Assembly (NCBI GenBank): GCA_964456475.1
Contig: CAYVZI010000004.1
Span: 7,604-71,603 of the forward strand
DNA: 64,000 nucleotides
Source of the DNA: an uncultured Candidatus Saccharibacteria bacterium
GTDB taxonomy: Bacteria; Patescibacteriota; Minisyncoccia; Phycocordibacterales; UBA9973
Direction: 5' to 3'
The notes beneath the pieces are model-generated. The model was not told where the DNA came from and ran no database searches. It was given only the letters and a program-made list of their open reading frames with translations. Position numbers and translations under genes: made by a program. Positions 1 to 64,000 of the stretch are shown piece by piece (the stretch's first letter is position 1; every line of letters begins with the position of its first letter).

Positions 1-2
1 AC

Positions 3-380
3 TCGTTTCACAAAAATGGAGTTGCTGGGGGAGGTGAAGTATTTGACGGCAATGAATTTGTTATCAAAGAAATCGGCCAGATTAAAAAAGAAATTCAGGA
101 CGAGCTCAACCGAATCCGCCAAGAGAAGACTATTCCACTCCATCGCGTAGAAAAGAAAATTCTCGAAGATGGTCAAACGACAATCAAAGTACAATGGCTT
201 CCCGATGAAGCACAAGACAAAAAATTCACCGAGCGAAAAGTAGAGACGGTCACCAAAAAGAAATTATTCAAAAAGATAACGAACACTTCATCAACAATCA
301 AAAATCGTGCAACGAAAATACGAAGTAATACAGCAAAGAAACCAAATAGCGCGGTTGTGTACGATTATTCACAACAGTAG
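3..380 (+). CDS. 3' end of a gene that begins upstream of the window; hypothetical protein (partial)
   Basis: Frame open from window edge to TAG at 378-380 (hand translation ...VIKEIGQIKKEIQDELNRIRQEK...); Lys-rich tail; followed by hairpin + T-run. Confidence 0.3.
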   Translation, partial: SFHKNGVAGGGEVFDGNEFVIKEIGQIKKEIQDELNRIRQEKTIPLHRVEKKILEDGQTTIKVQWLPDEAQDKKFTERKVETVTKKKLFKKITNTSSTIKNRATKIRSNTAKKPNSAVVYDYSQQ

Positions 381-385
381 CAACA

Positions 386-424
386 AAAAAACTTGAACCT
401 AGTGGTTCAAGTTTTTTTGTTGCT
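386..424. terminator. bidirectional rho-independent terminator (aacttgaacc-tagt-ggttcaagtt flanked by A/T runs)
   Basis: Perfect 10-bp inverted repeat with A-run upstream and T-run downstream, between convergent genes. Confidence 0.5.
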
Positions 425-427
425 AAT

Positions 428-1525
428 TTAATGAGCACCTTGTGTTTTTTCTCGTTCAGTTTCACGCTTTGCATTCCAATGATCCATTGCCTGATCGAGC
501 GTTGCTGGATTTTCTGACATCATTGTTTTTACAAACAAGAAATTAGGGTCCGTGCGAAAATCGATTGGATCGTGTGGACCACCGCCATTTGTCCAGGATT
601 CGACTTCATTCATTTTGCTTTCAAGAAAGACGAATTTCTCTTGAACTTTCTGCCAAGTGCCGAGGTCCATGCGCCTCCAATTCTTCGCGTCCTCGATCCA
701 TCGATAGAATCGCATTGTGTTGTTCTGAATAAAAGCACGAGGATCTCCAGTCATCTCCTCGAGGTCTGGTCCAATCCCATTGTAAAAAATTTCGGCTTGT
801 TTCTCGGGAACACTCTCTTCTCCGACATCCATACTCGGTACTGGTGCCCGACCAGCAAAACCCCGAACACCTTCTTTCGATACACGAGGTGCATTTTCTA
901 TAATTATTCGCGGTCTTTTGATTTTGCCAGTAGCAAACAGGCTCGTTTCTTTTATTACAGGAATATCTGAGTTTACAACACCAAGATTTTTGGGGGCGTT
1001 CTTTCGAGGAGCGTTCGGAGAGGGGAGGATTTTAGTATATCGAATCGTGTCACCCTTTTTGCGAACAGCTTCAAAATCTTGCTCAAAGCTACCATCTTCG
1101 AGCTTTCTTGTTTGAGTTATCTTCAAATCCGGTTCTTTAATATCGATAGATGTTGTCGGTTCTTTGAAATATCCTTCATGGAACACGACCGGACCACCGA
1201 CTTGTGGACCAAAAATGTTGTTGACTACAGTATCGCCATTTTGAATATCGGTATATCGAACCCCTTCGGCAATTGGCTTACCATTCTGGGTAATATCTTT
1301 ATAACCCGAAACATCTTTTGTAGTTATCCATTCATTGTGAGCATTTTTCTTTTCTGAATGAGCCACATCTCCGCTCTGTGTTTGGGCGTCGGCGTTCATT
1401 CCGGCAAAAGCAGAAAGAGCTGCGAGACCAAGAGTCTTCAGCTTGTTTGTTTTAGTAATTTTGGAAGCAGGAACGCCAGGCGTTCCGAGTTCCTCTTCTT
1501 TTTTTGGATTCCAAGATTCTTGCAT
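428..1525 (-). CDS. secreted hypothetical protein (signal-peptide-like LKTLGLAALSAFAGMNA near N-terminus)
   Basis: 365-aa ORF; hydrophobic signal-like segment after a charged N-region; no recognisable catalytic motif. Confidence 0.45.
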   Translation of the reverse strand: MQESWNPKKEEELGTPGVPASKITKTNKLKTLGLAALSAFAGMNADAQTQSGDVAHSEKKNAHNEWITTKDVSGYKDITQNGKPIAEGVRYTDIQNGDTVVNNIFGPQVGGPVVFHEGYFKEPTTSIDIKEPDLKITQTRKLEDGSFEQDFEAVRKKGDTIRYTKILPSPNAPRKNAPKNLGVVNSDIPVIKETSLFATGKIKRPRIIIENAPRVSKEGVRGFAGRAPVPSMDVGEESVPEKQAEIFYNGIGPDLEEMTGDPRAFIQNNTMRFYRWIEDAKNWRRMDLGTWQKVQEKFVFLESKMNEVESWTNGGGPHDPIDFRTDPNFLFVKTMMSENPATLDQAMDHWNAKRETEREKTQGAH

Positions 1526-1676
1526 ATATATAGTATACGGGAGAGGGAATTACATTCAAAATAATTCCTCTTTTTTACATTTATATTATATAATAAATAT
1601 GATATACTGTCAAAGACAGTATACTTCATACTATGTATTTGTAACCCTTGTTGATATACTTATCATAGACACAACC

Positions 1677-3383
1677 ATGATAAATCCAAAAAACAGAATG
1701 GAAAATCTTACTCCACCTGCACTACGTGCAGACATGTACGAGCCAGTCGAACGCCCTTCTTTCAACAACGAGCGTTTTTTACCAAGCATCACGGGCAGCA
1801 AAAGAACCCTTACTGAAGGTGACTCTATCATTTTGCCAAAATCTATAACAGACACATTTCGACTCGACGAAATGAAAACTGCCAAAACAACTATCGGCAA
1901 AATAATTGTCCGCGACGACGGAATTACAATTCAAGTAATCATCAACACAGAGGGAAGTCCAATCACACGTGAATTTCCTGCAACAGATCCACTCTTTGAC
2001 CTTGGAGAAATTCCAAAGAGTTTCGGATTAGAAACCAAAGACATTACTGAAGCAAGAGAACTATCTTACACAGAAAAACGTGAACAACTGCTCGAAAAAA
2101 GCCAGGCTCTTGCCATAAGAGAAGCTGAAATCCGTAAAGAAATAACAAAACTCCAAGAAACCTTAAACATAACCTCAGGTGAGGTTGTTCCTGCTACTCC
2201 AATACTAGTTGAACAAAAAATGTCTCCGGCAGAGAAACTAGAGCGTAGGAATAAGCTCTATGGAGAAGCATGGTCTGTTATCAAAGAAAAAGGTATTGAC
2301 CGTATTGTTATTCATGGAAGCAGAGTCAAATACAACCCTACAGAATCAGAAGAGTCACTTGGGAAGACAGTTGCAAAAAACGAAAAAAGAGAACCTCTCA
2401 AAAAAGGAGATTTTGTTGATGTGATCGAACCTGACCTTGACGTAGAAAGTGCACTCTGGCTCCTCAATCTTAAAGATACAGAAAACAAGCCTCTTATCAA
2501 AATAAACGAAAATGCATACACTGAATCTACAAAAAAAGGTAACAGTGATATCAAAAAAACCACACCAGGACAAGTAGTCATTCACATTGATCGAGGCGGT
2601 AAAGACTTTGAAATCGAAGTCATTGATGGCGTGACACATATTTATTGTGATCACCACACAGAGGAGTTTGGAGACCCAACTTCAGCGACAGAAATTGTCG
2701 ACAAAATTATGTCGCGGGGGGAAGAATACCAGAATGTCAAAAAGGTAAAACCATGGATTGAGAATTATGTTTCATACGTCACCGCAATGGACAATTTGAG
2801 TTATGTTACTGCTACCGTACCGGGAGGAAAAAAAATGTTTGACAAAAACACATTTCTGCAAAAATGGCCTGGATCACTTTTTGCAATAGGAAATGCAATG
2901 AGCGTTGCCGAGATACAACGCTCATTCAGATTAAATGACAGTCCATGGAGACCAGAGCATGACATAATCAATACCAAAGAGATCGTGGAAAAGAAAAAGA
3001 CTGATGCACAAGCCGCATTATACGGAGCTGAAGAAGCAAGAAAAAGAGCAATAGAGAATGGTATCCCCGAAGAAACTCCCGAGATGGGAAAGCTTGTCTA
3101 TCATAGTTTTTCTCGAAAGGGTGGCTTGAATGTTATTCCAGACAAGCTCGGATTTATTGCAACACAAGCAATGGGTTGTGACACATTTATTCATTTCAAT
3201 CCTGAAACCGGCGGTTTTCGTATCAATTCATCAAAAGACATTACTCCTATTGCAGAACGTTTGAAAGAAATTTATCCTGGACTCGTCGTAGTACGCGGTG
3301 TTATGATTTTTCCTCCAAACAATCCCAAATTATTAAAAAGCATTTCCGAGGAACAGTTTTTGCACGCACTTGGATTGAAATAG
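1677..3383 (+). CDS. hypothetical protein with central coiled-coil; possible DHH-like motif (YCDHH)
   Basis: ORF track 1443..3383 trimmed to the in-frame ATG at 1677 (MINPKNRMENL...), because the upstream extension overlaps the divergent gene and promoter-like AT-rich region. DHH assignment is weak. Confidence 0.45.
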   Translation: MINPKNRMENLTPPALRADMYEPVERPSFNNERFLPSITGSKRTLTEGDSIILPKSITDTFRLDEMKTAKTTIGKIIVRDDGITIQVIINTEGSPITREFPATDPLFDLGEIPKSFGLETKDITEARELSYTEKREQLLEKSQALAIREAEIRKEITKLQETLNITSGEVVPATPILVEQKMSPAEKLERRNKLYGEAWSVIKEKGIDRIVIHGSRVKYNPTESEESLGKTVAKNEKREPLKKGDFVDVIEPDLDVESALWLLNLKDTENKPLIKINENAYTESTKKGNSDIKKTTPGQVVIHIDRGGKDFEIEVIDGVTHIYCDHHTEEFGDPTSATEIVDKIMSRGEEYQNVKKVKPWIENYVSYVTAMDNLSYVTATVPGGKKMFDKNTFLQKWPGSLFAIGNAMSVAEIQRSFRLNDSPWRPEHDIINTKEIVEKKKTDAQAALYGAEEARKRAIENGIPEETPEMGKLVYHSFSRKGGLNVIPDKLGFIATQAMGCDTFIHFNPETGGFRINSSKDITPIAERLKEIYPGLVVVRGVMIFPPNNPKLLKSISEEQFLHALGLK

Positions 3384-3417
3384 AAGATAGCATATTGTTT
3401 TTATCAAACATACAAGC

Positions 3418-5448
3418 ATGAACTCACTCGAAAATAATAAAAAAAATACCAAGCAAGAAAACGAAAACATACAAAAGTATCGTGCACTTAATCCTGTGGT
3501 TCGAACTGAGGTCAAAAAGGAATCTCCGGAGGAAGTCCGATTGAAAATTGAGCTTCTCGAGAAAGAACTCCGCACTGTCATCGCCGAGCAAAATATTATT
3601 GCAAACTACATCGAAAACGGAGACAAGGCACGTGTTGAATTCAATCAAGCACTTACAAAGCTCACCGACCGCGACGGGGAACTTGAGCAACTTTCGTCAA
3701 AACGAACCATTCTCGAAAGCGAACTTCAAGAAATCAAATCTCGGCTTGTCGAACAAGAGGAATTACACCACCATGGACGTGGTGATATTCTTGATTTGTA
3801 TGTTGATGAATACGAAAACCTTTTGAAGCAAATCAAAAAAGAAAAAAAGAAAGGTAAAAACGAAAACCCAACCATCACGAATGCCTTGGAAGAAAAGTCT
3901 CAATTGCTGTACAAACTGACTGAAGAATTACAACTTCCGGTAGAAGAATTAGAAGATCGACTCAACACACATCACTTAATGAAGTGGTTTATTGTTGAAA
4001 ATTTTTCTGAACAGACAAAAGAAAATATAAACCTTAAAGAATGGGCCTACGTTGAAGAAGATTTTTTACCTGAGCACATTGCGACTCTTTGTGAGACCGA
4101 AAAAGCCACTCAAAAAAATCATTTTACTGTCTCATTTATGCTTGGAGGCTTGCAATTGCAATTGGTAAACCCAAGTCAGGCAAGAAATGAAAAAGGGGAT
4201 ATTGACGTTCTGCATCCAGACGCACTTTTTAATGTTGTTGATGCCGATGATATGGTCATAAAAGCTGGCAACAATATACCTCTTCCGCAAGCCGAAAACC
4301 TTATGGAAATGCTCGCAAAAGAGCACGGGGAACAAACAATAAAAGCATTCGATTCAATTTCTGACAAAGATGCATGGAACGAACAAAAGATACGAAGGCT
4401 GGAAAAAGATATCGACGCAAAAATAGTAACGTATGCTCTTGCCGAACAAGAAATTACTTCATCAATAGAAAAAAATGGGTCTGCGGAAGATATTGAGAAG
4501 TGGTCACTTATTCAATCCAAAGAACTCGAGGCAAAAAATTTAGCAAAACAAGCTGTCCGTGAAAAAATTGAAGCTGACCCTATAATAGAAGCCATCAACG
4601 ATGAAATTGAAGCAAAGCAATACGAGCTGGACAAGAATCGTCACGAGATGGTCACTATAAATGCGCAGATTAAAATGCTCTCTAAAACAATAGAGAAGCT
4701 TGATTCTCTCTATCACTACGACAAGGAAGATTTCTCAACAACACCTGAGGACTACGGGCAAAAACATCCACAAAGAGTGGGGCCGGGGATATATCGACAA
4801 CATACGGCGCTAGTTCGCCCAAAGCGAAACATCTCGGAAGACGAATTGAAAATGCGCGCAGAGGGAATAACAGCGACAAGAGAAGAAATGCAAAGTGACA
4901 CTGACTTTCTTGCCGAACTCGAGCGACGCACACAAAACCGTATGAATATAGCCCAGGGTTTGCCTCCCATGTCCGAAGACGAACTCAAAAATGTACCAGC
5001 CAAAAATGTGGAATCTCCAATAACGCAAGCACCCGGATTATCTCCCGAAGAAAAAGCCGAAATCCAAAAACAAATAGACCAAATTGAAAAACGCAGAGCG
5101 GAACGCAAGATAGCAATAGAAAAGTTCAATAAGGATTTTGAAGAAAAAATAAAAGCACTTGAGGATCAATTAAAAAAACTCGAAAAAGAAAAAAACGAAG
5201 ACCGGCTGGGCACACTAAACAAGATGTACGAATTTTTGAAAGACTACGAAATTATTTCAAACGTTCCCATCGAAAAACAAATTGATATCCCAAAAGAACA
5301 ATTAGTAAAGATTGCAGAAGAGCTCAAGTACAAGAACGTTGAGACAATGCTCGGAGGAATCTCATTCGGCACGAACGAAAGCATTGCTAAGGCAAAAAAA
5401 GATCTCATTCAAAAAATAGAAAAAGTACTACCTGCTAACAAAATCTAG
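3418..5448 (+). CDS. large Glu/Lys-rich coiled-coil protein, hypothetical
   Basis: 676-aa ORF, long heptad-like E/K-rich stretches, no enzymatic motifs. Confidence 0.5.
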   Translation: MNSLENNKKNTKQENENIQKYRALNPVVRTEVKKESPEEVRLKIELLEKELRTVIAEQNIIANYIENGDKARVEFNQALTKLTDRDGELEQLSSKRTILESELQEIKSRLVEQEELHHHGRGDILDLYVDEYENLLKQIKKEKKKGKNENPTITNALEEKSQLLYKLTEELQLPVEELEDRLNTHHLMKWFIVENFSEQTKENINLKEWAYVEEDFLPEHIATLCETEKATQKNHFTVSFMLGGLQLQLVNPSQARNEKGDIDVLHPDALFNVVDADDMVIKAGNNIPLPQAENLMEMLAKEHGEQTIKAFDSISDKDAWNEQKIRRLEKDIDAKIVTYALAEQEITSSIEKNGSAEDIEKWSLIQSKELEAKNLAKQAVREKIEADPIIEAINDEIEAKQYELDKNRHEMVTINAQIKMLSKTIEKLDSLYHYDKEDFSTTPEDYGQKHPQRVGPGIYRQHTALVRPKRNISEDELKMRAEGITATREEMQSDTDFLAELERRTQNRMNIAQGLPPMSEDELKNVPAKNVESPITQAPGLSPEEKAEIQKQIDQIEKRRAERKIAIEKFNKDFEEKIKALEDQLKKLEKEKNEDRLGTLNKMYEFLKDYEIISNVPIEKQIDIPKEQLVKIAEELKYKNVETMLGGISFGTNESIAKAKKDLIQKIEKVLPANKI

Positions 5449-5452
5449 TCAT

Positions 5453-8400
5453 ATGGAAAAATCAATACAATCTCAAATAGATGAATTGAAAGCAGACCAT
5501 GCGAAAAAAATGGGCGATTTTATAGAGGCCGACGCAAAAGACGCCGAGATGTCGGCATCACTCCAAGAAAAACTGAACGAGGATTCAGTCGGGAGAGTTG
5601 TCGAACTTCCTCCACTTGTTGATGAATCAGCACCAACAAAAAGCTGGTTTGATACGATCAACGAAGAATATGATAGAAAAAAGGGACATTCTGCATCAAC
5701 TCCTGACTCTGGCTCTGTTGCAGCATTTGCACCAGAGCCAATACACAAACCTGCTTCAACTGCCAGCGAATCAATAAAAATTCCAGCTGGCTCTTTACGT
5801 TCACCAGAGACACCTGAAAGCCAGCCACAAGCCGAGTATGAGAGCTTCAAACAAGACTTCGTTAAAAAACACGGGGCAAAGGGTGGCCTCAGCACTATTT
5901 TTGACACGCTTGAATACCATCAGGATTTCCTTGACCTTTCACCGGGCAAAAAGATGCTTGTCGCACAGTCAGTGATCGAGGACTTGCACACAAAAGTCAA
6001 AACTGAAGCGCAAAAGACTTTTCAAAAGAAAGCTACTGAATCAACCTGGATGGGAAATGTTCCTGTTGTCGGCTGGCTTGGCAAAAAACTCAAAGCAGTA
6101 GCGTACGGACTCAACAAGAATGCGCTAACAAAAAAATACGAGCAAAACGCTCTCATGGATATGACATACATGAGCGACGGAGATTATATCAACGCGGTTG
6201 GTCAAAAATACATCAGAGGATACGCCGAGCAGAACCTCGATGCGATTTATCGCGGCAACGGAAAAGTGGAAATCGACTTCGCAAAGACAAAAGAGTTTGG
6301 CGAGAGCGATGCCGCAAAAGTATACAATGAGGCAGCTAATGTATTTGCTCGCATTCCACAGGCATGGGGCGTAGAAAAAACCGCCACAAAAGAACAGTAC
6401 CGTGCATGGCACAAAGCCAAAGTTAATTTTGATGATGCCGCGAACCTAATGACTCCACTATTCCGAGATCACGCAAAAGAAGGAGAGTTCAACAAACACA
6501 TGCAGGGAGCAATTGATGCCAACTTTGCGAAGCGACAAGTAGAATTCTTTTCCTTTATTTCTCAGAATCCTGACACTGCGAATGAACTTCGAAAAACTGC
6601 CACAAGCAACGGAATCACCCGAACCCTTGATTCATTAAAAAAATTCGGCCTTTCCTACACAAACTGGAATCGCATTGCCTCCTTGGTGACCGGTGCCGGA
6701 GTGCGCGTCGGAGTGGGGGCAGGGGTGAGTACAGCACTTGCAGGTACAGCTCTCGGTGGAGCAATGATAGCCGGAGCACCAATCGTGATTGGAGCTATCG
6801 CAGCCGCGGCGGCCGGAGGAACAGTAGGGTATTTCTTCCGCGGAGACAAGATTGCCAAGGATCGATTCAAACAGCAGGCAATCGACGCACGCACTGGGGA
6901 ACTCTCACTCAAAGCTCGACAAACACAGCCGGGTACACTCGCATCGGTTAGTCGTATCAAACGACGCACTGAACAAATGCAGAAGCTTACGAAAAAACTT
7001 TCGGATCTTGGTGCAAGCGACGGAAGTGCAATCGAGGTTGCCGAACTCTCAAACCAGCTTCAAGTTCATTTGAATTATATAAAACAAAAAATTGAGGATG
7101 GTGAAATGAACTTTGGCGATGCAGATAGTCAATACACAAACTATGTGAGCCTGATGATGGCACAGCAAGAAGCCGATATTGCACTTTCAATGACTGCTCG
7201 TAATTATTTTGGTTTGAGGTCGGATGCCGAGAGGGAAGAATTTGACTCGCTCAAGAAAAACGATAACAAAAACGATCGCCGTCTAGACTTGCTATCCGAA
7301 ATAGAAACGAAAGGAATAACGGCAGTAGAAGAAGCTCGAAAGGAAGCAGTCAAGATACAAAAAAAGGAGAGTGCACGAATTGGAGCACTCTTTGGAGCAA
7401 TCGGTTCATATGCTTCGCAATGGTTTTATTCTACTGACGCCGGACATGCAGTACGAGAAGCTACACAAGGAGTAGTCGGAGCAGTCAAAGGGGGAGCAAG
7501 TGTAGTTGAACCTGAAGTAAAACATATTCCATCAGCTGAGACCGCACATACACCAACAAATACTTCAACACAAAATATTCCCGCCCACAAAATCGAAACA
7601 GGAAAGCCAAGCCCAGCACCAGGAAGTGTCGCACGCGATTATGAACAGCCTACAGACGCTCCCGGAACAGGAGGCACTAAAATTGAAACTGCTCCAAATA
7701 AGATTACCGAGGGTGATATTGAAAACGCATTCACAAAAATCAAAATCAAAAAGGGTGAAGGAATGGGTGATGCACTACTCAAACTTCGCAATACTCCTTC
7801 GTTCAAAAATCTCATCAAGACCAATCCGAATGTAGCAAAATTCTTCCAAGGAAACATTTGGGAAAAAGCCGAGGCTCTCCATGCCTTCCGTCCAGGGAAC
7901 ACAGAAGGAGACAGTCTTGTAATCGGTGAAGGTTCAGAAATCGGTATCACCAAGAACGGAGATATCTTTGTCAAAAATACACAAGGTGGTGGCAAGACAC
8001 AAATACTTGGTCATATTGATCCTCAAACGGGAAAATTCAGCGAAGTATCACCAGATGATACTTTCCAGTATCGAAATCCGAAACAATATACACCTGCTGA
8101 ACGTCCCGTTCAGGCGACAGAGAATGAGTCACCTCGCCCTCAAAATGATGAAGAAGGTCCAGATAGTGTATTGAAACCATACCCGCACAATAAAGAAGAG
8201 GGACCAGTGGGTGAAAAAAATACAAAGCCAGAACAAGAAGTAAACGAAGAGGGACCGGATAGTGTCAAAGAACCCTATCCACACAACGGAGAAGAAGGTC
8301 CAGATAGTGTATTGAAACCATACCCTCACAATCGTGAGGAAGGGCCAGTAGTAGAAAATACAGCTCCTCAAATAAAGAATACGGACAATTTCACAAAATC

Positions 8401-8743
8401 TGATTGGAATCGCGTGCACAATATCTCATACCGAGATATGCACAACGATTTGAATCAATACTTTGGAAAACGAAATCTCATAGGAGAACCTTCTGGAGGA
8501 GAAAGATCTCTCATTTACAAGAGCCTTTCAAATCGAGATGCGGGATCGATCATGAAGCATTTCAAACAACACAGCAATGAATTCAAGCCGGAGGTGCAAA
8601 AGTTCTTGAAACACATACAAGCACTATCTGTAGCACATTCGCATATTTCTCCTGCTGGAAAGTTTGGACAATATATAGAAAATCTCTACAAGGCAGACGC
8701 AACAGAATTTGTCGCAAAGAATCCAAATTCTGACCCGCGATAA
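5453..8743 (+). CDS. very large hypothetical protein with a Gly/Ala-rich hydrophobic segment and C-terminal tandem EEGPDSVLKPYPHN repeats
   Basis: 1096-aa ORF 5 bp after the previous gene; hydrophobic GAGVRVGVGAGVSTALAGTALGGAMIAGAPIVIGAIAAAAAGG; three to four EEGP(D/V)...PYPHN repeats. Confidence 0.5.
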   Translation: MEKSIQSQIDELKADHAKKMGDFIEADAKDAEMSASLQEKLNEDSVGRVVELPPLVDESAPTKSWFDTINEEYDRKKGHSASTPDSGSVAAFAPEPIHKPASTASESIKIPAGSLRSPETPESQPQAEYESFKQDFVKKHGAKGGLSTIFDTLEYHQDFLDLSPGKKMLVAQSVIEDLHTKVKTEAQKTFQKKATESTWMGNVPVVGWLGKKLKAVAYGLNKNALTKKYEQNALMDMTYMSDGDYINAVGQKYIRGYAEQNLDAIYRGNGKVEIDFAKTKEFGESDAAKVYNEAANVFARIPQAWGVEKTATKEQYRAWHKAKVNFDDAANLMTPLFRDHAKEGEFNKHMQGAIDANFAKRQVEFFSFISQNPDTANELRKTATSNGITRTLDSLKKFGLSYTNWNRIASLVTGAGVRVGVGAGVSTALAGTALGGAMIAGAPIVIGAIAAAAAGGTVGYFFRGDKIAKDRFKQQAIDARTGELSLKARQTQPGTLASVSRIKRRTEQMQKLTKKLSDLGASDGSAIEVAELSNQLQVHLNYIKQKIEDGEMNFGDADSQYTNYVSLMMAQQEADIALSMTARNYFGLRSDAEREEFDSLKKNDNKNDRRLDLLSEIETKGITAVEEARKEAVKIQKKESARIGALFGAIGSYASQWFYSTDAGHAVREATQGVVGAVKGGASVVEPEVKHIPSAETAHTPTNTSTQNIPAHKIETGKPSPAPGSVARDYEQPTDAPGTGGTKIETAPNKITEGDIENAFTKIKIKKGEGMGDALLKLRNTPSFKNLIKTNPNVAKFFQGNIWEKAEALHAFRPGNTEGDSLVIGEGSEIGITKNGDIFVKNTQGGGKTQILGHIDPQTGKFSEVSPDDTFQYRNPKQYTPAERPVQATENESPRPQNDEEGPDSVLKPYPHNKEEGPVGEKNTKPEQEVNEEGPDSVKEPYPHNGEEGPDSVLKPYPHNREEGPVVENTAPQIKNTDNFTKSDWNRVHNISYRDMHNDLNQYFGKRNLIGEPSGGERSLIYKSLSNRDAGSIMKHFKQHSNEFKPEVQKFLKHIQALSVAHSHISPAGKFGQYIENLYKADATEFVAKNPNSDPR

Positions 8744-8799
8744 CTGCAACTCTCCAAAAAAATTACTCCCCTAAATCAGCTTGCGCTGATCGGGCGAAC

Positions 8800-8840
8800 A
8801 AAATTCCAAACATAAAATGTTTGGAATTTTGTTTTAGCCA
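8800..8840 (+). terminator. rho-independent terminator (caaaattccaaacat-aaa-atgtttggaattttg + T-run)
   Basis: Perfect 15-bp inverted repeat followed by ttttag, 57 bp after the 5453..8743 stop. Confidence 0.55.
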
Positions 8841-8860
8841 AACACATTTTTTTGTGCGGT

Positions 8861-8898
8861 AATTACTAAACCCTAGACCCTAAACCCTAGACCCTGTA
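8861..8898. repeat. C-rich telomere-like tandem (ctaaaccctagacc)x2.5; four CCC runs (G4 / i-motif potential on the complementary strand)
   Basis: Read directly: ctaaaccctagaccctaaaccctagaccctgtatc immediately upstream of uvrD; inverted relative of 19323-19356. Confidence 0.8.
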
Positions 8899-8911
8899 TC
8901 ATGAATTACTC

Positions 8912-10831
8912 ATGAACACTCACGACCTCTCTCATCTCAACCCCGCACAACGCGAAGCCGTACTCCATACTGAAGGACCGCTTCTTATCGTCGCAGGTGC
9001 TGGTGCTGGAAAGACAAAAACACTCACTGAGCGCATCGTACATTTAATTTTGGGTGGCGTTTCACCCGCACAGATCCTCGCAGTGACATTTACCAACAAG
9101 GCTTCAGGAGAAATGAGGGAACGAGTTGAGGGAGCTCTCATCAAAAACCGAATCGAGGGTCTTCCGACTGTCACTACTTTTCACAGACTCGGTGGAATGA
9201 TTATCCGAGAGAATGCTCATTATTTTGGTCTCACAAAACATTTCAGTATTTTTGACGAAGACGATGCCAAGAGCATCATTCGTGAATGCATGCGTGAATT
9301 CGGCATTGATCCAAAAGTGCTGGATCCAAAACGGGTGAAGCACATCATTTCTACTGCCAAGATGGCGGGGGATACGCCAGACACAATGTCAGATAAAATC
9401 GCGAGCCAGACCGAAAGCGACGCTGTGCGCATTTGGCGAAATTACGAAACAAAACTGCATGCATCAAAAGGAGTGGATTTTGACGACCTTATCGTCAAAG
9501 CAGTCCGATTGCTCGAAAAGAATTTAGAAGTTCGCACAATGTACCAAAAGCGGTTTCAGTATATTCACGTAGATGAATACCAAGACACGAACGAAATGGA
9601 ATACCGTATGGTGAAATTGCTCGCTGGAGAAAAAAAGAATATCTGTGTAGTAGGCGATACCGACCAAAACATCTATAGCTGGCGCGGGGCAAAGATAAAA
9701 AACATGCTTCATTTTGAAAAAGATTTTCCTGGCGCACACACAGTCTTCCTTGAACAGAATTACCGCTCTACTTCACGCATCCTCGACGCAGCAAACGCAA
9801 TTATTATCAAAAACACCGTTCGTATTCCAAAAAATCTGTTTACCGAACTTGGCACAGGTGAAAAACTTGTGCGCTATGAAGGATTCAGCGAAGTAGACGA
9901 AGCGGCATTCGTCGCCCGCGAATCAGAAAAATTGATTGCATCTGGAATTCCTCCGGAAGAAATCGCCGTACTTTTTCGCGCAAACTTCCAATCCCGCGCG
10001 CTCGAAGAAGCATTCCTTTTTGCCGATGTTCCGTACCGTGTTCTCGGTACACAATTCTTCGAACGCATGGAAGTCAAAGATATCATTTCGTATATTCGTG
10101 CTGCACTCAATCGTGACTCGCTTGCCGACTTAAAGCGCACCATCAATACACCAAAGCGTGGAATCGGTGATGCATCAATTGCAAAGATATTTGCCGGCAT
10201 GAGGGATACGCTCACCCCAAAAACACAAATTGCTTTTTCAAACTATGAAAAAATTCTCGATGCAATCAAAGAAGCAAGTGAGCAAGAATATCCATCATCA
10301 CTCATCCGATTTGTATTGGAACGCACAGGACTCAAAGAAGAGTACGAAAGCGAAGGTGAGCAGGGAATAGAACGTGTCGAAAACGTGGGAGAACTCGCAA
10401 CACTCGCATCCATATATGACACACTTCCTCTTGGTGAAGGTGTTCTCAAATTTCTCGAGGACGCAGTGCTTCGTTCCGATCAAGACGCACTGCGTGATTC
10501 ACCTGAGGGTGTTCGCATGCTCACCGTGCATGCATCAAAGGGGTTGGAATTCCGCGTAGTTTTCGTAGTAGGTCTTGAAGAGGGACTCTTTCCTCATGAG
10601 CGTTCGAGTCGTTCGACCAAAATTGAAGACTCTGAAGAAGAGCGCAGACTATTCTATGTGGCAGTCACCCGTGCAAAAGAAAAGCTCTATCTAGTCAATG
10701 CGCAAGCGCGCACTATTTTTGGACAACGCAATATTGCACTCCCTTCACAATTCCTCTACGACATACCCGGTGAACTCATCGAAATGCATTCGGATATTCC
10801 TCAATCATTGCCAAGCATCTACTTCGACTAA
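8912..10831 (+). CDS. uvrD: ATP-dependent DNA helicase, UvrD/PcrA/Rep family
   Basis: Walker A AGAGAGKTKTLTERI; DEYQDTN motif; full SF1 helicase layout, 639 aa. Confidence 0.85.
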   Translation: MNTHDLSHLNPAQREAVLHTEGPLLIVAGAGAGKTKTLTERIVHLILGGVSPAQILAVTFTNKASGEMRERVEGALIKNRIEGLPTVTTFHRLGGMIIRENAHYFGLTKHFSIFDEDDAKSIIRECMREFGIDPKVLDPKRVKHIISTAKMAGDTPDTMSDKIASQTESDAVRIWRNYETKLHASKGVDFDDLIVKAVRLLEKNLEVRTMYQKRFQYIHVDEYQDTNEMEYRMVKLLAGEKKNICVVGDTDQNIYSWRGAKIKNMLHFEKDFPGAHTVFLEQNYRSTSRILDAANAIIIKNTVRIPKNLFTELGTGEKLVRYEGFSEVDEAAFVARESEKLIASGIPPEEIAVLFRANFQSRALEEAFLFADVPYRVLGTQFFERMEVKDIISYIRAALNRDSLADLKRTINTPKRGIGDASIAKIFAGMRDTLTPKTQIAFSNYEKILDAIKEASEQEYPSSLIRFVLERTGLKEEYESEGEQGIERVENVGELATLASIYDTLPLGEGVLKFLEDAVLRSDQDALRDSPEGVRMLTVHASKGLEFRVVFVVGLEEGLFPHERSSRSTKIEDSEEERRLFYVAVTRAKEKLYLVNAQARTIFGQRNIALPSQFLYDIPGELIEMHSDIPQSLPSIYFD

Positions 10832-10862
10832 TGTTGGTGTGTAGTGTAGGATACAAAGAGAT

Positions 10863-11672
10863 ATGACACATCGAGCAAAAAAATCTTTGGGCCAGCATTT
10901 TCTTCGGAGTAATTCGGCAATCAAAGCCATGGTTTCGGCTGGAAAAGTCGAGTCGGGAGATACGGTACTTGAAATTGGACCAGGGGAGGGCGTGCTCACG
11001 CACGCCCTCCTTGAAACCGGAGCAAAAGTTATCGCCGTAGAATTCGACCAAGATCTCATCCCAAACCTAAATGAACGATTTCATGACCAAATTGATTCCG
11101 GCCAGCTCCGCATAATCGAGGCTGATATCATGCAATTCGATGTATCAAACTACAAATTACAAGCGAACAATTACAAGCTTATTGCCAACATTCCTTACTA
11201 TATTACTGGTGCAATATTTGAAAAATTCCTCACTGAAAAAAATCACCCGTCGTGCCTTGTAGTGCTAATTCAAAAAGAAGTAGCAACACGCATTGTCGCA
11301 CGCGACGGCAAAGAGAGCATTCTCTCACTTTCGGTCAAAGCTTTTGGAGTCCCAAAAATAATTACCAAAGTCCCCGCAAGTGCTTTTCGCCCAGCACCAA
11401 AGGTGGATTCGGCTGTGTTACTTGTCGAAAACATCTCAAACCAGCACTTCAAGAACAGTTCAGCAATTGCTCATTTTTTTGACGTGTTGCACGCAGGATT
11501 TGCACACAAAAGAAAGCTTGTTATACGCAATTTGGAAAAGATTGCGTCACTTGAAACAATTGCGTCTTTGTTTGCAAAACTCGGCATTGCAGAAAAAGCC
11601 AGAGCAGAAGATATTCATCTAGAAAAATGGCTTTTGATTGCAGAAAAAACTGCAGTCCACACACTCGAGTAG
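10863..11672 (+). CDS. rsmA: 16S rRNA (adenine1518/1519-N6)-dimethyltransferase RsmA/KsgA
   Basis: N-terminal KKSLGQHFL signature, SAM-binding LEIGPGEGVLT, 269 aa. Confidence 0.85.
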   Translation: MTHRAKKSLGQHFLRSNSAIKAMVSAGKVESGDTVLEIGPGEGVLTHALLETGAKVIAVEFDQDLIPNLNERFHDQIDSGQLRIIEADIMQFDVSNYKLQANNYKLIANIPYYITGAIFEKFLTEKNHPSCLVVLIQKEVATRIVARDGKESILSLSVKAFGVPKIITKVPASAFRPAPKVDSAVLLVENISNQHFKNSSAIAHFFDVLHAGFAHKRKLVIRNLEKIASLETIASLFAKLGIAEKARAEDIHLEKWLLIAEKTAVHTLE

Positions 11673-11698
11673 CGACTCAAAATGATATACTAGAGCGT

Positions 11699-12340
11699 AT
11701 GATGCCAAGCAAACGTTTTGTATACATAGCCCTCGGATTACTCATCCTTGTTTTCGGTGCCTTTTTGGTCAAACGGTATACAAAAGAGCAGACTATTCAA
11801 TCTGCACTCATTTCGGTCCAAAAAAATCTCCCTTTTCTATCATTTGACGAACCGAATGGTAATTTCGTCTCTCTACAAGACGCAGAAGCAGATACATCCA
11901 AACCAAAAAGCAAACCTACAACGAAACCAACGACGGTGCCATCCACAGAGGAGGTAATTACTTCTCCCGTTATTCACAGTCTTTCAAGAGATGTTTTTGG
12001 TAACGGAGACACAATCACAATCTATGGTGATCATTTTATGGAATCAAATGATGTCATTCTTTCGATCGATTTTAAGGACGCATTTACCGGAATTCGTTCA
12101 ACAGACGGCAAATCTATTACCTTTACGGCAAATCTGTCTCTTAGTCAGAAAGTATTTGAGGGGATTAGTCACCTCAGTCCAGAAATGAGGAAGTCAGTAT
12201 TAAAGCAAATGATTATTGATGCCTCAAAAGACTCTCCATACAAGGATGGTTGGTATATTCCTGCAACCATTAGCATCAAAACAGAGGCGGGATTGAGTAA
12301 TATAATCCCGATTACTGTAAACATTACTAAAGGAATTTGA
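11699..12340 (+). CDS. membrane-anchored hypothetical protein (N-terminal TM, Pro/Thr/Lys linker); first gene of T4SS-like block
   Basis: ORF 11627..12340 trimmed to the ATG giving MMPSKRFVYIALGLLILVFGAFLV (TM); KPKSKPTTKPTTVPSTEE linker. Confidence 0.4.
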   Translation: MMPSKRFVYIALGLLILVFGAFLVKRYTKEQTIQSALISVQKNLPFLSFDEPNGNFVSLQDAEADTSKPKSKPTTKPTTVPSTEEVITSPVIHSLSRDVFGNGDTITIYGDHFMESNDVILSIDFKDAFTGIRSTDGKSITFTANLSLSQKVFEGISHLSPEMRKSVLKQMIIDASKDSPYKDGWYIPATISIKTEAGLSNIIPITVNITKGI

Positions 12341-12822
12341 TGTATACTATCTATATGCAAGCTATGCGTATACGCGTATCAGTATTCGGAATTGTATTAC
12401 TTGGTGCATTTATTGCACCTCATTTTGCATTCGCGTTTGGGAGTAGCGCTCAATACTTTGGCGGAATGCAAACACTGATATACGACAGTAGTATGTGTAG
12501 TTGCAGCGGCACAAACGTTCACGTCATCAAAGACGAGGGTAGTCGGGGAATGCTTATGCTCTACGATAATGGTAGCGGGAAGGTTTTCAGCAACAACAAC
12601 CTCAACAATGTTGGTGGCTGGCAACTTGGATCATACACAACACAAACTACCCAATGTACGCAGACCGCGTATCCGAAATGCATTCTTATCGCGACAGCAA
12701 CCGGTGTATACAGCTCAGCACCAGGAACGGGGACTTCAATGATTGATGCGGCAAAAACACTCCTCGCTGGTGCGTTTACAAAAATTACAAAAAATCTCAC
12801 AAAACACTATGCCAATGTCTAG
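12337..12822 (+). CDS. small secreted Cys-containing protein, hypothetical
   Basis: Signal-like RIRVSVFGIVLLGAFIAPHFAFA; ATGA overlap with upstream gene (operon coupling). Confidence 0.4.
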   Translation: MMYTIYMQAMRIRVSVFGIVLLGAFIAPHFAFAFGSSAQYFGGMQTLIYDSSMCSCSGTNVHVIKDEGSRGMLMLYDNGSGKVFSNNNLNNVGGWQLGSYTTQTTQCTQTAYPKCILIATATGVYSSAPGTGTSMIDAAKTLLAGAFTKITKNLTKHYANV

Positions 12823-13711
12823 CTTTGAAAAAATAAAAAACAATCTACCAAGCAAAAAATTTGTGATGGTTATTGGAATCTGTGCCGGTCTTGTCACAAT
12901 TGTCCTTGTTGTGGGAAGCCTTTTTGGATCACATTCTATCTTTACCAAAAACAGGGGAAATCTCGTCGAAGCAGACGGTACAATCAAAGACCTCCTTACT
13001 CAAGACTCAAACGGCAATGGTATTTCTGACTGGGAAGAGTCTCTCTGGGGTGTTGACCCGAAAGGGGATGGTCCAACAAACAAAATAATTGTTGATGAAA
13101 AAAAGGCTCAAGCAAACGTTACTCCAATAGATCCGGGTATTCCTTCTACACAAACCGATACATTCAGCCAAGCACTCCTCTCTACAATCCTTGCTCTCAA
13201 CCAGTCAGGTGAGCTCAACACCGTGTCGCTTGCAAAAATAAGTGAGTCAATATCACAAGATATTGACTTGAAACGCGGAAATCCTACACCGTATAGCCTT
13301 AACGATCTGGCGACCGTTCCCTCAACCGAGAAATCTCGCGCTTCTTACAAAAAAAGTTTGGAAGATATTCTCGAACTGTATTCCGATCTTGAACTTGGGT
13401 CTGAACTAGGGATTATCTATCAGGGTACAAGCACAGGCGGTCAAGCAGCACTTGCAAAACTTGCTCCATACGCCGAAGCATATGCCGATATCAGCAAAAA
13501 AATGCTTAAACTGAAGACACCCAACGATCTCGGGGCAACTGCCCTCGATATTATCAATGCATCAAGCCTCATGAGTAACGCGATTCCAAGAATCGGAACT
13601 ATATACACTGATGCACTCTCTGGAATGACAGGGATTAGTGATTATATTGATGCGAGTGATAAGTCTGACAAAGCTGTCGAAAAAATGAACCTCTATTTCG
13701 ACATCGATTAA
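12809..13711 (+). CDS. membrane-anchored hypothetical protein
   Basis: Start at MPMSSFEKIKNNLPSKKFVMVIGICAGLVTIVLVVGSLF (TM); rest predicted extracytoplasmic. Confidence 0.4.
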   Translation: MPMSSFEKIKNNLPSKKFVMVIGICAGLVTIVLVVGSLFGSHSIFTKNRGNLVEADGTIKDLLTQDSNGNGISDWEESLWGVDPKGDGPTNKIIVDEKKAQANVTPIDPGIPSTQTDTFSQALLSTILALNQSGELNTVSLAKISESISQDIDLKRGNPTPYSLNDLATVPSTEKSRASYKKSLEDILELYSDLELGSELGIIYQGTSTGGQAALAKLAPYAEAYADISKKMLKLKTPNDLGATALDIINASSLMSNAIPRIGTIYTDALSGMTGISDYIDASDKSDKAVEKMNLYFDID

Positions 13712-13789
13712 GGTAAAAAACACCTCTGTTGCACTTTAGTAACAGAAAATCCTTTCAAAAATCAGTTCACCTAGGTATACTAGAATATA

Positions 13790-16588
13790 ATGATCAAACA
13801 AGGATTTCGTACAGTAACTATTCTCGGAACCATACTTATCATGTTTGGTTCTTTTGCAACAAACATCCAGACAGTAAGAGCACAAGGAGACCTCACCAGT
13901 CTTGTAGGTGGTGCGACAGGACCGGCACTCGGCGCTGCTATTTCATGCAACAAAGATGCAATCCATTCTGGTCTCTCAAAGTTGTTTGGCAAAAACAAAG
14001 AAAAAAGTACTGGAAAGGAAAATGCTAGCGGAACGGGATTTATCCCAGTCGGAGATGAATCTGTCAAAGCAAACACAGAAAGAGCTGCGGAAGAAGCTGC
14101 AAAGACCGCAAAAAAGCTCAACTGTACCAATGCAATCGCGAAAGCAGTCTCCCAAACAATCCTCAAAGAACTCACTGTCTCGACAATCAACTGGATCAAT
14201 AGCGGTTTTCAAGGTGGGGGACCACTCTACATCGGTGATACAGGCACTTTCCTCAAGAACATCGGTGATCAGTCAGTAAAACAATTTGCTTCGGTTATCG
14301 GATTTGACCCGATCAATTACCCCTTTGGAAAGACGTTTATTCAGGGGCTCGTCAAATCAAACAGCGCTACATTTGAGAGTGCAGCACGGTACAGTCTTAA
14401 CAACGTCATAGCTCAACAATCTCCAGGGATGACTTCAGCCAATTTTGCCGCCGATTTTAGGGTCGGGGGATGGGATGCGTTTCTCAGTCAGACAGAGTGG
14501 CAAAACAATCCTATCGGATTTAATCAGCGTGCATCGCAAACTATTGCAAGCAGAACAGCTGACACCAACTATAGTCCAGGACAAGACCTTCGAGATCAAA
14601 TCCAAAGAAATGGTGGTTTTCTTGACCTAAAACACTGTGTAAGCCCTTGGGACTACGACCCAAATTCTAATGATCCTACCAAAAACGTATGTAAACAATT
14701 CATGAACCAAACTCCGGGAAGTGTCGTTCAATCAACACTCAACAAAGCCCTAGGAAGTCCATTTGACCAGCTTGGACTCGGGCAGGACTTGTCGACCGAC
14801 CTTACAGCAATTTTCGACGCTCTCATCAATCACTTTGTTCAAAAAGGTCTCAATGCACTTTCTGAAGAAACCCAGGATGGAAATAATGGCACACCGGTTG
14901 ATTTCGATGCATTTAAAAATAATCAAGGATATGCGGATAATGAGATCAAAGGGGGTACCAGTTTTGGTTCTGGTACAAGCTTCCTCGATGCAGGTGACGC
15001 GTTCCAAACAAATATTTTTGACCTTCATTCATTGGGACGAGAAGCAAAAAGCTCCACAAAAGACGAAAATGGCGATCCTGTATATCGCGCAAACCTCGTC
15101 GGTATAATCAACCGTGAACTCCAGCTTATATCAAGCAAAGATATTGAAAGCTCTCTCACAACTTCCGATTCAAAAACTGGAACAACCGCATTCGGATGGA
15201 CGCCAACACAAGTCAACTTATGGAAAAATCTTATCCAGAGTCGTAATCCGCGATACATAGACATACTCGATAAACAAAATGAGCAAATCGAGAAGCTTAT
15301 CCCGGCAATCTACCAGCTCGACTACTGTATTCCAGGCCCACGCCCAACGTGGAAAAATGAAGTCTTTACCAATCTCGAGCGTGAGCTTGATGGCTGGCCA
15401 AAAGACTCGAGCAAAGTTGATCTCTGGCAAGCAAACTCGAAGTTCCAAAAAATCATGGACATGAGTGGTAATTTGAACAAATTTAGCCAAGCCATTAGTG
15501 ATCTAACTGCTGATGTTCGTGAAGAAAATTTCTACGGAATCATGGTGAGTGGTGCACTATCAAACAACAGCCCTGAAATAAAAAAGACACTGGGAATTGA
15601 TCGTTTGACGATTAACAATACAGTTCCTGTCGCTGTAAACGCAAAAGTAAATGGATACGACAAAGCTGTCGGCATCATCGCCGAACTCTTTAGTCGTTAT
15701 GAAAAAACGCTCACAAAAGAGTATGGTACGACAAACATTCGCAATACAGGAATGGATCAATCGATTATTACAATAAACAACACCGAGTATCCAAATATCC
15801 CTACTTACGAGAGATCAATTATAGATAACAAAGAACTCATCGAACGACAAAAGAGTACGGTCTATCAGCTCATCGCTCTCGGCAAGAAGATATATCGTCT
15901 ACAAAAAAACATCAATTTAGACCCAAAGAGTGATGGTACATTCCAAGGTTTTCCTGGGTCAAACACTTGTATCGACGAACAAGGCTCTACGGTAGAATGC
16001 CCAGACAACACCATTTCTGGATATGACTTCTATCAAAGCCAGATCAATCTCGTAAACCAGACAAGTATTAGCAAGCTTACTGAATACCAAAAAGAGCTCC
16101 GTCGTATCAATGATACGTTCAATATTCTTGCTCCTGATTTGCATTCTGATCAGGATATCAAAGAACAAGAAGCTCTCCTCGACACAATCATCGACAAGGT
16201 CGACAGTATCACTGACGACGGGGGATACCTTGATGTCTGTGTTGACCTAGTCAACGATTCCGAGACAAATGCTACAGAGGATAGTAATGGAAATAAGTTA
16301 TTTATCGCAGACGTCAATCTTATGCGATTGCCATATCCATCATCATTGAGCCCACAAATACCAGAATCTTTCAAAAGCCAGTTCAAAAAACCAGAAGGAA
16401 AGTCTTTTCTCCCTGATCATTACTACAGGAGGGGAGAAGACGCTGGAGAAGTCGCATACATGAAGAATCTGCTTGGCGCAAGATATAATCCTCTCAAAGA
16501 AATCAGAAACGACGATATTGTCACGATTGATGGTCAGCCGATTCCAAATGCACTAGCCACATTTGAACAGTTTTTGGGGATGTATTAA
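13790..16588 (+). CDS. large secreted protein (932 aa), hypothetical; possible T4SS surface/adhesin component
   Basis: N-terminal signal/TM MIKQGFRTVTILGTILIMFGSFATNIQTVRAQG; Cys-containing extracellular domain; co-directional with T4SS-like genes. Confidence 0.45.
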   Translation: MIKQGFRTVTILGTILIMFGSFATNIQTVRAQGDLTSLVGGATGPALGAAISCNKDAIHSGLSKLFGKNKEKSTGKENASGTGFIPVGDESVKANTERAAEEAAKTAKKLNCTNAIAKAVSQTILKELTVSTINWINSGFQGGGPLYIGDTGTFLKNIGDQSVKQFASVIGFDPINYPFGKTFIQGLVKSNSATFESAARYSLNNVIAQQSPGMTSANFAADFRVGGWDAFLSQTEWQNNPIGFNQRASQTIASRTADTNYSPGQDLRDQIQRNGGFLDLKHCVSPWDYDPNSNDPTKNVCKQFMNQTPGSVVQSTLNKALGSPFDQLGLGQDLSTDLTAIFDALINHFVQKGLNALSEETQDGNNGTPVDFDAFKNNQGYADNEIKGGTSFGSGTSFLDAGDAFQTNIFDLHSLGREAKSSTKDENGDPVYRANLVGIINRELQLISSKDIESSLTTSDSKTGTTAFGWTPTQVNLWKNLIQSRNPRYIDILDKQNEQIEKLIPAIYQLDYCIPGPRPTWKNEVFTNLERELDGWPKDSSKVDLWQANSKFQKIMDMSGNLNKFSQAISDLTADVREENFYGIMVSGALSNNSPEIKKTLGIDRLTINNTVPVAVNAKVNGYDKAVGIIAELFSRYEKTLTKEYGTTNIRNTGMDQSIITINNTEYPNIPTYERSIIDNKELIERQKSTVYQLIALGKKIYRLQKNINLDPKSDGTFQGFPGSNTCIDEQGSTVECPDNTISGYDFYQSQINLVNQTSISKLTEYQKELRRINDTFNILAPDLHSDQDIKEQEALLDTIIDKVDSITDDGGYLDVCVDLVNDSETNATEDSNGNKLFIADVNLMRLPYPSSLSPQIPESFKSQFKKPEGKSFLPDHYYRRGEDAGEVAYMKNLLGARYNPLKEIRNDDIVTIDGQPIPNALATFEQFLGMY

Positions 16589-16617
16589 ACCGATAGAATG
16601 ATACAATAGTATAGTAA

Positions 16618-19284
16618 ATGAAACGCATCGTTCCACTTATTTTTTCGATAGCAATTTTTGTTGGCATCGCTTTGCCTTTTTCAACAACGCTGTCACCTCA
16701 ACACGGAGTTCGCCTCACGGCGAACTCCGTGTTTGCTGCAGACACATACACTCCTGAAGCAAATGTTCATGGATATCTGGAAGATTGTGCCCTATTTAAC
16801 TGGGTTACAGGATCTGACGACGGGAGCATGGCCGGATGTATTGCTCAAATCGTCTACATTATCCCGTATCAACTTGGAGCGTGGGCCATGTCAGTAGCTG
16901 CAAAAGCATTCGACGTTGGAGCAAGTCTCACACTCTCGAGTGCCCTCTATACCAAAGGCGACCTTCTCACCAAGGGCTGGACTGTCACTCGTGACTTTGC
17001 CAACATCTTCTTCATTCTCATTCTGCTTTTTGCCGCACTCTCACTTGTACTCGACATGGATCTCGGCGGTGCCAATCCAAAAAAGATGCTAAGTTCTGTA
17101 GTGATTATTGCCATACTCATCAATTTCAGCTTCTTCCTGACAGAAGTAGTGGTAGATGTGTCCAATTCGCTTGCACTCGTTTTTTACAACCAAATCGGTA
17201 CAGTCCAAAAAGACAAAGTTACCGCCGTTGACACTACAGAAGAGGACAAGCAATTCAAAGACCACAACCTCATCAAAAAAATTCAACCAATCTCAACATC
17301 AATTGTTGCTGGATTCAAGCCTCAGATTTTCAGCAATCAGGATTTTTACAACAAACTTGCTTGTGCAAAAGAAAATGGTTTTTTCACAGACTTGAGCAGC
17401 AAAAAATGTACTCCAGCAGATGTCGCCAACAAAAAAGTCTCTTCTGGCGTTATAATTCCCGTACTAATCCTTGTGGGTTGTATGTATCTTGTGGTTGCAT
17501 ACAGTTTTGGAGTGGCACTCATTTCACTCATCGGGCGCATGATCAGCCTCTTTATCGCAATCATCTTTGCTCCATTTGCGTTTGTGTCCACAATTTTGCC
17601 TGCGACACAACACATGGCTGGATTCGGCTGGGACGAGTGGTTCTCAAATCTGATGAAAGCAGCATTTGCAGCACCAATATATTTTTTCTTGCTTCTCTTG
17701 GTGACGTTCATTGTAGATATTGATATTGTTCCAAAAAACACCACCAATATGTCTGCCGGCATCATTCTCGTTTTGGTAATGATCCAGTGTGCCATAGTCA
17801 TCACACTCCTCCTCAAAGCTACAAAAATAGTAGAAAGTGCTTCCGGAGAAATCGGCGGAATGATTTTGAAAGGCACCAAAGTCATCGCAGGTGGAGCAGC
17901 CGGACTCGTCGGTGGCGCCGCACTCGGTGGCCTTGCTCTTGCAGGGCAGGGAACTGTTGGATGGGTTGGGAAGAAAATTGCTGGAAGCGACCGTTTAAAT
18001 AGGTGGGCAATCAACGGCGGGGGAGTTAAAAATAATTTTATGAACGGTCTGCTTCAAAAAATTGGAAGAACTGGACTTGAAAGCGGTCAAAAACTGAGCA
18101 AGTCGAGTTTTGACGCTCGACACACAGGATTGGGAAATGCATTTACATCAGCAACAGGTATTAACCTTGGTAGTTTTGGTGCTCTCGCGGCAAAAAATAC
18201 GACTGGCGGCCTTGAGGGTGCTGCAGCACGCAAAGCAGCAAAAGATGAGGCATTTGCTGCAACATTAAAAAACGATGAGAAAAAGACCGAGAACCTTGAG
18301 GCTGAACTAAAGACTAAAAATAAAGAATTGGAAAGTGAAGAGAAAAAGAAGAGACTCTTGGAAAAAGAAAAGGAGATTCTTGATTTGGAAACAAAAAATC
18401 TTGAGTCCGAAAGACGTGAGGCTAGAGAAAAGATGAAAGACAATCAAGGCAATCAATCCTCTCTCGATTACATTAATGCAGAGAAAAAATTTAAAGATGC
18501 AGATGCAAAACTTAATGGTGGAAAGACAGCAAATGGAACAGTCATCGATCCTACAGATGCAAAAAGAACTCAACTTGCAGAAAAAGTGAAAGATATTAAT
18601 AAACAAAAAGAAAAAATACTTGAGATTGAAAAAGGCAAGAGGGACGCAAATGGTGATAAAATCAAAGCAGCAGATGGAGATACCCTTGCCGGTGGCAAGG
18701 TGGCAGATGCATTAGATGTAAAAAATGAGGCTATAGCAAAAGAAAGTTTGGGTATAAAAGACTACGAAAAAATAATAGAGGACAGTAAAAAAGGTGCTTC
18801 GAGAGCATTTCTCGCATACGAAGCGGAGCGTTCTGGATATCACACTAAAATCAAAACGGATAATTCAGGTACTGTTATCGGTCATCATGTTGACACTAAT
18901 CAGGCAGGCAAACGAAACGACTTCCGTACGTTCACTCGAATTGCTGGGGCATTTGCACTTGGTGGATTGACTGGTAATATCGCCAATCTTGCTACAACCC
19001 TCAGTTCTTTTAGTGGCGCTGTTAGTGCTTTTAGTGGCCAAGCAGCATTCGGTTTTGGGCTTGCTTCTACAATCAAAGAGGCACTCGGTGATTTTCAGGG
19101 ACGCAGTTTTGTAGCTGGTGAAGCAGGCCATCATACAGCAAATCCAGGCGGTAAACACGAACATGAACATGGCGTCTACCATACTCCAAACGCAGGATTC
19201 CTTGCTGAACTCGCTTCAATATTCAAATTCAAAGCAGGAGGAGGGGGTGGAGGCAGTGGCGGAGGAGGGGGTGGACATCATTAA
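16618..19284 (+). CDS. polytopic membrane protein, VirB6/TrbL-like candidate, with C-terminal coiled-coil and Gly-rich/His tail
   Basis: Signal peptide, at least 6 predicted TM helices in two clusters, coiled-coil EAELKTKNKELESEEKKKRLLEKEKEILDLETKNLESERREAREK, tail GGGGGGSGGGGGGHH. Assignment by architecture only. Confidence 0.45.
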   Translation: MKRIVPLIFSIAIFVGIALPFSTTLSPQHGVRLTANSVFAADTYTPEANVHGYLEDCALFNWVTGSDDGSMAGCIAQIVYIIPYQLGAWAMSVAAKAFDVGASLTLSSALYTKGDLLTKGWTVTRDFANIFFILILLFAALSLVLDMDLGGANPKKMLSSVVIIAILINFSFFLTEVVVDVSNSLALVFYNQIGTVQKDKVTAVDTTEEDKQFKDHNLIKKIQPISTSIVAGFKPQIFSNQDFYNKLACAKENGFFTDLSSKKCTPADVANKKVSSGVIIPVLILVGCMYLVVAYSFGVALISLIGRMISLFIAIIFAPFAFVSTILPATQHMAGFGWDEWFSNLMKAAFAAPIYFFLLLLVTFIVDIDIVPKNTTNMSAGIILVLVMIQCAIVITLLLKATKIVESASGEIGGMILKGTKVIAGGAAGLVGGAALGGLALAGQGTVGWVGKKIAGSDRLNRWAINGGGVKNNFMNGLLQKIGRTGLESGQKLSKSSFDARHTGLGNAFTSATGINLGSFGALAAKNTTGGLEGAAARKAAKDEAFAATLKNDEKKTENLEAELKTKNKELESEEKKKRLLEKEKEILDLETKNLESERREAREKMKDNQGNQSSLDYINAEKKFKDADAKLNGGKTANGTVIDPTDAKRTQLAEKVKDINKQKEKILEIEKGKRDANGDKIKAADGDTLAGGKVADALDVKNEAIAKESLGIKDYEKIIEDSKKGASRAFLAYEAERSGYHTKIKTDNSGTVIGHHVDTNQAGKRNDFRTFTRIAGAFALGGLTGNIANLATTLSSFSGAVSAFSGQAAFGFGLASTIKEALGDFQGRSFVAGEAGHHTANPGGKHEHEHGVYHTPNAGFLAELASIFKFKAGGGGGGSGGGGGGHH

Positions 19285-19322
19285 TTAAACTCTAAAAACT
19301 AAACTCGAAAATCAATACTGTA

Positions 19323-19356
19323 CTTATTAGAACTTAGGGTTTGAAGTTTAGGGTTT
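19323..19356. repeat. G-rich telomere-like repeat (ttagggtttgaagtttagggtttg), inverted relative of 8861-8898
   Basis: Read directly; both copies end in ...gtatc and sit just upstream of a gene start. Confidence 0.7.
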
Positions 19357-19374
19357 GTATCTTATACTATATAT

Positions 19375-20265
19375 ATGGCGGACGAAGTAAAAAAAATAAA
19401 TGTGGTTTCTTCTTCGACAGCTCAGGCTTCTGAGGCTGTAACAAAAGCGACTATCGACGAGCAATTTTCTGGAGTAAAGCAGGAACTATTTGCGCGTTTT
19501 GAACTTCTTCCTGATGACATCAAAAAAGCGATTACCGATGACGCCTACCAGCAAAAACTTTTTACAATTGCGAAAGAACAGAAGATGACATACGAAGAAC
19601 TTGGCATGATGGAGACAGAGACTACGATGGTACTTCTTGGAATGACCAAACCAGAAGATTTTCGCGATGAACTCCAACTTGAACTCAAGAAAAATGACGC
19701 TGAAATAGATTTGCTTGTAGGAAAAATCAACGAGCAAGTCTTTGCTCCGATCCGTGCCTCACTTGAGCGAGTATACGCTGCAAAAAAAGAACCTATCGAC
19801 TATTTGCAGAAGCCACCTGAGCAAGAGAATATTAAATCACAAGAACAGAATACATTCACCTCACCCCAGCCCTCTCCTAAATTAGGAGAGGGGGTAGTCC
19901 AAACTCAGCCAGTTGCCGTAGCACCAAATACCACTCCTCGAGTTATTCCTCCTACGACACATACTCCAGCAACAATCCAATCTGCATTTGCAAAATCTGG
20001 CGTGGTTCTCACCGAAACTCCAAAACCTGTTGCACCTATTCAAACCTCACAAATGCCAAATCGTAGCGATATTCTCAAGGGAATCGAAAATCCTCCTAAG
20101 ATACCTTCACTTGGAATGGTAGCCGACAAGCTCAATAGTACTGGTGTAATCATGCCAACAAAAACCACCGATTATTCCGTTCTTAAATCGACACCTCCAG
20201 CAAATCTCCCGACCACGCCAGCATCTCCAGCAAAAAACGATCCGTATCGAGAACCAATTGGGTAA
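19375..20265 (+). CDS. Pro/Thr-rich hypothetical protein
   Basis: 296-aa ORF, low-complexity P/T-rich C-terminal half, no TM. Confidence 0.4.
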   Translation: MADEVKKINVVSSSTAQASEAVTKATIDEQFSGVKQELFARFELLPDDIKKAITDDAYQQKLFTIAKEQKMTYEELGMMETETTMVLLGMTKPEDFRDELQLELKKNDAEIDLLVGKINEQVFAPIRASLERVYAAKKEPIDYLQKPPEQENIKSQEQNTFTSPQPSPKLGEGVVQTQPVAVAPNTTPRVIPPTTHTPATIQSAFAKSGVVLTETPKPVAPIQTSQMPNRSDILKGIENPPKIPSLGMVADKLNSTGVIMPTKTTDYSVLKSTPPANLPTTPASPAKNDPYREPIG

Positions 20266-20304
20266 CAAGCTTTTAAGCTTTCTAGCTGTTTAGCTTTTAA
20301 GGAA

Positions 20305-20670
20305 ATGCTTCATTCGTATAAAGAACTTATCGTCTGGCAAAAATCTATTGATTTAGGCGTGAAAGTATATTCAATCACCGAGAATTTCCCTCGAGATGAG
20401 ATTTATGGATTAACCTCTCAAATGAGGCGAGCGGCGATTTCTATTAGTTCAAACATCGCTGAGGGTAGAACACGAGGAAGCAAGCTTGAATTTATTCACT
20501 TTCTAAATATTGCCCATGGTTCGTGTGCAGAACTGGAATCCCAGGTTTTTATTGCTAAAAAACTAACTTTTTCAAGAGGTCTTAATTTCGACGAAATCGA
20601 AAAAAATATTCAGGAGATATTATTGATGTTAAGTGTTATGATTAGTAAATTAAGAAATAATAAAGCTTAA
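20305..20670 (+). CDS. four-helix-bundle protein (TIGR02436-like, formerly '23S rRNA intervening sequence protein'; Avd-related fold)
   Basis: Motifs EIYGLTSQMRRAAISISSNIAEG ... HGSCAELESQ typical of the family; flanked by inverted low-complexity repeats agcttttaagct / agcttaaaagct (20270-20304, 20667-20704). Confidence 0.8.
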   Translation: MLHSYKELIVWQKSIDLGVKVYSITENFPRDEIYGLTSQMRRAAISISSNIAEGRTRGSKLEFIHFLNIAHGSCAELESQVFIAKKLTFSRGLNFDEIEKNIQEILLMLSVMISKLRNNKA

Positions 20671-20704
20671 AAGCTCAAAAAGCTATAAAGCTATAAAGCT
20701 TCCT

Positions 20705-21109
20705 ATGAAATTCGCCGTTCCTCAATTTATCGATGTTGAAGATAAAGTTATTGGACCATTTACGTTCAAGCAATTTGCCTATCTCGTTGGGGCAGGTGGT
20801 ATGGTGTTTTTATGCTACAAGTTTTTGCCTTGGTATCTATATGTTCCACTTGGATTTGGGTTCGGAGCTCTGGGATTCGGATTGGCATTCTGGAAAGTAA
20901 ACGAGAAGCCCCTCATCAATACAATCGAGGCCATGTTCAACTATGCAATCAATGACAAATTGTATATTTGGAAAAAAGAAAAGAAAACAAAAAAAACTTC
21001 CGAACAAAAAACTGATGAGGAGATTAAGCAAATGCAGTACATTCCAAGAATATCTGAATCAAAGCTTCATGACATTGCGTGGGGGCTGGACGTATTAGAC
21101 AAAAGATAA
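20705..21109 (+). CDS. PrgI-like small membrane protein (VirB3 analog of Gram-positive T4SS)
   Basis: N-terminal AVPQFIDVEDKVIGPFTFKQFAYL followed by two TM helices, 134 aa, located just upstream of VirB4. Confidence 0.55.
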   Translation: MKFAVPQFIDVEDKVIGPFTFKQFAYLVGAGGMVFLCYKFLPWYLYVPLGFGFGALGFGLAFWKVNEKPLINTIEAMFNYAINDKLYIWKKEKKTKKTSEQKTDEEIKQMQYIPRISESKLHDIAWGLDVLDKR

Positions 21110-21118
21110 ACCGCTTTT

Positions 21119-21473
21119 GTCATACCGGACCCCGATCCGGTATCCATTCGCATGAATCATAATTCATACTATGTATATATACTTGCAAACAAAAAACGAG
21201 GCACGCTATACATAGGTGTAACAAATAATTTAAAACGTAGAATATACGAGCATAAAAACAAGCTTGCTGATGGATTCACAAAAATCCACAAAGTGAACAA
21301 CTTTGTACATTACGAAGAAACCAACGATGTTCGTTCAGCAATTACTCGAGAAAAACAATTAAAAAATTGGCAAAGAATTTGGAAGATAGATTTAATTGAG
21401 TCAACGAACCCTGAGTGGAAAGACTTGGAGTTATAAACGGCCCGCATGGATCCCGGATCGGAGTCCGGGATGA
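21119..21473. mobile_element. mini cassette: GIY-YIG nuclease gene bounded by 26-bp palindromic inverted repeats (gtcatMccggacYYSgatccggKatcc)
   Basis: Left copy 21119-21145 and right copy 21448-21473 are reverse complements (1-2 mismatches); a third solo copy lies at 56305-56330. Confidence 0.5.
21152..21436 (+). CDS. GIY-YIG nuclease family protein (small, UPF0213-like)
   Basis: YYVYILANKKRGTLYIGVTNNLKRRIYEH is a GIY-YIG core; 94 aa. Confidence 0.8.
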   Translation: MNHNSYYVYILANKKRGTLYIGVTNNLKRRIYEHKNKLADGFTKIHKVNNFVHYEETNDVRSAITREKQLKNWQRIWKIDLIESTNPEWKDLEL

Positions 21474-21572
21474 CAACATAGGGCAAAGTCCAGGATGACC
21501 ATTTTTATTTTTATATCATTCATTCCACTAAATTCACGTAATATTATCTGCTTCTAGTGCTATAATAATTTC

Positions 21573-22232
21573 ATGGCATTAAGTGCACAAGCAACTCAAG
21601 AATTTGTTCCCATCAAAGAGGTCCGAGAGGGGACTATTGTTTTGAAGGATGGTGGACTTCGAGCAATCGTAGCGGTATCTTCCGTAAACCTAGCCCTCAA
21701 ATCGAACGATGAACAAATTGCCACAATCAACCAGTTTCAATCGTTCCTCAACTCTGTTGATTTTCCTATTCAGATTGTTGTTCAGTCGCGCAGGCTCGAC
21801 ATTAGACCCTACCTCCTCATGCTTGAAGGCAAAATGAAAGACCAGCATGAACCACTCCTTAAACTCCAAACCGCAGGATACATAAGCTTCATCCGTGAAT
21901 TTACCGAGCAAGTTGCAATCATGCGTAAATATTTTTATGTAGTAATCCCATACGATGAAGCGATACTCTCCACAAAGAAAGGTTTCCTTGGGGGATTACT
22001 TGGAAACAACAAAACCAGCGGATCTCAAACAAAAGATGAGATTGCCGCATTTGAAGAAAAAAGAACTCAGCTCGACGAACGAGTAAACGTTATTTCTTCT
22101 GGACTTGGTTCATGTGGAGCACGTACAGAAAGACTACAAACAGAAGAGGTAATCGAATTATTTTATAAGACTTTCAACCCGGGAGATATTCAGCCCGTTA
22201 TTTCGCTTGGGGATATGCCCCAAGCGAAATAA
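21573..22232 (+). CDS. hypothetical soluble protein; possibly the detached N-terminal domain of a long Gram-positive-type VirB4
   Basis: 219 aa, no TM. The pattern REGTIVLKDGGLRAIVAVSSVNLALKSNDEQIATINQFQSFLNSVDFPIQIVVQS resembles, from memory, VirB4 N-terminal regions. Its stop codon sits inside a perfect 22-bp palindrome. Confidence 0.4.
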   Translation: MALSAQATQEFVPIKEVREGTIVLKDGGLRAIVAVSSVNLALKSNDEQIATINQFQSFLNSVDFPIQIVVQSRRLDIRPYLLMLEGKMKDQHEPLLKLQTAGYISFIREFTEQVAIMRKYFYVVIPYDEAILSTKKGFLGGLLGNNKTSGSQTKDEIAAFEEKRTQLDERVNVISSGLGSCGARTERLQTEEVIELFYKTFNPGDIQPVISLGDMPQAK

Positions 22233-22246
22233 CGGGCTGTTAATTA
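22199..22246. terminator. perfect 22-bp stem hairpin (cagcccgttatttcgcttgggg-atat-ccccaagcgaaataacgggctg) overlapping the stop of the 21573 ORF
   Basis: Read directly; no T-run follows, so function may be RNA processing rather than termination. Confidence 0.45.
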
Positions 22247-22301
22247 GGAATTACGAATTAAGAATTAGGAGTGCCGCCCAAACGCAATTTAATGCATAGC
22301 G

Positions 22302-22658
22302 ATGAAAGAAAACAATATAATACAACAGAAAAGCTATGCCTTTGCCTTAAAAATTATTGTTATATATCAACATCTAACAAGGGAACAAAAAGAATTCATT
22401 CTTTCAAAACAACTGATCCGATCTGGAACTTCTGTTGGTGCAAATGTGGAAGAGGCGATTGGAGCTCAATCAAAAAATGACTTTACTGCAAAAATGAGCA
22501 TTGCCTACAAAGAAGCTCGCGAAACCCTCTATTGGATTCGATTACTCACTGACGGTAAGTTCCTACAAGACCCTCAATCTGTTACACTATTAAAAGACTG
22601 CGACGAACTCTTGCGAATACTTGGTTCTATAATTGCGAGCAGTAAAATTCGTAAGTAA
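22302..22658 (+). CDS. four-helix-bundle protein (TIGR02436-like, Avd-related)
   Basis: LIRSGTSVGANVEEAIGAQSKNDFTAKMSIAYKEARETLYWIRLL family motifs; flanked by inverted repeats aattaggaatta (22233-22270) / taattcctaatt (22660-22712). Confidence 0.8.
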   Translation: MKENNIIQQKSYAFALKIIVIYQHLTREQKEFILSKQLIRSGTSVGANVEEAIGAQSKNDFTAKMSIAYKEARETLYWIRLLTDGKFLQDPQSVTLLKDCDELLRILGSIIASSKIRK

Positions 22659-22712
22659 TACTGTTTTCTCATTTTTAATTCCTAATTCCTAATTTTTAAT
22701 TTACTCTCATCT

Positions 22713-24551
22713 ATGGCACTCTTTGGATTATTCAACAAAAAAAAGGAGAATGGTGACAATTCTCGCATTCAGGCAAACGCCATGCCTATTTTTCCTGAGC
22801 AAATATATGAGGCGGCCTCACTCGAACTCAAAGACATCATTGCTCCCTCTGCACTCAAAATCGAACCTAAGTCTCTCAATCTCGGCGACAAAATTGCTCG
22901 CACCTATTTCGTCATTTCATATCCATCGATTCTCACTGACAACTGGCTCTCTCCAATCATCAACCTCGACAAAGTATTCGATATATCAATCACCATTCAC
23001 CCTGTCGAAACTGCTCAGATTCTTCGCACCTTCCAAAAGAAAGTAGCCGAAGTCCAGAGTCAGATAATGACCCGCGAAGCAAAGGGGATGGTGCGCGACC
23101 CAATGCTCGACATGGCAAACCGAAACCTGGAAGAACTTCGAGACCGTCTGACTCAAGCACAAGAAAAGATGTTTGATGTGGGACTCTACCTTACGATCTA
23201 CGCCGACAATGAGACCGAGCTCTTCAAAATCGAGAACGAAATCAAATCAATTCTCGAGGCGAAGCTCATCTACTTCAAGCCAGCCCTCTTCCAGCAAGAT
23301 GACGGATTCAAGAGCGTTATTCCGCTCGAAGACGACCATCTTCAAATCTATCAGAAACTCAACTCGGAACCGCTTTCGAGCTTCTTCCCGTTTGTATCAT
23401 TCGACCTCACCTCAGACAAAGGAATCCTCTACGGGGTGAATCGTCACAATTCCTCACTCATCATCTTCGACCGATTCAGTCTCGACAACTACAACTCAAT
23501 CATCTTCGCCACCTCTGGTGCCGGAAAATCATACGCGACAAAACTCGAAGTGATTCGCTGTCTCATGTTTGATACCGAAGTCATCGTAATCGACCCAGAA
23601 CGTGAATATGAACGCCTCGCAGAAGCTCTCGGTGGACGCTATTTCAATATCTCACTCAACTCTGGCTCACACATCAACCCATTCGACCTTCCACTTCCTG
23701 GTGAAGGGGAGACTGGAGCAGATATATTGCGCGGAAACGTGATCAATCTCGTTGGTCTTTTCCGCATCATGCTTGGAGGACTCTCTCCAGAAGAAGATGC
23801 GCTTGTTGATCGTGCAATTATGGAAACGTACGCCATCAAAGACATCACACCGGATTCTGATTTTTCACAAATTGAACCACCACTTCTTTCCGACTTCGAA
23901 ATGGTGCTTACCGGTATGGAGGGGACAGAATCAATCGTTTCCCGCCTTTCAAAATTCACTCACGGTTCATGGGCAGGATTCATCAACCAACCTTCAAACG
24001 TAGACATCAACAAAAAATTTGTAGTCTTCTCCGTGCGCGACATGGAAGACGACCTTAAGCCAGCAGCAATGTATATCGTGACCCACTTCATTTGGAACGA
24101 GGTTCGCAAAAACATCAAAAAACGTCTTTTGGTCGTGGATGAGGCATGGTGGATGATGAAATCAGACGATACGGCATCGTTCCTCTTCTCGATTGCCAAG
24201 CGTGGACGCAAATACTTCTTGGGACTCGCTACAATCACACAAGATGTGGGCGACTTCATGAAGAGTCCGTACGGAGTGCCAATCGTTACCAACTCATCAC
24301 TCCAACTCCTCCTGAAACAATCACCATCGACAGTAGATGTGCTTCAAAAGACGTTCAACCTCACTGATGAAGAAAAATATCTCTTGCTCGAGTGTAACAA
24401 GGGGGAGGGGATCTTCTTTGCCGGACTCAAACACGTGGCAATCAAGATTATTTCTTCATACACTGAAGACCAGCTCATCACGAGCGATCCTTCACAAATT
24501 CTCGCCCTCCAAAAATCTCGTACAGCTCTCACCGAGGCAGTAAAAAGCTAG
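22713..24551 (+). CDS. virB4: VirB4-family ATPase of a Gram-positive-type T4SS (TraE/PrgJ-like)
   Basis: N-terminal LKDIIAPSALKIEPKSLNLGDKIARTYFVISYP (VirB4-family signature), Walker A ATSGAGKSYATK, Walker B LLVVDEAWWMM, 612 aa. Confidence 0.85.
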   Translation: MALFGLFNKKKENGDNSRIQANAMPIFPEQIYEAASLELKDIIAPSALKIEPKSLNLGDKIARTYFVISYPSILTDNWLSPIINLDKVFDISITIHPVETAQILRTFQKKVAEVQSQIMTREAKGMVRDPMLDMANRNLEELRDRLTQAQEKMFDVGLYLTIYADNETELFKIENEIKSILEAKLIYFKPALFQQDDGFKSVIPLEDDHLQIYQKLNSEPLSSFFPFVSFDLTSDKGILYGVNRHNSSLIIFDRFSLDNYNSIIFATSGAGKSYATKLEVIRCLMFDTEVIVIDPEREYERLAEALGGRYFNISLNSGSHINPFDLPLPGEGETGADILRGNVINLVGLFRIMLGGLSPEEDALVDRAIMETYAIKDITPDSDFSQIEPPLLSDFEMVLTGMEGTESIVSRLSKFTHGSWAGFINQPSNVDINKKFVVFSVRDMEDDLKPAAMYIVTHFIWNEVRKNIKKRLLVVDEAWWMMKSDDTASFLFSIAKRGRKYFLGLATITQDVGDFMKSPYGVPIVTNSSLQLLLKQSPSTVDVLQKTFNLTDEEKYLLLECNKGEGIFFAGLKHVAIKIISSYTEDQLITSDPSQILALQKSRTALTEAVKS

Positions 24552-24595
24552 GGCTCCCTCTCCTTATTGAGAAGTATACATTCGTATTTCAGTTC

Positions 24596-25606
24596 ATGCT
24601 GTTATATAATAACTGTATGTTTCGCAAAGGATTACTACTGATTGTCTCTATCATATTTTTTTCGCTTCCATTCTCTGGAACTCTTTTTGCGCAGACTGCG
24701 GGGCAAATTTCTGTTGATATAATTCCTCAAAATCCAGGTCCGGATGAGACTGTTACCATCTATTTAAAAAGCTACTCTTTCAATATAAATACAGCATATA
24801 TTGAATGGTCTGCGGATGGCATTATGCAAAAAGGCGGAGTAGGAGTTACCTCATTCAAAGTTACAACAAAAAAACTGGGGGACACCACACAAGTCGCAGC
24901 AAAAATCACGCCAACAGGGTCAATTCCAATTATAAAAAATATCTCCATCACTCCAATGTCAGTAGATATACTCTGGCAAGCTACGGATTCGATCGTTCCA
25001 CCATTCTATAAAGGCAAGGCGATGCCTACATCAGAATCAAAAATCAAACTTGTGGCTCTTCCTCAAATCGTATCGGTATCAGGAAACCGCGTAGCACCTG
25101 AGGTTCTTGTATACAACTGGAAAGAAGAATATCAAAACAAACAAGCGAGTTCTGGATATGGAAAAAATTTTTTCTTTACAGAAATGGATTATTTGAATAC
25201 TCAAAAAAATGTCTCTGTTGATGTCTCTTCTCGAGATGGAGGTATTGCTACTAGAGGTTTTGTTGATGTTTCTTCAGTAGACCCAGAATTACGTCTGTAC
25301 GCTTCGAGCCCACTCTACGGACCGCTTACCGATACAGAACTCACTGATTCATTCACTGTATCGACTAGCGATATATCAATCGTTGCAATGCCATACTTCT
25401 TTTCACCAGGTAATCCATCCTCGTCACTTCTTGAATACAAGTGGCAATTGAATGGTTCACCAATTGGCACACCTGCCATTCCAAACGCGCTCTTTCTCCA
25501 TCGTGAATCAAATTCGACAGGGAACGCCACGCTTGAACTTGTCGTCACAAACATTACCAAGCTGTTCCAGTCCGGAACCGCACGTTTGAACCTAACCCTT
25601 CAATAG
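24596..25606 (+). CDS. secreted hypothetical protein
   Basis: Signal peptide LLLIVSIIFFSLPFSGTLFAQTA; 336 aa. Confidence 0.45.
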   Translation: MLLYNNCMFRKGLLLIVSIIFFSLPFSGTLFAQTAGQISVDIIPQNPGPDETVTIYLKSYSFNINTAYIEWSADGIMQKGGVGVTSFKVTTKKLGDTTQVAAKITPTGSIPIIKNISITPMSVDILWQATDSIVPPFYKGKAMPTSESKIKLVALPQIVSVSGNRVAPEVLVYNWKEEYQNKQASSGYGKNFFFTEMDYLNTQKNVSVDVSSRDGGIATRGFVDVSSVDPELRLYASSPLYGPLTDTELTDSFTVSTSDISIVAMPYFFSPGNPSSSLLEYKWQLNGSPIGTPAIPNALFLHRESNSTGNATLELVVTNITKLFQSGTARLNLTLQ

Positions 25607-25607
25607 T

Positions 25608-27395
25608 ATGAAGAAAAAAATATTTTCCTCGCTAGTGTGTGCACTATTGTTTTTTACAGGAGCATCTTTAGCAAAAGCTGAACTAACAGATATCAAAGGT
25701 GTTGTATCAGATCCAAAAATTACAATTTCAAGAATTGACGGGCAAATTATAGCAACCATTACAGGAACGCTCGATAGCAAAGGTGTCAAACTATACAACG
25801 ATACAAATGTATTAAGACCAATATACGCCCTTTATCAAAAACGTGATGTCAATACAAAAAACAGTGCTTGGAGTGACCGGGATGAGGCTGTTAGAGATCC
25901 AATAAGATGCAATCTTGACCCAGATACGCCACCAGAAGAAATTGGTGGATTGTCTTTTATTTGTACTGTTCCGAACTTAACCTATGGAACATACGTTTTT
26001 GACGTTGGTATTCTGTTTTCTTCTTTTAGCGATAGCTACAGTGTGCTAAATAATAATTTTATTATTGAAAACGTCACTGATGTTCCTTACAAGAGCGGTG
26101 TTGATGCGTCTGTTTCTATTACCCCAAACACCGACAGCTCGGTCAGTGTTACTGGATATTTAAATACCCCAGCCAAAGAAAGTTCAAAGGCTCTGAACAT
26201 AATCTATGGTGAAGTTTTTACATTTGACATACCGAACCAAAAAAGAACTCAAATCAAGGGTTATCAAGCTGACGTTTTGACAAAAGAGCCTGTGGTTGTT
26301 CATAAATCAGAAAATCCTCCTTCGTATAATGCAATTTTTACACCACCAGGTCCTGGAACTTATGTTTTGGCTGTTGTTGATAGCTCGGGTGCGCTTCTGA
26401 GCTCGTATAAGCAATTTACAGTTGTTGGAACGGGTATAAACCCAGATTCAGACAATGGTATCGGTCCAAATGCACTTGGCTGTGTCAACGAGAAAGACAA
26501 CAAGAGTTACTGTCTCCTCGCCCCACTGCCTGGAGTAGGGGACACTACGGGCAAGCTCGATGTAAGCACCGGAATTGGAAATTATTTCAACATGATTATC
26601 AAACTCGTCATGGGTATCATTGGTGTACTTGCCGTACTTATGGTGGTTGTGGGAGGTATTGAATACATGTCTACCGTCAACCTTGGCGAAAAGGAAGGTG
26701 CTCGCGCCCGAATTACCAGCGCTATTCTCGGTCTTCTCCTAGCTCTTGGTGCATTTCTCATCCTAAAAACAATCAATCCCGACCTCGTGAATGTAAATAT
26801 TGGAGTGCCAAAGGGGGTCATTGTGGAAGGAGACCCCGGAGATGATATTGACGAATCTGATGCGAAGATAGCAAACAGTGGTGCGATAACTCCCGGCGTG
26901 GTTGTCCCGACTGGAACAGCTCAGGAACTAGCAAAACAAATTCTCAATAGTTCAAAAATTACCTTGGCAACAGAATCTTGGAATGGCGGACCATCCGCAA
27001 CAGCAAGACAAAATATTTTAGACACAATCAACGGTCAAGGTGCGGTAACGAGTACAAGGGGATCAAAAGGTGGTGCTCGCGTGCCTCTCCAAACAAGTGT
27101 ACTTGCTGGAGCAATTGCTGTCTCAAACGTAACCCCGATTCAAATAAATGCATTTGTAAACGGAAGACATGATTCTTCGTTGTCTCGGCATTACATTGGA
27201 GCGGCGATGGACATTCAATCTGCGCCATCAGAGATACAGCGCACAAAGACAATTCTCGGTGCTTGTAAAGCAGCAGGAGCGACTGAATTTTTGGGACCAT
27301 GCAACAACAACCTTTCAAAAAAAATATGTGACGCAACCGGCTTTCCCACAAACAGTGGGCATCAAACTCACATACACTGTGGTTGGCCACGTTAA
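25608..27395 (+). CDS. T4SS-associated envelope protein: N-terminal secreted domain, internal VirB2/TrbC-like two-helix membrane hairpin, C-terminal M15 (LAS) metallopeptidase domain
   Basis: Signal peptide; VirB2-like MIIKLVMGIIGVLAVLMVVVGGIEYMSTVNLGEKEGARARITSAILGLLLALGAFLIL; M15 zinc motifs SRHYIGAAMD (SxHxxGxAxD) and HIH (HxH) near the C-terminus. Confidence 0.5.
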   Translation: MKKKIFSSLVCALLFFTGASLAKAELTDIKGVVSDPKITISRIDGQIIATITGTLDSKGVKLYNDTNVLRPIYALYQKRDVNTKNSAWSDRDEAVRDPIRCNLDPDTPPEEIGGLSFICTVPNLTYGTYVFDVGILFSSFSDSYSVLNNNFIIENVTDVPYKSGVDASVSITPNTDSSVSVTGYLNTPAKESSKALNIIYGEVFTFDIPNQKRTQIKGYQADVLTKEPVVVHKSENPPSYNAIFTPPGPGTYVLAVVDSSGALLSSYKQFTVVGTGINPDSDNGIGPNALGCVNEKDNKSYCLLAPLPGVGDTTGKLDVSTGIGNYFNMIIKLVMGIIGVLAVLMVVVGGIEYMSTVNLGEKEGARARITSAILGLLLALGAFLILKTINPDLVNVNIGVPKGVIVEGDPGDDIDESDAKIANSGAITPGVVVPTGTAQELAKQILNSSKITLATESWNGGPSATARQNILDTINGQGAVTSTRGSKGGARVPLQTSVLAGAIAVSNVTPIQINAFVNGRHDSSLSRHYIGAAMDIQSAPSEIQRTKTILGACKAAGATEFLGPCNNNLSKKICDATGFPTNSGHQTHIHCGWPR

Positions 27396-27452
27396 AAAAC
27401 AGAAATCCCAGACTTTCAACTTTGAGCTTTCTCCTTTATACTTAGCCTATAG

Positions 27453-29123
27453 ATGTCCCGCGGAAAACTTCTCATCATCATTGCAGTCGTAATACTCGTC
27501 ATTGGCGGGTGGATGTTTTTGTCTTCCAAAAAATCTAATACTGTAGATTCTGACGGTACCCAAAAAAGTCTTTTGAGTACATTGTTTCCTTTTGGAAAGA
27601 ACTCTACAATCGACAATCCAACGCAGAACACTGATGGAGGGGATAACGGCAACAGCGACCAATCATCAACTCCAAATGCTCAAAAATACTTAACCCAAAT
27701 AACAAGCATCGCAACAGCAGGATACACAACCCTTCCAACTGACACCAGGCCAATAGTACAACACGACGTGTCTGGTGAAGTAAGCACTGAGGTAATTCAA
27801 ACGATATTACCAGGCGTACGCTTTGCAGAACGTGGCACTGGATACTTATACGATACCGATGTAAAAGGTCAGAACCTAAAAAAGGTTTCGGGGACAATTA
27901 TTGCAAGAACAGCAGAAGCACTTTTTGCCGACAACGGAGCGACTGCTATTTTGCGATACATAAAGACTGACAACACAACGATTGCAACATTTTTGGGTAA
28001 ATATACTCCGTCAAAAAACACACTAGAGGCTGGGTCACTTACTGGGGCATTTCTTCCCGAAAAGATTTCGACTATTCTCGTTTCTGCAGACCAAAAGAGC
28101 CTCTTGTATCTACTTCCTACTCCAAATGGCTCAGCTGCAATATCAATCAAAACAGACGGAACCGGCAGAAAACAACTCTGGAGTAGTGCCTTTAGCGAAT
28201 GGATTCTCGACTGGGCAAACAAATCTATTCTCGCAACAACCAAAGCAAGTGGTTCCGTCCCAGGATACGCCTATACCATCGATACGGCTGGCACCTTTCA
28301 AAAAATAATCGGGGGTGTCGATGGACTCACAACAAAATCGAGTCCTAATGGAAAATATATTCTGTATAGTGTCTCAGGTGGTGATGGTTTGAGTCTTCGT
28401 ATTCATCGCACAAGCGAAGGAACGTCAATAAACACAGGACTACAAACCCTTCCCGAAAAATGTGTCTGGGGAACAGAGTCTTCGTATTTCTACTGTGCTG
28501 CTGGACAAACAATCCCAAAAGGGGAGTATCCTGATGATTGGTACAAAGGGGCTGTCCATTTTAATGACAGCTTCTGGAAAGTGCAGGCTGAAAACGGTAC
28601 AACCGAACAAGTAAATGATGGTGAAGGAAACTATCTTGATGCTACCAATCTGTCATTCGATCAAACAGGAAAATATCTTGTGTTCATCAACAAAAAAGAT
28701 ACTTCTCTCTGGTCTCTGGATACCAACCCAAACAAAGTACAGTCTAACACTTCAAAAAACGCTCCTAGTTTTAATACAACTAAAAACGAAATTGTGATAA
28801 ATGGAGATACGACTGAAACCAATAACTGTGGAAGTATTGGTTGTTTTCAAGAGAATTTCAAGTCTTGTACTCCAGCAAATAATACAGCCGATATGTCACC
28901 ATTAGGAACTTTTTCCTCTACTATAATAGGAAAAGTGACGGGAGGTTGCAGTGTTAAATTTGTGTATACCAAAAACATCAATCCTACATGGGTAAATCAA
29001 CCAATGACCTGCACCTTGGATAACACAAAGGATTTTGAGGCCGTAGAAAAAAAGGTTTTGAGCGATACAGTACAGGGGACAAGCAATTGTACTGGCCCCT
29101 TGGCTTCGCTTCTTAGACAATAG
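27453..29123 (+). CDS. membrane-anchored beta-propeller-like protein (TolB-like repeats), hypothetical
   Basis: N-terminal TM LLIIIAVVILVIGGWMFL; repeated SPNGKYILYS / DQTGKYLVFI motifs. Confidence 0.45.
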   Translation: MSRGKLLIIIAVVILVIGGWMFLSSKKSNTVDSDGTQKSLLSTLFPFGKNSTIDNPTQNTDGGDNGNSDQSSTPNAQKYLTQITSIATAGYTTLPTDTRPIVQHDVSGEVSTEVIQTILPGVRFAERGTGYLYDTDVKGQNLKKVSGTIIARTAEALFADNGATAILRYIKTDNTTIATFLGKYTPSKNTLEAGSLTGAFLPEKISTILVSADQKSLLYLLPTPNGSAAISIKTDGTGRKQLWSSAFSEWILDWANKSILATTKASGSVPGYAYTIDTAGTFQKIIGGVDGLTTKSSPNGKYILYSVSGGDGLSLRIHRTSEGTSINTGLQTLPEKCVWGTESSYFYCAAGQTIPKGEYPDDWYKGAVHFNDSFWKVQAENGTTEQVNDGEGNYLDATNLSFDQTGKYLVFINKKDTSLWSLDTNPNKVQSNTSKNAPSFNTTKNEIVINGDTTETNNCGSIGCFQENFKSCTPANNTADMSPLGTFSSTIIGKVTGGCSVKFVYTKNINPTWVNQPMTCTLDNTKDFEAVEKKVLSDTVQGTSNCTGPLASLLRQ

Positions 29124-29145
29124 GAGAAATCCTAAAACACGCAGC

Positions 29146-29178
29146 ATGATACCCGAATCGCTTTGCGGTTCGGGTATC
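29146..29178. terminator. bidirectional terminator hairpin (gatacccgaa-loop-ttcgggtatc) between convergent genes
   Basis: 10-bp perfect inverted repeat between the + strand gene ending 29123 and jag (-) ending 29193. Confidence 0.5.
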
Positions 29179-29192
29179 TCTAATAGTATCTA

Positions 29193-29702
29193 TTATATTT
29201 TTTCTGACTCTTTAAATCGAATCACAATATGGCGTTTTGGTCCGTCTCCTTGTGATTCTGTACATACATCAGGTATATCTTGGAGAAACTCGTGTACAAT
29301 CTTGCGATCGCGCGGGGACATTGGTTCAAGTTCAACACTCGATTTAAAATAGCGAGCTCGTTCTGCCATCATGTGAGCTACGGTTCGAAGACTTTCTATT
29401 TTTTTCTTTTCAAAATTATTGGCATCAATAACTATACGTGGGTATGCAGTATCTTCTTTTGACAATTGCTCAACGATTCGAGAAGAGAGATGGTTGAGTG
29501 CTGAGAGGGCTTCGGCATCACGTGCAAAAAGAAGGCGGGTGTGGGGAGAGGTGATAGAAAACCAAATAGTGTTTGATTTTTCATCAAACGAGATAGTGAC
29601 GTCTTGCTCGGTAAAACCAAAATGTTCAAGGAGTCCGCTTATATTTTTGTGTATCTCTGTATGATTCATATTAGGGGTTTCGGTTTGAAATTTGGCTCTC
29701 AC
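29193..29702 (-). CDS. jag: Jag/KhpB-like KH + R3H RNA-binding protein (SpoIIIJ-associated)
   Basis: Position immediately downstream of yidC plus R3H-like C-terminus (RDRKIVHEFLQ). Confidence 0.7.
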   Translation of the reverse strand: MRAKFQTETPNMNHTEIHKNISGLLEHFGFTEQDVTISFDEKSNTIWFSITSPHTRLLFARDAEALSALNHLSSRIVEQLSKEDTAYPRIVIDANNFEKKKIESLRTVAHMMAERARYFKSSVELEPMSPRDRKIVHEFLQDIPDVCTESQGDGPKRHIVIRFKESEKI

Positions 29703-29720
29703 GGTTTAAGACTTTGCAGT

Positions 29721-30449
29721 TTATGCTTCCTTTTCAACCTTAAACTTACGCTTTGTATACAATTCCTGGCCGATAGTAAAGATATTACTCGTAATCCAAT
29801 AAAGCGCAACAGCTGATGGGAAGAGGAAATACGAGAGTCCAGCGGTCATAATAGGAAGCCCATAAAGCATTTGGAGCTGCATATTACGAGCGAATTGCGC
29901 CTGCATACCATCACCAGTAGGTTTTGATTGGCGACCTTGCATGAGCTTTGCTTGAACGAACTGTGTTCCGCCGACCAATAGAGCAAAAATAATACTGTGT
30001 TTTGCTGAAAGATCTATGAGTCCGAGGAAGTTTAGATTGATAGATGCTGGTTGTTGTGCAAAAGAGTAGAGCGCCGCTGGCGTAATATCCCCAAGAACGC
30101 CCAAAAATGCGCGATAGAGAGCGATAAGTACCACAGCTTGAACAAGGAGGGGAAGACAACTTGAGAATGGGCTGATGTTCTTTTCTTTGTAGAGAGCAAA
30201 AATTTGTTTGTTTTGTTCAACCTTATCTGTAACACGCTGTTTGATTGCATCCACCTCTCCTTGCACACTATTCATCTTAATTTGACCCTCAATAGCCTTT
30301 TGGTTGAGGGGGAATAGAATCAATTTAATGATAATCGTGATAATAATGACAACGAGCCCAAAATCTCCGTTTGGCAAAAAGGCAATACCTACAATAAGTG
30401 CATTATAAAATGGCTGGTAAAAAACTGCGTTCCAAAAAGTTGATAACAT
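29721..30449 (-). CDS. yidC: membrane protein insertase YidC (short, Gram-positive/Oxa1-like form)
   Basis: 5 TM helices, conserved NQKAIEGQIKMNSVQGEVDAIKQR loop and C-terminal Lys-rich tail, in the rpmH-rnpA-yidD-yidC operon. Confidence 0.85.
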   Translation of the reverse strand: MLSTFWNAVFYQPFYNALIVGIAFLPNGDFGLVVIIITIIIKLILFPLNQKAIEGQIKMNSVQGEVDAIKQRVTDKVEQNKQIFALYKEKNISPFSSCLPLLVQAVVLIALYRAFLGVLGDITPAALYSFAQQPASINLNFLGLIDLSAKHSIIFALLVGGTQFVQAKLMQGRQSKPTGDGMQAQFARNMQLQMLYGLPIMTAGLSYFLFPSAVALYWITSNIFTIGQELYTKRKFKVEKEA

Positions 30450-30505
30450 AAGGACAGTATAGCACGATACCCCTGGAGCATTAAACCAAAAGATGGGTTT
30501 TGCTT

Positions 30506-30775
30506 TTATGTTTTCGTGTTTTTTTGATCTAGTGGTTCAGGTACCAAATCGACACCTGGCTCGTTTCTTGGATTACACCTCCAGATTCGCTGTGTTCCAA
30601 GCCAAAACCCCTTAAAAACACCGTACATAACGATGGCTTGCTTCATATACTCAGAACATGTTGGATAATACATACAGACCTTCTTTTGTACGCCAAAATA
30701 GCGGGGGAGCAACCCCTGATCGAAAGACAAATATTTCTGGTAGAAGGAAATTGTTTTGATTAAAAGATATCTCAT
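30506..30775 (-). CDS. yidD: membrane protein insertion efficiency factor YidD
   Basis: YYPTCSEYMKQAI ... WRCNP signature of the YidD/haemolytic-domain family; operon position. Confidence 0.8.
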   Translation of the reverse strand: MRYLLIKTISFYQKYLSFDQGLLPRYFGVQKKVCMYYPTCSEYMKQAIVMYGVFKGFWLGTQRIWRCNPRNEPGVDLVPEPLDQKNTKT

Positions 30776-31116
30776 TCTTTATAGATTTTTGCCTGAAGGA
30801 ATATATTTTTCAGTTCTTCTCTTAAAACGGGGATAGGAGTTGTCTGGTCGGCAACCCCATACGATATGAGAATTACCGCTCTTGGGGACAGGTGGGGTAT
30901 AAGTGGCGAAACCGCGCTATAGCCCCGTCGACGGAGTTTGTTTCTAAGAACTGCCTTGGGGGCTATCTTTTTTGAAGCTGAAAATGATACTTGTGGAGCA
31001 GTATTTCCAGGAATTTCAGTATATAAAACAAGAAAGCGCGAAGTTTTCAACCTTCGGCCTCTTAGGAGATGCTTTTCTATGGTTAGCTTCGAAACTCGAG
31101 AGATTTTAGGAAGCAT
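30772..31116 (-). CDS. rnpA: ribonuclease P protein component RnpA
   Basis: Basic 114-aa protein, KKIAPKAVLRNKLRRR motif, directly downstream of rpmH. Confidence 0.8.
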   Translation of the reverse strand: MLPKISRVSKLTIEKHLLRGRRLKTSRFLVLYTEIPGNTAPQVSFSASKKIAPKAVLRNKLRRRGYSAVSPLIPHLSPRAVILISYGVADQTTPIPVLREELKNIFLQAKIYKE

Positions 31117-31249
31117 ATAGTTTATGGGAGAAATTTCGCAGGTAGATGCAGTTCAAGGCGCGAGTGAGGCTTCCAACTAAAATGTACTTAGATATACATT
31201 GCAGGAGGAAACGAGTGAGCAACGCGGAAATGCGCTATCTGTGGAATTT

Positions 31250-31384
31250 CTAAACAGCTAGTTTAGCTCGACCCTTCTTACGGCGAGTAGCCAAGACTTT
31301 GCGTCCTGATGTTGTTTTTGATCGAACGAGGAAACCGTGAGTGGTTGCTCGCTTTCGCTTTTTTGGTTTATAGGTGAAAGACAT
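31250..31384 (-). CDS. rpmH: 50S ribosomal protein L34
   Basis: [44 protein letters not shown] is a near-canonical bL34; ORF-track N-terminal extension rejected. Confidence 0.9.
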
Positions 31385-31441
31385 GGAGCCAATATAGCAT
31401 AAAATCACCAGAACACAAGGAGGGTAGGGGCAAGGCGCCAA

Positions 31442-31596
31442 AAGGTGATTCTAGTGTTTTTTTGCTTTTATGTTCTCTTGTTAATTTGCTTTAGCGTTCT
31501 TTTGTTCTCGTGGTATATTATTTATCCCCATGTTATACACAGACTTACGCAGTTTTTCACATTAGTAATAATAATCACGACCTATATAATCGGCTT
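31442..31596. promoter_or_regulatory. rpmH/dnaA divergent intergenic region with DnaA-box-like sites (TTATCCCCA about 31522-31530; TTATACACA about 31533-31541)
   Basis: Two 8/9 matches to TTATCCACA in an AT-rich spacer upstream of dnaA. Confidence 0.4.
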
Positions 31597-32958
31597 ATGG
31601 ATACAAAAGAGCTCTGGGATCACTGTTTAGTTGAAATTGAGAGTGAGGTTTCTAAGGCAAATTTCAGTACCTGGTTCAAACAAACATCTCTTGTAAAAGA
31701 AGATGCGGGGACTGTCTATGTAGGTGTCCCAAATGAATTCGTCAAAGACTGGCTCTCAAACAAATTTCACAAGCTCATCATGCGCGTACTCCGAAACGCA
31801 TGGGAACATACACGAAATGTGGAATATATGGTGGTGAAAGGTGACCCAAAGACTCATCGTATAGAAACATCCACTCAACTAAAACCCGATTTTGCAGTAA
31901 ACACAGAACTTCCTCTCAAAGACCTCTACGTAAACAAAGATGACAACCTCAACCCTAGATATACGTTTGATACGTTTATTGTAGGCTCTTTCAATGAGCT
32001 TGCGTATGCAGCTACTCAAGCTGCTGTTGCTCGACCAGGCAAGCAATACAACCCTCTTTTTATTTATGGATCTTCTGGTCTAGGAAAAACCCACCTTATT
32101 CAAGCAGTGGGTAATGCAATCAAAGAAAAATATCCTGAAAAGAAAGTATATTACATAACTCAAGAAAAATTTGCGGTTGATTATATCAATTCAGTTCAAT
32201 CAAACCGTGGAGCAGGAAATACTTTTAAAGAAAAATATCGTAAATACGACGCTATTATCATTGACGACGTGCAATTGGTAGGGAAGACAGAAAAAACACA
32301 GGAGGAACTCTTTCACCTATTTAATAGTTACCACGAAGCGGGTAAGCAGATTGTATTTTCTTCTGATAAACACCCTAACTTTATTCCAGGACTCGAAGAT
32401 CGTATGCGCACTCGATTTGCTCAAGGTATGATTGTAGATATTACCGAGCCTGAATATGAGTCTCGTATCGCAATCCTTAAAGCAAAAACCCAAGAGCTTG
32501 GTATTAGTCTCCCAGACGAAATATTGGAATACATTGCTAGTGTTATAGCTGGTAATGTTCGCGAGCTCGAGGGGAGTTTAAATGCTATTGTCTTGCAATC
32601 CCAACTAAAAGGACGTTTTCCAACACTCTTAGAAACAAAGAATCTCCTTAAAAATAGCGTAAAACAAAAAAAGACTGCTTCCGTAAAAGAAGTGGTCAAG
32701 ACGATTGCTGATTTTTATAGTGTAGAAGAGGCTTCTATTTATGAAAAGACTCGTCGTAAAGAAATTGTAAAAGTCCGTCAGATAGTAATGTTTATCCTCC
32801 GAGAAGATTTTAATGTATCCTATCCTTTAATTGGTCAAAAACTTGGAGGAAAAGACCATACGACTGTGATTCACTCATGTTTGAAAATCAAGAATGATAT
32901 TAAGAATGATATGTTGATTGCCCAAGAAGTTGATCAAATACGTGCTTTGTTTAAATAA
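31597..32958 (+). CDS. dnaA: chromosomal replication initiator protein DnaA
   Basis: AAA+ Walker A GSSGLGKTHL, Walker B IIIDDVQ, domain IV GGKDHTTVIHSCLKI; start set at MDTKELWDHCLVEIE. Confidence 0.9.
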   Translation: MDTKELWDHCLVEIESEVSKANFSTWFKQTSLVKEDAGTVYVGVPNEFVKDWLSNKFHKLIMRVLRNAWEHTRNVEYMVVKGDPKTHRIETSTQLKPDFAVNTELPLKDLYVNKDDNLNPRYTFDTFIVGSFNELAYAATQAAVARPGKQYNPLFIYGSSGLGKTHLIQAVGNAIKEKYPEKKVYYITQEKFAVDYINSVQSNRGAGNTFKEKYRKYDAIIIDDVQLVGKTEKTQEELFHLFNSYHEAGKQIVFSSDKHPNFIPGLEDRMRTRFAQGMIVDITEPEYESRIAILKAKTQELGISLPDEILEYIASVIAGNVRELEGSLNAIVLQSQLKGRFPTLLETKNLLKNSVKQKKTASVKEVVKTIADFYSVEEASIYEKTRRKEIVKVRQIVMFILREDFNVSYPLIGQKLGGKDHTTVIHSCLKIKNDIKNDMLIAQEVDQIRALFK

Positions 32959-33181
32959 ATGTAAGTTAAACAGGTTTCAGTGTAAAAAAACAAAGAACTG
33001 GGTAAAAGTATGTGGAAAGGTGGTGTGAATAATTGTGTTTAGTGTGAATAAAGGAATCTATAATTTAGTAAAAAATAAAATGGTGTGTATAAACTACGAG
33101 TTTCAAAATGGTTACTAACAGTAAAATGTTATAAAGGTTATACACATGTATAAGTTTTGTGGATAAGTTACAATATATAAT
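32959..33181. promoter_or_regulatory. candidate oriC: AT-rich dnaA-dnaN intergenic region with at least 5 DnaA-box-like 9-mers
   Basis: TGTGGATAA (perfect, about 33158-33166), TTATACACA (about 33138-33146), TGTGAATAA x2 (about 33024-33032, 33043-33051), TGTGTATAA (about 33084-33092). Confidence 0.5.
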
Positions 33182-33745
33182 ATGATTGATTTCAACCAGC
33201 TATACAAATGGGTAAAAATTGAAACTGGTATTGATAGACAAGAGATTGTATCAAAAACCAGAAAACAGAAGGTTGTTACTGCTCGAGCGTTGTTTATTAC
33301 AATGGCTTCAAAAACTGGGTTCTCGTATAGTTCTATAGCAAAAGAATTAAAAAGAGATCATACTTCTATTTTACACCTTATAAATACACGCTCTGAATCA
33401 GAATTTATAAATAGAGTAGTAGGGAAATATGATTTAGAAATAAAAAAAAATTATTCCAATAATGAAGAAAAAATTAAACAACAATTACGATTTAGAGGAT
33501 TAACAAATGGTAAAAATTCTTATAAGTCGGTTTATGAGAAATATAATGGTAAATGTATGGTTTGTAGTTTTGATGAAGTTGTAGAAATTCATCATATAAT
33601 TCCAAGATATTTAGGTGGTAGTGATGAATTAGAAAATCTTGCATTGCTTTGTCCCAACCATCACGCATTAGCTGACAGGGGAGCAATTCAAATTAAAGGA
33701 AAATTGGAACTTATCCACCAAGAAATTGGTAATCCACAGGGTTAA
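33182..33745 (+). CDS. fusion of a DnaA domain-IV-like DNA-binding HTH with an HNH endonuclease
   Basis: N-terminus KVVTARALFITMASKTGFSYSSIAKELKRDHTSILHLIN parallels DnaA domain IV of the adjacent dnaA (KEIVKVRQIVMFILREDFNVSYPLIGQKLGGKDHTTVIHSCL); C-terminus CMVCSFDEVVEIHHIIPRYLGGSDELENLALLCPNHHALAD is an HNH motif. Confidence 0.65.
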   Translation: MIDFNQLYKWVKIETGIDRQEIVSKTRKQKVVTARALFITMASKTGFSYSSIAKELKRDHTSILHLINTRSESEFINRVVGKYDLEIKKNYSNNEEKIKQQLRFRGLTNGKNSYKSVYEKYNGKCMVCSFDEVVEIHHIIPRYLGGSDELENLALLCPNHHALADRGAIQIKGKLELIHQEIGNPQG

Positions 33746-33768
33746 TAGTAATAGTAATTTATATATAT

Positions 33769-34866
33769 ATGATATTCGAAACTACTGTTGAAAAGCTGAT
33801 TGGAGTAATAGAGAATGCAGATCGGGTAACAGCTCGAAACGCATCTCTTCCAGCACTTGGTACAATCCTACTTGTTGTTTCTGGAACAACCTTAAAAATA
33901 CGTGCGACCAACTTAAGCTTGGGTGTCGAGTTTGAACTTCAAATTAAAAAAGAAAAAGATGGAGTCACTGCAATTGATGGAAAAACACTTTACACATTTC
34001 TTAATACACTCCCAAAAAACGAAAAGATTAAAATAGCACAAGAGGATTCTATTCTTACACTCACTACGGCTCACAATAAAACCACAATCAAAACCCACCC
34101 ATACGAAGATTTTCCAACCCTCCCTTCAGTTTCGGGTACCACAATCCAAATTCCCCAGAAAGAATTTATTCGTGGAATAAAGAATACTTATTTTTCAGCA
34201 GCAGTTTCAGACATAAAACCCGAGATTGCGAGTGTGTATATGGCCTCAAATGAAAATGTTCTTTATTTTGTTGCTACAGACTCATTTCGACTTGCAGAGA
34301 AGAAAGAAAATTTAAAGAGAGCTGTAGAGTTTTCCCCAATTCTCATACCATACAAAAATTGTATTGAAATTGTGCGTATTCTTGAAAATACAACCGAAGA
34401 AATAACTCTTTCTATATCTGAAAACCAAATAGCAATTATGGTTTCTGGTGTATATATTACTTCAAGACTTACTTCAGGGAGTTTTCCGGATTACAAACAA
34501 ATTATCCCCAAAGAGTTTCAAACCGAAATTATTGTATTAAAACAAGATCTTCTTAATACTTTAAAAGCAGCAAATATTTTTTCCGACAAGTTTAATCAAG
34601 TAACTTTTTCTATCACCCCTTCAAAGAAAAAGTTTGAATGTATATCAAAAAACAGCGATGTAGGCGAATATTCCGGTGTTATAGACGCTACACTTACCGG
34701 AGATGACGTCTCAATCTCTCTCAATCAACGCTATTTGATTGAATGTCTCTCATTCATCCCTCAAGACAGTATTGCAATTGGATTGAATGGCGGGGCAAAA
34801 GCGGTCGTTATACGCGGTGTGGGAGATAACTCGTTTACATACCTTCTTATGCCGATGAATCGTTAG
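33769..34866 (+). CDS. dnaN: DNA polymerase III beta sliding clamp DnaN
   Basis: 365-aa three-domain clamp-like protein directly after dnaA; C-terminal LLMPMN-like end. Confidence 0.85.
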   Translation: MIFETTVEKLIGVIENADRVTARNASLPALGTILLVVSGTTLKIRATNLSLGVEFELQIKKEKDGVTAIDGKTLYTFLNTLPKNEKIKIAQEDSILTLTTAHNKTTIKTHPYEDFPTLPSVSGTTIQIPQKEFIRGIKNTYFSAAVSDIKPEIASVYMASNENVLYFVATDSFRLAEKKENLKRAVEFSPILIPYKNCIEIVRILENTTEEITLSISENQIAIMVSGVYITSRLTSGSFPDYKQIIPKEFQTEIIVLKQDLLNTLKAANIFSDKFNQVTFSITPSKKKFECISKNSDVGEYSGVIDATLTGDDVSISLNQRYLIECLSFIPQDSIAIGLNGGAKAVVIRGVGDNSFTYLLMPMNR

Positions 34867-34888
34867 AAAATAAAAAATTAAAAGAAAA

Positions 34889-35149
34889 ATGAAAAGATTA
34901 GGGGATTTTTTAGAACGATTTATTAAACTTGCTCAATCGAGTGATGATGCAAAACAAGCAGTTGTTGATTCTTTGGTAAAAAACGGGATTCGATACAGTG
35001 GGGGAATCGATACAATTACAGTTCGAGGAACTGTTGCTACACTGAAATTAAGTCCCATTCAAAAAAGTGAAATCGCAATGAAACAAAAAAAGATACTTGC
35101 GACACTAGCCGAAAATCCTATAACAAAACACATCACTATAGTGAGATAA
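34889..35149 (+). CDS. DUF721/DciA-like small protein (putative helicase-loading factor)
   Basis: 86 aa; pattern VRGTVATLKLSPIQKSEIAMKQKKILATLAEN...ITIV fits the DUF721 layout; position right after dnaN as in many genomes. Confidence 0.4.
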   Translation: MKRLGDFLERFIKLAQSSDDAKQAVVDSLVKNGIRYSGGIDTITVRGTVATLKLSPIQKSEIAMKQKKILATLAENPITKHITIVR

Positions 35150-35182
35150 AAAAACCAGCGCCTTAGGCGCTGGTTTTTAACT
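35150..35182. terminator. bidirectional rho-independent terminator (aaccagcgcc-ttag-gcgctggtt, A-run/T-run)
   Basis: Perfect 9-bp GC-rich stem flanked by aaaaa and ttttt between convergent genes. Confidence 0.6.
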
Positions 35183-35209
35183 TTATAAACTTTATAAACT
35201 TTATAACCT

Positions 35210-37729
35210 TCAACTTATAATAATGTTCACATTCGCCGTTCCTGTGGATTCTACAGTATCAGTTCCAATAATCATCAATGAGTTTATACCCACCTGGATA
35301 TTTGGAATTTGATTTGGGGTGAAGGTAAAAGTAGGGGACGTACCATTTGCTGTTCCTACATACACATTACTCAAAAAGACATCTATTTTTTTGAGTGGAA
35401 ACTTTCCATTTGATGTTACTGAAACAGTTACAAGACTGTTTTCTGAAACAATACTCCCTTCTATCGGGCTCACTATTGAAATGTGAGGCATGTTTTCTTG
35501 GGTATGTATATCATCAAATGATGTTGGTTTTTGAGCCTCTGTTATGATTGTGTATGCTGAACTGTTTACTCTCCACCAATCTTGTACAGCTGTTTCCCAG
35601 TTGTGGTACAACCCCTCATCACGGGAATTTCCAAGACTGCGAGGGTTTGATCTATTTACCCAATGGAGAATGTCGTGTACATCAGTTATTACGTATTCTT
35701 TTCTTGTTGTCTTAGGTGTAAAAGCAGTAGCGAGTTTGCCAGATATCGTATCAATAACATAACTTGTTCCACCCTGCCAGTATCCACGAAGTACTGGAGG
35801 TAGGGTTTCGTATTCTGGATCAATTTCTGGTTTTTCAAATGTTTCCAAAGGGTATGACTTTAATGCCTCAGCCATAAATTGGTGCCAAATTGGCGATCCT
35901 GTAATTCCTTTGTATAGCGGAGTATTGTCGTTTAATCCAGCCCACACACCAGCAACAAGTGACGGTGTATACCCAATTGTCCAAAGGTCTTTAAAATCGT
36001 TTGTAGTACCTGTTTTTGCCGCTACTTGCCGATCAGAGAAATAGAGAGGGGATGTTGGTCCGAATGTTAGTCGACGAGCATTGTTGTCTGAGAGAACATC
36101 ACTTATTTGCAAAGTCACATTTTTTGGAAGAACTTGAGTGGAGCTGTCTTTGTATGATTCAAGAATAGTTCCACTATTGTTTGTTACAGAAAGAATTCCA
36201 GTACTTTGACGCGCTGTTCCACCATTTGCAAAAACACTATACGCAGAAATTTGATCGACAAGTTTTACTTCTCCTCCTCCAAGAACAAGAGAAAGGCCGT
36301 ATCGACTTGCATCATTGAGAGAGGTGATACCCAGATCCTTTGCTGTTTTTATGGTATTTGGAATTCCAACCATATAAAGCATTTTCACCGCAGGAACGTT
36401 GATGGAGCTTCCGAGTGCTGTACGGATATCCATTGGGCCAGAGTACCTCTCATAATCAACTGGCATGTAACAAGCGCTCTGAGGAGCACCATTTAGGGGT
36501 CGGCTGTATGGGTCGCATCGTGTGCTAAATTCCGTAGGAACATCAAACAAGACAGTATCTGGAGTGTACCCTTGTTTGAAGGCTGTAGCATACATATATG
36601 GCTTAAATGAAGAGCCTGGTTGGCGAAGAGCTGTTGCAACATTGAAATTACCGTCGATTTCTTTGTCGAAGTAATCTCGCGATCCGACCATGACGAGAAT
36701 CTGCCCAGTTTTTGGGTCTGCCGCGACAAGTGCTGCATTGAGTTTTGCAACCGCTTGTTTGCGGGCTCCTATCGTGTAATCTGCAACAGCCTTTTCTGCA
36801 ATCTGTTGCAGATTGTAATCAAGAGTCGTAATCACTTTTAAACCTCCAGATTCAACCATATCTACACCGTATTTTTGTTCAAGATATCCCTTGATAAAAA
36901 AAACAAAATGAGGAGCTTTGATACCGTTTGATTTTTGGGGATTCCAGACCACTTGTTCTGCTTTGGCTTCTGTAAACTGTGCTTCGGTAATAAATCCAAG
37001 CTCGTATTCACGTGACAGAACCAAGTTTTTACGTTTTTCTAACTCGTCTTTGTGCGATCCGTATGGAGAGTAACGAGTCGGTGCATTTGGGATCGAAGCA
37101 AGATATGCTGACTCTGCAATCGTTAGGTCTGCTGGGTTTTTACCAAAAAATGCTTGAGATGCCTCTTGAATTCCAAAAATATTTCCACCATACGGAATTT
37201 GATTGAGATAAATTGCTAAAATATCTTCCTTTCCATATTCTCTCTCAAGTTTAAGAGCAAGAATTATTTCCTTGAGTTTTCGAATAATAGTTTTTTCGCT
37301 CGTGAGCAAAGTCTGCTTGATTACTTGCTGGGTGATAGTGGATCCTCCTTGTCCGATAACACCAGGAATAATGCGAAGGTTTACAAGAACAGCACGAAGA
37401 AATGATTTTGGACGGAAGCCTCGATGGTTGTAGAACTCTGAATCTTCAATAGCAACTGTCGCGTTTTTGATATGTACCCCCATCTCTGCGTTTGTGATAG
37501 AAGTACGTCTTGCATCAGAACCCAGGTCGTACAACACAATCTCTCCCGTGCGGTCATAAATTTTGGTGGAATTTACCTGTTTTCGCGTTTCGAAGGAAGT
37601 GAAGTCAGGGAGACGGATAAAGCTAATCCAAATGATTGCTATACCAAAAATAAAGGCTCCAACACCAAGCGTGGTAAAGAAAACATTACGAATATGATGT
37701 TTTGAAATTTTTTGTAAGTGCTGTTTCAT
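35210..37729 (-). CDS. ponA: class A penicillin-binding protein (bifunctional transglycosylase/transpeptidase, PBP1A-like) with extra C-terminal domain
   Basis: GT51 motifs EDSEFYNHRGF and RKLKE; transpeptidase SSFKP, SxN, KTGTT; N-terminal TM; start trimmed to MKQHLQKISKHH (37729) to avoid overlap with tyrS. Confidence 0.85.
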   Translation of the reverse strand: MKQHLQKISKHHIRNVFFTTLGVGAFIFGIAIIWISFIRLPDFTSFETRKQVNSTKIYDRTGEIVLYDLGSDARRTSITNAEMGVHIKNATVAIEDSEFYNHRGFRPKSFLRAVLVNLRIIPGVIGQGGSTITQQVIKQTLLTSEKTIIRKLKEIILALKLEREYGKEDILAIYLNQIPYGGNIFGIQEASQAFFGKNPADLTIAESAYLASIPNAPTRYSPYGSHKDELEKRKNLVLSREYELGFITEAQFTEAKAEQVVWNPQKSNGIKAPHFVFFIKGYLEQKYGVDMVESGGLKVITTLDYNLQQIAEKAVADYTIGARKQAVAKLNAALVAADPKTGQILVMVGSRDYFDKEIDGNFNVATALRQPGSSFKPYMYATAFKQGYTPDTVLFDVPTEFSTRCDPYSRPLNGAPQSACYMPVDYERYSGPMDIRTALGSSINVPAVKMLYMVGIPNTIKTAKDLGITSLNDASRYGLSLVLGGGEVKLVDQISAYSVFANGGTARQSTGILSVTNNSGTILESYKDSSTQVLPKNVTLQISDVLSDNNARRLTFGPTSPLYFSDRQVAAKTGTTNDFKDLWTIGYTPSLVAGVWAGLNDNTPLYKGITGSPIWHQFMAEALKSYPLETFEKPEIDPEYETLPPVLRGYWQGGTSYVIDTISGKLATAFTPKTTRKEYVITDVHDILHWVNRSNPRSLGNSRDEGLYHNWETAVQDWWRVNSSAYTIITEAQKPTSFDDIHTQENMPHISIVSPIEGSIVSENSLVTVSVTSNGKFPLKKIDVFLSNVYVGTANGTSPTFTFTPNQIPNIQVGINSLMIIGTDTVESTGTANVNIIIS

Positions 37730-37787
37730 ATACTCATAATAGCATGTTCGAAAGGACAAAAAAGACCTTTTGTGGTAAAGTGTTTTT

Positions 37788-39155
37788 ATGAAATCGATAG
37801 ATATTGAAGAGTTGTTTTCTCGCGGAGTTGCGAGCTTTATTGATCCCGACAATTCATTCCGAAAGAAAATTGAAGCCAAAATTGCCGGCACATACAACAA
37901 GGACATCATCATTAAGCTTGGTATGGATCCAACTCGTCCAGATATTCACCTCGGTCACGCAGTGATTCTGCGCAAACTTCGCCAATTTCAAGATGTGGGC
38001 TGTAAAGTTGTTTTTCTGATTGGTGACTATACAACAATGATTGGAGACCCTACAGGCAAAAACAAGACTCGACCAGAATTGAGTCAGCAAGAAATCGAGA
38101 GAAATATGAAGACATATCTTGAGCAAGCAGGGAAGATTCTATCCCTTGATGCGAAGGTTTTTTCTTGGATACGAAATTCTGATTGGTTTCTGAATGTGAC
38201 CGATATTATTCCCGGAGACCCCAATACTTCTATTCGTGTTGGTTCTGGACTTGGTTTTGTCAAAGCCGGCTCGTTTCTTGGTAAGGCAAAAATCTTTGAT
38301 GATTCACGAATGCAAGCTACTCATTTGAAAAAAGACAAAACCCTAACGGTTAGTTTTACAAATGTATTGTCTACTCTTCGTCATATTACTCACGCAAGAC
38401 TCATCGAGCGTGATATGTTTCAAGAAAGACTTTCAAACGGGGGAGAGTTGTACATGCACGAAATGCTCTACCCTGTGTTGCAAGGTATCGATTCATTCGC
38501 GCTTGCGAATATCTACGGCTCGTGCGACTTAGAAATTGGGGGAACCGATCAAACCTTCAACATGCTTATGGGTCGTGATGTAATGCGCATGAATAAGCAA
38601 GACGAACAGGGGGTTATGTCCCTCGATATCCTCGAAGGACTTGATGGAAATGAGAAGATGAGTAAGTCATTAGACAATTATGTGGGAATTACTGACGCGC
38701 CGAACGACATGTATGGTAAAATACTTTCAATTCCAGATACTCTTATTCCAAGATATTTTGCACTCGCAACCTACACACCCCTTTCTGAAGTCGAGGAGAT
38801 AGAAAAATCTCTCGCTTCAAAAAATCCACGTGACGCAAAAATGCGACTCGCTCGAGAAATCGTCGCAATATATCATGGAGAAGGAGCTTCTCAGTCTGCT
38901 GAGACTCACTTTGTTGAAACATTTTCAGAAAAAAAGATTCCCGAAAACGTTCCGGAAATAGAAGGTGATTTTACAACGATTATCGATGCTATGATGCAGG
39001 CGGAATGTGCAGATTCAAAATCTGAAGCACGACGACTGGTGGAGGCTGGTGCGGTGACACATCTTGAAAGCGATGTGAAAATAACCGACCCAAACCAAAA
39101 ACCCGAAAAAGGAACATATCGAGTAGGGAAGTTGCGGTTCTTTAGGATTCGATAA
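37788..39155 (+). CDS. tyrS: tyrosine--tRNA ligase (with C-terminal S4 domain)
   Basis: HIGH region GMDPTRPDIHLGHAV, KMSKS (EKMSKSLDN), C-terminal S4-like ARRLVEAGAVTHLE. Confidence 0.8.
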   Translation: MKSIDIEELFSRGVASFIDPDNSFRKKIEAKIAGTYNKDIIIKLGMDPTRPDIHLGHAVILRKLRQFQDVGCKVVFLIGDYTTMIGDPTGKNKTRPELSQQEIERNMKTYLEQAGKILSLDAKVFSWIRNSDWFLNVTDIIPGDPNTSIRVGSGLGFVKAGSFLGKAKIFDDSRMQATHLKKDKTLTVSFTNVLSTLRHITHARLIERDMFQERLSNGGELYMHEMLYPVLQGIDSFALANIYGSCDLEIGGTDQTFNMLMGRDVMRMNKQDEQGVMSLDILEGLDGNEKMSKSLDNYVGITDAPNDMYGKILSIPDTLIPRYFALATYTPLSEVEEIEKSLASKNPRDAKMRLAREIVAIYHGEGASQSAETHFVETFSEKKIPENVPEIEGDFTTIIDAMMQAECADSKSEARRLVEAGAVTHLESDVKITDPNQKPEKGTYRVGKLRFFRIR

Positions 39156-39157
39156 AT

Positions 39158-39192
39158 AAAAAGCCTCGCTTTAAGCGAGGCTTTTTATTTTA
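39158..39192. terminator. bidirectional rho-independent terminator (aaaaagcctcgctt-taa-gcgaggcttttt)
   Basis: Perfect stem flanked by A-run and T-run between tyrS (+) and the minus-strand operon. Confidence 0.6.
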
Positions 39193-39378
39193 GAGATCTG
39201 CAGTTGGCAAGTCACTCTCGTCATCATCTTCGTCATCAGCGAGAAGGTCGTCGTCTGCGACTCCGAGATCGTCTGCAAGGAACTCATCATCGATGTCAGT
39301 ATCGTCATCACTGAGAGCGCTACCTGTAAATTCTGGATCTTCGTCAGAAGGGCGAATGTTGTCTTCTTCAAATTGCAT
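39190..39378 (-). CDS. highly acidic small protein (Asp-rich, 62 aa), hypothetical; last gene of the ruvB-ruvC operon
   Basis: MQFEEDNIRPSDEDPEFTGSALSDDDTDIDDEFLADDLGVADDDLLADDEDDDESDLPTADL; co-directional 92 bp downstream of ruvC, terminator follows. Confidence 0.35.
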   Translation of the reverse strand: MQFEEDNIRPSDEDPEFTGSALSDDDTDIDDEFLADDLGVADDDLLADDEDDDESDLPTADL

Positions 39379-39470
39379 ACTATTTTTATAAGTTACTTAT
39401 AATATCCTCCATTTGTAACAGATAGTGATTTTCTCCGCAAGACATTTTTTTAACGAAAGTGTGGATAACA

Positions 39471-39947
39471 TCACCCCTTCTTTACGTATGCGAATGCAGT
39501 GAGTGCTACAGCTATTGCATCGACTTCGTCATCGATCATTTTTCGAGTGGGGAGCTTGATTAGTCGAGGCACCATATCCATAATTGCTCTCTTGTCGCTC
39601 TTGCCATATCCAGTCACTGCAACTTTGATTTCAAGTGGAGTGTATTCGTGTATCGAGAGTTTTGCACGTGCTCCTTCATAGAGAATCACTCCTCGAGCTT
39701 CGGCTACCACCATCGCCGTTTTTGTATTGGTTTCAAAAAAAAGTTTTTCAATTGCCATGCCATCAGGCTTGTATTCGGAGATAATTTTTGCGATTTCTTC
39801 TCCTACTAAAACGAGGCGGTCGGTATGTGAAAGCTTGGAAGATGTCTTGAAGCACTCAGAAAAAAGGAATGTTTCCTTCCCGGCGATTCGTTCTATCACT
39901 GCGATTCCAACACGTTCTATACCAGGATCTATTCCGAGGATAATCAT
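39471..39947 (-). CDS. ruvC: crossover junction endodeoxyribonuclease RuvC
   Basis: MIILGIDPGIERVGIAVIE N-terminus and RNase-H-like catalytic layout, 158 aa. Confidence 0.85.
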   Translation of the reverse strand: MIILGIDPGIERVGIAVIERIAGKETFLFSECFKTSSKLSHTDRLVLVGEEIAKIISEYKPDGMAIEKLFFETNTKTAMVVAEARGVILYEGARAKLSIHEYTPLEIKVAVTGYGKSDKRAIMDMVPRLIKLPTRKMIDDEVDAIAVALTAFAYVKKG

Positions 39948-39956
39948 AGTTCAATT

Positions 39957-40369
39957 TCTAATATCTAATTTCTAATGTCTAAGGAATTCAATTTTGACTT
40001 GCGAGCAACGGAAACAAAAATCTTTCTGAGTTCCTCTGCCTCGTTGAATAAGTTTAATAATTCGTCTTGATTTTCTTCTATCTCGATAAGAAGCTTTAAC
40101 CAGTATTCGGTTTCTTGTGCTTCTTTCTTGCAAATTCCTATCTTGTGTTCAAAATCTTTTCTTGATTCGGCACCGTCTGCCTCGTGGTAATTAGCTCCAA
40201 TACTCGTTCCGGAACGAATACATTGAAGTATACAATTTTGGTTTATAGTCGTTCTCTTTATTCTTTTAAAACACGAAAGAAGATTTTTGCTAAACGAAAA
40301 AGTTCGTTCTTTCAAATCATATTTTTTTGGATTTTCATTAGACATTAGAAATTAGAACTTAGACATTGG
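39957..40369. mobile_element. cassette: four-helix-bundle gene bounded by about 19-bp inverted repeats (tctaatttctaatgtctaa / ttagacattagaaattaga) that overlap the ruvB stop and the cassette gene start
   Basis: Left IR 39957-39984, right IR 40336-40369; related same-family copies flank ruvB on its other side (41365-41390, 41440-41475). Confidence 0.45.
39965..40345 (-). CDS. four-helix-bundle protein (TIGR02436-like, Avd-related), inserted between ruvB and ruvC
   Basis: IRSGTSIGANYHEADGAESRKDFEHKIGICKKEAQETEYWLKLL family motifs; 126 aa. Confidence 0.75.
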   Translation of the reverse strand: MSNENPKKYDLKERTFSFSKNLLSCFKRIKRTTINQNCILQCIRSGTSIGANYHEADGAESRKDFEHKIGICKKEAQETEYWLKLLIEIEENQDELLNLFNEAEELRKIFVSVARKSKLNSLDIRN

Positions 40370-41357
40370 ATTCAGGCATGTCGAATCCCAAATGCTCATA
40401 GGCTTTCTTTGTTACCGTTCGTCCGCGTGGTGTCCGTTCGAGCAAGCCGCGCTGAATGAGGTAGGGCTCAGTCACTTCTTCGATTGTAGCTTCTTCTTCG
40501 CTCGTTGCCGCTGCGATGGTGCCGAGGCCGACTGGCCCACCACCGAATTTTTCGATGATTACTTGCAACACTTGTCTGTCGGATTCCGAAAGACCGAGTT
40601 CGTCGATTCCGAGGAGGGAAAGCGCCAGAAAGACTGTTTTCTTATCCAAATCCTTTTTGTGGACTTGTGCGTAGTCGCGACAACGTTTGAGAAAATAGTT
40701 GGCAGTACGAGGTGTGAAGCGCGAACGCTTTGAAATTTCGGTAATTGCTTCGTCGTCAATAGTTACGCCGAGTACTTTTGCTGAGCGGCGAATAATCTTC
40801 GCGATTTCTTCTTCGGTATAAAACTCAAGACGATATGTTCCACCAGAAAAACGTGATCGAAGCGGGGAAGAGAGAAGGGCGATGCGAGTGGTCGCAGCGA
40901 TCAGGGTGAATGCTGGAAGGTCGAGCTGGATTGTGCGAGCTGATGGTCCTTTGCCGATGATTATATCGAGCACACCGGACTCCATTGCGGGATATAGCAC
41001 TTCTTCGATTGTTTTGTTGAGACGATGAATTTCGTCGACAAAAAGAATATCGCCAGGTTGAAGATTGGTAAGTATTGATGCAAGGTCGCCGACTTTTTCG
41101 ATTGCAGGACCTGATGTTGCTTTGAGTGAGCGACCGGTTTCTTTCGCAATCAAATGAGCGAGCGTGGTCTTCCCAAGCCCTGGTGGTCCATAAAAAAGAA
41201 TATGTTCGGCAGGATGATTGCGCTCACTCGCTGCTTGGAGGAGAATTTTGAGATTTTGTTTGATAGATTCTTGTCCGATGTAGTCGTCAAAAGTGCTTGG
41301 ACGGAGTGTGTGGTCCAAATACGCATCGAATTCTTTTTTATTTTCTGCTGGTTCCAT
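40359..41357 (-). CDS. ruvB: Holliday junction branch migration ATPase RuvB
   Basis: AAA+ GPPGLGKTTLAH, sensor motifs, 332 aa. Confidence 0.9.
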   Translation of the reverse strand: MEPAENKKEFDAYLDHTLRPSTFDDYIGQESIKQNLKILLQAASERNHPAEHILFYGPPGLGKTTLAHLIAKETGRSLKATSGPAIEKVGDLASILTNLQPGDILFVDEIHRLNKTIEEVLYPAMESGVLDIIIGKGPSARTIQLDLPAFTLIAATTRIALLSSPLRSRFSGGTYRLEFYTEEEIAKIIRRSAKVLGVTIDDEAITEISKRSRFTPRTANYFLKRCRDYAQVHKKDLDKKTVFLALSLLGIDELGLSESDRQVLQVIIEKFGGGPVGLGTIAAATSEEEATIEEVTEPYLIQRGLLERTPRGRTVTKKAYEHLGFDMPESNV

Positions 41358-41364
41358 AATTATT

Positions 41365-41475
41365 ATGTTTCAATATCTAAGTTCTAATGTCTTTTTTTTA
41401 AAAAATACTATTTTTTTGTTTTTTGTGCCCGTATCTCGTTAGACATTAGAAATTAGGTCTTAGGATTTGGGTCAA
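41365..41475. repeat. empty or solo inverted-repeat pair of the ctaatgtctaa family enclosing only about 50 bp
   Basis: caatatctaagttctaatgtct (41365-41390) and gttagacattagaaattaggtcttagg (41440-41475) in inverted orientation. Confidence 0.4.
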
Positions 41476-41483
41476 AAATGCGC

Positions 41484-41512
41484 TTGACATTTTTGACTGG
41501 ACATGCTAGACT
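41484..41512 (+). promoter_or_regulatory. sigma70-like promoter candidate (TTGACA-17-TAGACT)
   Basis: cgcttgacatttttgactggacatgctagact, upstream of a structured non-coding segment. Confidence 0.3.
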
Positions 41513-41637
41513 AGTTGTAATTCAGTTAATACCCACTTTATGCACAGGGTATACACACAGTATACCACTTTCACGAGATGTGCATTTTTTTATTGGTTGT
41601 ACTATATAACTGAAGCTAATTGTGCGAATTAATAAAG

Positions 41638-41801
41638 GCATAAATCTCTAAGTGATCAGGTTCTCGGACCGTATAGGATCTCGTAAAGGGCGTTTTGGCC
41701 CCCAGGCTCGTTTCTGGGACCGCTGCAGCCACCCTCCGCGGCCTCCTTACTTTTGACACCCAGTTGTTGAAAGGATTGTTTAGAGATTTATGCTTTTTTT
41801 T
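41638..41801 (+). ncRNA. candidate structured small RNA (about 165 nt) closed by a 14-bp terminal stem and a T-run; GC-rich core in an AT-rich spacer
   Basis: gcataaatctctaa (41638-41651) pairs perfectly with ttagagatttatgc (41780-41793) followed by tttttttt; enclosed core about 60% GC; contains a GCAGCCA (SRP-like) motif but identity is unresolved. Confidence 0.25.
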
Positions 41802-41922
41802 GTTGGCTGTTTAGGTATATACTTTATTTGAACTGTTCTTTTTCCTACGCATTTGAATAGTTTGACTTTTCTGGCGCTCGACTTCTGTCGGGCGTTTTTT
41901 TGTTTGACACGATTGTGAAGTA

Positions 41923-42420
41923 TTGTTAATCTTCGAACAAAACAACACTCTTATGGCAACAAATCACAGAGATTCGGGAACTGATGTGCCATGCTGGCAT
42001 ATCCCTAAAGACAATACGTTTGTAGTAAATATTTCAAAAAGCGATACACGCATATTCAATAATACATCTGTATGGATTGTTATTACTTCAATAAAAAATC
42101 AAAAGTTTCGGCTGGGTTGGAAAAAAACAACACCACACGGAACTCTTGAAGGGAATATTCTTCTCTCCGAAGATCAATTGAAAGCCGCATTCGGGGTTTG
42201 TAACCAGGAAGAAATGGGACAAATGAAGAATTTGGACAGGTGCACAACAATGATGAGTGAGTATGCTGCGGATATTTGCTGCACTGGCCGTTTTTTGAGA
42301 TATACAAACTTTCTCAACATTCCAGCTCCTTCAACAAGATTTGCAAACGATCCAAATATTTCCATTTTGATTACTGACGAAATAAAGGAAGCAATACGGA
42401 GTTTGGTTGAAAGAAAATAA
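41923..42420 (+). CDS. hypothetical Cys-containing protein
   Basis: 165-aa ORF after the non-coding region; followed by a terminator. Confidence 0.4.
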   Translation: MLIFEQNNTLMATNHRDSGTDVPCWHIPKDNTFVVNISKSDTRIFNNTSVWIVITSIKNQKFRLGWKKTTPHGTLEGNILLSEDQLKAAFGVCNQEEMGQMKNLDRCTTMMSEYAADICCTGRFLRYTNFLNIPAPSTRFANDPNISILITDEIKEAIRSLVERK

Positions 42421-42427
42421 ACGTTGT

Positions 42428-42470
42428 ATTTGAATATTAAAAAACGGCTTGCCTATGCAAACCGTTTTTT
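42428..42470. terminator. bidirectional terminator (aaaaaacggcttgcctatgcaaaccgtttttttt)
   Basis: Imperfect 8-10-bp stem with flanking A/T runs between convergent genes. Confidence 0.5.
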
Positions 42471-42522
42471 TTGTTTACTTTGTATTTCCTGACACCAAAA
42501 ACCAAATAGCAGAAACAAATTC

Positions 42523-44217
42523 TTATTCTTCGTTAAGGTCTACCACGCTCTGCACTTCTTCAATACTCGTAATCCCTGAAAGGATCTTCACAACGCCGTC
42601 TTCCTGCATGTTGAATATTCCTTGCTTGTTGGCGACGCGTTTGATTTCGCGTTCGGACGGGTTTGTTGGAATGATCTTTTCAATTTCTTCATCAGTCTTG
42701 ATTGCTTCAAATATTCCCATGCGTCCTTTGAATCCGGTTTTGTTGCACTTGTCGCAACCTGGTGCAGTGTAAAGTTTGATTGGCATGTCGACAGTGAGAT
42801 TGTACCCGGCAATATTTTTGCCCGCATCTCCTGCGCCTTTCAATATTTTTCGAAGCAACGCTTCTTCCTCAGGTGTGACTGGTCGTTCAACTTTACATAC
42901 GGTGCAGAGTTTTCGCACAAGACGTTGCGCGATTGAGAGTGTGAGTGCAGACACCATAATCTTTGGATTTACATCGAGGTCGATGAGGCGGGGAATCACG
43001 CCGGCAGCATTGTTGGTGTGAAGTGTGGAGAACACGATGTGTCCAGTGAGTGCAGACTCAACTGCAATCTTGGCTGTCTCGCTATCGCGAATTTCTCCCA
43101 CCATGATTACATCTGGGTCTTGGCGCAGAGCGGCACGAAGTCCATCGAGGAACGTATAACCCGGTTCAACCTGTGTCTGTGTGATTCCTTGTAAATGGTA
43201 TTCCACTGGATCTTCAATAGTAATCATCTTAATCTCCGGAGAGTAGATTTTGCGCAAGAATGCGTACAAGGTAGTGGTCTTACCGGATCCAGTCGGACCA
43301 GTAATGAGAATAAGACCATTCGGTTTTTTGATTTCGGCGTCAATAATAGAGAAGAGGCGAGGTTCGATACCCATGTTGGCCAAATCGACCTGAATCGACT
43401 TTGGATCAAGAATACGCATGACGATGCTTTCGCCGTATTCGCCGGGTACTGTAGATGTACGCATAGAGATTTCAGTATCTTCGAGAAAAATACTGAAGCG
43501 CCCGTCTTGAGCCTTGGTTATAATCGTGAGCTTGAGTCCGGCGATGAGCTTGATACGTGATGAGAGTGTATGAAAAAATTTTGGATCAAGGAAAAGAATA
43601 TCTTGAAGTACTCCGTCGAGACGAAAACGCACGCGCATACGTTTTTCTTCTGGTTCTATGTGAACATCGGAACATTGGAGTGAGATTGCGCCAGCAAGAA
43701 TGACTTCGAGTAGACGAGAGGTGGTGTGTGTGTCGTGACTGCTGATGATTTCATCAACAATACTTTTCACGTCATCCATTGTGTTGATTTTACTCTTCAG
43801 TTCGAGCAGTGTTTCTGATGATACATCGAGACCGCCACGACGAGACTCTTCGGCAAAAGAAATTTCTTTATAGCGTGCCCAGGCATGTTCAAGTGAGGCA
43901 TGAGAAGCCATGTGAGGAATAGCTTTGTATCCTTTACGCTCAAGGTCTTCCAAAAAAATGCGAGTTTCATCAGATTCTGGATTGAGTACAGCAATATGTG
44001 CTTCTTTTCCAAAAATTTTGAATGGCGCGACGCTGATTCGACGTGCTTCTTCTTCGTCAATCAATCTGAGGGCTTGATTTTCGACTGCCGTAGCCGAAAG
44101 ATCGACATAGGGGATGTTGTAGCGAGCGCTGGCAAGCACGGAAGCGAGGGCTTCCTCCTCTTGAGCTCGATATTCTTCTACTTTTTTACCAATTTTGTCG
44201 TCGTAATCTTGTGGCAT
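42523..44217 (-). CDS. pilB: type IV pilus / type II secretion assembly ATPase (PilB/GspE family)
   Basis: N-terminal T2SSE_N-like domain, Walker A GPTGSGKTTTL, Asp/His boxes, C-terminal Zn-finger CDKCNKTG, 564 aa. Confidence 0.85.
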   Translation of the reverse strand: MPQDYDDKIGKKVEEYRAQEEEALASVLASARYNIPYVDLSATAVENQALRLIDEEEARRISVAPFKIFGKEAHIAVLNPESDETRIFLEDLERKGYKAIPHMASHASLEHAWARYKEISFAEESRRGGLDVSSETLLELKSKINTMDDVKSIVDEIISSHDTHTTSRLLEVILAGAISLQCSDVHIEPEEKRMRVRFRLDGVLQDILFLDPKFFHTLSSRIKLIAGLKLTIITKAQDGRFSIFLEDTEISMRTSTVPGEYGESIVMRILDPKSIQVDLANMGIEPRLFSIIDAEIKKPNGLILITGPTGSGKTTTLYAFLRKIYSPEIKMITIEDPVEYHLQGITQTQVEPGYTFLDGLRAALRQDPDVIMVGEIRDSETAKIAVESALTGHIVFSTLHTNNAAGVIPRLIDLDVNPKIMVSALTLSIAQRLVRKLCTVCKVERPVTPEEEALLRKILKGAGDAGKNIAGYNLTVDMPIKLYTAPGCDKCNKTGFKGRMGIFEAIKTDEEIEKIIPTNPSEREIKRVANKQGIFNMQEDGVVKILSGITSIEEVQSVVDLNEE

Positions 44218-44306
44218 AGGATTGTGTGATTTTAGGCCTAAAAATAAGGGTGAAAACGTGTGTCTCTAGTATACCGCACAAAAGGAAAGTAGGCGATAGG
44301 GGGCTA

Positions 44307-44335
44307 TTGACTTTTGGTATGAAATGATATATAAT
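44307..44335 (+). promoter_or_regulatory. strong sigma70 promoter (TTGACT-N17-TATAAT with TGn extension)
   Basis: gggggctattgacttttggtatgaaatgatatataatatata; near-identical to the promoter at 58533-58562. Confidence 0.45.
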
Positions 44336-44385
44336 ATATACAAATTTCAAAAACTTTTCATTTCATTTATAAAAAAACAAAAACT

Positions 44386-45513
44386 ATGAAAATTGTGTTT
44401 ATTGCCATCGTGATGATGGTTTCGTTGAATTCTTTTGCCCCAACAGCGGGTTATAACCCTTACTTCGGACACGAATACCACCACAAGATTGGTGATGTTT
44501 GGACAGATCTTGATACCGGCTGTTCCAAGGAGTTATTTAAGGACCACCATGCAAATGGCTGGAACTTTACACTCATCAAGGTGGCAAAACACTTTGGTGG
44601 CGGTCCGACATCAGATGGTGAAGGGGTTCAGTTCGTTTCAGGCGGAAAGTCTAAATACTTTAATTATATTAATGGAGATGATTACGAGAACATTATAAAT
44701 TCTTCAGTAATAATCCCTGTCAATTTAAAAAGTATAAGAACTTCAGCTAGGGTAAGCTGGGATCCAGGTTACGTATATTACAATCGGCCGCTACGTTCAG
44801 CAGAAGGGATACAAGAAATGTTTTTTGCGAAAAGCATGGGGGATTATTATAACGACCCAGAATTTGCAAATATTATTTTCTTGCATTGCGGAGATATTTG
44901 CGGAAATCCTAACAACGAGTTCATTTTTAAGGAACAGGTGTCTGCTCAAATTCAAGAAGAAGGCAGGCCAAAAAAAGAACTTGTAAAAACGATTACTACT
45001 GCCGATGGGACTACTATTAACGTCTATGTTGATAATAGTAATAACGGTGGAAATGTTAGTAATTCTGGCAATTCTAGCCAAAACCAGAACCAAAAACAGG
45101 CTTCGAGTGGTGGCGGAGGAGGTGTTATGCCTCCATTAGGTGGCGGTGGTTGTGGTGGTACTGTCGGAACGTACGGTTACGGAGCCCCATGGCTCAGCGC
45201 TGGAATTAGTGCTAGTTATTATGACAATGGTTGTTACAACACACCTATTCCGCAAAGAGGAGGTGGGTGCAACAATGATTGGCAAGTCGGACGTCGCGGT
45301 TATAGTAGCGGTTGGGGAAGTAGTCCTAGACCACGTAGTGATCGTGGATCTGTAAATCCAGGTATAAGTCGTCGGCCGATTATTAATGGCGGAGGATTGA
45401 CTCCTAGAGGTCACAACAACGGTCAAGGTGGTCAACTCGCTCCTCGTAATTTTAATCCTGGAAATCAGGGTGGAGGAATGAACGGTCGCGGTTTCAATCG
45501 CGGCGGTCAATAA
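44386..45513 (+). CDS. secreted protein with Gly-rich and RGG/NGG-rich C-terminal tail, hypothetical
   Basis: Signal MKIVFIAIVMMVSLNSFAPTAG; C-terminal GGGGGVMPPLGGGGCGG ... NGRGFNRGGQ low complexity. Confidence 0.5.
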   Translation: MKIVFIAIVMMVSLNSFAPTAGYNPYFGHEYHHKIGDVWTDLDTGCSKELFKDHHANGWNFTLIKVAKHFGGGPTSDGEGVQFVSGGKSKYFNYINGDDYENIINSSVIIPVNLKSIRTSARVSWDPGYVYYNRPLRSAEGIQEMFFAKSMGDYYNDPEFANIIFLHCGDICGNPNNEFIFKEQVSAQIQEEGRPKKELVKTITTADGTTINVYVDNSNNGGNVSNSGNSSQNQNQKQASSGGGGGVMPPLGGGGCGGTVGTYGYGAPWLSAGISASYYDNGCYNTPIPQRGGGCNNDWQVGRRGYSSGWGSSPRPRSDRGSVNPGISRRPIINGGGLTPRGHNNGQGGQLAPRNFNPGNQGGGMNGRGFNRGGQ

Positions 45514-45544
45514 TTTTCATCATTTTGTTTTTAAGTATCAAACC

Positions 45545-45582
45545 TAGAAGATTTTTGTAAACAAAAATCTTCTAGGCATTAT
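45545..45582. terminator. terminator hairpin (ctagaagattttt-gtaaac-aaaaatcttctag)
   Basis: Perfect 13-bp inverted repeat 32 bp after the stop. Confidence 0.5.
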
Positions 45583-45622
45583 TTAAGTCTTGAATATACA
45601 GAGAATATTAAAGATTTAATCG

Positions 45623-48316
45623 ATGTCGTTTATTAGTATGAAAAATAATTATATGAAAAATATATATACATATCTCGCAGGTATCCTTATGGTTGCCGGC
45701 TTCGTTGCGTTTGCACCGAGTGCACACGCAGCATTCAATGACGGTTCTCTTGGGTACGATTGTCAGACAATTGGTGTTTCAGTCGAATCAACTTCGACTT
45801 CTGATGGCTGTGACCCAACGTACGTAAGTACAACACCAGGGTCAGTTATCAACGTGTCGTTTTATATTCACAATACAAATGTGAATGCAGCCAACAATGT
45901 TGTCTTGCGCTTGTCGCCTCAGACAACAGGAACTGTGTCTTCACAGACATATTCTGGAAGTATCACATCAAGTAATGCAGGAAGCGTCTCAGGGTCTGGA
46001 GCTATTTCTATCAGCTCTCCTGCGTCACTCACATTTTTGACTCTTGAGAAGACAGATCATAATGGAGTAGTGACACAGATTCCAAACGCGTCAGCGCTCT
46101 TTAGTGGTGGACTCAATATTGGAACTGTCGAAGGATATGGAACATGTGGAGTTTCTGGTGGGGTGCGCGATGCATTCTGTCATCAGCAATGGTATGTCGC
46201 TGCTTTCAAGGTTTCAAACCCTGTAGTAGTAACTCCTAATCCATGTGTCATTTCTGGTCTTACGACATCTACTCCGACCGTAGCGTCTGGATCATATGGA
46301 ACACTTAATTGGTCAAGCTCAAACTGTTCTTCAGTTTCTGTAACTGGACCAAACGGAGTTGTGAGTTCTGCCCTAAACGGTCCTGTGACTGTCGGTCCAC
46401 TTACATACTCGATCAACAACTACAACATCATCGGTTATAACTCTGCAGGTACTGCTACAACAGGAAATCCTGTATCAATCTCTGTAAATTCAGTTACTCC
46501 TAGCCTTTGTACAATCAGTAATTTTTCTCCATCACAATATCAAGTGCAGTCTGGTGGAACAGTTTCACTTTCTTGGACAACAAATAATTGTACAAGCGTA
46601 ACTGTGTCAGGATCAAATGTGTCATACACAACTTCAAATCTAAGCACCGTACAATCTGGCACGACTTATACAGGTGCTATCTATGGCCCAACAACATATA
46701 CAATTTCAGCAACGAATGGTACAAGTACTGATACTCGAACAACGAGTGTAACAGCTACAGCCACTCAAAATTATTGTACTGCAAGCATTAGTGCGTATCA
46801 GACATCTGTTCCAGTTGGGTCAACAACTACGCTTTCTTGGACAAGTTCAAACTGTAATTACATTACAATTTCAGGACCAAACGGAAATCTTTTTTCAGGA
46901 GCGCAGTCTTCAGGAACAGTTCAGTCTTCAGCTATCAACAGTAATCCAACAATCTTCAACCTTGTTGCAACAGGAACAAACACAGTAAATCAATCTATCT
47001 CAATCTATACGACAGGGGGAAGTACTGGAACTGTACCAAACGTTACAACTCAGGCTGCGACAGGAGTTGCAGGTTCTACTGCAACGCTCAATGGATACAT
47101 GAACGCAAATACTGGATGTTCATATCCGTACTACAACTGTAATAATTCATATACAAATTATTACTTCCAATACGGTACAAGTCAGTACGCCATGAATCAG
47201 CAGACTCCAACTCAGTCATTTGGACAAACTTCAGGTGCCGTATCTGCATACGTGGCAAACCTTTTGCCAAACACAACATATTATTTTCAGCTTATTGGAA
47301 GTAACAGTTATGGACTTGGATACGGAGGTGTTCAGTCATTCTACAGTACAGGCACAACTACTACTGCGATCAGCGCAATCACTTCGGTTGCAACAAACGT
47401 GAACGCAAACTCAGCACGTCTCAATGGTGTGGTCACTGCCAATGGTTCTGTAAATCCGGTAACTGCTCATTTTGAGTATGGAACATCAACCAATCTTGGA
47501 TTCCGTACTTCAACCCAAACCGTATCTACAAATGTGATAACAAACTACTTTGACACAATCACAACGTCTCCAAACACTACGTACTATTATCGTATCGTTG
47601 GTACATCAAACGGACAGGTATACAACGGATCTATCGTTTCGTTTACGACTCCTGCGGCAAACAATGGAGGACCAGTTGTAATTACCCGTGTGACAGGTAC
47701 TGGAGGTGGTTCGACATACGTATCACTCTCTATTGATGACTCGGTTCAGACTGTAGCGCCAGGCGATTTGCTTATTTACACAATCAAATACCAAAATATT
47801 TCGACTGTAAATTTGAGTAATGCGATTTTGAACGTAATCCTTCCTGAGGGCGTAACATTCCGACAGGCATCACAAGGTGTGCTTACAACAAGCAACACAG
47901 TAACTGCAACACTCGGAACACTTACTCCATCACAAGAAGGTGTAATTACTATCCAAGCGATCGCAGATACACGAATCATTGCCGGCAACAATCTTGTAGC
48001 GACAGCGACACTTGCATTTACTATTCCAAATAAGGCACAAGATACAGCAATTGCATACGATCTTGATAGTATTATGAATCGTAACAACCTTGCAGGTCTC
48101 GCGCTCTTCGGAGATGGATTCTGGCCAAACTCACTTCTTGGATGGATCATTTTGCTCCTCCTTATCCTTATCCTTGTTCTTATCGCACGATATTTCTACC
48201 ACCGTGGAAATGCACAGCGAGGAAATGGTACATCAGCGACTCATGTTCACTACGGTGCTGAAACAAACAATCAGCACGGACATGGTGGTTACCCAGGTAA
48301 CAACTTGCCTCACTAA
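45623..48316 (+). CDS. large cell-surface protein: signal peptide, repeated Ig/Fn3-like Ser/Thr-rich domains, DUF11-like domain, C-terminal TM anchor
   Basis: Signal ...AGFVAFAPSAHA; about 95-aa repeats carrying SS(S/N)NC..V(S/T)V(T/S)GPNG; Fn3-like TTYYFQL / TTYYYRIVG; C-terminal LLGWIILLLLILILVLIARYF. Confidence 0.6.
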   Translation: MSFISMKNNYMKNIYTYLAGILMVAGFVAFAPSAHAAFNDGSLGYDCQTIGVSVESTSTSDGCDPTYVSTTPGSVINVSFYIHNTNVNAANNVVLRLSPQTTGTVSSQTYSGSITSSNAGSVSGSGAISISSPASLTFLTLEKTDHNGVVTQIPNASALFSGGLNIGTVEGYGTCGVSGGVRDAFCHQQWYVAAFKVSNPVVVTPNPCVISGLTTSTPTVASGSYGTLNWSSSNCSSVSVTGPNGVVSSALNGPVTVGPLTYSINNYNIIGYNSAGTATTGNPVSISVNSVTPSLCTISNFSPSQYQVQSGGTVSLSWTTNNCTSVTVSGSNVSYTTSNLSTVQSGTTYTGAIYGPTTYTISATNGTSTDTRTTSVTATATQNYCTASISAYQTSVPVGSTTTLSWTSSNCNYITISGPNGNLFSGAQSSGTVQSSAINSNPTIFNLVATGTNTVNQSISIYTTGGSTGTVPNVTTQAATGVAGSTATLNGYMNANTGCSYPYYNCNNSYTNYYFQYGTSQYAMNQQTPTQSFGQTSGAVSAYVANLLPNTTYYFQLIGSNSYGLGYGGVQSFYSTGTTTTAISAITSVATNVNANSARLNGVVTANGSVNPVTAHFEYGTSTNLGFRTSTQTVSTNVITNYFDTITTSPNTTYYYRIVGTSNGQVYNGSIVSFTTPAANNGGPVVITRVTGTGGGSTYVSLSIDDSVQTVAPGDLLIYTIKYQNISTVNLSNAILNVILPEGVTFRQASQGVLTTSNTVTATLGTLTPSQEGVITIQAIADTRIIAGNNLVATATLAFTIPNKAQDTAIAYDLDSIMNRNNLAGLALFGDGFWPNSLLGWIILLLLILILVLIARYFYHRGNAQRGNGTSATHVHYGAETNNQHGHGGYPGNNLPH

Positions 48317-48351
48317 CTAGAAAGTAGAAAATAGTTAGTAGAAAGTAGAAC
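48317..48351. repeat. stop-codon-rich low-complexity element (ctagaaagtagaaaatagttagtagaaagtagaac); inverted partner at 61614-61649
   Basis: Shares the 16-mer tactaactattttcta (as reverse complement) with 61614-61649. Confidence 0.6.
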
Positions 48352-48387
48352 ACACGCCCCGCTTTCCTTCGGAAAGCGGGGCGTGTT
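48352..48387. terminator. strong 16-bp GC-rich hairpin (acacgccccgctttcc-ttcg-ggaaagcggggcgtgt)
   Basis: Perfect stem directly after the surface-protein gene and overlapping the tsaE upstream region; no clear T-run. Confidence 0.45.
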
Positions 48388-48403
48388 AGTATCTAAAAAC
48401 AGT

Positions 48404-48841
48404 ATGAAAAAATATTTTACCCAAAATGAAATACCGGAAATCGCAAAAGAAATTCTCTCTTCGTTAAAGAGTGAGGAGAAGGCAACTGTTCTTGCGCTCT
48501 CTGGCGATCTTGGAGCAGGGAAGACCACACTTACACAAGCGATTGCTCGTGAAGTTGGCGTGGAAGAAAATGTCATCTCTCCCACATTTGTCATTATGAA
48601 AAGCTATAATCTGCCTAATAAGCTTGAAGGTTTGAAAGCTAAAAAGCTTATACACATCGATGCTTATCGCCTCAATTCGAGTGCTGAACTCGAACGACTT
48701 GGCTGGGCAGAGCTTGTTGTGAACCCAGAAAATTTTATTCTCATCGAATGGCCAGAACGAGTACCAGAAAGTATTCCATCCCACGCGAAGCGCATTACTC
48801 TTTCTCACAAAGACGACGAAACCCGAGAGATTGAATTTTGA
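48404..48841 (+). CDS. tsaE: tRNA threonylcarbamoyladenosine biosynthesis protein TsaE (YjeE)
   Basis: P-loop SGDLGAGKTTLTQAIAR, about 145 aa, typical YjeE size; start trimmed to MKKYFTQ. Confidence 0.75.
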   Translation: MKKYFTQNEIPEIAKEILSSLKSEEKATVLALSGDLGAGKTTLTQAIAREVGVEENVISPTFVIMKSYNLPNKLEGLKAKKLIHIDAYRLNSSAELERLGWAELVVNPENFILIEWPERVPESIPSHAKRITLSHKDDETREIEF

Positions 48842-48889
48842 CATTAGGTATCAAATGTTGTAATTTAATTACAATTAAAACTTTAACAG

Positions 48890-49918
48890 ATGAATATGAG
48901 ACCTCACAAAAGGACGCTCTCAACGGTTGTGACCGGTATGGCGTTTTTGGGAGCTCTCGTGATGGGGGTTCCTTGGATTATTGCGAGTTGCATTTACAGG
49001 CACGAAAATACTACCGAAACTACTAAATGGGTCTTGTTGGGTTACGGGGCATTTTTTCTGCTATTTGTAGGAATAATTACACCTTTTGTAAGAATGGTGT
49101 GGAAATTTTTGCGTATCTCGAACACTAGCCCGCTCGATGCTGTAGTAACAGTATTAATTTGTATTGTTTCCGCAGTGCCACTCGCTATTGTTTGGGGTGT
49201 GGCACTACCTACAATGCGATTCAATTTTTTTGGATGGAAGTATGCTGTTTATAATCATACAATTTCCATAACCTTGTTTTTGGTGGGAGCACTTGTTCGT
49301 CATATTGGCGAACTTCCACCAGAGGATGAACAATATATTATGGTTGCAAATCATGTGAGCCCACTCGATTACGAGCTTGCGTCGCAAGCCGCTGGAAGAA
49401 AACCATGGAATATTGTTGCAGGGATTAATCTCCGTAAATCAAATAAAACAATTGGTGATAAGGCCATTGCTGCAACAATTGGAAGAGTGGTTGAAGAACA
49501 TTCGATTTTTGTTGATCGTTCTGATGAACAATCGAAAGTACTTTGCTTAAGGCGTATAATTAAAGAAATTGATGAAGGAAAAAATATTGTAATTTTTCCT
49601 GAAGGGACTCGAACGATATATAAAAATATCGTTGATAACAAAATTTTGTTACAAGAGTTTTGGGATTCAATTTTTAAGATTGCGTATGAGAAAAGTATTC
49701 CAATTAAACCAGTCGTTTTTGATTGGCCCGTAATTTGGAGAGGAAAAGCCGATCCTCGTTTTGGACTCCGGCCTTGTGTAATTAATACGCACTATCTTCC
49801 AATGATTTATCCAAAAGATTTTTCTTCGTTTGAAGAAATGAAAAAATACTGTTGGAATCTTATGTATTCGAAACTTGCAGCTTCAAAAAAAGTGAAACGG
49901 TTTTTAAATTTAAATTAG
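48890..49918 (+). CDS. membrane-bound lysophospholipid acyltransferase (PlsC family) with N-terminal TM extension
   Basis: HX4D motif VANHVSPLDYE and FPEGTRT motif; 4 N-terminal TM helices. Confidence 0.65.
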   Translation: MNMRPHKRTLSTVVTGMAFLGALVMGVPWIIASCIYRHENTTETTKWVLLGYGAFFLLFVGIITPFVRMVWKFLRISNTSPLDAVVTVLICIVSAVPLAIVWGVALPTMRFNFFGWKYAVYNHTISITLFLVGALVRHIGELPPEDEQYIMVANHVSPLDYELASQAAGRKPWNIVAGINLRKSNKTIGDKAIAATIGRVVEEHSIFVDRSDEQSKVLCLRRIIKEIDEGKNIVIFPEGTRTIYKNIVDNKILLQEFWDSIFKIAYEKSIPIKPVVFDWPVIWRGKADPRFGLRPCVINTHYLPMIYPKDFSSFEEMKKYCWNLMYSKLAASKKVKRFLNLN

Positions 49919-49919
49919 T

Positions 49920-49947
49920 AAAGTCCCGGTATATACCGGGCTTTTTT
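49920..49947 (+). terminator. rho-independent terminator (aagtcccggtatataccgggcttttttt)
   Basis: 8-bp GC stem + T7. Confidence 0.55.
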
Positions 49948-49949
49948 TA

Positions 49950-52436
49950 TTGTCTCTCACCGCGTATACTTTGCGTATGTCCGAAAAAACCCCCAAAGCC
50001 GTTAAGTCAAAGATCAAAAAAGCTCCCACCACCCCGTCTCGAGTACGAGCCACCCCTCCTCGGGCAGGAGGGGATAAAAAACGCCTTGTTTTGCTTGATT
50101 CTCACGCCATAATCCACCGCGCCTATCATGCCATGCCCGAGTTCTCAAGCTCTAATGGCGAGCCTACGGGGGCCCTGTACGGCATTTGCGCCATGCTCAT
50201 GAAGATTGTGACCGACCTCAAGCCTGACTATATTGTGGCAGCCTACGACCTTCCGCAGAAGACATTTCGCCATGAGGCCTATGATGCGTACAAGGGTACT
50301 CGAGGCAAAGCCGACGACAATCTCATTTCTCAAATCAAACGCTCACGAGATATATTTTCTGCATTTAGTATTCCAATGTATGAAGTACCAGGATTCGAAG
50401 CCGATGATATTTTGGGAACAATTGTCGAGCAGACAAGCGCCGACAAAAACGTGAATGTTGTTATTGCCTCTGGTGATATGGATACATTACAGCTCGTTGA
50501 TGACAAAAAAGTGCAAGTCTTCACTTTGAAAAAGGGGTTGAATGACACAATTATGTACGACGAAGAGGCTGTTCGCACGCGATTCGGTTTTGGTCCGAAA
50601 CTGTTGCCAGACTACAAAGGACTTCGCGGTGACCCGTCGGACAACATCATTGGAATTTCTGGTATCGGTGAAAAGACCGCGACAGATCTTATTGTTCAAT
50701 TTGGATCAATCGAAGATATGTACAAAAAATTGAAGAAGGATGAGAGCGCTGTGCTTGCTGTTGTAAAGCCACGCATTGTCGAACTTCTCAAAAACGGGGA
50801 AGAGGAGGCGCTTTTTTCAAAAACACTTGCCACAATTCGTCATGACGCACCGATTACATTTATTCTTCCAGAAAAAGAATTTATGGATGGTGTTGATGTT
50901 TCAAAAATTCAAGATCTTTTCCGTGAGCTCGAATTTCGTGGACTTACTCCACGCGTGAATACGATTTTTGGCAAAGGTGAAAATGTGGTGACACATAGTG
51001 AGGAGGCCAACGAACTCATAGATCCAGTAGAAATAAAAAAAATCGGACTTGGGCTATGGCTCCTCAATTCTGAACTCACCAATATTGGTTACGGAGATAT
51101 TTCTTCATACAAGGGCTCAAAGAACTTTGCTGAAGGAAAGGAAAAAATTCTTGCTGATATCAAAGAGCGAAATCTGACCTACGTGTATGAGAATATTGAA
51201 CTTCCAATTATGCCAATCGTTGAATCGATGGAAAAGCATGGTATTACGCTCGATGTCAAAAAGATGGAAACGCTTGCCGTGGAGGGACACAAAAATCTAT
51301 CTGCAATTGAAAAAAAGATTTACGGCTATGCTGGACGAGAATTCAATATTAATTCTCCAAAGCAACTTGGCGAGATTCTTTTTGACGAACTCAAGGTGGG
51401 GGAGGGTTCAGGTGTGAAGATGAAGAAGACAGAAGGAGGCGCACGCTCCACTCGTGAAAGTGAACTCGTGAAGCTTCAAGGAATTCACCCTATCATCGAC
51501 GAGATTCTGCAATACCGTGAACTCTCAAAATTACTCTCAACATATATAGACACGTTGCCGGCGCTCGCTGGGGAAGACAAGCGCATTCATGCCACATTCA
51601 ATCAAGCTGGCACGACGACTGGTCGATTTAATTCGGCCAATCCAAACATGCAAAATATTCCGGCTGGCGATGGATTTGCCAAAGAAATTCGAACTGCGTT
51701 CGTAGCACCAAAGGGCAAAAAGTTTGTCGCGTTCGACTATTCTCAAATCGAACTTCGCGTCGCCGCTCTTATGTCGGGAGACGATTATCTTATCGATACA
51801 TTTGAAGCAGGGAAGGATATTCACTCGGCCGTAGCGAGTCGTGTGTTTGGTGTTGCCGAAAACGCAGTCACACAAGATATGCGCCGCAAAGCCAAGGTGA
51901 TCAACTTCGGAATCCTCTACGGAATGGGTGTGACCGCACTTCAGCAAAATCTCGGAACATCCCGCAAGGAAGCTCAAGAATTCCATGATGGCTATTTTGC
52001 GAGCTTCCCATCAATCGCAGGGTATATGGATAGCACGACTGAATTTGCCAAGAAGAATGGCTATACCGAAACGCTCTTTGGTCGCCGAAGATATTTTCCA
52101 CTGCTCAAATCTCCGCTTCCATTCCTTCGTGCTGGTGCAGAACGCCAGGCGGGCAATGCTCCGCTCCAGGGTACAGCCGCCGACCTCATCAAGATTGCGA
52201 TTCGTGAAGCTGATGAGGCTCTTTGCAAAGCGGGTCTTATTGATCAAGCTCACCTTATCCTTCAAGTGCATGATGAACTCGTGTATGAAGTTGATGAATC
52301 CGCAGTTGAAAAAGTATCAACTATTGTCGAGCAGGCAATGAAGGACGTTGTTCCACAAGAATTTCTCAAGGGTAAACGCACTGTACCGCTTGAAGTGCAT
52401 GTAGCTATCGGCAACAACTGGGGCGAACTAAAATAA
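49950..52436 (+). CDS. polA: DNA polymerase I (5'-3' exonuclease + polymerase domains)
   Basis: FEN-like N-terminus (LLDSHAIIHRAYHA), motif A DYSQIELR, motif B KVINFGILYG, motif C HDELVYE; 828 aa. Confidence 0.9.
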   Translation: MSLTAYTLRMSEKTPKAVKSKIKKAPTTPSRVRATPPRAGGDKKRLVLLDSHAIIHRAYHAMPEFSSSNGEPTGALYGICAMLMKIVTDLKPDYIVAAYDLPQKTFRHEAYDAYKGTRGKADDNLISQIKRSRDIFSAFSIPMYEVPGFEADDILGTIVEQTSADKNVNVVIASGDMDTLQLVDDKKVQVFTLKKGLNDTIMYDEEAVRTRFGFGPKLLPDYKGLRGDPSDNIIGISGIGEKTATDLIVQFGSIEDMYKKLKKDESAVLAVVKPRIVELLKNGEEEALFSKTLATIRHDAPITFILPEKEFMDGVDVSKIQDLFRELEFRGLTPRVNTIFGKGENVVTHSEEANELIDPVEIKKIGLGLWLLNSELTNIGYGDISSYKGSKNFAEGKEKILADIKERNLTYVYENIELPIMPIVESMEKHGITLDVKKMETLAVEGHKNLSAIEKKIYGYAGREFNINSPKQLGEILFDELKVGEGSGVKMKKTEGGARSTRESELVKLQGIHPIIDEILQYRELSKLLSTYIDTLPALAGEDKRIHATFNQAGTTTGRFNSANPNMQNIPAGDGFAKEIRTAFVAPKGKKFVAFDYSQIELRVAALMSGDDYLIDTFEAGKDIHSAVASRVFGVAENAVTQDMRRKAKVINFGILYGMGVTALQQNLGTSRKEAQEFHDGYFASFPSIAGYMDSTTEFAKKNGYTETLFGRRRYFPLLKSPLPFLRAGAERQAGNAPLQGTAADLIKIAIREADEALCKAGLIDQAHLILQVHDELVYEVDESAVEKVSTIVEQAMKDVVPQEFLKGKRTVPLEVHVAIGNNWGELK

Positions 52437-52472
52437 TTTGTACCTAGATACACCTTGGTGTAGACTTCACTT

Positions 52473-52952
52473 ATGGAATCAACTCAATCAGAAGGGAGAG
52501 CAGGGCTTTCGGTGCATCAGATCCTGGCCCAGGGATACCTCATTTATTTAGCGGCTATTGTCGTGGGTTTTGGGGTGAGCTACATCTGGCCAGAAAACAT
52601 CTCTATCCCATACGAAGGGTCGTGGGGAATGCTTGGAATTGTCCTCGGAACTCTCCTTATATATTGGGCACAACACGCTTCAGGTAGAACTTCTCCGCTT
52701 CGTAGTGGACAAGTTATTGAACCGCACCATTTTTGTGTGGGTCCTTACAAATGGACACGCAGCCCAACGCAATACGGACTTTTTCTCATGTCACTCGGGC
52801 TTGCACTTCTCTATGGCTCTCTCTATATGGTGATTGGCACGGTGATTGCACTTCTCGTTGGGAAATTCGTAATCATCAAAGCTGAAGAAAAGAAATTGGC
52901 GGAAAAATATGGACAGCCATATTTGGATTATCAGAAAGAAGTAAAATTTTAG
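52473..52952 (+). CDS. isoprenylcysteine carboxyl methyltransferase (ICMT/PEMT) family membrane protein
   Basis: 4 TM helices, C-terminal GPYKWTRSPTQYG ... E motif characteristic of the ICMT family. Confidence 0.55.
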   Translation: MESTQSEGRAGLSVHQILAQGYLIYLAAIVVGFGVSYIWPENISIPYEGSWGMLGIVLGTLLIYWAQHASGRTSPLRSGQVIEPHHFCVGPYKWTRSPTQYGLFLMSLGLALLYGSLYMVIGTVIALLVGKFVIIKAEEKKLAEKYGQPYLDYQKEVKF

Positions 52953-53036
52953 GGGATAGGGTACAGGGTTTAGGGTATAGAAATTCCTAACCCCTAACCC
53001 CTAACCCCTAACCCCTAACCCCTAACCCCTAACCCC
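52951..53036. repeat. G-quadruplex-type G-rich tract (aggggatagggtacagggtttagggtatag) followed by perfect (CCCCTAA)x7 microsatellite
   Basis: Read directly: cctaa(cccctaa)6cccct at about 52986-53036; imperfectly complementary to the preceding G-rich tract and to 53771-53800. Confidence 0.9.
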
Positions 53037-53041
53037 TCGCA

Positions 53042-53770
53042 ATGCTCACAGTCTTAGTTGGAAATGATAGTGCAAAAAGAAAGAAGCGCTTCGAAGCGCT
53101 TCTTTTGCCGTTTCAAAAAAACGGGACGGATGTACAGTCATTCACTGATGTGAATTTTGATCCGAATGTGTTTCGAACTCTTGCGGAAAGTATGTCGCTC
53201 TTTGGCGGAGTAAGTGTCGTGACACTTACCGGTATTTGCGACATTGCAGAACTTCGTGATGAATTTGAAAAAATAATTCCAATACTATCTGAATCACCGA
53301 ATCAATTCATCATTTGCGAAAATAGTTTTCTCGCACCATTTTTGCAAAAAGTACAAAAGAAGGGTGGTGTTGTAGAAAAATTTGAACTCGCTGAAAAAAT
53401 AAAAAAAGAAGAAGCGTTCAATTCATTTCTTTTGACGGATGCGTTTTCTGCGCGAACACGATCGAGTGTATGGGGACTTTATCGTAAAGCAATTGAACTC
53501 GGAGTGGAACCACGCGAACTTGCCGGCAAACTTTTTTGGGCGACAAAAAATATGCTGATCGCAAAAAAAACAAATGGAGCGGGGGAGAGTGGAATCAATC
53601 CTTTTGTGTATCAGAAAGCGAAAACAGGAAGTAAAAATTTTTCTGATGCCGAGCTCGAAAAAATCGCATTTGATCTCACAACACTCTTTCATGAATCAAT
53701 GCTTTCTGGAATTGAATTCGAACCAGCACTTGAAGCGTTACTTTTGAGATCGTTGGAAAAAACTAAGTAA
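53042..53770 (+). CDS. holA: DNA polymerase III delta subunit (HolA)-like
   Basis: 242 aa; N-terminal LTVLVGND...; C-terminal DAFSARTRSSVWGLYRKAIELGVEPRELAGKLFWATKNMLIAKK resembles HolA domain III. Confidence 0.5.
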   Translation: MLTVLVGNDSAKRKKRFEALLLPFQKNGTDVQSFTDVNFDPNVFRTLAESMSLFGGVSVVTLTGICDIAELRDEFEKIIPILSESPNQFIICENSFLAPFLQKVQKKGGVVEKFELAEKIKKEEAFNSFLLTDAFSARTRSSVWGLYRKAIELGVEPRELAGKLFWATKNMLIAKKTNGAGESGINPFVYQKAKTGSKNFSDAELEKIAFDLTTLFHESMLSGIEFEPALEALLLRSLEKTK

Positions 53771-53800
53771 GGGTTTAGGTGATAGGGGTTAGGGTCTAGT
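53771..53800. repeat. G-rich telomere-like element (gggtttaggtgataggggttagggtctag), inverted relative of the C-rich repeat upstream of holA
   Basis: Read directly; together with 52986-53036 it brackets holA. Confidence 0.7.
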
Positions 53801-54227
53801 TAATACGAATCACAGTTCAAAACACATTTTTATTTTTTTTTGTTATAAAAAAAAGAGCCTGGAATTTATTTTTGAATTTTTCAAAAACAAGTTCCAGGCT
53901 CTTTAGATATTCGCACTAGCCTTTAGTTGGAGTTATTAACTCCGGTTTATTTTAGAATGTACCGTACAAAGAGTAAGGAGAAAAATTTTCAAAAGTTTTA
54001 ATGGGTGAGTCGATAGCCACTTACTTCTATCTTTCATACCATTATCTCTAATAGAACAAAATGTTCCTAAACAATTGAAATCTCTTTGCGAAATGCAGAA
54101 GCAATAGTTTGTATAAAACCCTAAGTGGGTAACTTCACAATTGCAACAACCTGCTATCTCTATTTGTAATTAGTATACCTCGAATTTTGGAGACAAAAGG
54201 GGATATTAGAAGATTCTTGGGGATAAC

Positions 54228-54258
54228 TAAAAATCCCCATACGGGGATTTGTAGAAAA
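54228..54258 (-). terminator. terminator for the minus-strand dsbB-like/trx operon (aaatcccc-atac-ggggattt)
   Basis: 8-bp perfect stem with A/T-rich flanks just beyond the 54262 stop. Confidence 0.5.
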
Positions 54259-54261
54259 CCT

Positions 54262-54798
54262 TTATTTTACAGTCTTTTTTGCGAGGAGGAGAAGAAGGAG
54301 TAGTGAGGCAAAACTCACAAGTCCCATTACTGGTATGGTAATAAATCCATACTCGTGGACATACTTGATGAGACACGATGGACCTGATGCTTCACAAGGA
54401 AGAACTGATTTGCCTATACTTTCTGATACTACGTGGAAGATAGAAACAGCGAGTCCAAATAATGTTAGACCAATCGCATAGTCAGTAATCTTGAAATCTT
54501 TTTTCCAAAGTGCGATGCCAAACAAAATTACTTGAGGATAAAATGCAATGCGTGTGTACCAACAAAGTAGACATGGTGGGTAGCCAATCACATTTGAGTA
54601 GATAAGACTTGAGATTGCTGCAGCGAGTGCAATAAAAAATCCGATAAACAAAATATTTTTTTGGACGACAAAATGTATTTTTTTTGAAAATGCATTTTCT
54701 GGAATAAGAAGACAGTAGATCAAAACAATACTCAATAGTATTCCAGCAAAAACTGAGATACTCATAATTTGATTGAAGAAAAAAGTAAATGTTTCCAT
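54262..54798 (-). CDS. DsbB/BdbC (or VKOR)-like disulfide bond formation membrane protein
   Basis: 4 TM helices; CXXC (PPCLLCWY) at a membrane boundary plus loop Cys pair (CEASGPSC); adjacent thioredoxin-fold partner. Confidence 0.5.
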   Translation of the reverse strand: METFTFFFNQIMSISVFAGILLSIVLIYCLLIPENAFSKKIHFVVQKNILFIGFFIALAAAISSLIYSNVIGYPPCLLCWYTRIAFYPQVILFGIALWKKDFKITDYAIGLTLFGLAVSIFHVVSESIGKSVLPCEASGPSCLIKYVHEYGFITIPVMGLVSFASLLLLLLLAKKTVK

Positions 54799-54803
54799 AT
54801 AGA

Positions 54804-55427
54804 TTAGTTGGATACTTTTTCCTCGTCGCTAAGAGATGTTGTTTCTGTAGGTGAGGGGATGCCCGCTTGTCGAGCTAATTCATCAAGAGCAATTTTTCCA
54901 CGAAGTTGTGACCCGGGAACAAAGCTCCATACATCTCCCGTCTGGATTGGATCTGTGTCGCTCGCGACCACACCCACTCCTTTGAAAATATGAACACGGA
55001 ATGTTTTTGATCGAACATTTTTACACGATGCATCTTCGCCTTCTTGTGCGGTTGTCTCACAAATTGCAGGTTTGCCCGCGTACGTTATTTTGATACCATT
55101 GGGAAATTTCCATGTTGGATAACTCTCAATTTTTTCGTCATCACAAATTTGTTTTTGATCTCTTCCATCGGGTGTAGAACATTCCACATAGAGTCCTGCT
55201 CTCTCAAGTGATTGGCGAGAAGCATCAAGCGCTTTCTCTTGTTCTTGGCAGTGAGGACACCAGAATGCTCCGTAGAATTTTGCACCGCTATCTTTGAGTG
55301 CTGTGACGAACGTAGAATATTTTCCCGCAGTTCCTGAACCGCGAACGACAAGGGTCATTAGAGTGGTAATTGCAACGAGTATGAGCACAAAGATAATAAT
55401 GCGAGTTTTTGTTGATTTGTTTTCCAT
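54804..55427 (-). CDS. membrane-anchored thioredoxin-fold thiol-disulfide oxidoreductase (DsbA/BdbD-like)
   Basis: N-terminal TM; active-site FWCPHCQEQ (CXXC); 207 aa. Confidence 0.65.
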   Translation of the reverse strand: MENKSTKTRIIIFVLILVAITTLMTLVVRGSGTAGKYSTFVTALKDSGAKFYGAFWCPHCQEQEKALDASRQSLERAGLYVECSTPDGRDQKQICDDEKIESYPTWKFPNGIKITYAGKPAICETTAQEGEDASCKNVRSKTFRVHIFKGVGVVASDTDPIQTGDVWSFVPGSQLRGKIALDELARQAGIPSPTETTSLSDEEKVSN

Positions 55428-55529
55428 ACTTTGGATTATACCCCTTTTCTTTAGCCGGGGACAGCATTCTTTTTTCTTGATTTATAAGCCGATTTATGGT
55501 ATTTTCGATTGTACTTGTGCTTTCAATAT

Positions 55530-55602
55530 CCACCCGTAGCTCAGTCGGTAGAGCAGCTCCCTTTTAAGGAGAGGGTCGTTGGTTCGATTCCAACCGGGTG
55601 GA
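55530..55602 (+). tRNA. tRNA-Lys (anticodon UUU)
   Basis: Hand-folded cloverleaf: acceptor ccacccg/cgggtgg, D-arm gctc..gagc, anticodon loop cTTTtaa, T-arm gttgg-ttcgatt-ccaac; no encoded CCA. Confidence 0.85.
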
Positions 55603-55616
55603 CGATTAGAAAAATG

Positions 55617-55650
55617 AGCCGGTCTCTTCAGGAGGCCGGCCGTTTTTCTT
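55617..55650 (+). terminator. hairpin + T-run downstream of tRNA-Lys (gccggtctcttcaggaggccggc cgttttt)
   Basis: Imperfect GC-rich stem followed by cgtttttcttt. Confidence 0.4.
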
Positions 55651-55651
55651 T

Positions 55652-55800
55652 CGCCCACCCGAGCAAGCAAACTTCTTTGCTTGCGGGTTGGAATCGAAGC
55701 CCGCAGTCATATTTTTTCAGCAGAAAAAATGGCGAGGGCAGGCCCTAGCAAAAATTTGAGTGGCGACGAAAATTTTATGCAGGGCGATTCCTGCTGAACA
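55652..55800. repeat. tRNA-Lys-derived partial duplication: direct copy of acceptor 5' strand (ccacccg) plus inverted copy of T-arm (ggaatcgaagccc), and shared 15-mer ttttcagcagaaaaa
   Basis: Reverse complement of about 55681-55704 reads gggcttcgattccaaccc (tRNA T-loop/stem); the 15-mer recurs at about 62722-62736. Confidence 0.45.
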
Positions 55801-55821
55801 AAATGTATATTTTCATGTAGT

Positions 55822-56301
55822 ATGCAATGTATGACTACCGCCGTCCTCATCCTTCCCGATATCCGAAGCACTCATAACGTGGGGGCTATTTTCCGTACCG
55901 CTGATGCTGTCGGAATAACAAAAATATACCTTGTGGGAATTACGCCGTCACCGCTTGATCGGTTTGGACGACCCCGACCGGATATTGCCAAATCGGCTCT
56001 TGGAGCAGAAAAGACCGTACCATATGAATCTCGTGAAGAAATTGGCTCACTCTTGGACGAACTTAAAAAAGATGGATACACAATCGTTGCAATCGAACAA
56101 TCAAAAAATTCTGTTGATTATAAAGAGGTGAAGAAAAAAGAAAAAATGGCCTTTGTCCTCGGTCCTGAAGTAACAGGACTACCCAAAACTATCTTAAATC
56201 AATGCGATGTTATCGCGGAGATTCCAATGGCAGGGGAGAAAGAATCACTGAATGTTTCGGTTGCAACTGGAGTCGCGCTCTTTCGAATTTTAAATCGTTA
56301 G
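55822..56301 (+). CDS. SpoU/TrmH-family RNA 2'-O-methyltransferase
   Basis: SPOUT motifs ...HNVGAIFRTADAVG..., 159 aa. Confidence 0.7.
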   Translation: MQCMTTAVLILPDIRSTHNVGAIFRTADAVGITKIYLVGITPSPLDRFGRPRPDIAKSALGAEKTVPYESREEIGSLLDELKKDGYTIVAIEQSKNSVDYKEVKKKEKMAFVLGPEVTGLPKTILNQCDVIAEIPMAGEKESLNVSVATGVALFRILNR

Positions 56302-56304
56302 ATT

Positions 56305-56369
56305 GTCATCCCGGACTTGATCCGGGATCCACGGAAAATTTGAATGGATTCCGGCTCGGAGGCCGGAAT
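56305..56369. repeat. solo copy of the 26-bp CCGG-core palindromic element (gtcatcccggacttgatccgggatcc) plus a second related hairpin (attccggctcggaggccggaat)
   Basis: Matches both TIRs of the GIY-YIG cassette at 21119-21473 with 1-2 mismatches. Confidence 0.55.
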
Positions 56370-56381
56370 AACACAAGATGA

Positions 56382-57338
56382 CTACACAAACAATTTCTGA
56401 TGCACTTCGCAGAAGTGAGCACTGCGTCCGCCAACGATTATTCTTTTTATACTTCCGTTACATCCACGTTTTTTGCATTTGCTCCCGGTGAGCCGATAGG
56501 CATTATGCTGATGGCTGAATTTTCCGCGCGTGCCATCTATCTGGCGATAGTCACTTGTGGAATCTCCACCGAAATCGATGCCTTTGTTGAGCACTGTTTG
56601 TACTGCAGGGAATAGTTCCCCCATACTTTTTTCAGGAATTTTTGAAACGATGGAATTCGGATGGATGCCGGCAAGCCACAATGCTTCGTCAGAATAAATA
56701 TTGCCGACTCCAGAAATCACCGACTGGTCCATTAGTACCGATTTTATTTTCCCAGATTTCTTTTGGTTGGTTCGCTCGGCGAATTCCTTATAGCTGAAAC
56801 TTTTTTCTAACGGCTCAGGTCCAAGAGTATCAAGATGTTTTGTTTGATGGGCATCTTTTGTGGAGAGGAGGGTGACTTTGGCAAATTTGCGGACGTCAGA
56901 AAGCACGAGTTGTTTGCCGTTGGTAAATGAAATCACAAAATGGAGGAATCGATTGTATGGATCGCGGAGCGCTTCATTTTTTTCTTTTGGGCTCGGTTCC
57001 CAGCATTCCATCTCTTTTCCTTTTTCATTTTTACTTTTTATTTTCATGTATGTCCCAAACATCACATGGCCGGTCATTTTCATGTGAATGAGGATTGTGT
57101 GATTATCTGACAAATTAATCAGAATGTTTTTTGCGCGACGTTCGGCAGAAATGATTTTTTTGCCACACACGGCTTTTTGCATTGCATCAAAGAAGGGGAG
57201 GTATTTGATACTCTCTTTATAATCAGGTCTTGAAACCGTCTTTTTTGCCAAGTCTGTCCAGATCTCTTTGATTGTGAGACCTCGGGCCACCATATTGATA
57301 CCATTGACGGTAGTTTGGACTTCAGGAAGTTCAGGCAT
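56382..57338 (-). CDS. mutM: formamidopyrimidine-DNA glycosylase (Fpg/MutM, or Nei-like) with C-terminal zinc finger
   Basis: N-terminal MPELPEVQTTVNG (catalytic Pro2/Glu3), H2TH region, C-terminal CKKRGCNGSIKRIIVGGRSAHFCEVHQ. Confidence 0.8.
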   Translation of the reverse strand: MPELPEVQTTVNGINMVARGLTIKEIWTDLAKKTVSRPDYKESIKYLPFFDAMQKAVCGKKIISAERRAKNILINLSDNHTILIHMKMTGHVMFGTYMKIKSKNEKGKEMECWEPSPKEKNEALRDPYNRFLHFVISFTNGKQLVLSDVRKFAKVTLLSTKDAHQTKHLDTLGPEPLEKSFSYKEFAERTNQKKSGKIKSVLMDQSVISGVGNIYSDEALWLAGIHPNSIVSKIPEKSMGELFPAVQTVLNKGIDFGGDSTSDYRQIDGTRGKFSHQHNAYRLTGSKCKKRGCNGSIKRIIVGGRSAHFCEVHQKLFV

Positions 57339-57404
57339 AAAAACATAGTAGCATAAATTGACAAATGATAATTTTTATGTCAGTTTATATTCAAACTATA
57401 GAAA

Positions 57405-57890
57405 ATGAGAAAAATTATGTTGGTTGATGAGACCGTTCTCTCCGATATTCGGATCAATGGAGGCACAGATGCTCAATTAATGAAAAAAATACAAAGCGTA
57501 CGCCTTGGTGATGGCACTGAATATTTGCTTCATGGCCAAAAACTATATGCCGTTGCAAGTACTCAAATTATGCATCCAGTAATAATTACACCCCAGGATC
57601 TGGGTTTTACAGAAGAACCTACCTATATGGAGCTTATCAAGAAGTTACATTCGAGCACTGCATACCATCCATGCAGGCACGAGTTAGCCCTTGCCTTGTA
57701 TGAAGCACCTCTCGCAGAAGAGTTGCCAATTGCAATGTGGCCATTTGTGTTCAATGATGGTTCAGAAACCTCCTATTTCTTTTATATTAAAAAAAATAAG
57801 GGACAGAATATTCTTGACCATGAAGCAATGCGCAAGGATGCCAAGATTTCGTTAGAAAGAGAATTTATTGCCATAGAATGGGCAGAATAA
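57405..57890 (+). CDS. hypothetical protein
   Basis: 161-aa ORF with no recognisable motifs. Confidence 0.35.
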   Translation: MRKIMLVDETVLSDIRINGGTDAQLMKKIQSVRLGDGTEYLLHGQKLYAVASTQIMHPVIITPQDLGFTEEPTYMELIKKLHSSTAYHPCRHELALALYEAPLAEELPIAMWPFVFNDGSETSYFFYIKKNKGQNILDHEAMRKDAKISLEREFIAIEWAE

Positions 57891-57894
57891 TAAA

Positions 57895-57920
57895 AAACCC
57901 CAACCGGGGTTTTTATTTTT
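57895..57920. terminator. bidirectional terminator (aaaacccc-aacc-ggggtttt + T-run)
   Basis: Perfect 8-bp stem between convergent 57405 (+) and ruvA (-). Confidence 0.55.
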
Positions 57921-58491
57921 GACCAAGAATTTTTAGAGCTTCCTTGATTCGAGCGTTCGTTCCTACAATTTCCACAGGAACTTCTTTGAGTGCGTCGCGG
58001 GCTTCGTTCTGAGAATAGCCGAGAGACTTGAGTGCTTCTACGACGTCCGATTCAGCGCGGAGCTCGTGAGGGTTTTCTTTGGTATCGACATGTGCCTTGA
58101 GTTTGTCGCGGAGTTCAAGTACCACTTTTTCGGCGGTCTTGCGACCAATACCAGAAACTTTGGTGAGATAGCTTGTGTCACCAGTAGCGATGGCTTTTTT
58201 GAGAATGTTGGTTGATGTGGCACTCAAGATGCCAAGTGCACCTTTTGGTCCAATACCAGAAACAGAAATGAGAAGCTGAAAAAAATCTTCTTCTTCGCGT
58301 GAAGCAAATCCATACAAGTCGAGTGCATCTTCTCTGACGACGAGATAAGTAAAGAGGGAAGTCGGGGTGTCCTCACGAAGACTGGCGAGTGTCTCGGTCG
58401 AGCAATATACTTTGTACCCCACGCCATTTACATCGACGACGACGAACTTTTCGGAAAGCTCAATAATGGTGCCACTGAGGTGGGAAATCAT
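57913..58491 (-). CDS. ruvA: Holliday junction DNA helicase subunit RuvA
   Basis: MISHLSGTIIELSEKFVVVDVNGVGYKV OB-fold N-terminus, two HhH motifs (SGIGPKGA, SGIGRKTAEKV), C-terminal domain III. Confidence 0.85.
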   Translation of the reverse strand: MISHLSGTIIELSEKFVVVDVNGVGYKVYCSTETLASLREDTPTSLFTYLVVREDALDLYGFASREEEDFFQLLISVSGIGPKGALGILSATSTNILKKAIATGDTSYLTKVSGIGRKTAEKVVLELRDKLKAHVDTKENPHELRAESDVVEALKSLGYSQNEARDALKEVPVEIVGTNARIKEALKILGQK

Positions 58492-58532
58492 ATGAACAGT
58501 ATATAGCTTATAGAGTATAGCGTATAGGGGTA

Positions 58533-58562
58533 TTGACTTTTAGCACAGATATGTGATATAAT
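58533..58562 (+). promoter_or_regulatory. strong sigma70 promoter driving the DGR target gene (TTGACT-N18-TGaTATAAT)
   Basis: ggggtattgacttttagcacagatatgtgatataatatacaag; near-identical to 44307-44335. Confidence 0.45.
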
Positions 58563-58619
58563 ATACAAGATACATTCATTTCAAACAAGGCTGTCAAAAG
58601 CCTTTAAAAACACATTGTC

Positions 58620-59315
58620 ATGGCAGAAAAATTCAATGTCACAGGCGAACAAGATCTCAACATCGACAAACAGATGTTTGAAATCAAGAGGCAGATCCGT
58701 CAGAAAGGCGGTAGCCCAATTGACCCAAAACTTGTCGCCCTTGCATTGCAAGACGTAGTTATGGGGAAGTTCCATTCTGAAATTATGAAAGACAAGGTTG
58801 TATCGCAACCGAATTTTTCATTTTTAGAAATCAAGCAAACAGGAATTGTTATTCCCTGTCTTACCGAGCAGTTTATTCCAAACGATATATTTCGGAATAA
58901 CTCAAAAGTAAAATACTATTTGGGGGATAATTACAAAAAGTATTTGGTTGATAAAACGCAACCATTTAATACTCTACCTGAAGCCATTGTTGATAAGTCT
59001 GTCTTGAAGAAGCAGACAACCGATAAGGACATTATGACAGCAATAGGCGTGAGCGAGACCGAAAATCTGCTTTCTGAAGAGGAAATCTTGTATCGCACAA
59101 GTTACTTAACGGAACAACAGCCAAATGGTGAAAAAGGATTACTTCTTACAGATGGAAGCTGGACCATTATTGGTTACTTTCTTTGTAGTGATGGAGTGGT
59201 TCGCGTTGCGGACGTCCGCTGGCTTGGTGGCAGCTGGGACTGTTTCGTGAGCGACCTCGGCTACTGGGGCGAGGGCCTTGAGGTGCTTTCTCGCAACGGT
59301 ATCTTAAAACCTTAA
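58620..59315 (+). CDS. diversity-generating retroelement (DGR) target protein with C-terminal variable region
   Basis: 231 aa; last about 35 codons (VVRVADVRWLGGSWDCFVSDLGYWGEGLEVLSRN) are the VR copy of the TR-encoded VVRVANVNWNGDSWNCNVNDLDNWNKGNEVLSRN (AAC-codon diversification). Confidence 0.8.
   Translation: MAEKFNVTGEQDLNIDKQMFEIKRQIRQKGGSPIDPKLVALALQDVVMGKFHSEIMKDKVVSQPNFSFLEIKQTGIVIPCLTEQFIPNDIFRNNSKVKYYLGDNYKKYLVDKTQPFNTLPEAIVDKSVLKKQTTDKDIMTAIGVSETENLLSEEEILYRTSYLTEQQPNGEKGLLLTDGSWTIIGYFLCSDGVVRVADVRWLGGSWDCFVSDLGYWGEGLEVLSRNGILKP
59195..59300 (+). repeat. DGR variable region (VR)
   Basis: About 106 bp aligned to TR at offset 420 with 18 mismatches, every one at an adenine in TR; ends in conserved gaggtgctttctcg (IMH-like). 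Confidence 0.85.
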
Positions 59316-59344
59316 TTTTCTTGATACTTATAATCTTAAATACT

Positions 59345-59380
59345 TGGACTCTTTGTCCAGGTATTTTTTTTATTACAATA
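59345..59380 (+). terminator. hairpin + T-run downstream of VR (cttggac-tcttt-gtccagg tattttttt)
   Basis: 7-bp stem with G-U, then T8; DGR target genes typically carry a hairpin just 3' of VR. Confidence 0.5.
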
Positions 59381-59614
59381 AGATCATTACCATTGTAATA
59401 AAGAATGCTCACGGGTTTTCTTTCAGTGGCTCAAATCTTGTCGCTCGAGAATAACTATCGGTATGCTGATAGTTAGGGTGGGTGGTTGGATTTTTTAAAA
59501 AAGATATTTTGTTGGTATCGTCATCTAGTGGAGTACGATTCTCTCCCAAATACTATACAGCACAGTCTTTGCATATCTTCGGCTGGCAGTGACACTGATG
59601 GGTGATGGTACGAA

Positions 59615-59720
59615 AGTGGTTCGCGTTGCGAACGTCAACTGGAATGGTGACAGCTGGAACTGTAACGTGAACGACCTCGACAACTGGAACAAGGGCAATG
59701 AGGTGCTTTCTCGAAACACA
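59615..59720 (+). repeat. DGR template repeat (TR)
   Basis: Invariant, adenine-rich partner of VR; the ORF-track ORF 59589..59942 spanning it is considered non-coding. Confidence 0.85.
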
Positions 59721-59737
59721 ACACTTTCTCCTGCAAG

Positions 59738-60079
59738 TTATTTTGTGGGAGTTTTCTTTTCTAGTCCTTTTTTCCATCCGCCGAGCATTTTTCCGATTTC
59801 ATCGAGCTGTGCTGAGAGAGCCATATATTTTTCGTTCGGTACGCATTTGTTTTCCCAGGCGAGTTGCAGAAAGAATTTTACACCGTCGAGTTTGCTGATA
59901 GACATTTCTATTCGCGGAATTTTGCGTTCAACGGGAAGATAGAGCGTCGTAAAGATGCACTCAAGCAGCTCAAGAAAATATGCGTCAATCTTTCCGCCTA
60001 GGCTGTAACGGTAGGCTTTGGGAAAATCTAATAAAATCTTAAACCATAAAGCATAGGAATCTTTTGCTTTCAAAAGCAC
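59738..60079 (-). CDS. avd: Avd-like DGR accessory protein (four-helix bundle), encoded antisense between TR and RT
   Basis: 113 aa, basic; C-terminal EIGKMLGGWKKGLEKK resembles the Bordetella bAvd C-terminus (VGRILGSWIARVNRKGQ) as recalled; pattern LLDFPKAYRYSLGGKID. Confidence 0.6.
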   Translation of the reverse strand: MLLKAKDSYALWFKILLDFPKAYRYSLGGKIDAYFLELLECIFTTLYLPVERKIPRIEMSISKLDGVKFFLQLAWENKCVPNEKYMALSAQLDEIGKMLGGWKKGLEKKTPTK

Positions 60080-60089
60080 GCTCGGGCTA

Positions 60090-60123
<34 letters not shown>

Positions 60124-60133
60124 AAGTTCCGAC

Positions 60134-61222
60134 ATGATACGATGCAGTATAGTGAAAAAGTTTGATAAACGCTACTCGAATATATTTACCTTGGAACTGC
60201 TAATGACCGCTTGGCGGGTATTTTTGAACGGCAAGCGGAAACGAGCGGATGTTATCTTGTTCCAGTCACGATTGATGAATAATATATTTTCCCTGCATCG
60301 CGATATTTCAGAAAGAACATATGTACACGGTGGATATACTGCATTCAATATTTCCGATCCCAAGCCTCGCAGTATTCATAAAGCAACCGTTCGTGACCGA
60401 TTGCTGCATCATCTGATATATCAAGAATTGTATCGGTACTTCGACTCAAAATTCATCTTTGATTCATATTCATGTAGGGTGGAAAAGGGGACACATAAGG
60501 CCATTGATCGATTTCGGGATTTTGGACGGGTTGTTTCAAAGAACAACACTCGGACATGTTTTGTTTTGAAATGCGATATTAGGAAATTCTTTGCCAATAT
60601 AGATCATGTGATCCTGAAAGAAATTTTGGCGAAGCATATTGAGGATGAGGATATTCTTCAGCTTCTTGGAACGGTGATTGATAGTTTTGATACTTCGGAA
60701 CCACCCCGTTTTGACTACAAAACACCCCTCCTTAGTAAAGGAGGGGAAAAAGCCCGAGGTTTACCACTCGGTAACCTTACGAGTCAGCTTTTGGTAAACA
60801 TTTATATGAATGAATTCGACCATTTTATGAAGCGCGAAATGAAAGCGAAGTACTATATTCGTTATGCTGACGATTTCGTTATTTTGAGCGAAGACAAGGC
60901 ATACCTAGAAAATTTGCTTCCGAAAATCGCGGAATTTTTGGAGACAAGACTCAAGCTCTCGCTTCATCCTGACAAAGTCTTCATCAAGACGCTTTCATCA
61001 GGTGTAGATTTTCTTGGTTGGATTCATTTCTCGCATCATCGGGTCTTGCGAACTGCGACAAAGCGGAGAATGTGGAAGCGTTTGGTTGAGATGGAAGGAA
61101 AAATGGAAGTAGTCCATTCATACCTAGGTTTGCTGAGTCACGGAAATGCAGTCATGCTATCAAATGATATTATTTCAACATATGCAACAGAATCATTGCA
61201 AAAAAACCATTTTCTGGTATAG
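60134..61222 (+). CDS. DGR reverse transcriptase
   Basis: RT motifs incl. GLPLGNLTSQLLVNIY (DGR-specific [IVL]GxxxSQ in place of group II QGxxxSP) and YIRYADDFVIL (YADD); about 362 aa; start set at MIRCSIV after the (TG)n tract. Confidence 0.85.
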   Translation: MIRCSIVKKFDKRYSNIFTLELLMTAWRVFLNGKRKRADVILFQSRLMNNIFSLHRDISERTYVHGGYTAFNISDPKPRSIHKATVRDRLLHHLIYQELYRYFDSKFIFDSYSCRVEKGTHKAIDRFRDFGRVVSKNNTRTCFVLKCDIRKFFANIDHVILKEILAKHIEDEDILQLLGTVIDSFDTSEPPRFDYKTPLLSKGGEKARGLPLGNLTSQLLVNIYMNEFDHFMKREMKAKYYIRYADDFVILSEDKAYLENLLPKIAEFLETRLKLSLHPDKVFIKTLSSGVDFLGWIHFSHHRVLRTATKRRMWKRLVEMEGKMEVVHSYLGLLSHGNAVMLSNDIISTYATESLQKNHFLV

Positions 61223-61309
61223 TTTGCGGGTATTGCTCCTTAGCTGTGTCTCGGCGGGAACAAGAAATCTTTACATTATATAGACCATTAATTAACTATT
61301 TAGAATACT

Positions 61310-61564
61310 ATGGCAATCACCAGTTCAGCAAAAAAGGCCATTCGCGTTTCAGCTCGTAAGAAAGTTCTCAACGATCGCCGAAACAAGAATATGAAAGAGG
61401 CTATCAAGAAGCTCGAAAAGTCTGTAAAGGCAGAAGGGAAGGAAGCAGGGGCAAAGATGCTCTCTGCGGCATTCCAAGCTGTCGACAAGGCTGCAAAGCG
61501 CGGAATCATCAAGAAGAATACCGCATCTCGCAAAAAGGCTCGTCTTTCACGTCTCGTAAAATAA
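61310..61564 (+). CDS. rpsT: 30S ribosomal protein S20
   Basis: MAITSSAKKAIRVSARKKVLNDRRNK... basic 84 aa, typical bS20. Confidence 0.85.
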   Translation: MAITSSAKKAIRVSARKKVLNDRRNKNMKEAIKKLEKSVKAEGKEAGAKMLSAAFQAVDKAAKRGIIKKNTASRKKARLSRLVK

Positions 61565-61567
61565 CAA

Positions 61568-61592
61568 AAATCGCCCCTCCGGGCGATTTTTG
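61568..61592 (+). terminator. rho-independent terminator (atcgccc-ctcc-gggcgat + T-run)
   Basis: GC stem followed by ttttgtt. Confidence 0.55.
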
Positions 61593-61613
61593 TTATACTG
61601 TGTCCGGTCTTGA

Positions 61614-61649
61614 TTTTCTACTTACTACTAACTATTTTCTATCAACTAG
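61614..61649. repeat. inverted partner of the 48317-48351 low-complexity element (ttttctacttactactaactattttctatcaactag)
   Basis: Shares the 16-mer tactaactattttcta. Confidence 0.55.
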
Positions 61650-61652
61650 TTT

Positions 61653-61910
61653 ATGGCATTAATCAATTTCTACGGACAGGAATGTCCACATTGTGAAAAA
61701 ATGGAATCAGTCATCCAGAAACTCGAACATGACACGGGTGTGAAAGTTGAACGTCGCGAAGTCTGGCACAGCGACGAAAATATGAAAACTCTCGAAAATT
61801 ATGACAAGGGTGTTTGTGGGGGAGTGCCGTACTTTTATAACACTGAAACTGGAAAATCAATCTGTGGCGAAGCAACGATCGAAGAATTAAAAGAGTGGAG
61901 TGGTAAATAA
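61653..61910 (+). CDS. small thioredoxin/glutaredoxin-like protein (CPHC active site)
   Basis: YGQECPHCEKMESVIQKLE at the N-terminus of an 85-aa protein. Confidence 0.6.
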   Translation: MALINFYGQECPHCEKMESVIQKLEHDTGVKVERREVWHSDENMKTLENYDKGVCGGVPYFYNTETGKSICGEATIEELKEWSGK

Positions 61911-61924
61911 ACATAATTAATATT

Positions 61925-61955
61925 AAAAAATACCTGCATTGACAGGTATTTTTTA
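61925..61955 (+). terminator. rho-independent terminator (aaaaaatacctg-cattga-caggtatttttt)
   Basis: Perfect stem + T-run. Confidence 0.55.
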
Positions 61956-61985
61956 ATATGTTAATATATAATCAAACTTAAAAAA

Positions 61986-62405
61986 ATGAATACAGCAGAA
62001 ACTATAAGTAGCGTGATGCAGGTAATCAACGCTTCAGGATGTTCGCCACTCGCGAACAAAATTTGCACAACGCTCCTTGCGGGTTCGGACGAGCTTACAA
62101 AAGGGTGTTATATTACACTCAGTAGTCCTACTAATTCACCATTTGTTTTTCGTGCTATTCAACATGCTTGGAGAGATATCGAGGATCTGGCTGGTGGTTA
62201 TGGAAAGCTTAATGAAATTCTTACCGCAAGCGGTTTAGAGTTGGAGTTTTTTGCAGCCAACGGACTCCTTGAGGGAGGTAAGTATATAAACAGGGTTTCT
62301 AGCGATACAGCTTGGGCTACTTATTGGCTTTGCAAAAGAAGCGACCAGCAAAAACAGGATTTATTAAAGGAAATACCAGTAAATTACATTCAATTGATTT
62401 CCTGA
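61986..62405 (+). CDS. hypothetical protein
   Basis: 139-aa ORF, no motifs recognised; terminator 62433-62460 follows. Confidence 0.35.
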   Translation: MNTAETISSVMQVINASGCSPLANKICTTLLAGSDELTKGCYITLSSPTNSPFVFRAIQHAWRDIEDLAGGYGKLNEILTASGLELEFFAANGLLEGGKYINRVSSDTAWATYWLCKRSDQQKQDLLKEIPVNYIQLIS

Positions 62406-62501
62406 TAGATAATTTTGCTCAAAAATTGAACGACCTCATAAGGGTCGTTTTTTCTTTACTAATTCTCTAAAATACCGTATAGTTCTAGGCGTTAATTAAA
62501 T

Positions 62502-62573
62502 GATTCTGTCGTTCAACGGATAGGACACTCCCCTGCGAAGGGAGAAATGCAGGTTCGATTCCTGCCAGAATCA
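62502..62573 (+). tRNA. tRNA-Arg with anticodon GCG (unusual for bacteria)
   Basis: Hand-folded: acceptor gattctg/cagaatc, D-arm gttc..ggac, anticodon stem ctccc/gggag with loop cTGCGaa, T-arm gcagg-ttcgatt-cctgc. Confidence 0.7.
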
Positions 62574-62581
62574 CAAAATAC

Positions 62582-62607
62582 AAAACAGCCCCACCCGGGG
62601 CTGTTTT
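62582..62607 (+). terminator. rho-independent terminator after tRNA-Arg (aaaacagcccc-accc-ggggctgtttt)
   Basis: Perfect stem + T-run. Confidence 0.6.
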
Positions 62608-62615
62608 GTATTTTG

Positions 62616-62925
62616 TGATTCTGGAGCGACTGAACTGCTCATTCAGCAGGATGACTCTTGGAGGAAGTCGCGGCAGGAATCGAAAGCCGGAGCACGACGG
62701 TGCGAGGCGGGGTCGCGAACTTTTTCAGCAGAAAAAGATTCGTGACCGATACGTGTACCCACTTCCTGCCAGGAATCGAAAAGGTTCTCCGTTATATTTT
62801 GAAAATTCATTTTCAAAATATCGGAAACCTGTACTGACCCAGTAGGGGTCGATAAGGCTACTGCCGGTCCTGCCAAAGTTGTTATGTAATGACCGATAAG
62901 CGTACTCGCGATCCTGCCAGTATCG
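62616..62925. repeat. array of tRNA-Arg-derived fragments: direct acceptor copy (gattctg), inverted T-arm copy (ggcaggaatcgaaagcc) and three degenerate direct copies of the tRNA 3' end (tcctgccag...), att-site-like
   Basis: cctgccag recurs at about 62765, 62868 and 62913 in addition to the genuine tRNA 3' end at 62561; 15-mer ttttcagcagaaaaa shared with the tRNA-Lys downstream region. Confidence 0.45.
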
Positions 62926-62975
62926 TATTTTCGATCTTCCTGCTCGATTTTGTATCGGCATGCTATATTTTACCT

Positions 62976-63353
62976 ATGACACCTATCACAAAAATACTTC
63001 TTCGTATCGAAGAAAAAGCACGAAAATTTTTTGAACAATTTCCTTTTGCACAGGCATTTCTTGCTGGGGTTGGAATTATATTATTTTGGCGTGGCGTTTG
63101 GCACGGATTTGATGAATTAGGATTATCGTCTCTCTCTTCAATTATTATCGGAGCTCTGCTTCTGGGCGGAGTGGGCGTGTTTATTCAGACAATGATTGGT
63201 AACACTATTATCATCAAAAAAGTGAAGCAAGAAGAACAGATTGAAAAACAGGCAATCAAAAAAATGGAAAAGGAAGTTGTCACTGAAGAAATAACACTGC
63301 TTCAGTTGTCACAAAAGCTCGATCAGTTGATATCCCAGTCAAAAAAGGAGTAA
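62976..63353 (+). CDS. small membrane protein with C-terminal coiled-coil, hypothetical
   Basis: Start trimmed to MTPITKILL; two TM helices. Confidence 0.35.
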   Translation: MTPITKILLRIEEKARKFFEQFPFAQAFLAGVGIILFWRGVWHGFDELGLSSLSSIIIGALLLGGVGVFIQTMIGNTIIIKKVKQEEQIEKQAIKKMEKEVVTEEITLLQLSQKLDQLISQSKKE

Positions 63354-63356
63354 TCA

Positions 63357-63388
63357 AAAAACCGCCCGTATGGGCGGTTTTAAAATCC
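63357..63388. terminator. bidirectional terminator (aaaaaccgccc-gtat-gggcggtttt)
   Basis: Perfect stem with A/T-rich flanks between convergent genes. Confidence 0.55.
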
Positions 63389-63925
63389 GATGTGTTCCAT
63401 TATGCGATGTGTAGCATGCTCGCGCATATCTTCTTTGTGTGGAATCTTTGTTTCAAGTATCTGTACTATTTCTTCTGTGCTAATCGAATTTGGAATGGGG
63501 ATTGAAATGAGTGGAGCAATGATGCGGTCTGATTCAATGAGGAGCTGGTTGCCCATCGTGTGCTCGTCAATCGCAAAACCTTTGATCTTTTTGTATTGAT
63601 AGAGAAAGTTTTTGATTTTGATCCCTTCATTGCTTATGGCAATCTCAATAATTTTCGGAATGCGAGCTGCATAATATCCAAGAAGGACTGACGCCAAAAT
63701 GATAAGAATGGCAAAGAGAACATTGTCGTAGATGACTGCAACAGTAGCACTCGCAAGTGCAATCAGGCCAAGTGCCCAAAACCAATCAGGGGTCTTTTCT
63801 CGGTGCACGTATTCTTCAGTTTGCCACGCAATGTAAATTTTTGAGTCCGCCATATTGCTATGGATTATTGTATCATGTTTTGAGGTGTAGAATATACGAA
63901 GATACATTTCTATGCGAATACTCAA
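63380..63925 (-). CDS. membrane protein, hypothetical
   Basis: 181 aa, two central TM helices. Confidence 0.4.
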   Translation of the reverse strand: MSIRIEMYLRIFYTSKHDTIIHSNMADSKIYIAWQTEEYVHREKTPDWFWALGLIALASATVAVIYDNVLFAILIILASVLLGYYAARIPKIIEIAISNEGIKIKNFLYQYKKIKGFAIDEHTMGNQLLIESDRIIAPLISIPIPNSISTEEIVQILETKIPHKEDMREHATHRIMEHIGF

Positions 63926-64000
63926 GTCTTTTTTGAATATGATTTTTCCAGACCGTTGTGTCGGGTGTGGTATTCGTGGGTTTTTGCTGTGTCGCGAGTG

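Follow-up and report, generated by a model that had tools for sequence, protein, structure and literature searches.

The window analysed here, a stretch of DNA of 64,000 nucleotides, carries within a T4SS gene cluster the gene for a 595-amino acid protein that, on balance, is probably a pilin-anchored enzyme of modular build which hydrolyses peptidoglycan and takes the VirB1 role: a VirB2-like membrane subunit of the monoderm T4SS of an ultrasmall bacterium (Patescibacteria, Parcubacteria/Nomurabacteria type) that has been extended at both of its ends. From the N-terminus the protein consists of a signal peptide, a variable ectodomain, a pilin-like hairpin, a linker and a LAS peptidase domain (Table 1). 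Its reading frame begins after a gap of 1 nt from the upstream stop codon, and the ATG at 25608 is favoured over a public call of 586 amino acids (P0001) because the relatives share the MKKxIF N-terminus that this start provides. Kyte-Doolittle analysis gives the N-terminal signal peptide and exactly two further hydrophobic segments, at residues of about 323-359 and 366-394; cleavage of the signal peptide is predicted after AKA24 by the -3/-1 rule. When the whole protein was compared with the PDB using phmmer, the single match was a spurious one, to a defensin.

Table 1. The pilin-peptidase gene, its parts and its neighbours, in positions of the window
Feature	Position	Strand	Basis
Polytopic 888-aa membrane protein, candidate VirB6/PrgH analogue	16618..19284	+	At least six hydrophobic segments
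PrgI/VirB3-like protein	20705..21109	+	PF12666 at 32 bits, cut-off 27
TrsD/TraC-like protein, resembles VirB4 N-terminal domain	21573..22232	+	NF041427 TrsD, E 7e-8; NF045975
VirB4-like ATPase, monoderm (CD1110) type	22713..24551	+	NF045971 at 377.6 bits, cut-off 325; PF19044
Upstream secreted 336-aa protein, conserved partner	24596..25606	+	1-nt gap; position kept in L001-L003
Whole gene, 595-aa modular protein, ATG start	25608..27395	+	ORF list
Signal peptide, residues 1-24, MKKKIFSSLVCALLFFTGASLAKA	25608..25679	+	Hydrophobic segment 4-23; helix 3-17 in model
Variable N-terminal ectodomain, residues 25-287, two beta-sandwich (Ig/FN3-like) domains	25680..26468	+	Full-length model; Foldseek
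Conserved pilin-like core, residues 288-394	26469..26789	+	PF18895, NF045849, motifs shared with L019
Hairpin helix 1, residues 324-355	26577-26672	+	Full-length AlphaFold model
Hairpin helix 2, residues 359-389	26682-26774	+	Full-length AlphaFold model
Flexible acidic Gly/Pro-rich linker, residues 395-430	26790..26897	+	Disorder in model; swap breakpoint
C-terminal LAS (Hedgehog/DD-peptidase fold) zinc peptidase domain, residues 431-595, 165 aa	26898..27392	+	Model, Foldseek, profile
SRHYIGAAMD, residues 526-535, H-x6-D half of LAS zinc site	27183..27212	+	Sequence, conservation
HIH, residues 588-590, H-x-H half of LAS zinc site	27369..27377	+	Sequence, conservation
Downstream membrane-anchored 556-aa protein, conserved partner	27453..29123	+	Homologous across cassette types

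The initial annotation had placed a two-helix hydrophobic hairpin with a short charged loop at residues of about 330-400 and had taken it for a pilin of the TrbC/VirB2 type. Hydropathy and the full-length AlphaFold model bear out both the position and the form of the hairpin, the two helices being connected in the model by the charged loop STVNLGEKEGARAR. Its pilin-like character is likewise upheld, through profiles other than the one named: PF18895 (T4SS_pilin) matches the isolated 112-aa core at 26.6 bits (E 6e-6), which is exactly its gathering cut-off of 26.6, and the whole 595-aa protein at 22.9 bits (E 9e-5), which lies under that cut-off, while the NCBIfam model NF045849 (Mbov_0395 pilin-like) matches the hairpin of the 595-aa protein with an E value of 2e-5. 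The TrbC/VirB2 profile itself (PF04956), in contrast, scores 9.6 bits against the 595-aa protein (E 1.4; cut-off 27.9), so that the protein is not a member of that profile. All 49 of the relatives scanned (23 + 26) match PF18895, the best with an E value of 3e-11, and PF04956 is matched by 4 of the 23 and 3 of the 26, with E values down to 6e-5; since these seven relatives match the latter, a link between the hairpin and the TrbC/VirB2 superfamily is plausible. Sequence evidence of this kind supports assignment of the hairpin to PF18895, the VirB2-like pilin family of Patescibacteria.

The core also carries conserved motifs, NxxGC...YCLLAPLPG before helix 1 and TINPDLV after helix 2. Three of the motifs (YxLLAPLPG, GGIEYM and TINPxLV) recur in a free-standing pilin of 138 aa (L019), whose mature part corresponds exactly to the conserved core and which ends just past TINPNLV; among the relatives, those pilin motifs that are non-hydrophobic are kept as well. 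A profile of the pilin core matched no solved pilin (VirB2/TraA) in the PDB. Being 595 aa long and globular at both of its ends, the protein is not a small free-standing subunit of about 100-150 aa, and the 64-kb window contains no second pilin or LAS domain, this being the sole PF18895 protein in the cluster. The exact correspondence of the core with mature L019 raises a different reading of the gene, as that of a polyprotein precursor which would be cut before YCLLAPLPG and after TINPDLV to give a pilin of normal size and, as separate products, the peptidase and the surface protein. The conjugative pilins RP4 TrbC and Ti VirB2 are trimmed at both ends, which we count in favour of such processing, as we do the disordered linker that comes right after the core. 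The cluster has no evident processing protease, however, two cleavage sites on the outer face would be needed, and tethering is the simpler account of the conserved linkage; we consider processing of this kind unlikely.

For the C-terminal region an M15 peptidase had been proposed from the signatures SxHxxGxAxD and HxH, and both signatures are located within the last domain, at residues 526-535 and 588-590. Its putative zinc ligands are H528, D535 and H590, with H521, H585 and H588 as additional conserved residues. The AlphaFold model of the domain (pLDDT 92.5, pTM 0.90) has the central antiparallel sheet and flanking helices of the LAS fold, and LAS enzymes make up 49 of 50 among the Foldseek matches listed, including the M15A holotype, the zinc DD-peptidase 1LBU, as the top match (E 7e-4, prob 0.99), VldE, Hedgehog-N and MepA; by TM-score the agreement with solved structures of LAS enzymes is modest (0.35-0.40 on the query; rmsd 3.8 A over about 100 residues). 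A profile of the domain finds its closest match in the PDB in the Hedgehog-N zinc motif (E 3e-5), an M15C chain there giving an E value of 1.8.

None of the Pfam M15 models (PF01427, PF02557, PF08291, PF13539 and PF05951) matches the last 195 aa of the protein at E<=10. In the family, matches to M15_3 or M15_4 are weak and limited to 2-3 of 66 members, and an hhalign comparison of the LAS profile with the M15_4 cassettes found in relatives aligns the motif at a probability of 5.8%, which is not significant. No model in NCBIfam, Pfam or PHROGs recognises the domain, and no match to SLT, CHAP or NlpC/P60, the domains of VirB1/TrsG/CD419, occurs in the 595-aa protein. Sequence and model together support the C-terminal domain as a LAS enzyme nearest the M15A/Hedgehog group, without placing it in any of the Pfam M15 families, because the Foldseek matches are to LAS enzymes, no Pfam M15 model matches and Hedgehog-N is the closest entry in the PDB. 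Of the original proposal, the fold and the zinc motif are retained and the match to an M15 profile is not. The initial annotation was to be given up if profile matches were lacking and the fold was not that of a LAS enzyme; what was found is a match to PF18895 and a LAS fold.

Conservation of the zinc site bears on whether the enzyme is likely to be active. Among 170 family members, no sequence that aligns at the columns concerned lacks H521, H528, G531 or D535; H588 and H590 are found in all of the ~60 of the 170 whose C-terminal end aligns, and the zinc-site residues H528, D535, H588 and H590 are invariant in an alignment of 18 sequences. Gly584, on the other hand, aligns with the catalytic Glu177 of Shh, and there is one extra residue between H521 and H528 in comparison with most relatives. 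Both features could mark a catalytically dead LAS module that binds peptidoglycan or another ligand, and a binding role of this kind has long been argued for Hedgehog-N. We regard this as very improbable, given that the full zinc triad, H521 (the equivalent of H135 of Shh) and H585 are retained, that Gly is the second commonest residue at the position of Glu177 in the family (17 of 50 occupied, with Asp or Glu in 27) and that relatives carry genuine hydrolase families in place of the module.

The profile of the C-terminal domain retrieves 1454 cluster representatives at E<=1e-3. In the 66 that were scanned for partner domains, PG_binding_1 occurs in 15 and PG_binding_3 in 12, with YkuD, SLT, GH25 and VanY among the others, and PF18895 is absent from 50, so the LAS domain is widespread outside pilin fusions. 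A LAS domain so often found without the pilin, and in many cases with peptidoglycan-binding domains, would suit a generic membrane-anchored wall enzyme or adhesin, acting in general wall turnover or in adhesion with no part in the T4SS and using the hairpin merely as a two-pass anchor; the lack of a sequence match between the hairpin profile and solved VirB2/TraA pilins points the same way. Against this stand the conservation of non-hydrophobic pilin motifs, the fact that the only PF18895 protein in the cluster is the pilin-peptidase fusion, its 1-nt coupling to the upstream cluster gene and, in five loci, its strict position between the virB4-side genes and a partner of 445-556 aa. A generic anchor strikes us as distinctly unlikely, and we return to the pilin-anchored hydrolase in its genetic setting.

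The genes run in the order PrgI, TrsD-like, VirB4, 336-aa gene, pilin-peptidase gene, 556-aa gene, jag-yidC-yidD-rnpA-rpmH and dnaA, the pilin-peptidase gene starting 1057 nt past the virB4 stop codon and separated from virB4 by a single gene. This order is shared by five loci (the window, L001, L002, L003 and L021), and in the window it agrees with the T4SS layout near dnaA that has been published for Patescibacteria (PMC12102498). The 888-aa membrane protein has no family match, and a homologue of ~900 aa lies at the matching position in L001-L003; the relatives' homologue of the TrsD/TraC-like gene is PF26593 TraC-like. A split of VirB4 by an insertion was considered and rejected: relatives normally have a 219-aa TrsD/TraC-like protein followed by a 612-aa VirB4, and a small 23S_rRNA_IVP gene between the two is the only variable item there. 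The 336-aa protein immediately upstream, for which Pfam, PHROG and PDB sequences give no match, retains 47-71% identity in L001-L003, whichever type of hydrolase comes next, and the 556-aa protein downstream, with no family or PDB match, is 44-90% identical across loci with LAS, SLT and M15_4 cassettes. A class A PBP is encoded at 35210-37912 of the window, and we therefore take the organism to make peptidoglycan.

It is the content of the slot between these constant neighbours that varies. The hydrolase is an SLT domain in L001, M15_4 in L002 and LAS in L003, L021 and the window, and in other relatives VanY-like or lysozyme-like domains fill the slot. The sharpest case is that of P0009 and P0019, which are 100% identical over 401 aa, through the hairpin, and then unrelated (LAS in one, SLT in the other); P0007 and P0023 are 96% identical before diverging. 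The breakpoint of such swaps falls within linker residues 395-430, a region that the full-length AlphaFold model leaves without secondary structure (residues 395-437) and with pLDDT <50 at residues 396-414. One locus, L003, has two paralogues, pilin-SLT and pilin-LAS, and four proteins (P0003/4/12/13) combine LAS with a second, lysozyme-like domain, mirroring the glycosidase-plus-peptidase pairing of PrgK/TraG (PMC12102498). The joining of pilin and hydrolase in one polypeptide had been described initially as an unusual architecture; the fusion is real and lies in a T4SS cluster, but it is no one-off, being the norm in this Parcubacteria/Nomurabacteria-type lineage, with an interchangeable hydrolase module.

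The other end of the protein varies as well. The large N-terminal secreted domain that had been noted at the outset comprises, after the signal peptide, residues 25-287, which form two Ig-like domains in the AlphaFold model, with strand-rich blocks at 33-156 and 170-272; Foldseek matches them to Fabs and to the ectodomains of Ig/FN3 receptors. The DNA from 25625 to 26466 has no similarity to that of the strain L021, which is elsewhere 87-93% identical; at the protein level the ectodomain is 23.8% and the pilin-like core 96% identical between the two. The DnaA proteins of the two are 99.8% identical, yet the N-terminal ectodomain has been replaced, and this hypervariable Ig-like module is a candidate determinant of host specificity.

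Replacements of both the enzyme module and the ectodomain between otherwise near-identical proteins lead to a host-directed reading, in which the protein would act as an 'evolved pilin' in a pilus-like T4SS structure, or at its tip or base, and would take the peptidase to the wall of a host bacterium, while the Ig-like module would recognise the host surface and the cassette would be exchanged to match the peptidoglycan chemistry of the host. The T4SS and pilin arrays of Patescibacteria are essential for epibiotic growth, and a role for lytic enzymes in breaching the host envelope has been proposed (PMC10633639, PMC11665869, PMC12857230); both termini of the hairpin are, moreover, predicted to lie outside the cell. 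On the other side, there is no cassette-specific immunity gene, the neighbours being homologous (44-90%) across LAS, SLT and M15_4 loci, and the ~260 and ~200 globular residues carried by each subunit would be hard to pack in a VirB2 helical filament. Taken as a whole, the host-directed reading is a possibility to which we give some weight without expecting it to hold. A toxin-immunity arrangement as such was rejected, because the neighbours, the 556-aa protein among them, stay constant while the cassette changes and none is a cassette-specific immunity gene.

A further step, which we put forward with slightly more doubt, would see the T4SS pilin of Patescibacteria turned into a modular host-facing weapon or tool: a polymerising or tip subunit bearing on its outer side a domain for host recognition and a peptidoglycan-cutting enzyme, both exchangeable, and boring through the host wall for an epibiotic feeding connection. 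If this were true, cassette exchange at both ends of the pilin would track host range.

For the pilin-anchored hydrolase filling the VirB1 role, the mechanism would be as follows. The protein would be exported by Sec and its signal peptide removed, leaving the hairpin in the membrane with, by its predicted topology, the charged loop in the cytoplasm, and with the N-terminal Ig-like pair and the C-terminal peptidase both outside the cell. Attached by some 35 residues of flexible linker, the zinc LAS peptidase would cut peptide stems or cross-links of peptidoglycan beside the secretion channel, and the producer's own wall would presumably be opened for assembly of the machine, a role done elsewhere by separate VirB1-type enzymes (PrgK, TraG, CwlT). 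A hydrolase domain encoded in a T4SS cluster and lying outside the membrane defines the VirB1-type class; the domain in the cluster is what we find, and its outward orientation is predicted. The speed with which cassettes are swapped and the hypervariability of the ectodomain suit a protein that faces a host better than one engaged in housekeeping remodelling of the wall, and we count this against the own-wall target. To our knowledge, no VirB2-type filament is known to accommodate large domains on both termini of its subunits. Most Patescibacteria with VirB2 have no recognisable VirB1 (PMC12102498), an absence that a fusion of pilin and hydrolase would explain.

Comparison with known systems places the protein between several of them. 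With the VirB2-like pilins of Patescibacteria (PF18895; Quinonero-Coronel et al. 2025, PMC12102498) it shares a signal peptide, the motifs YxLLAPLPG/GGIEYM/TINPxLV, a hairpin with a charged loop and a place beside virB4 in a monoderm-type T4SS near dnaA; the pilins described, however, are small and free-standing, as is the 138-aa L019, and the fusion adds ~260 Ig-like residues and ~200 of linker and peptidase. A pilin array has been described in Southlakia epibionticum by Wang et al. 2023 (PMC10633639), and in the main texts of the papers searched no pilin-hydrolase fusion is mentioned, the supplementary tables of PMC12102498 giving component assignments only. PrgK (pCF10), TraG (pIP501) and CwlT (ICEBs1) are, like the fusion, encoded in T4SS clusters and membrane-anchored, with the catalytic domain outside as is predicted for the fusion, and they combine glycosidase and peptidase as relatives of the fusion do in two paralogues (L003) or two domains (P0003). 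They differ in having a single N-terminal anchor and SLT, GH73, CHAP or NlpC/P60 domains, where the fusion has a pilin-homologous hairpin as its anchor and a LAS zinc peptidase.

Among the LAS enzymes, 1LBU, the Streptomyces albus G zinc D-Ala-D-Ala carboxypeptidase (MEROPS M15A), has the same H-x6-D and H-x-H zinc motifs and an N-terminal PG_binding_1 domain, as have many members of the LAS family, but it is 18% identical, its TM-score is 0.33-0.40 and the C-terminus of the fusion has no Pfam M15 match. The likeness to Hedgehog-N lies in G-H-H-S-x-x-S-x-H-Y-x-G-R-A-x-D-I, including the equivalent of Shh H135, in H-I-H-C and in the LAS fold, in which about 100 residues superpose at an rmsd of about 3.8 A; the similarity, however, extends over only ~30 residues, overall identity is ~18-22% and the acidic residues of the Ca2+ site are missing from the fusion (AFVNGRH, against EGWDEDGHH in Shh). 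Over ~145 aa the bacHh proteins of Roelink 2018 are >50% identical to ShhN, whose Zn, Ca and E177 residues they share (PMC6027127); with ~18-22% identity, Gly584 at the position of E177 and no Ca-site acids, the fusion falls outside that group. A functional analogy, and no more than that, can be drawn with the evolved VgrG/PAAR/Hcp effectors of type VI secretion and other polymorphic toxins, in which, as in the fusion, a constant core, a motif and a linker precede sharply bounded, swappable C-terminal enzymes, peptidoglycan hydrolases among them. The fusion differs in its secretion system and in having no cassette-linked immunity gene, and its delivery to another cell would be conjectural.

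The T4SS of Patescibacteria is widespread, is located at the replication origin and, in the single species tested, is indispensable to epibiotic growth, and its function has been described as completely unknown (PMC11665869, PMC12857230). A survey found VirB2-like pilins in most genomes and few VirB1 hydrolases, and concluded that pilus biogenesis may not need VirB1 (PMC12102498). Our analysis suggests another answer, for the Parcubacteria/Nomurabacteria lineage at the least: pilin-like protein and hydrolase are joined there in a single polypeptide, in which LAS, SLT, M15 and lysozyme-like modules replace one another. Its LAS domain represents a large peptidase family, of ~1450 clusters at 50% identity, without a model in the profile libraries searched, and the pilin-hydrolase fusion provides a testable handle on how the T4SS crosses peptidoglycan, whether the producer's own or that of a host.

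The gene under study (see table below) lies where the initial annotation placed it, and the hairpin and motifs described there are present. In the public databases the protein is found both as a 586-aa call (P0001), which begins at Val10 (GTG) and so lacks the signal peptide's charged n-region (MKKK), and as a second copy of 595 aa (P0040). The longer form is favoured, since its ATG follows the upstream gene's stop codon at a distance of 1 nt and an MKKxIF N-terminus is common to its relatives. Besides an N-terminal signal-type segment there are exactly two hydrophobic stretches, and the full-length AlphaFold model (alignment of 32 sequences; mean pLDDT 73.9) places a helical hairpin between strand-rich domains and a compact C-terminal domain. 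Foldseek searches with this model return Fabs and Ig/FN3 receptor ectodomains, so the N-terminal part, as modelled, is a pair of beta-sandwiches in tandem that belongs to no particular family. A signal peptide followed by two passes through the membrane predicts that each globular module lies outside the cell, with the loop STVNLGEKEGARAR inside.

Features of the window (nucleotides) and of the 595-aa pilin-peptidase protein (residues)
Feature	Position	Details
ORFs of 646, 676, 1096 and 932 aa	1443-8743 and 13790-16588	very large; no match in Pfam or PHROG
Secreted 932-aa protein (the ORF of that length above)	upstream part, head of T4SS cluster	signal peptide
Polytopic 888-aa protein	upstream part of cluster	candidate VirB6 analogue
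23S_rRNA_IVP gene	20305-20670	four-helix bundle
PrgI/VirB3-like	20705-21109	PF12666 above cut-off
GIY-YIG nuclease gene	21152-21436
TrsD/TraC-like	21573-22232
23S_rRNA_IVP gene	22302-22658	four-helix bundle; separates TrsD-like gene from virB4
VirB4	22713-24551	NF045971 CD1110 family, 377.6 bits (cut-off 325 bits)
Secreted 336-aa protein	between VirB4 and pilin-peptidase gene
Pilin-peptidase gene	25608-27395 (+)	595 aa
n-region absent from P0001	25608-25634
Membrane-anchored 556-aa protein	directly after pilin-peptidase gene
Extra C-terminus of 556-aa protein	28718-29123	~130 residues, Cys-rich
Stretch replacing ~120 nt of L021	33053-33732	~680 nt
187-aa ORF	33182-33745	between dnaA and dnaN; DnaA C-terminal HTH-like segment and HNH endonuclease
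Class A PBP	35210-37912	C-terminal Ig domain; other side of origin from T4SS
PilB-like T2SSE ATPase	42523-44217	type IV pilus machinery; other side of origin
Diversity-generating retroelement	58620-61222
Retroelement target ORF	58620-59315	231 aa; no Pfam match
Variable repeat	59195-59297	103 nt; 3' end of target ORF
Template repeat	59615-59717	103 nt
Reverse transcriptase	60092-61222	RVT_1; after repeat pair
Signal helix	N-terminal	first element of model
Strand-rich domains	residues 33-156, 170-272	model
Hydrophobic stretches	residues ~323-359, ~366-394	hydropathy
Helical hairpin	residues 324-355, 359-389	model, pLDDT 76-86
Linker	residues ~395-430	model; disordered, acidic, Gly/Pro-rich
C-terminal domain	residues 431-595	model; compact, pLDDT >90
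SRHYIGAAMD	residues 526-535
HIH	residues 588-590
Pilin-SLT paralogue	5073-6953 of related locus L003	626 aa; T4SS_pilin and SLT; between virB4 and 331-aa gene

The hairpin had been proposed to be of VirB2/TrbC type, and this is supported through PF18895 (T4SS_pilin; 22.9 bits, E 9e-5 for the whole protein, and 26.6 bits, exactly at the gathering threshold, for the isolated core) and NCBIfam NF045849 (Mbov_0395 pilin-like conjugal transfer protein; E 2e-5), but not through TrbC/VirB2 PF04956, which the sequence matches only at E 1.4; seven relatives also match PF04956, down to 6e-5. PF18895 is matched by all 23 of the 23 core segments (best 3e-11) and by 26/26 further full-length relatives (best 7e-10). 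Conservation extends beyond hydrophobicity, the core motifs NxxGC...YCLLAPLPG, GGIEYMSTV, GEKEGA and TINPxLV being invariant or nearly so. The same motifs flank a free-standing 138-aa pilin of a related genome (L019), which stops just past TINPNLV, so that the fusion amounts to a small pilin of the usual kind with one domain inserted after the signal peptide and another added C-terminally. By these sequence comparisons the hairpin is a homologue of the T4SS pilins of Patescibacteria. A core profile search of the PDB found no solved pilin, VirB2/TraA structures included, and no second pilin-like or LAS domain was found within the 64-kb window.

The C-terminus had been read as an M15 peptidase; the predicted LAS fold and zinc motifs agree with this, but the last 195 residues match no Pfam family, M15 models included, even at E<=10, nor is there a match for the domain in NCBIfam or PHROGs. 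An alignment of 18 sequences, in which H521, H528, G531, D535, H588 and H590 are invariant, gave a profile that matches PDB entries for the N-domains of Sonic, Indian and Desert Hedgehog (E ~3e-5) across G-H-H-S-x-x-S-x-H-Y-x-G-R-A-x-D-I, with a second, sub-threshold match at H-I-H-C. Modelled alone (pLDDT 92.5, pTM 0.90), the domain retrieves LAS enzymes in 49 of the 50 Foldseek matches listed from the PDB; the best among these is 1LBU, the zinc DD-peptidase of Streptomyces albus and holotype of M15A (E 7e-4, prob 0.99), followed by the LD-endopeptidase domain of VldE, by Hedgehog-N (prob 0.97; ~100 residues superposed at rmsd 3.8 A), and by MepA and M15C endolysins of phages. Both of the LAS-defining zinc motifs, H-x6-D and H-x-H (Roelink 2018, PMC6027127), are present, and H521, equivalent to Sonic Hedgehog (Shh) His135, is also conserved. 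The column of the Shh catalytic Glu177 holds Gly584 here and, across the family, Asp/Glu in 27, Gly in 17 and Gln in four of the 50 sequences occupying it, which leaves the identity of the general base ambiguous; the adjacent His585 is kept in 50 of 54. That the domain is an inactive binding module in place of an active peptidase is less likely. Hedgehog's acidic Ca2+-site residues are absent and overall identity to Hedgehog is ~20%, which rules out a bacterial Hedgehog-like (bacHh) protein of Roelink's type. As modelled, the domain is thus a predicted LAS zinc peptidase that no Pfam M15 family covers.

With clustering at 50% identity, 1454 representatives match its profile at E<=1e-3, and the stricter E<=1e-10 leaves 682. 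Among 66 representatives scanned, T4SS_pilin occurs in 16, PG_binding_1 in 15 and PG_binding_3 in 12, with YkuD, SLT, GH25, GH46, VanY or SH3 as further partners; weak matches to Peptidase_M15_3, M15_4 or Extensin-like_C are confined to two or three, and free-standing Streptomyces members are named 'hypothetical protein'. This is a large, unannotated family tied to the cell wall, and the co-occurring domains support peptidoglycan as its substrate, without thereby identifying the bond cleaved.

The main new result is the exchange of modules around a constant pilin core. The fusion, thought unusual in the initial annotation, is real and recurrent, with 39 homologues and a conserved T4SS slot, and across these the core is followed variously by LAS, SLT (PF01464), Peptidase_M15_4 (PF13539), VanY/M15-like (P0021), Cys-rich lysozyme-like or several unassigned modules. 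One unassigned type, in three relatives outside the window (P0028, P0032, P0036), carries TGGTECWxH...H-x6-D...HWH, motifs suggestive of a second unannotated LAS-like family. The same genomic slot holds SLT in related locus L001, M15_4 in L002, and LAS in L003, L021 and the window. Homologues P0009 and P0019 show 100% identity across 401 residues, as far as the hairpin end, and are then unrelated (LAS and SLT), and P0007 and P0023 are 96% identical and, beyond that, unrelated. Between the near-identical strains of the window and L021 (flanking DNA 87-93%, DnaA 99.8%, pilin core 96% and LAS domain 93% identical), DNA similarity is absent over 25625-26466, where the ectodomains are only 23.8% identical. 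L003 encodes paired pilin-SLT and pilin-LAS paralogues, and P0003, P0004, P0012 and P0013 join LAS to a second lysozyme-like domain, both recalling the glycosidase and peptidase pairing of PrgK and TraG. Neighbours on both sides are homologous (44-90%) whichever cassette is present, so there is no cassette-linked immunity gene. The conserved downstream partner has 556 aa in the window and 425-445 aa in relatives, DNA similarity to L021 stopping at 28717. Between dnaA and dnaN, the stretch with the 187-aa ORF probably represents an insertion of homing-endonuclease type into the origin region.

The enclosing cluster is a monoderm-type T4SS, whose gene order is repeated in L001, L002, L003 and L021. 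It adjoins jag, yidC, yidD, rnpA and rpmH, then dnaA and dnaN, with ksgA upstream, in agreement with the near-origin layout reported for Patescibacteria T4SSs (PMC12102498). The species-representative genomes in which the core occurs bear the labels Nomurabacteria or Parcubacteria, and some are labelled as 'Saccharibacteria' MAGs. The IVP and GIY-YIG genes vary in presence and position across L001-L003, which suggests small mobile insertions. Elsewhere in the window, all mismatches between the retroelement repeats fall at adenines of the template copy.

The best-supported reading is that the protein would act as a pilin-anchored extracytoplasmic peptidoglycan peptidase, performing the VirB1 function for its own T4SS, where it may open the producer's wall, and joined to a strain-variable Ig-like surface module; the class A PBP indicates that the organism has its own peptidoglycan. 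Processing into separate proteins and a T4SS-independent role are both less likely. An 'evolved pilin', a host-facing protein whose enzyme is directed at the host wall rather than the producer's own, is unlikely but retains some weight, because close relatives differ by cassette exchange at either end of the protein, a pattern that resembles host-interface evolution. Earlier work already describes the VirB2-like pilins of Patescibacteria and their pilin arrays, monoderm T4SS hydrolases and the LAS/Hedgehog relationship (PMC12102498, PMC10633639, PMC12857230, PMC6027127); a full-text literature search and the relevant Patescibacteria T4SS papers yielded no description of the pilin-hydrolase fusion or its cassette exchange, and domain architectures in databases may already imply the fusion. 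The architecture is mechanistically suggestive for an essential system, its functional steps being inferred. A recognisable VirB1 is missing from most Patescibacteria with VirB2-like pilins (PMC12102498), a puzzle that the pilin-peptidase fusion, if it does take the VirB1 role, would explain.
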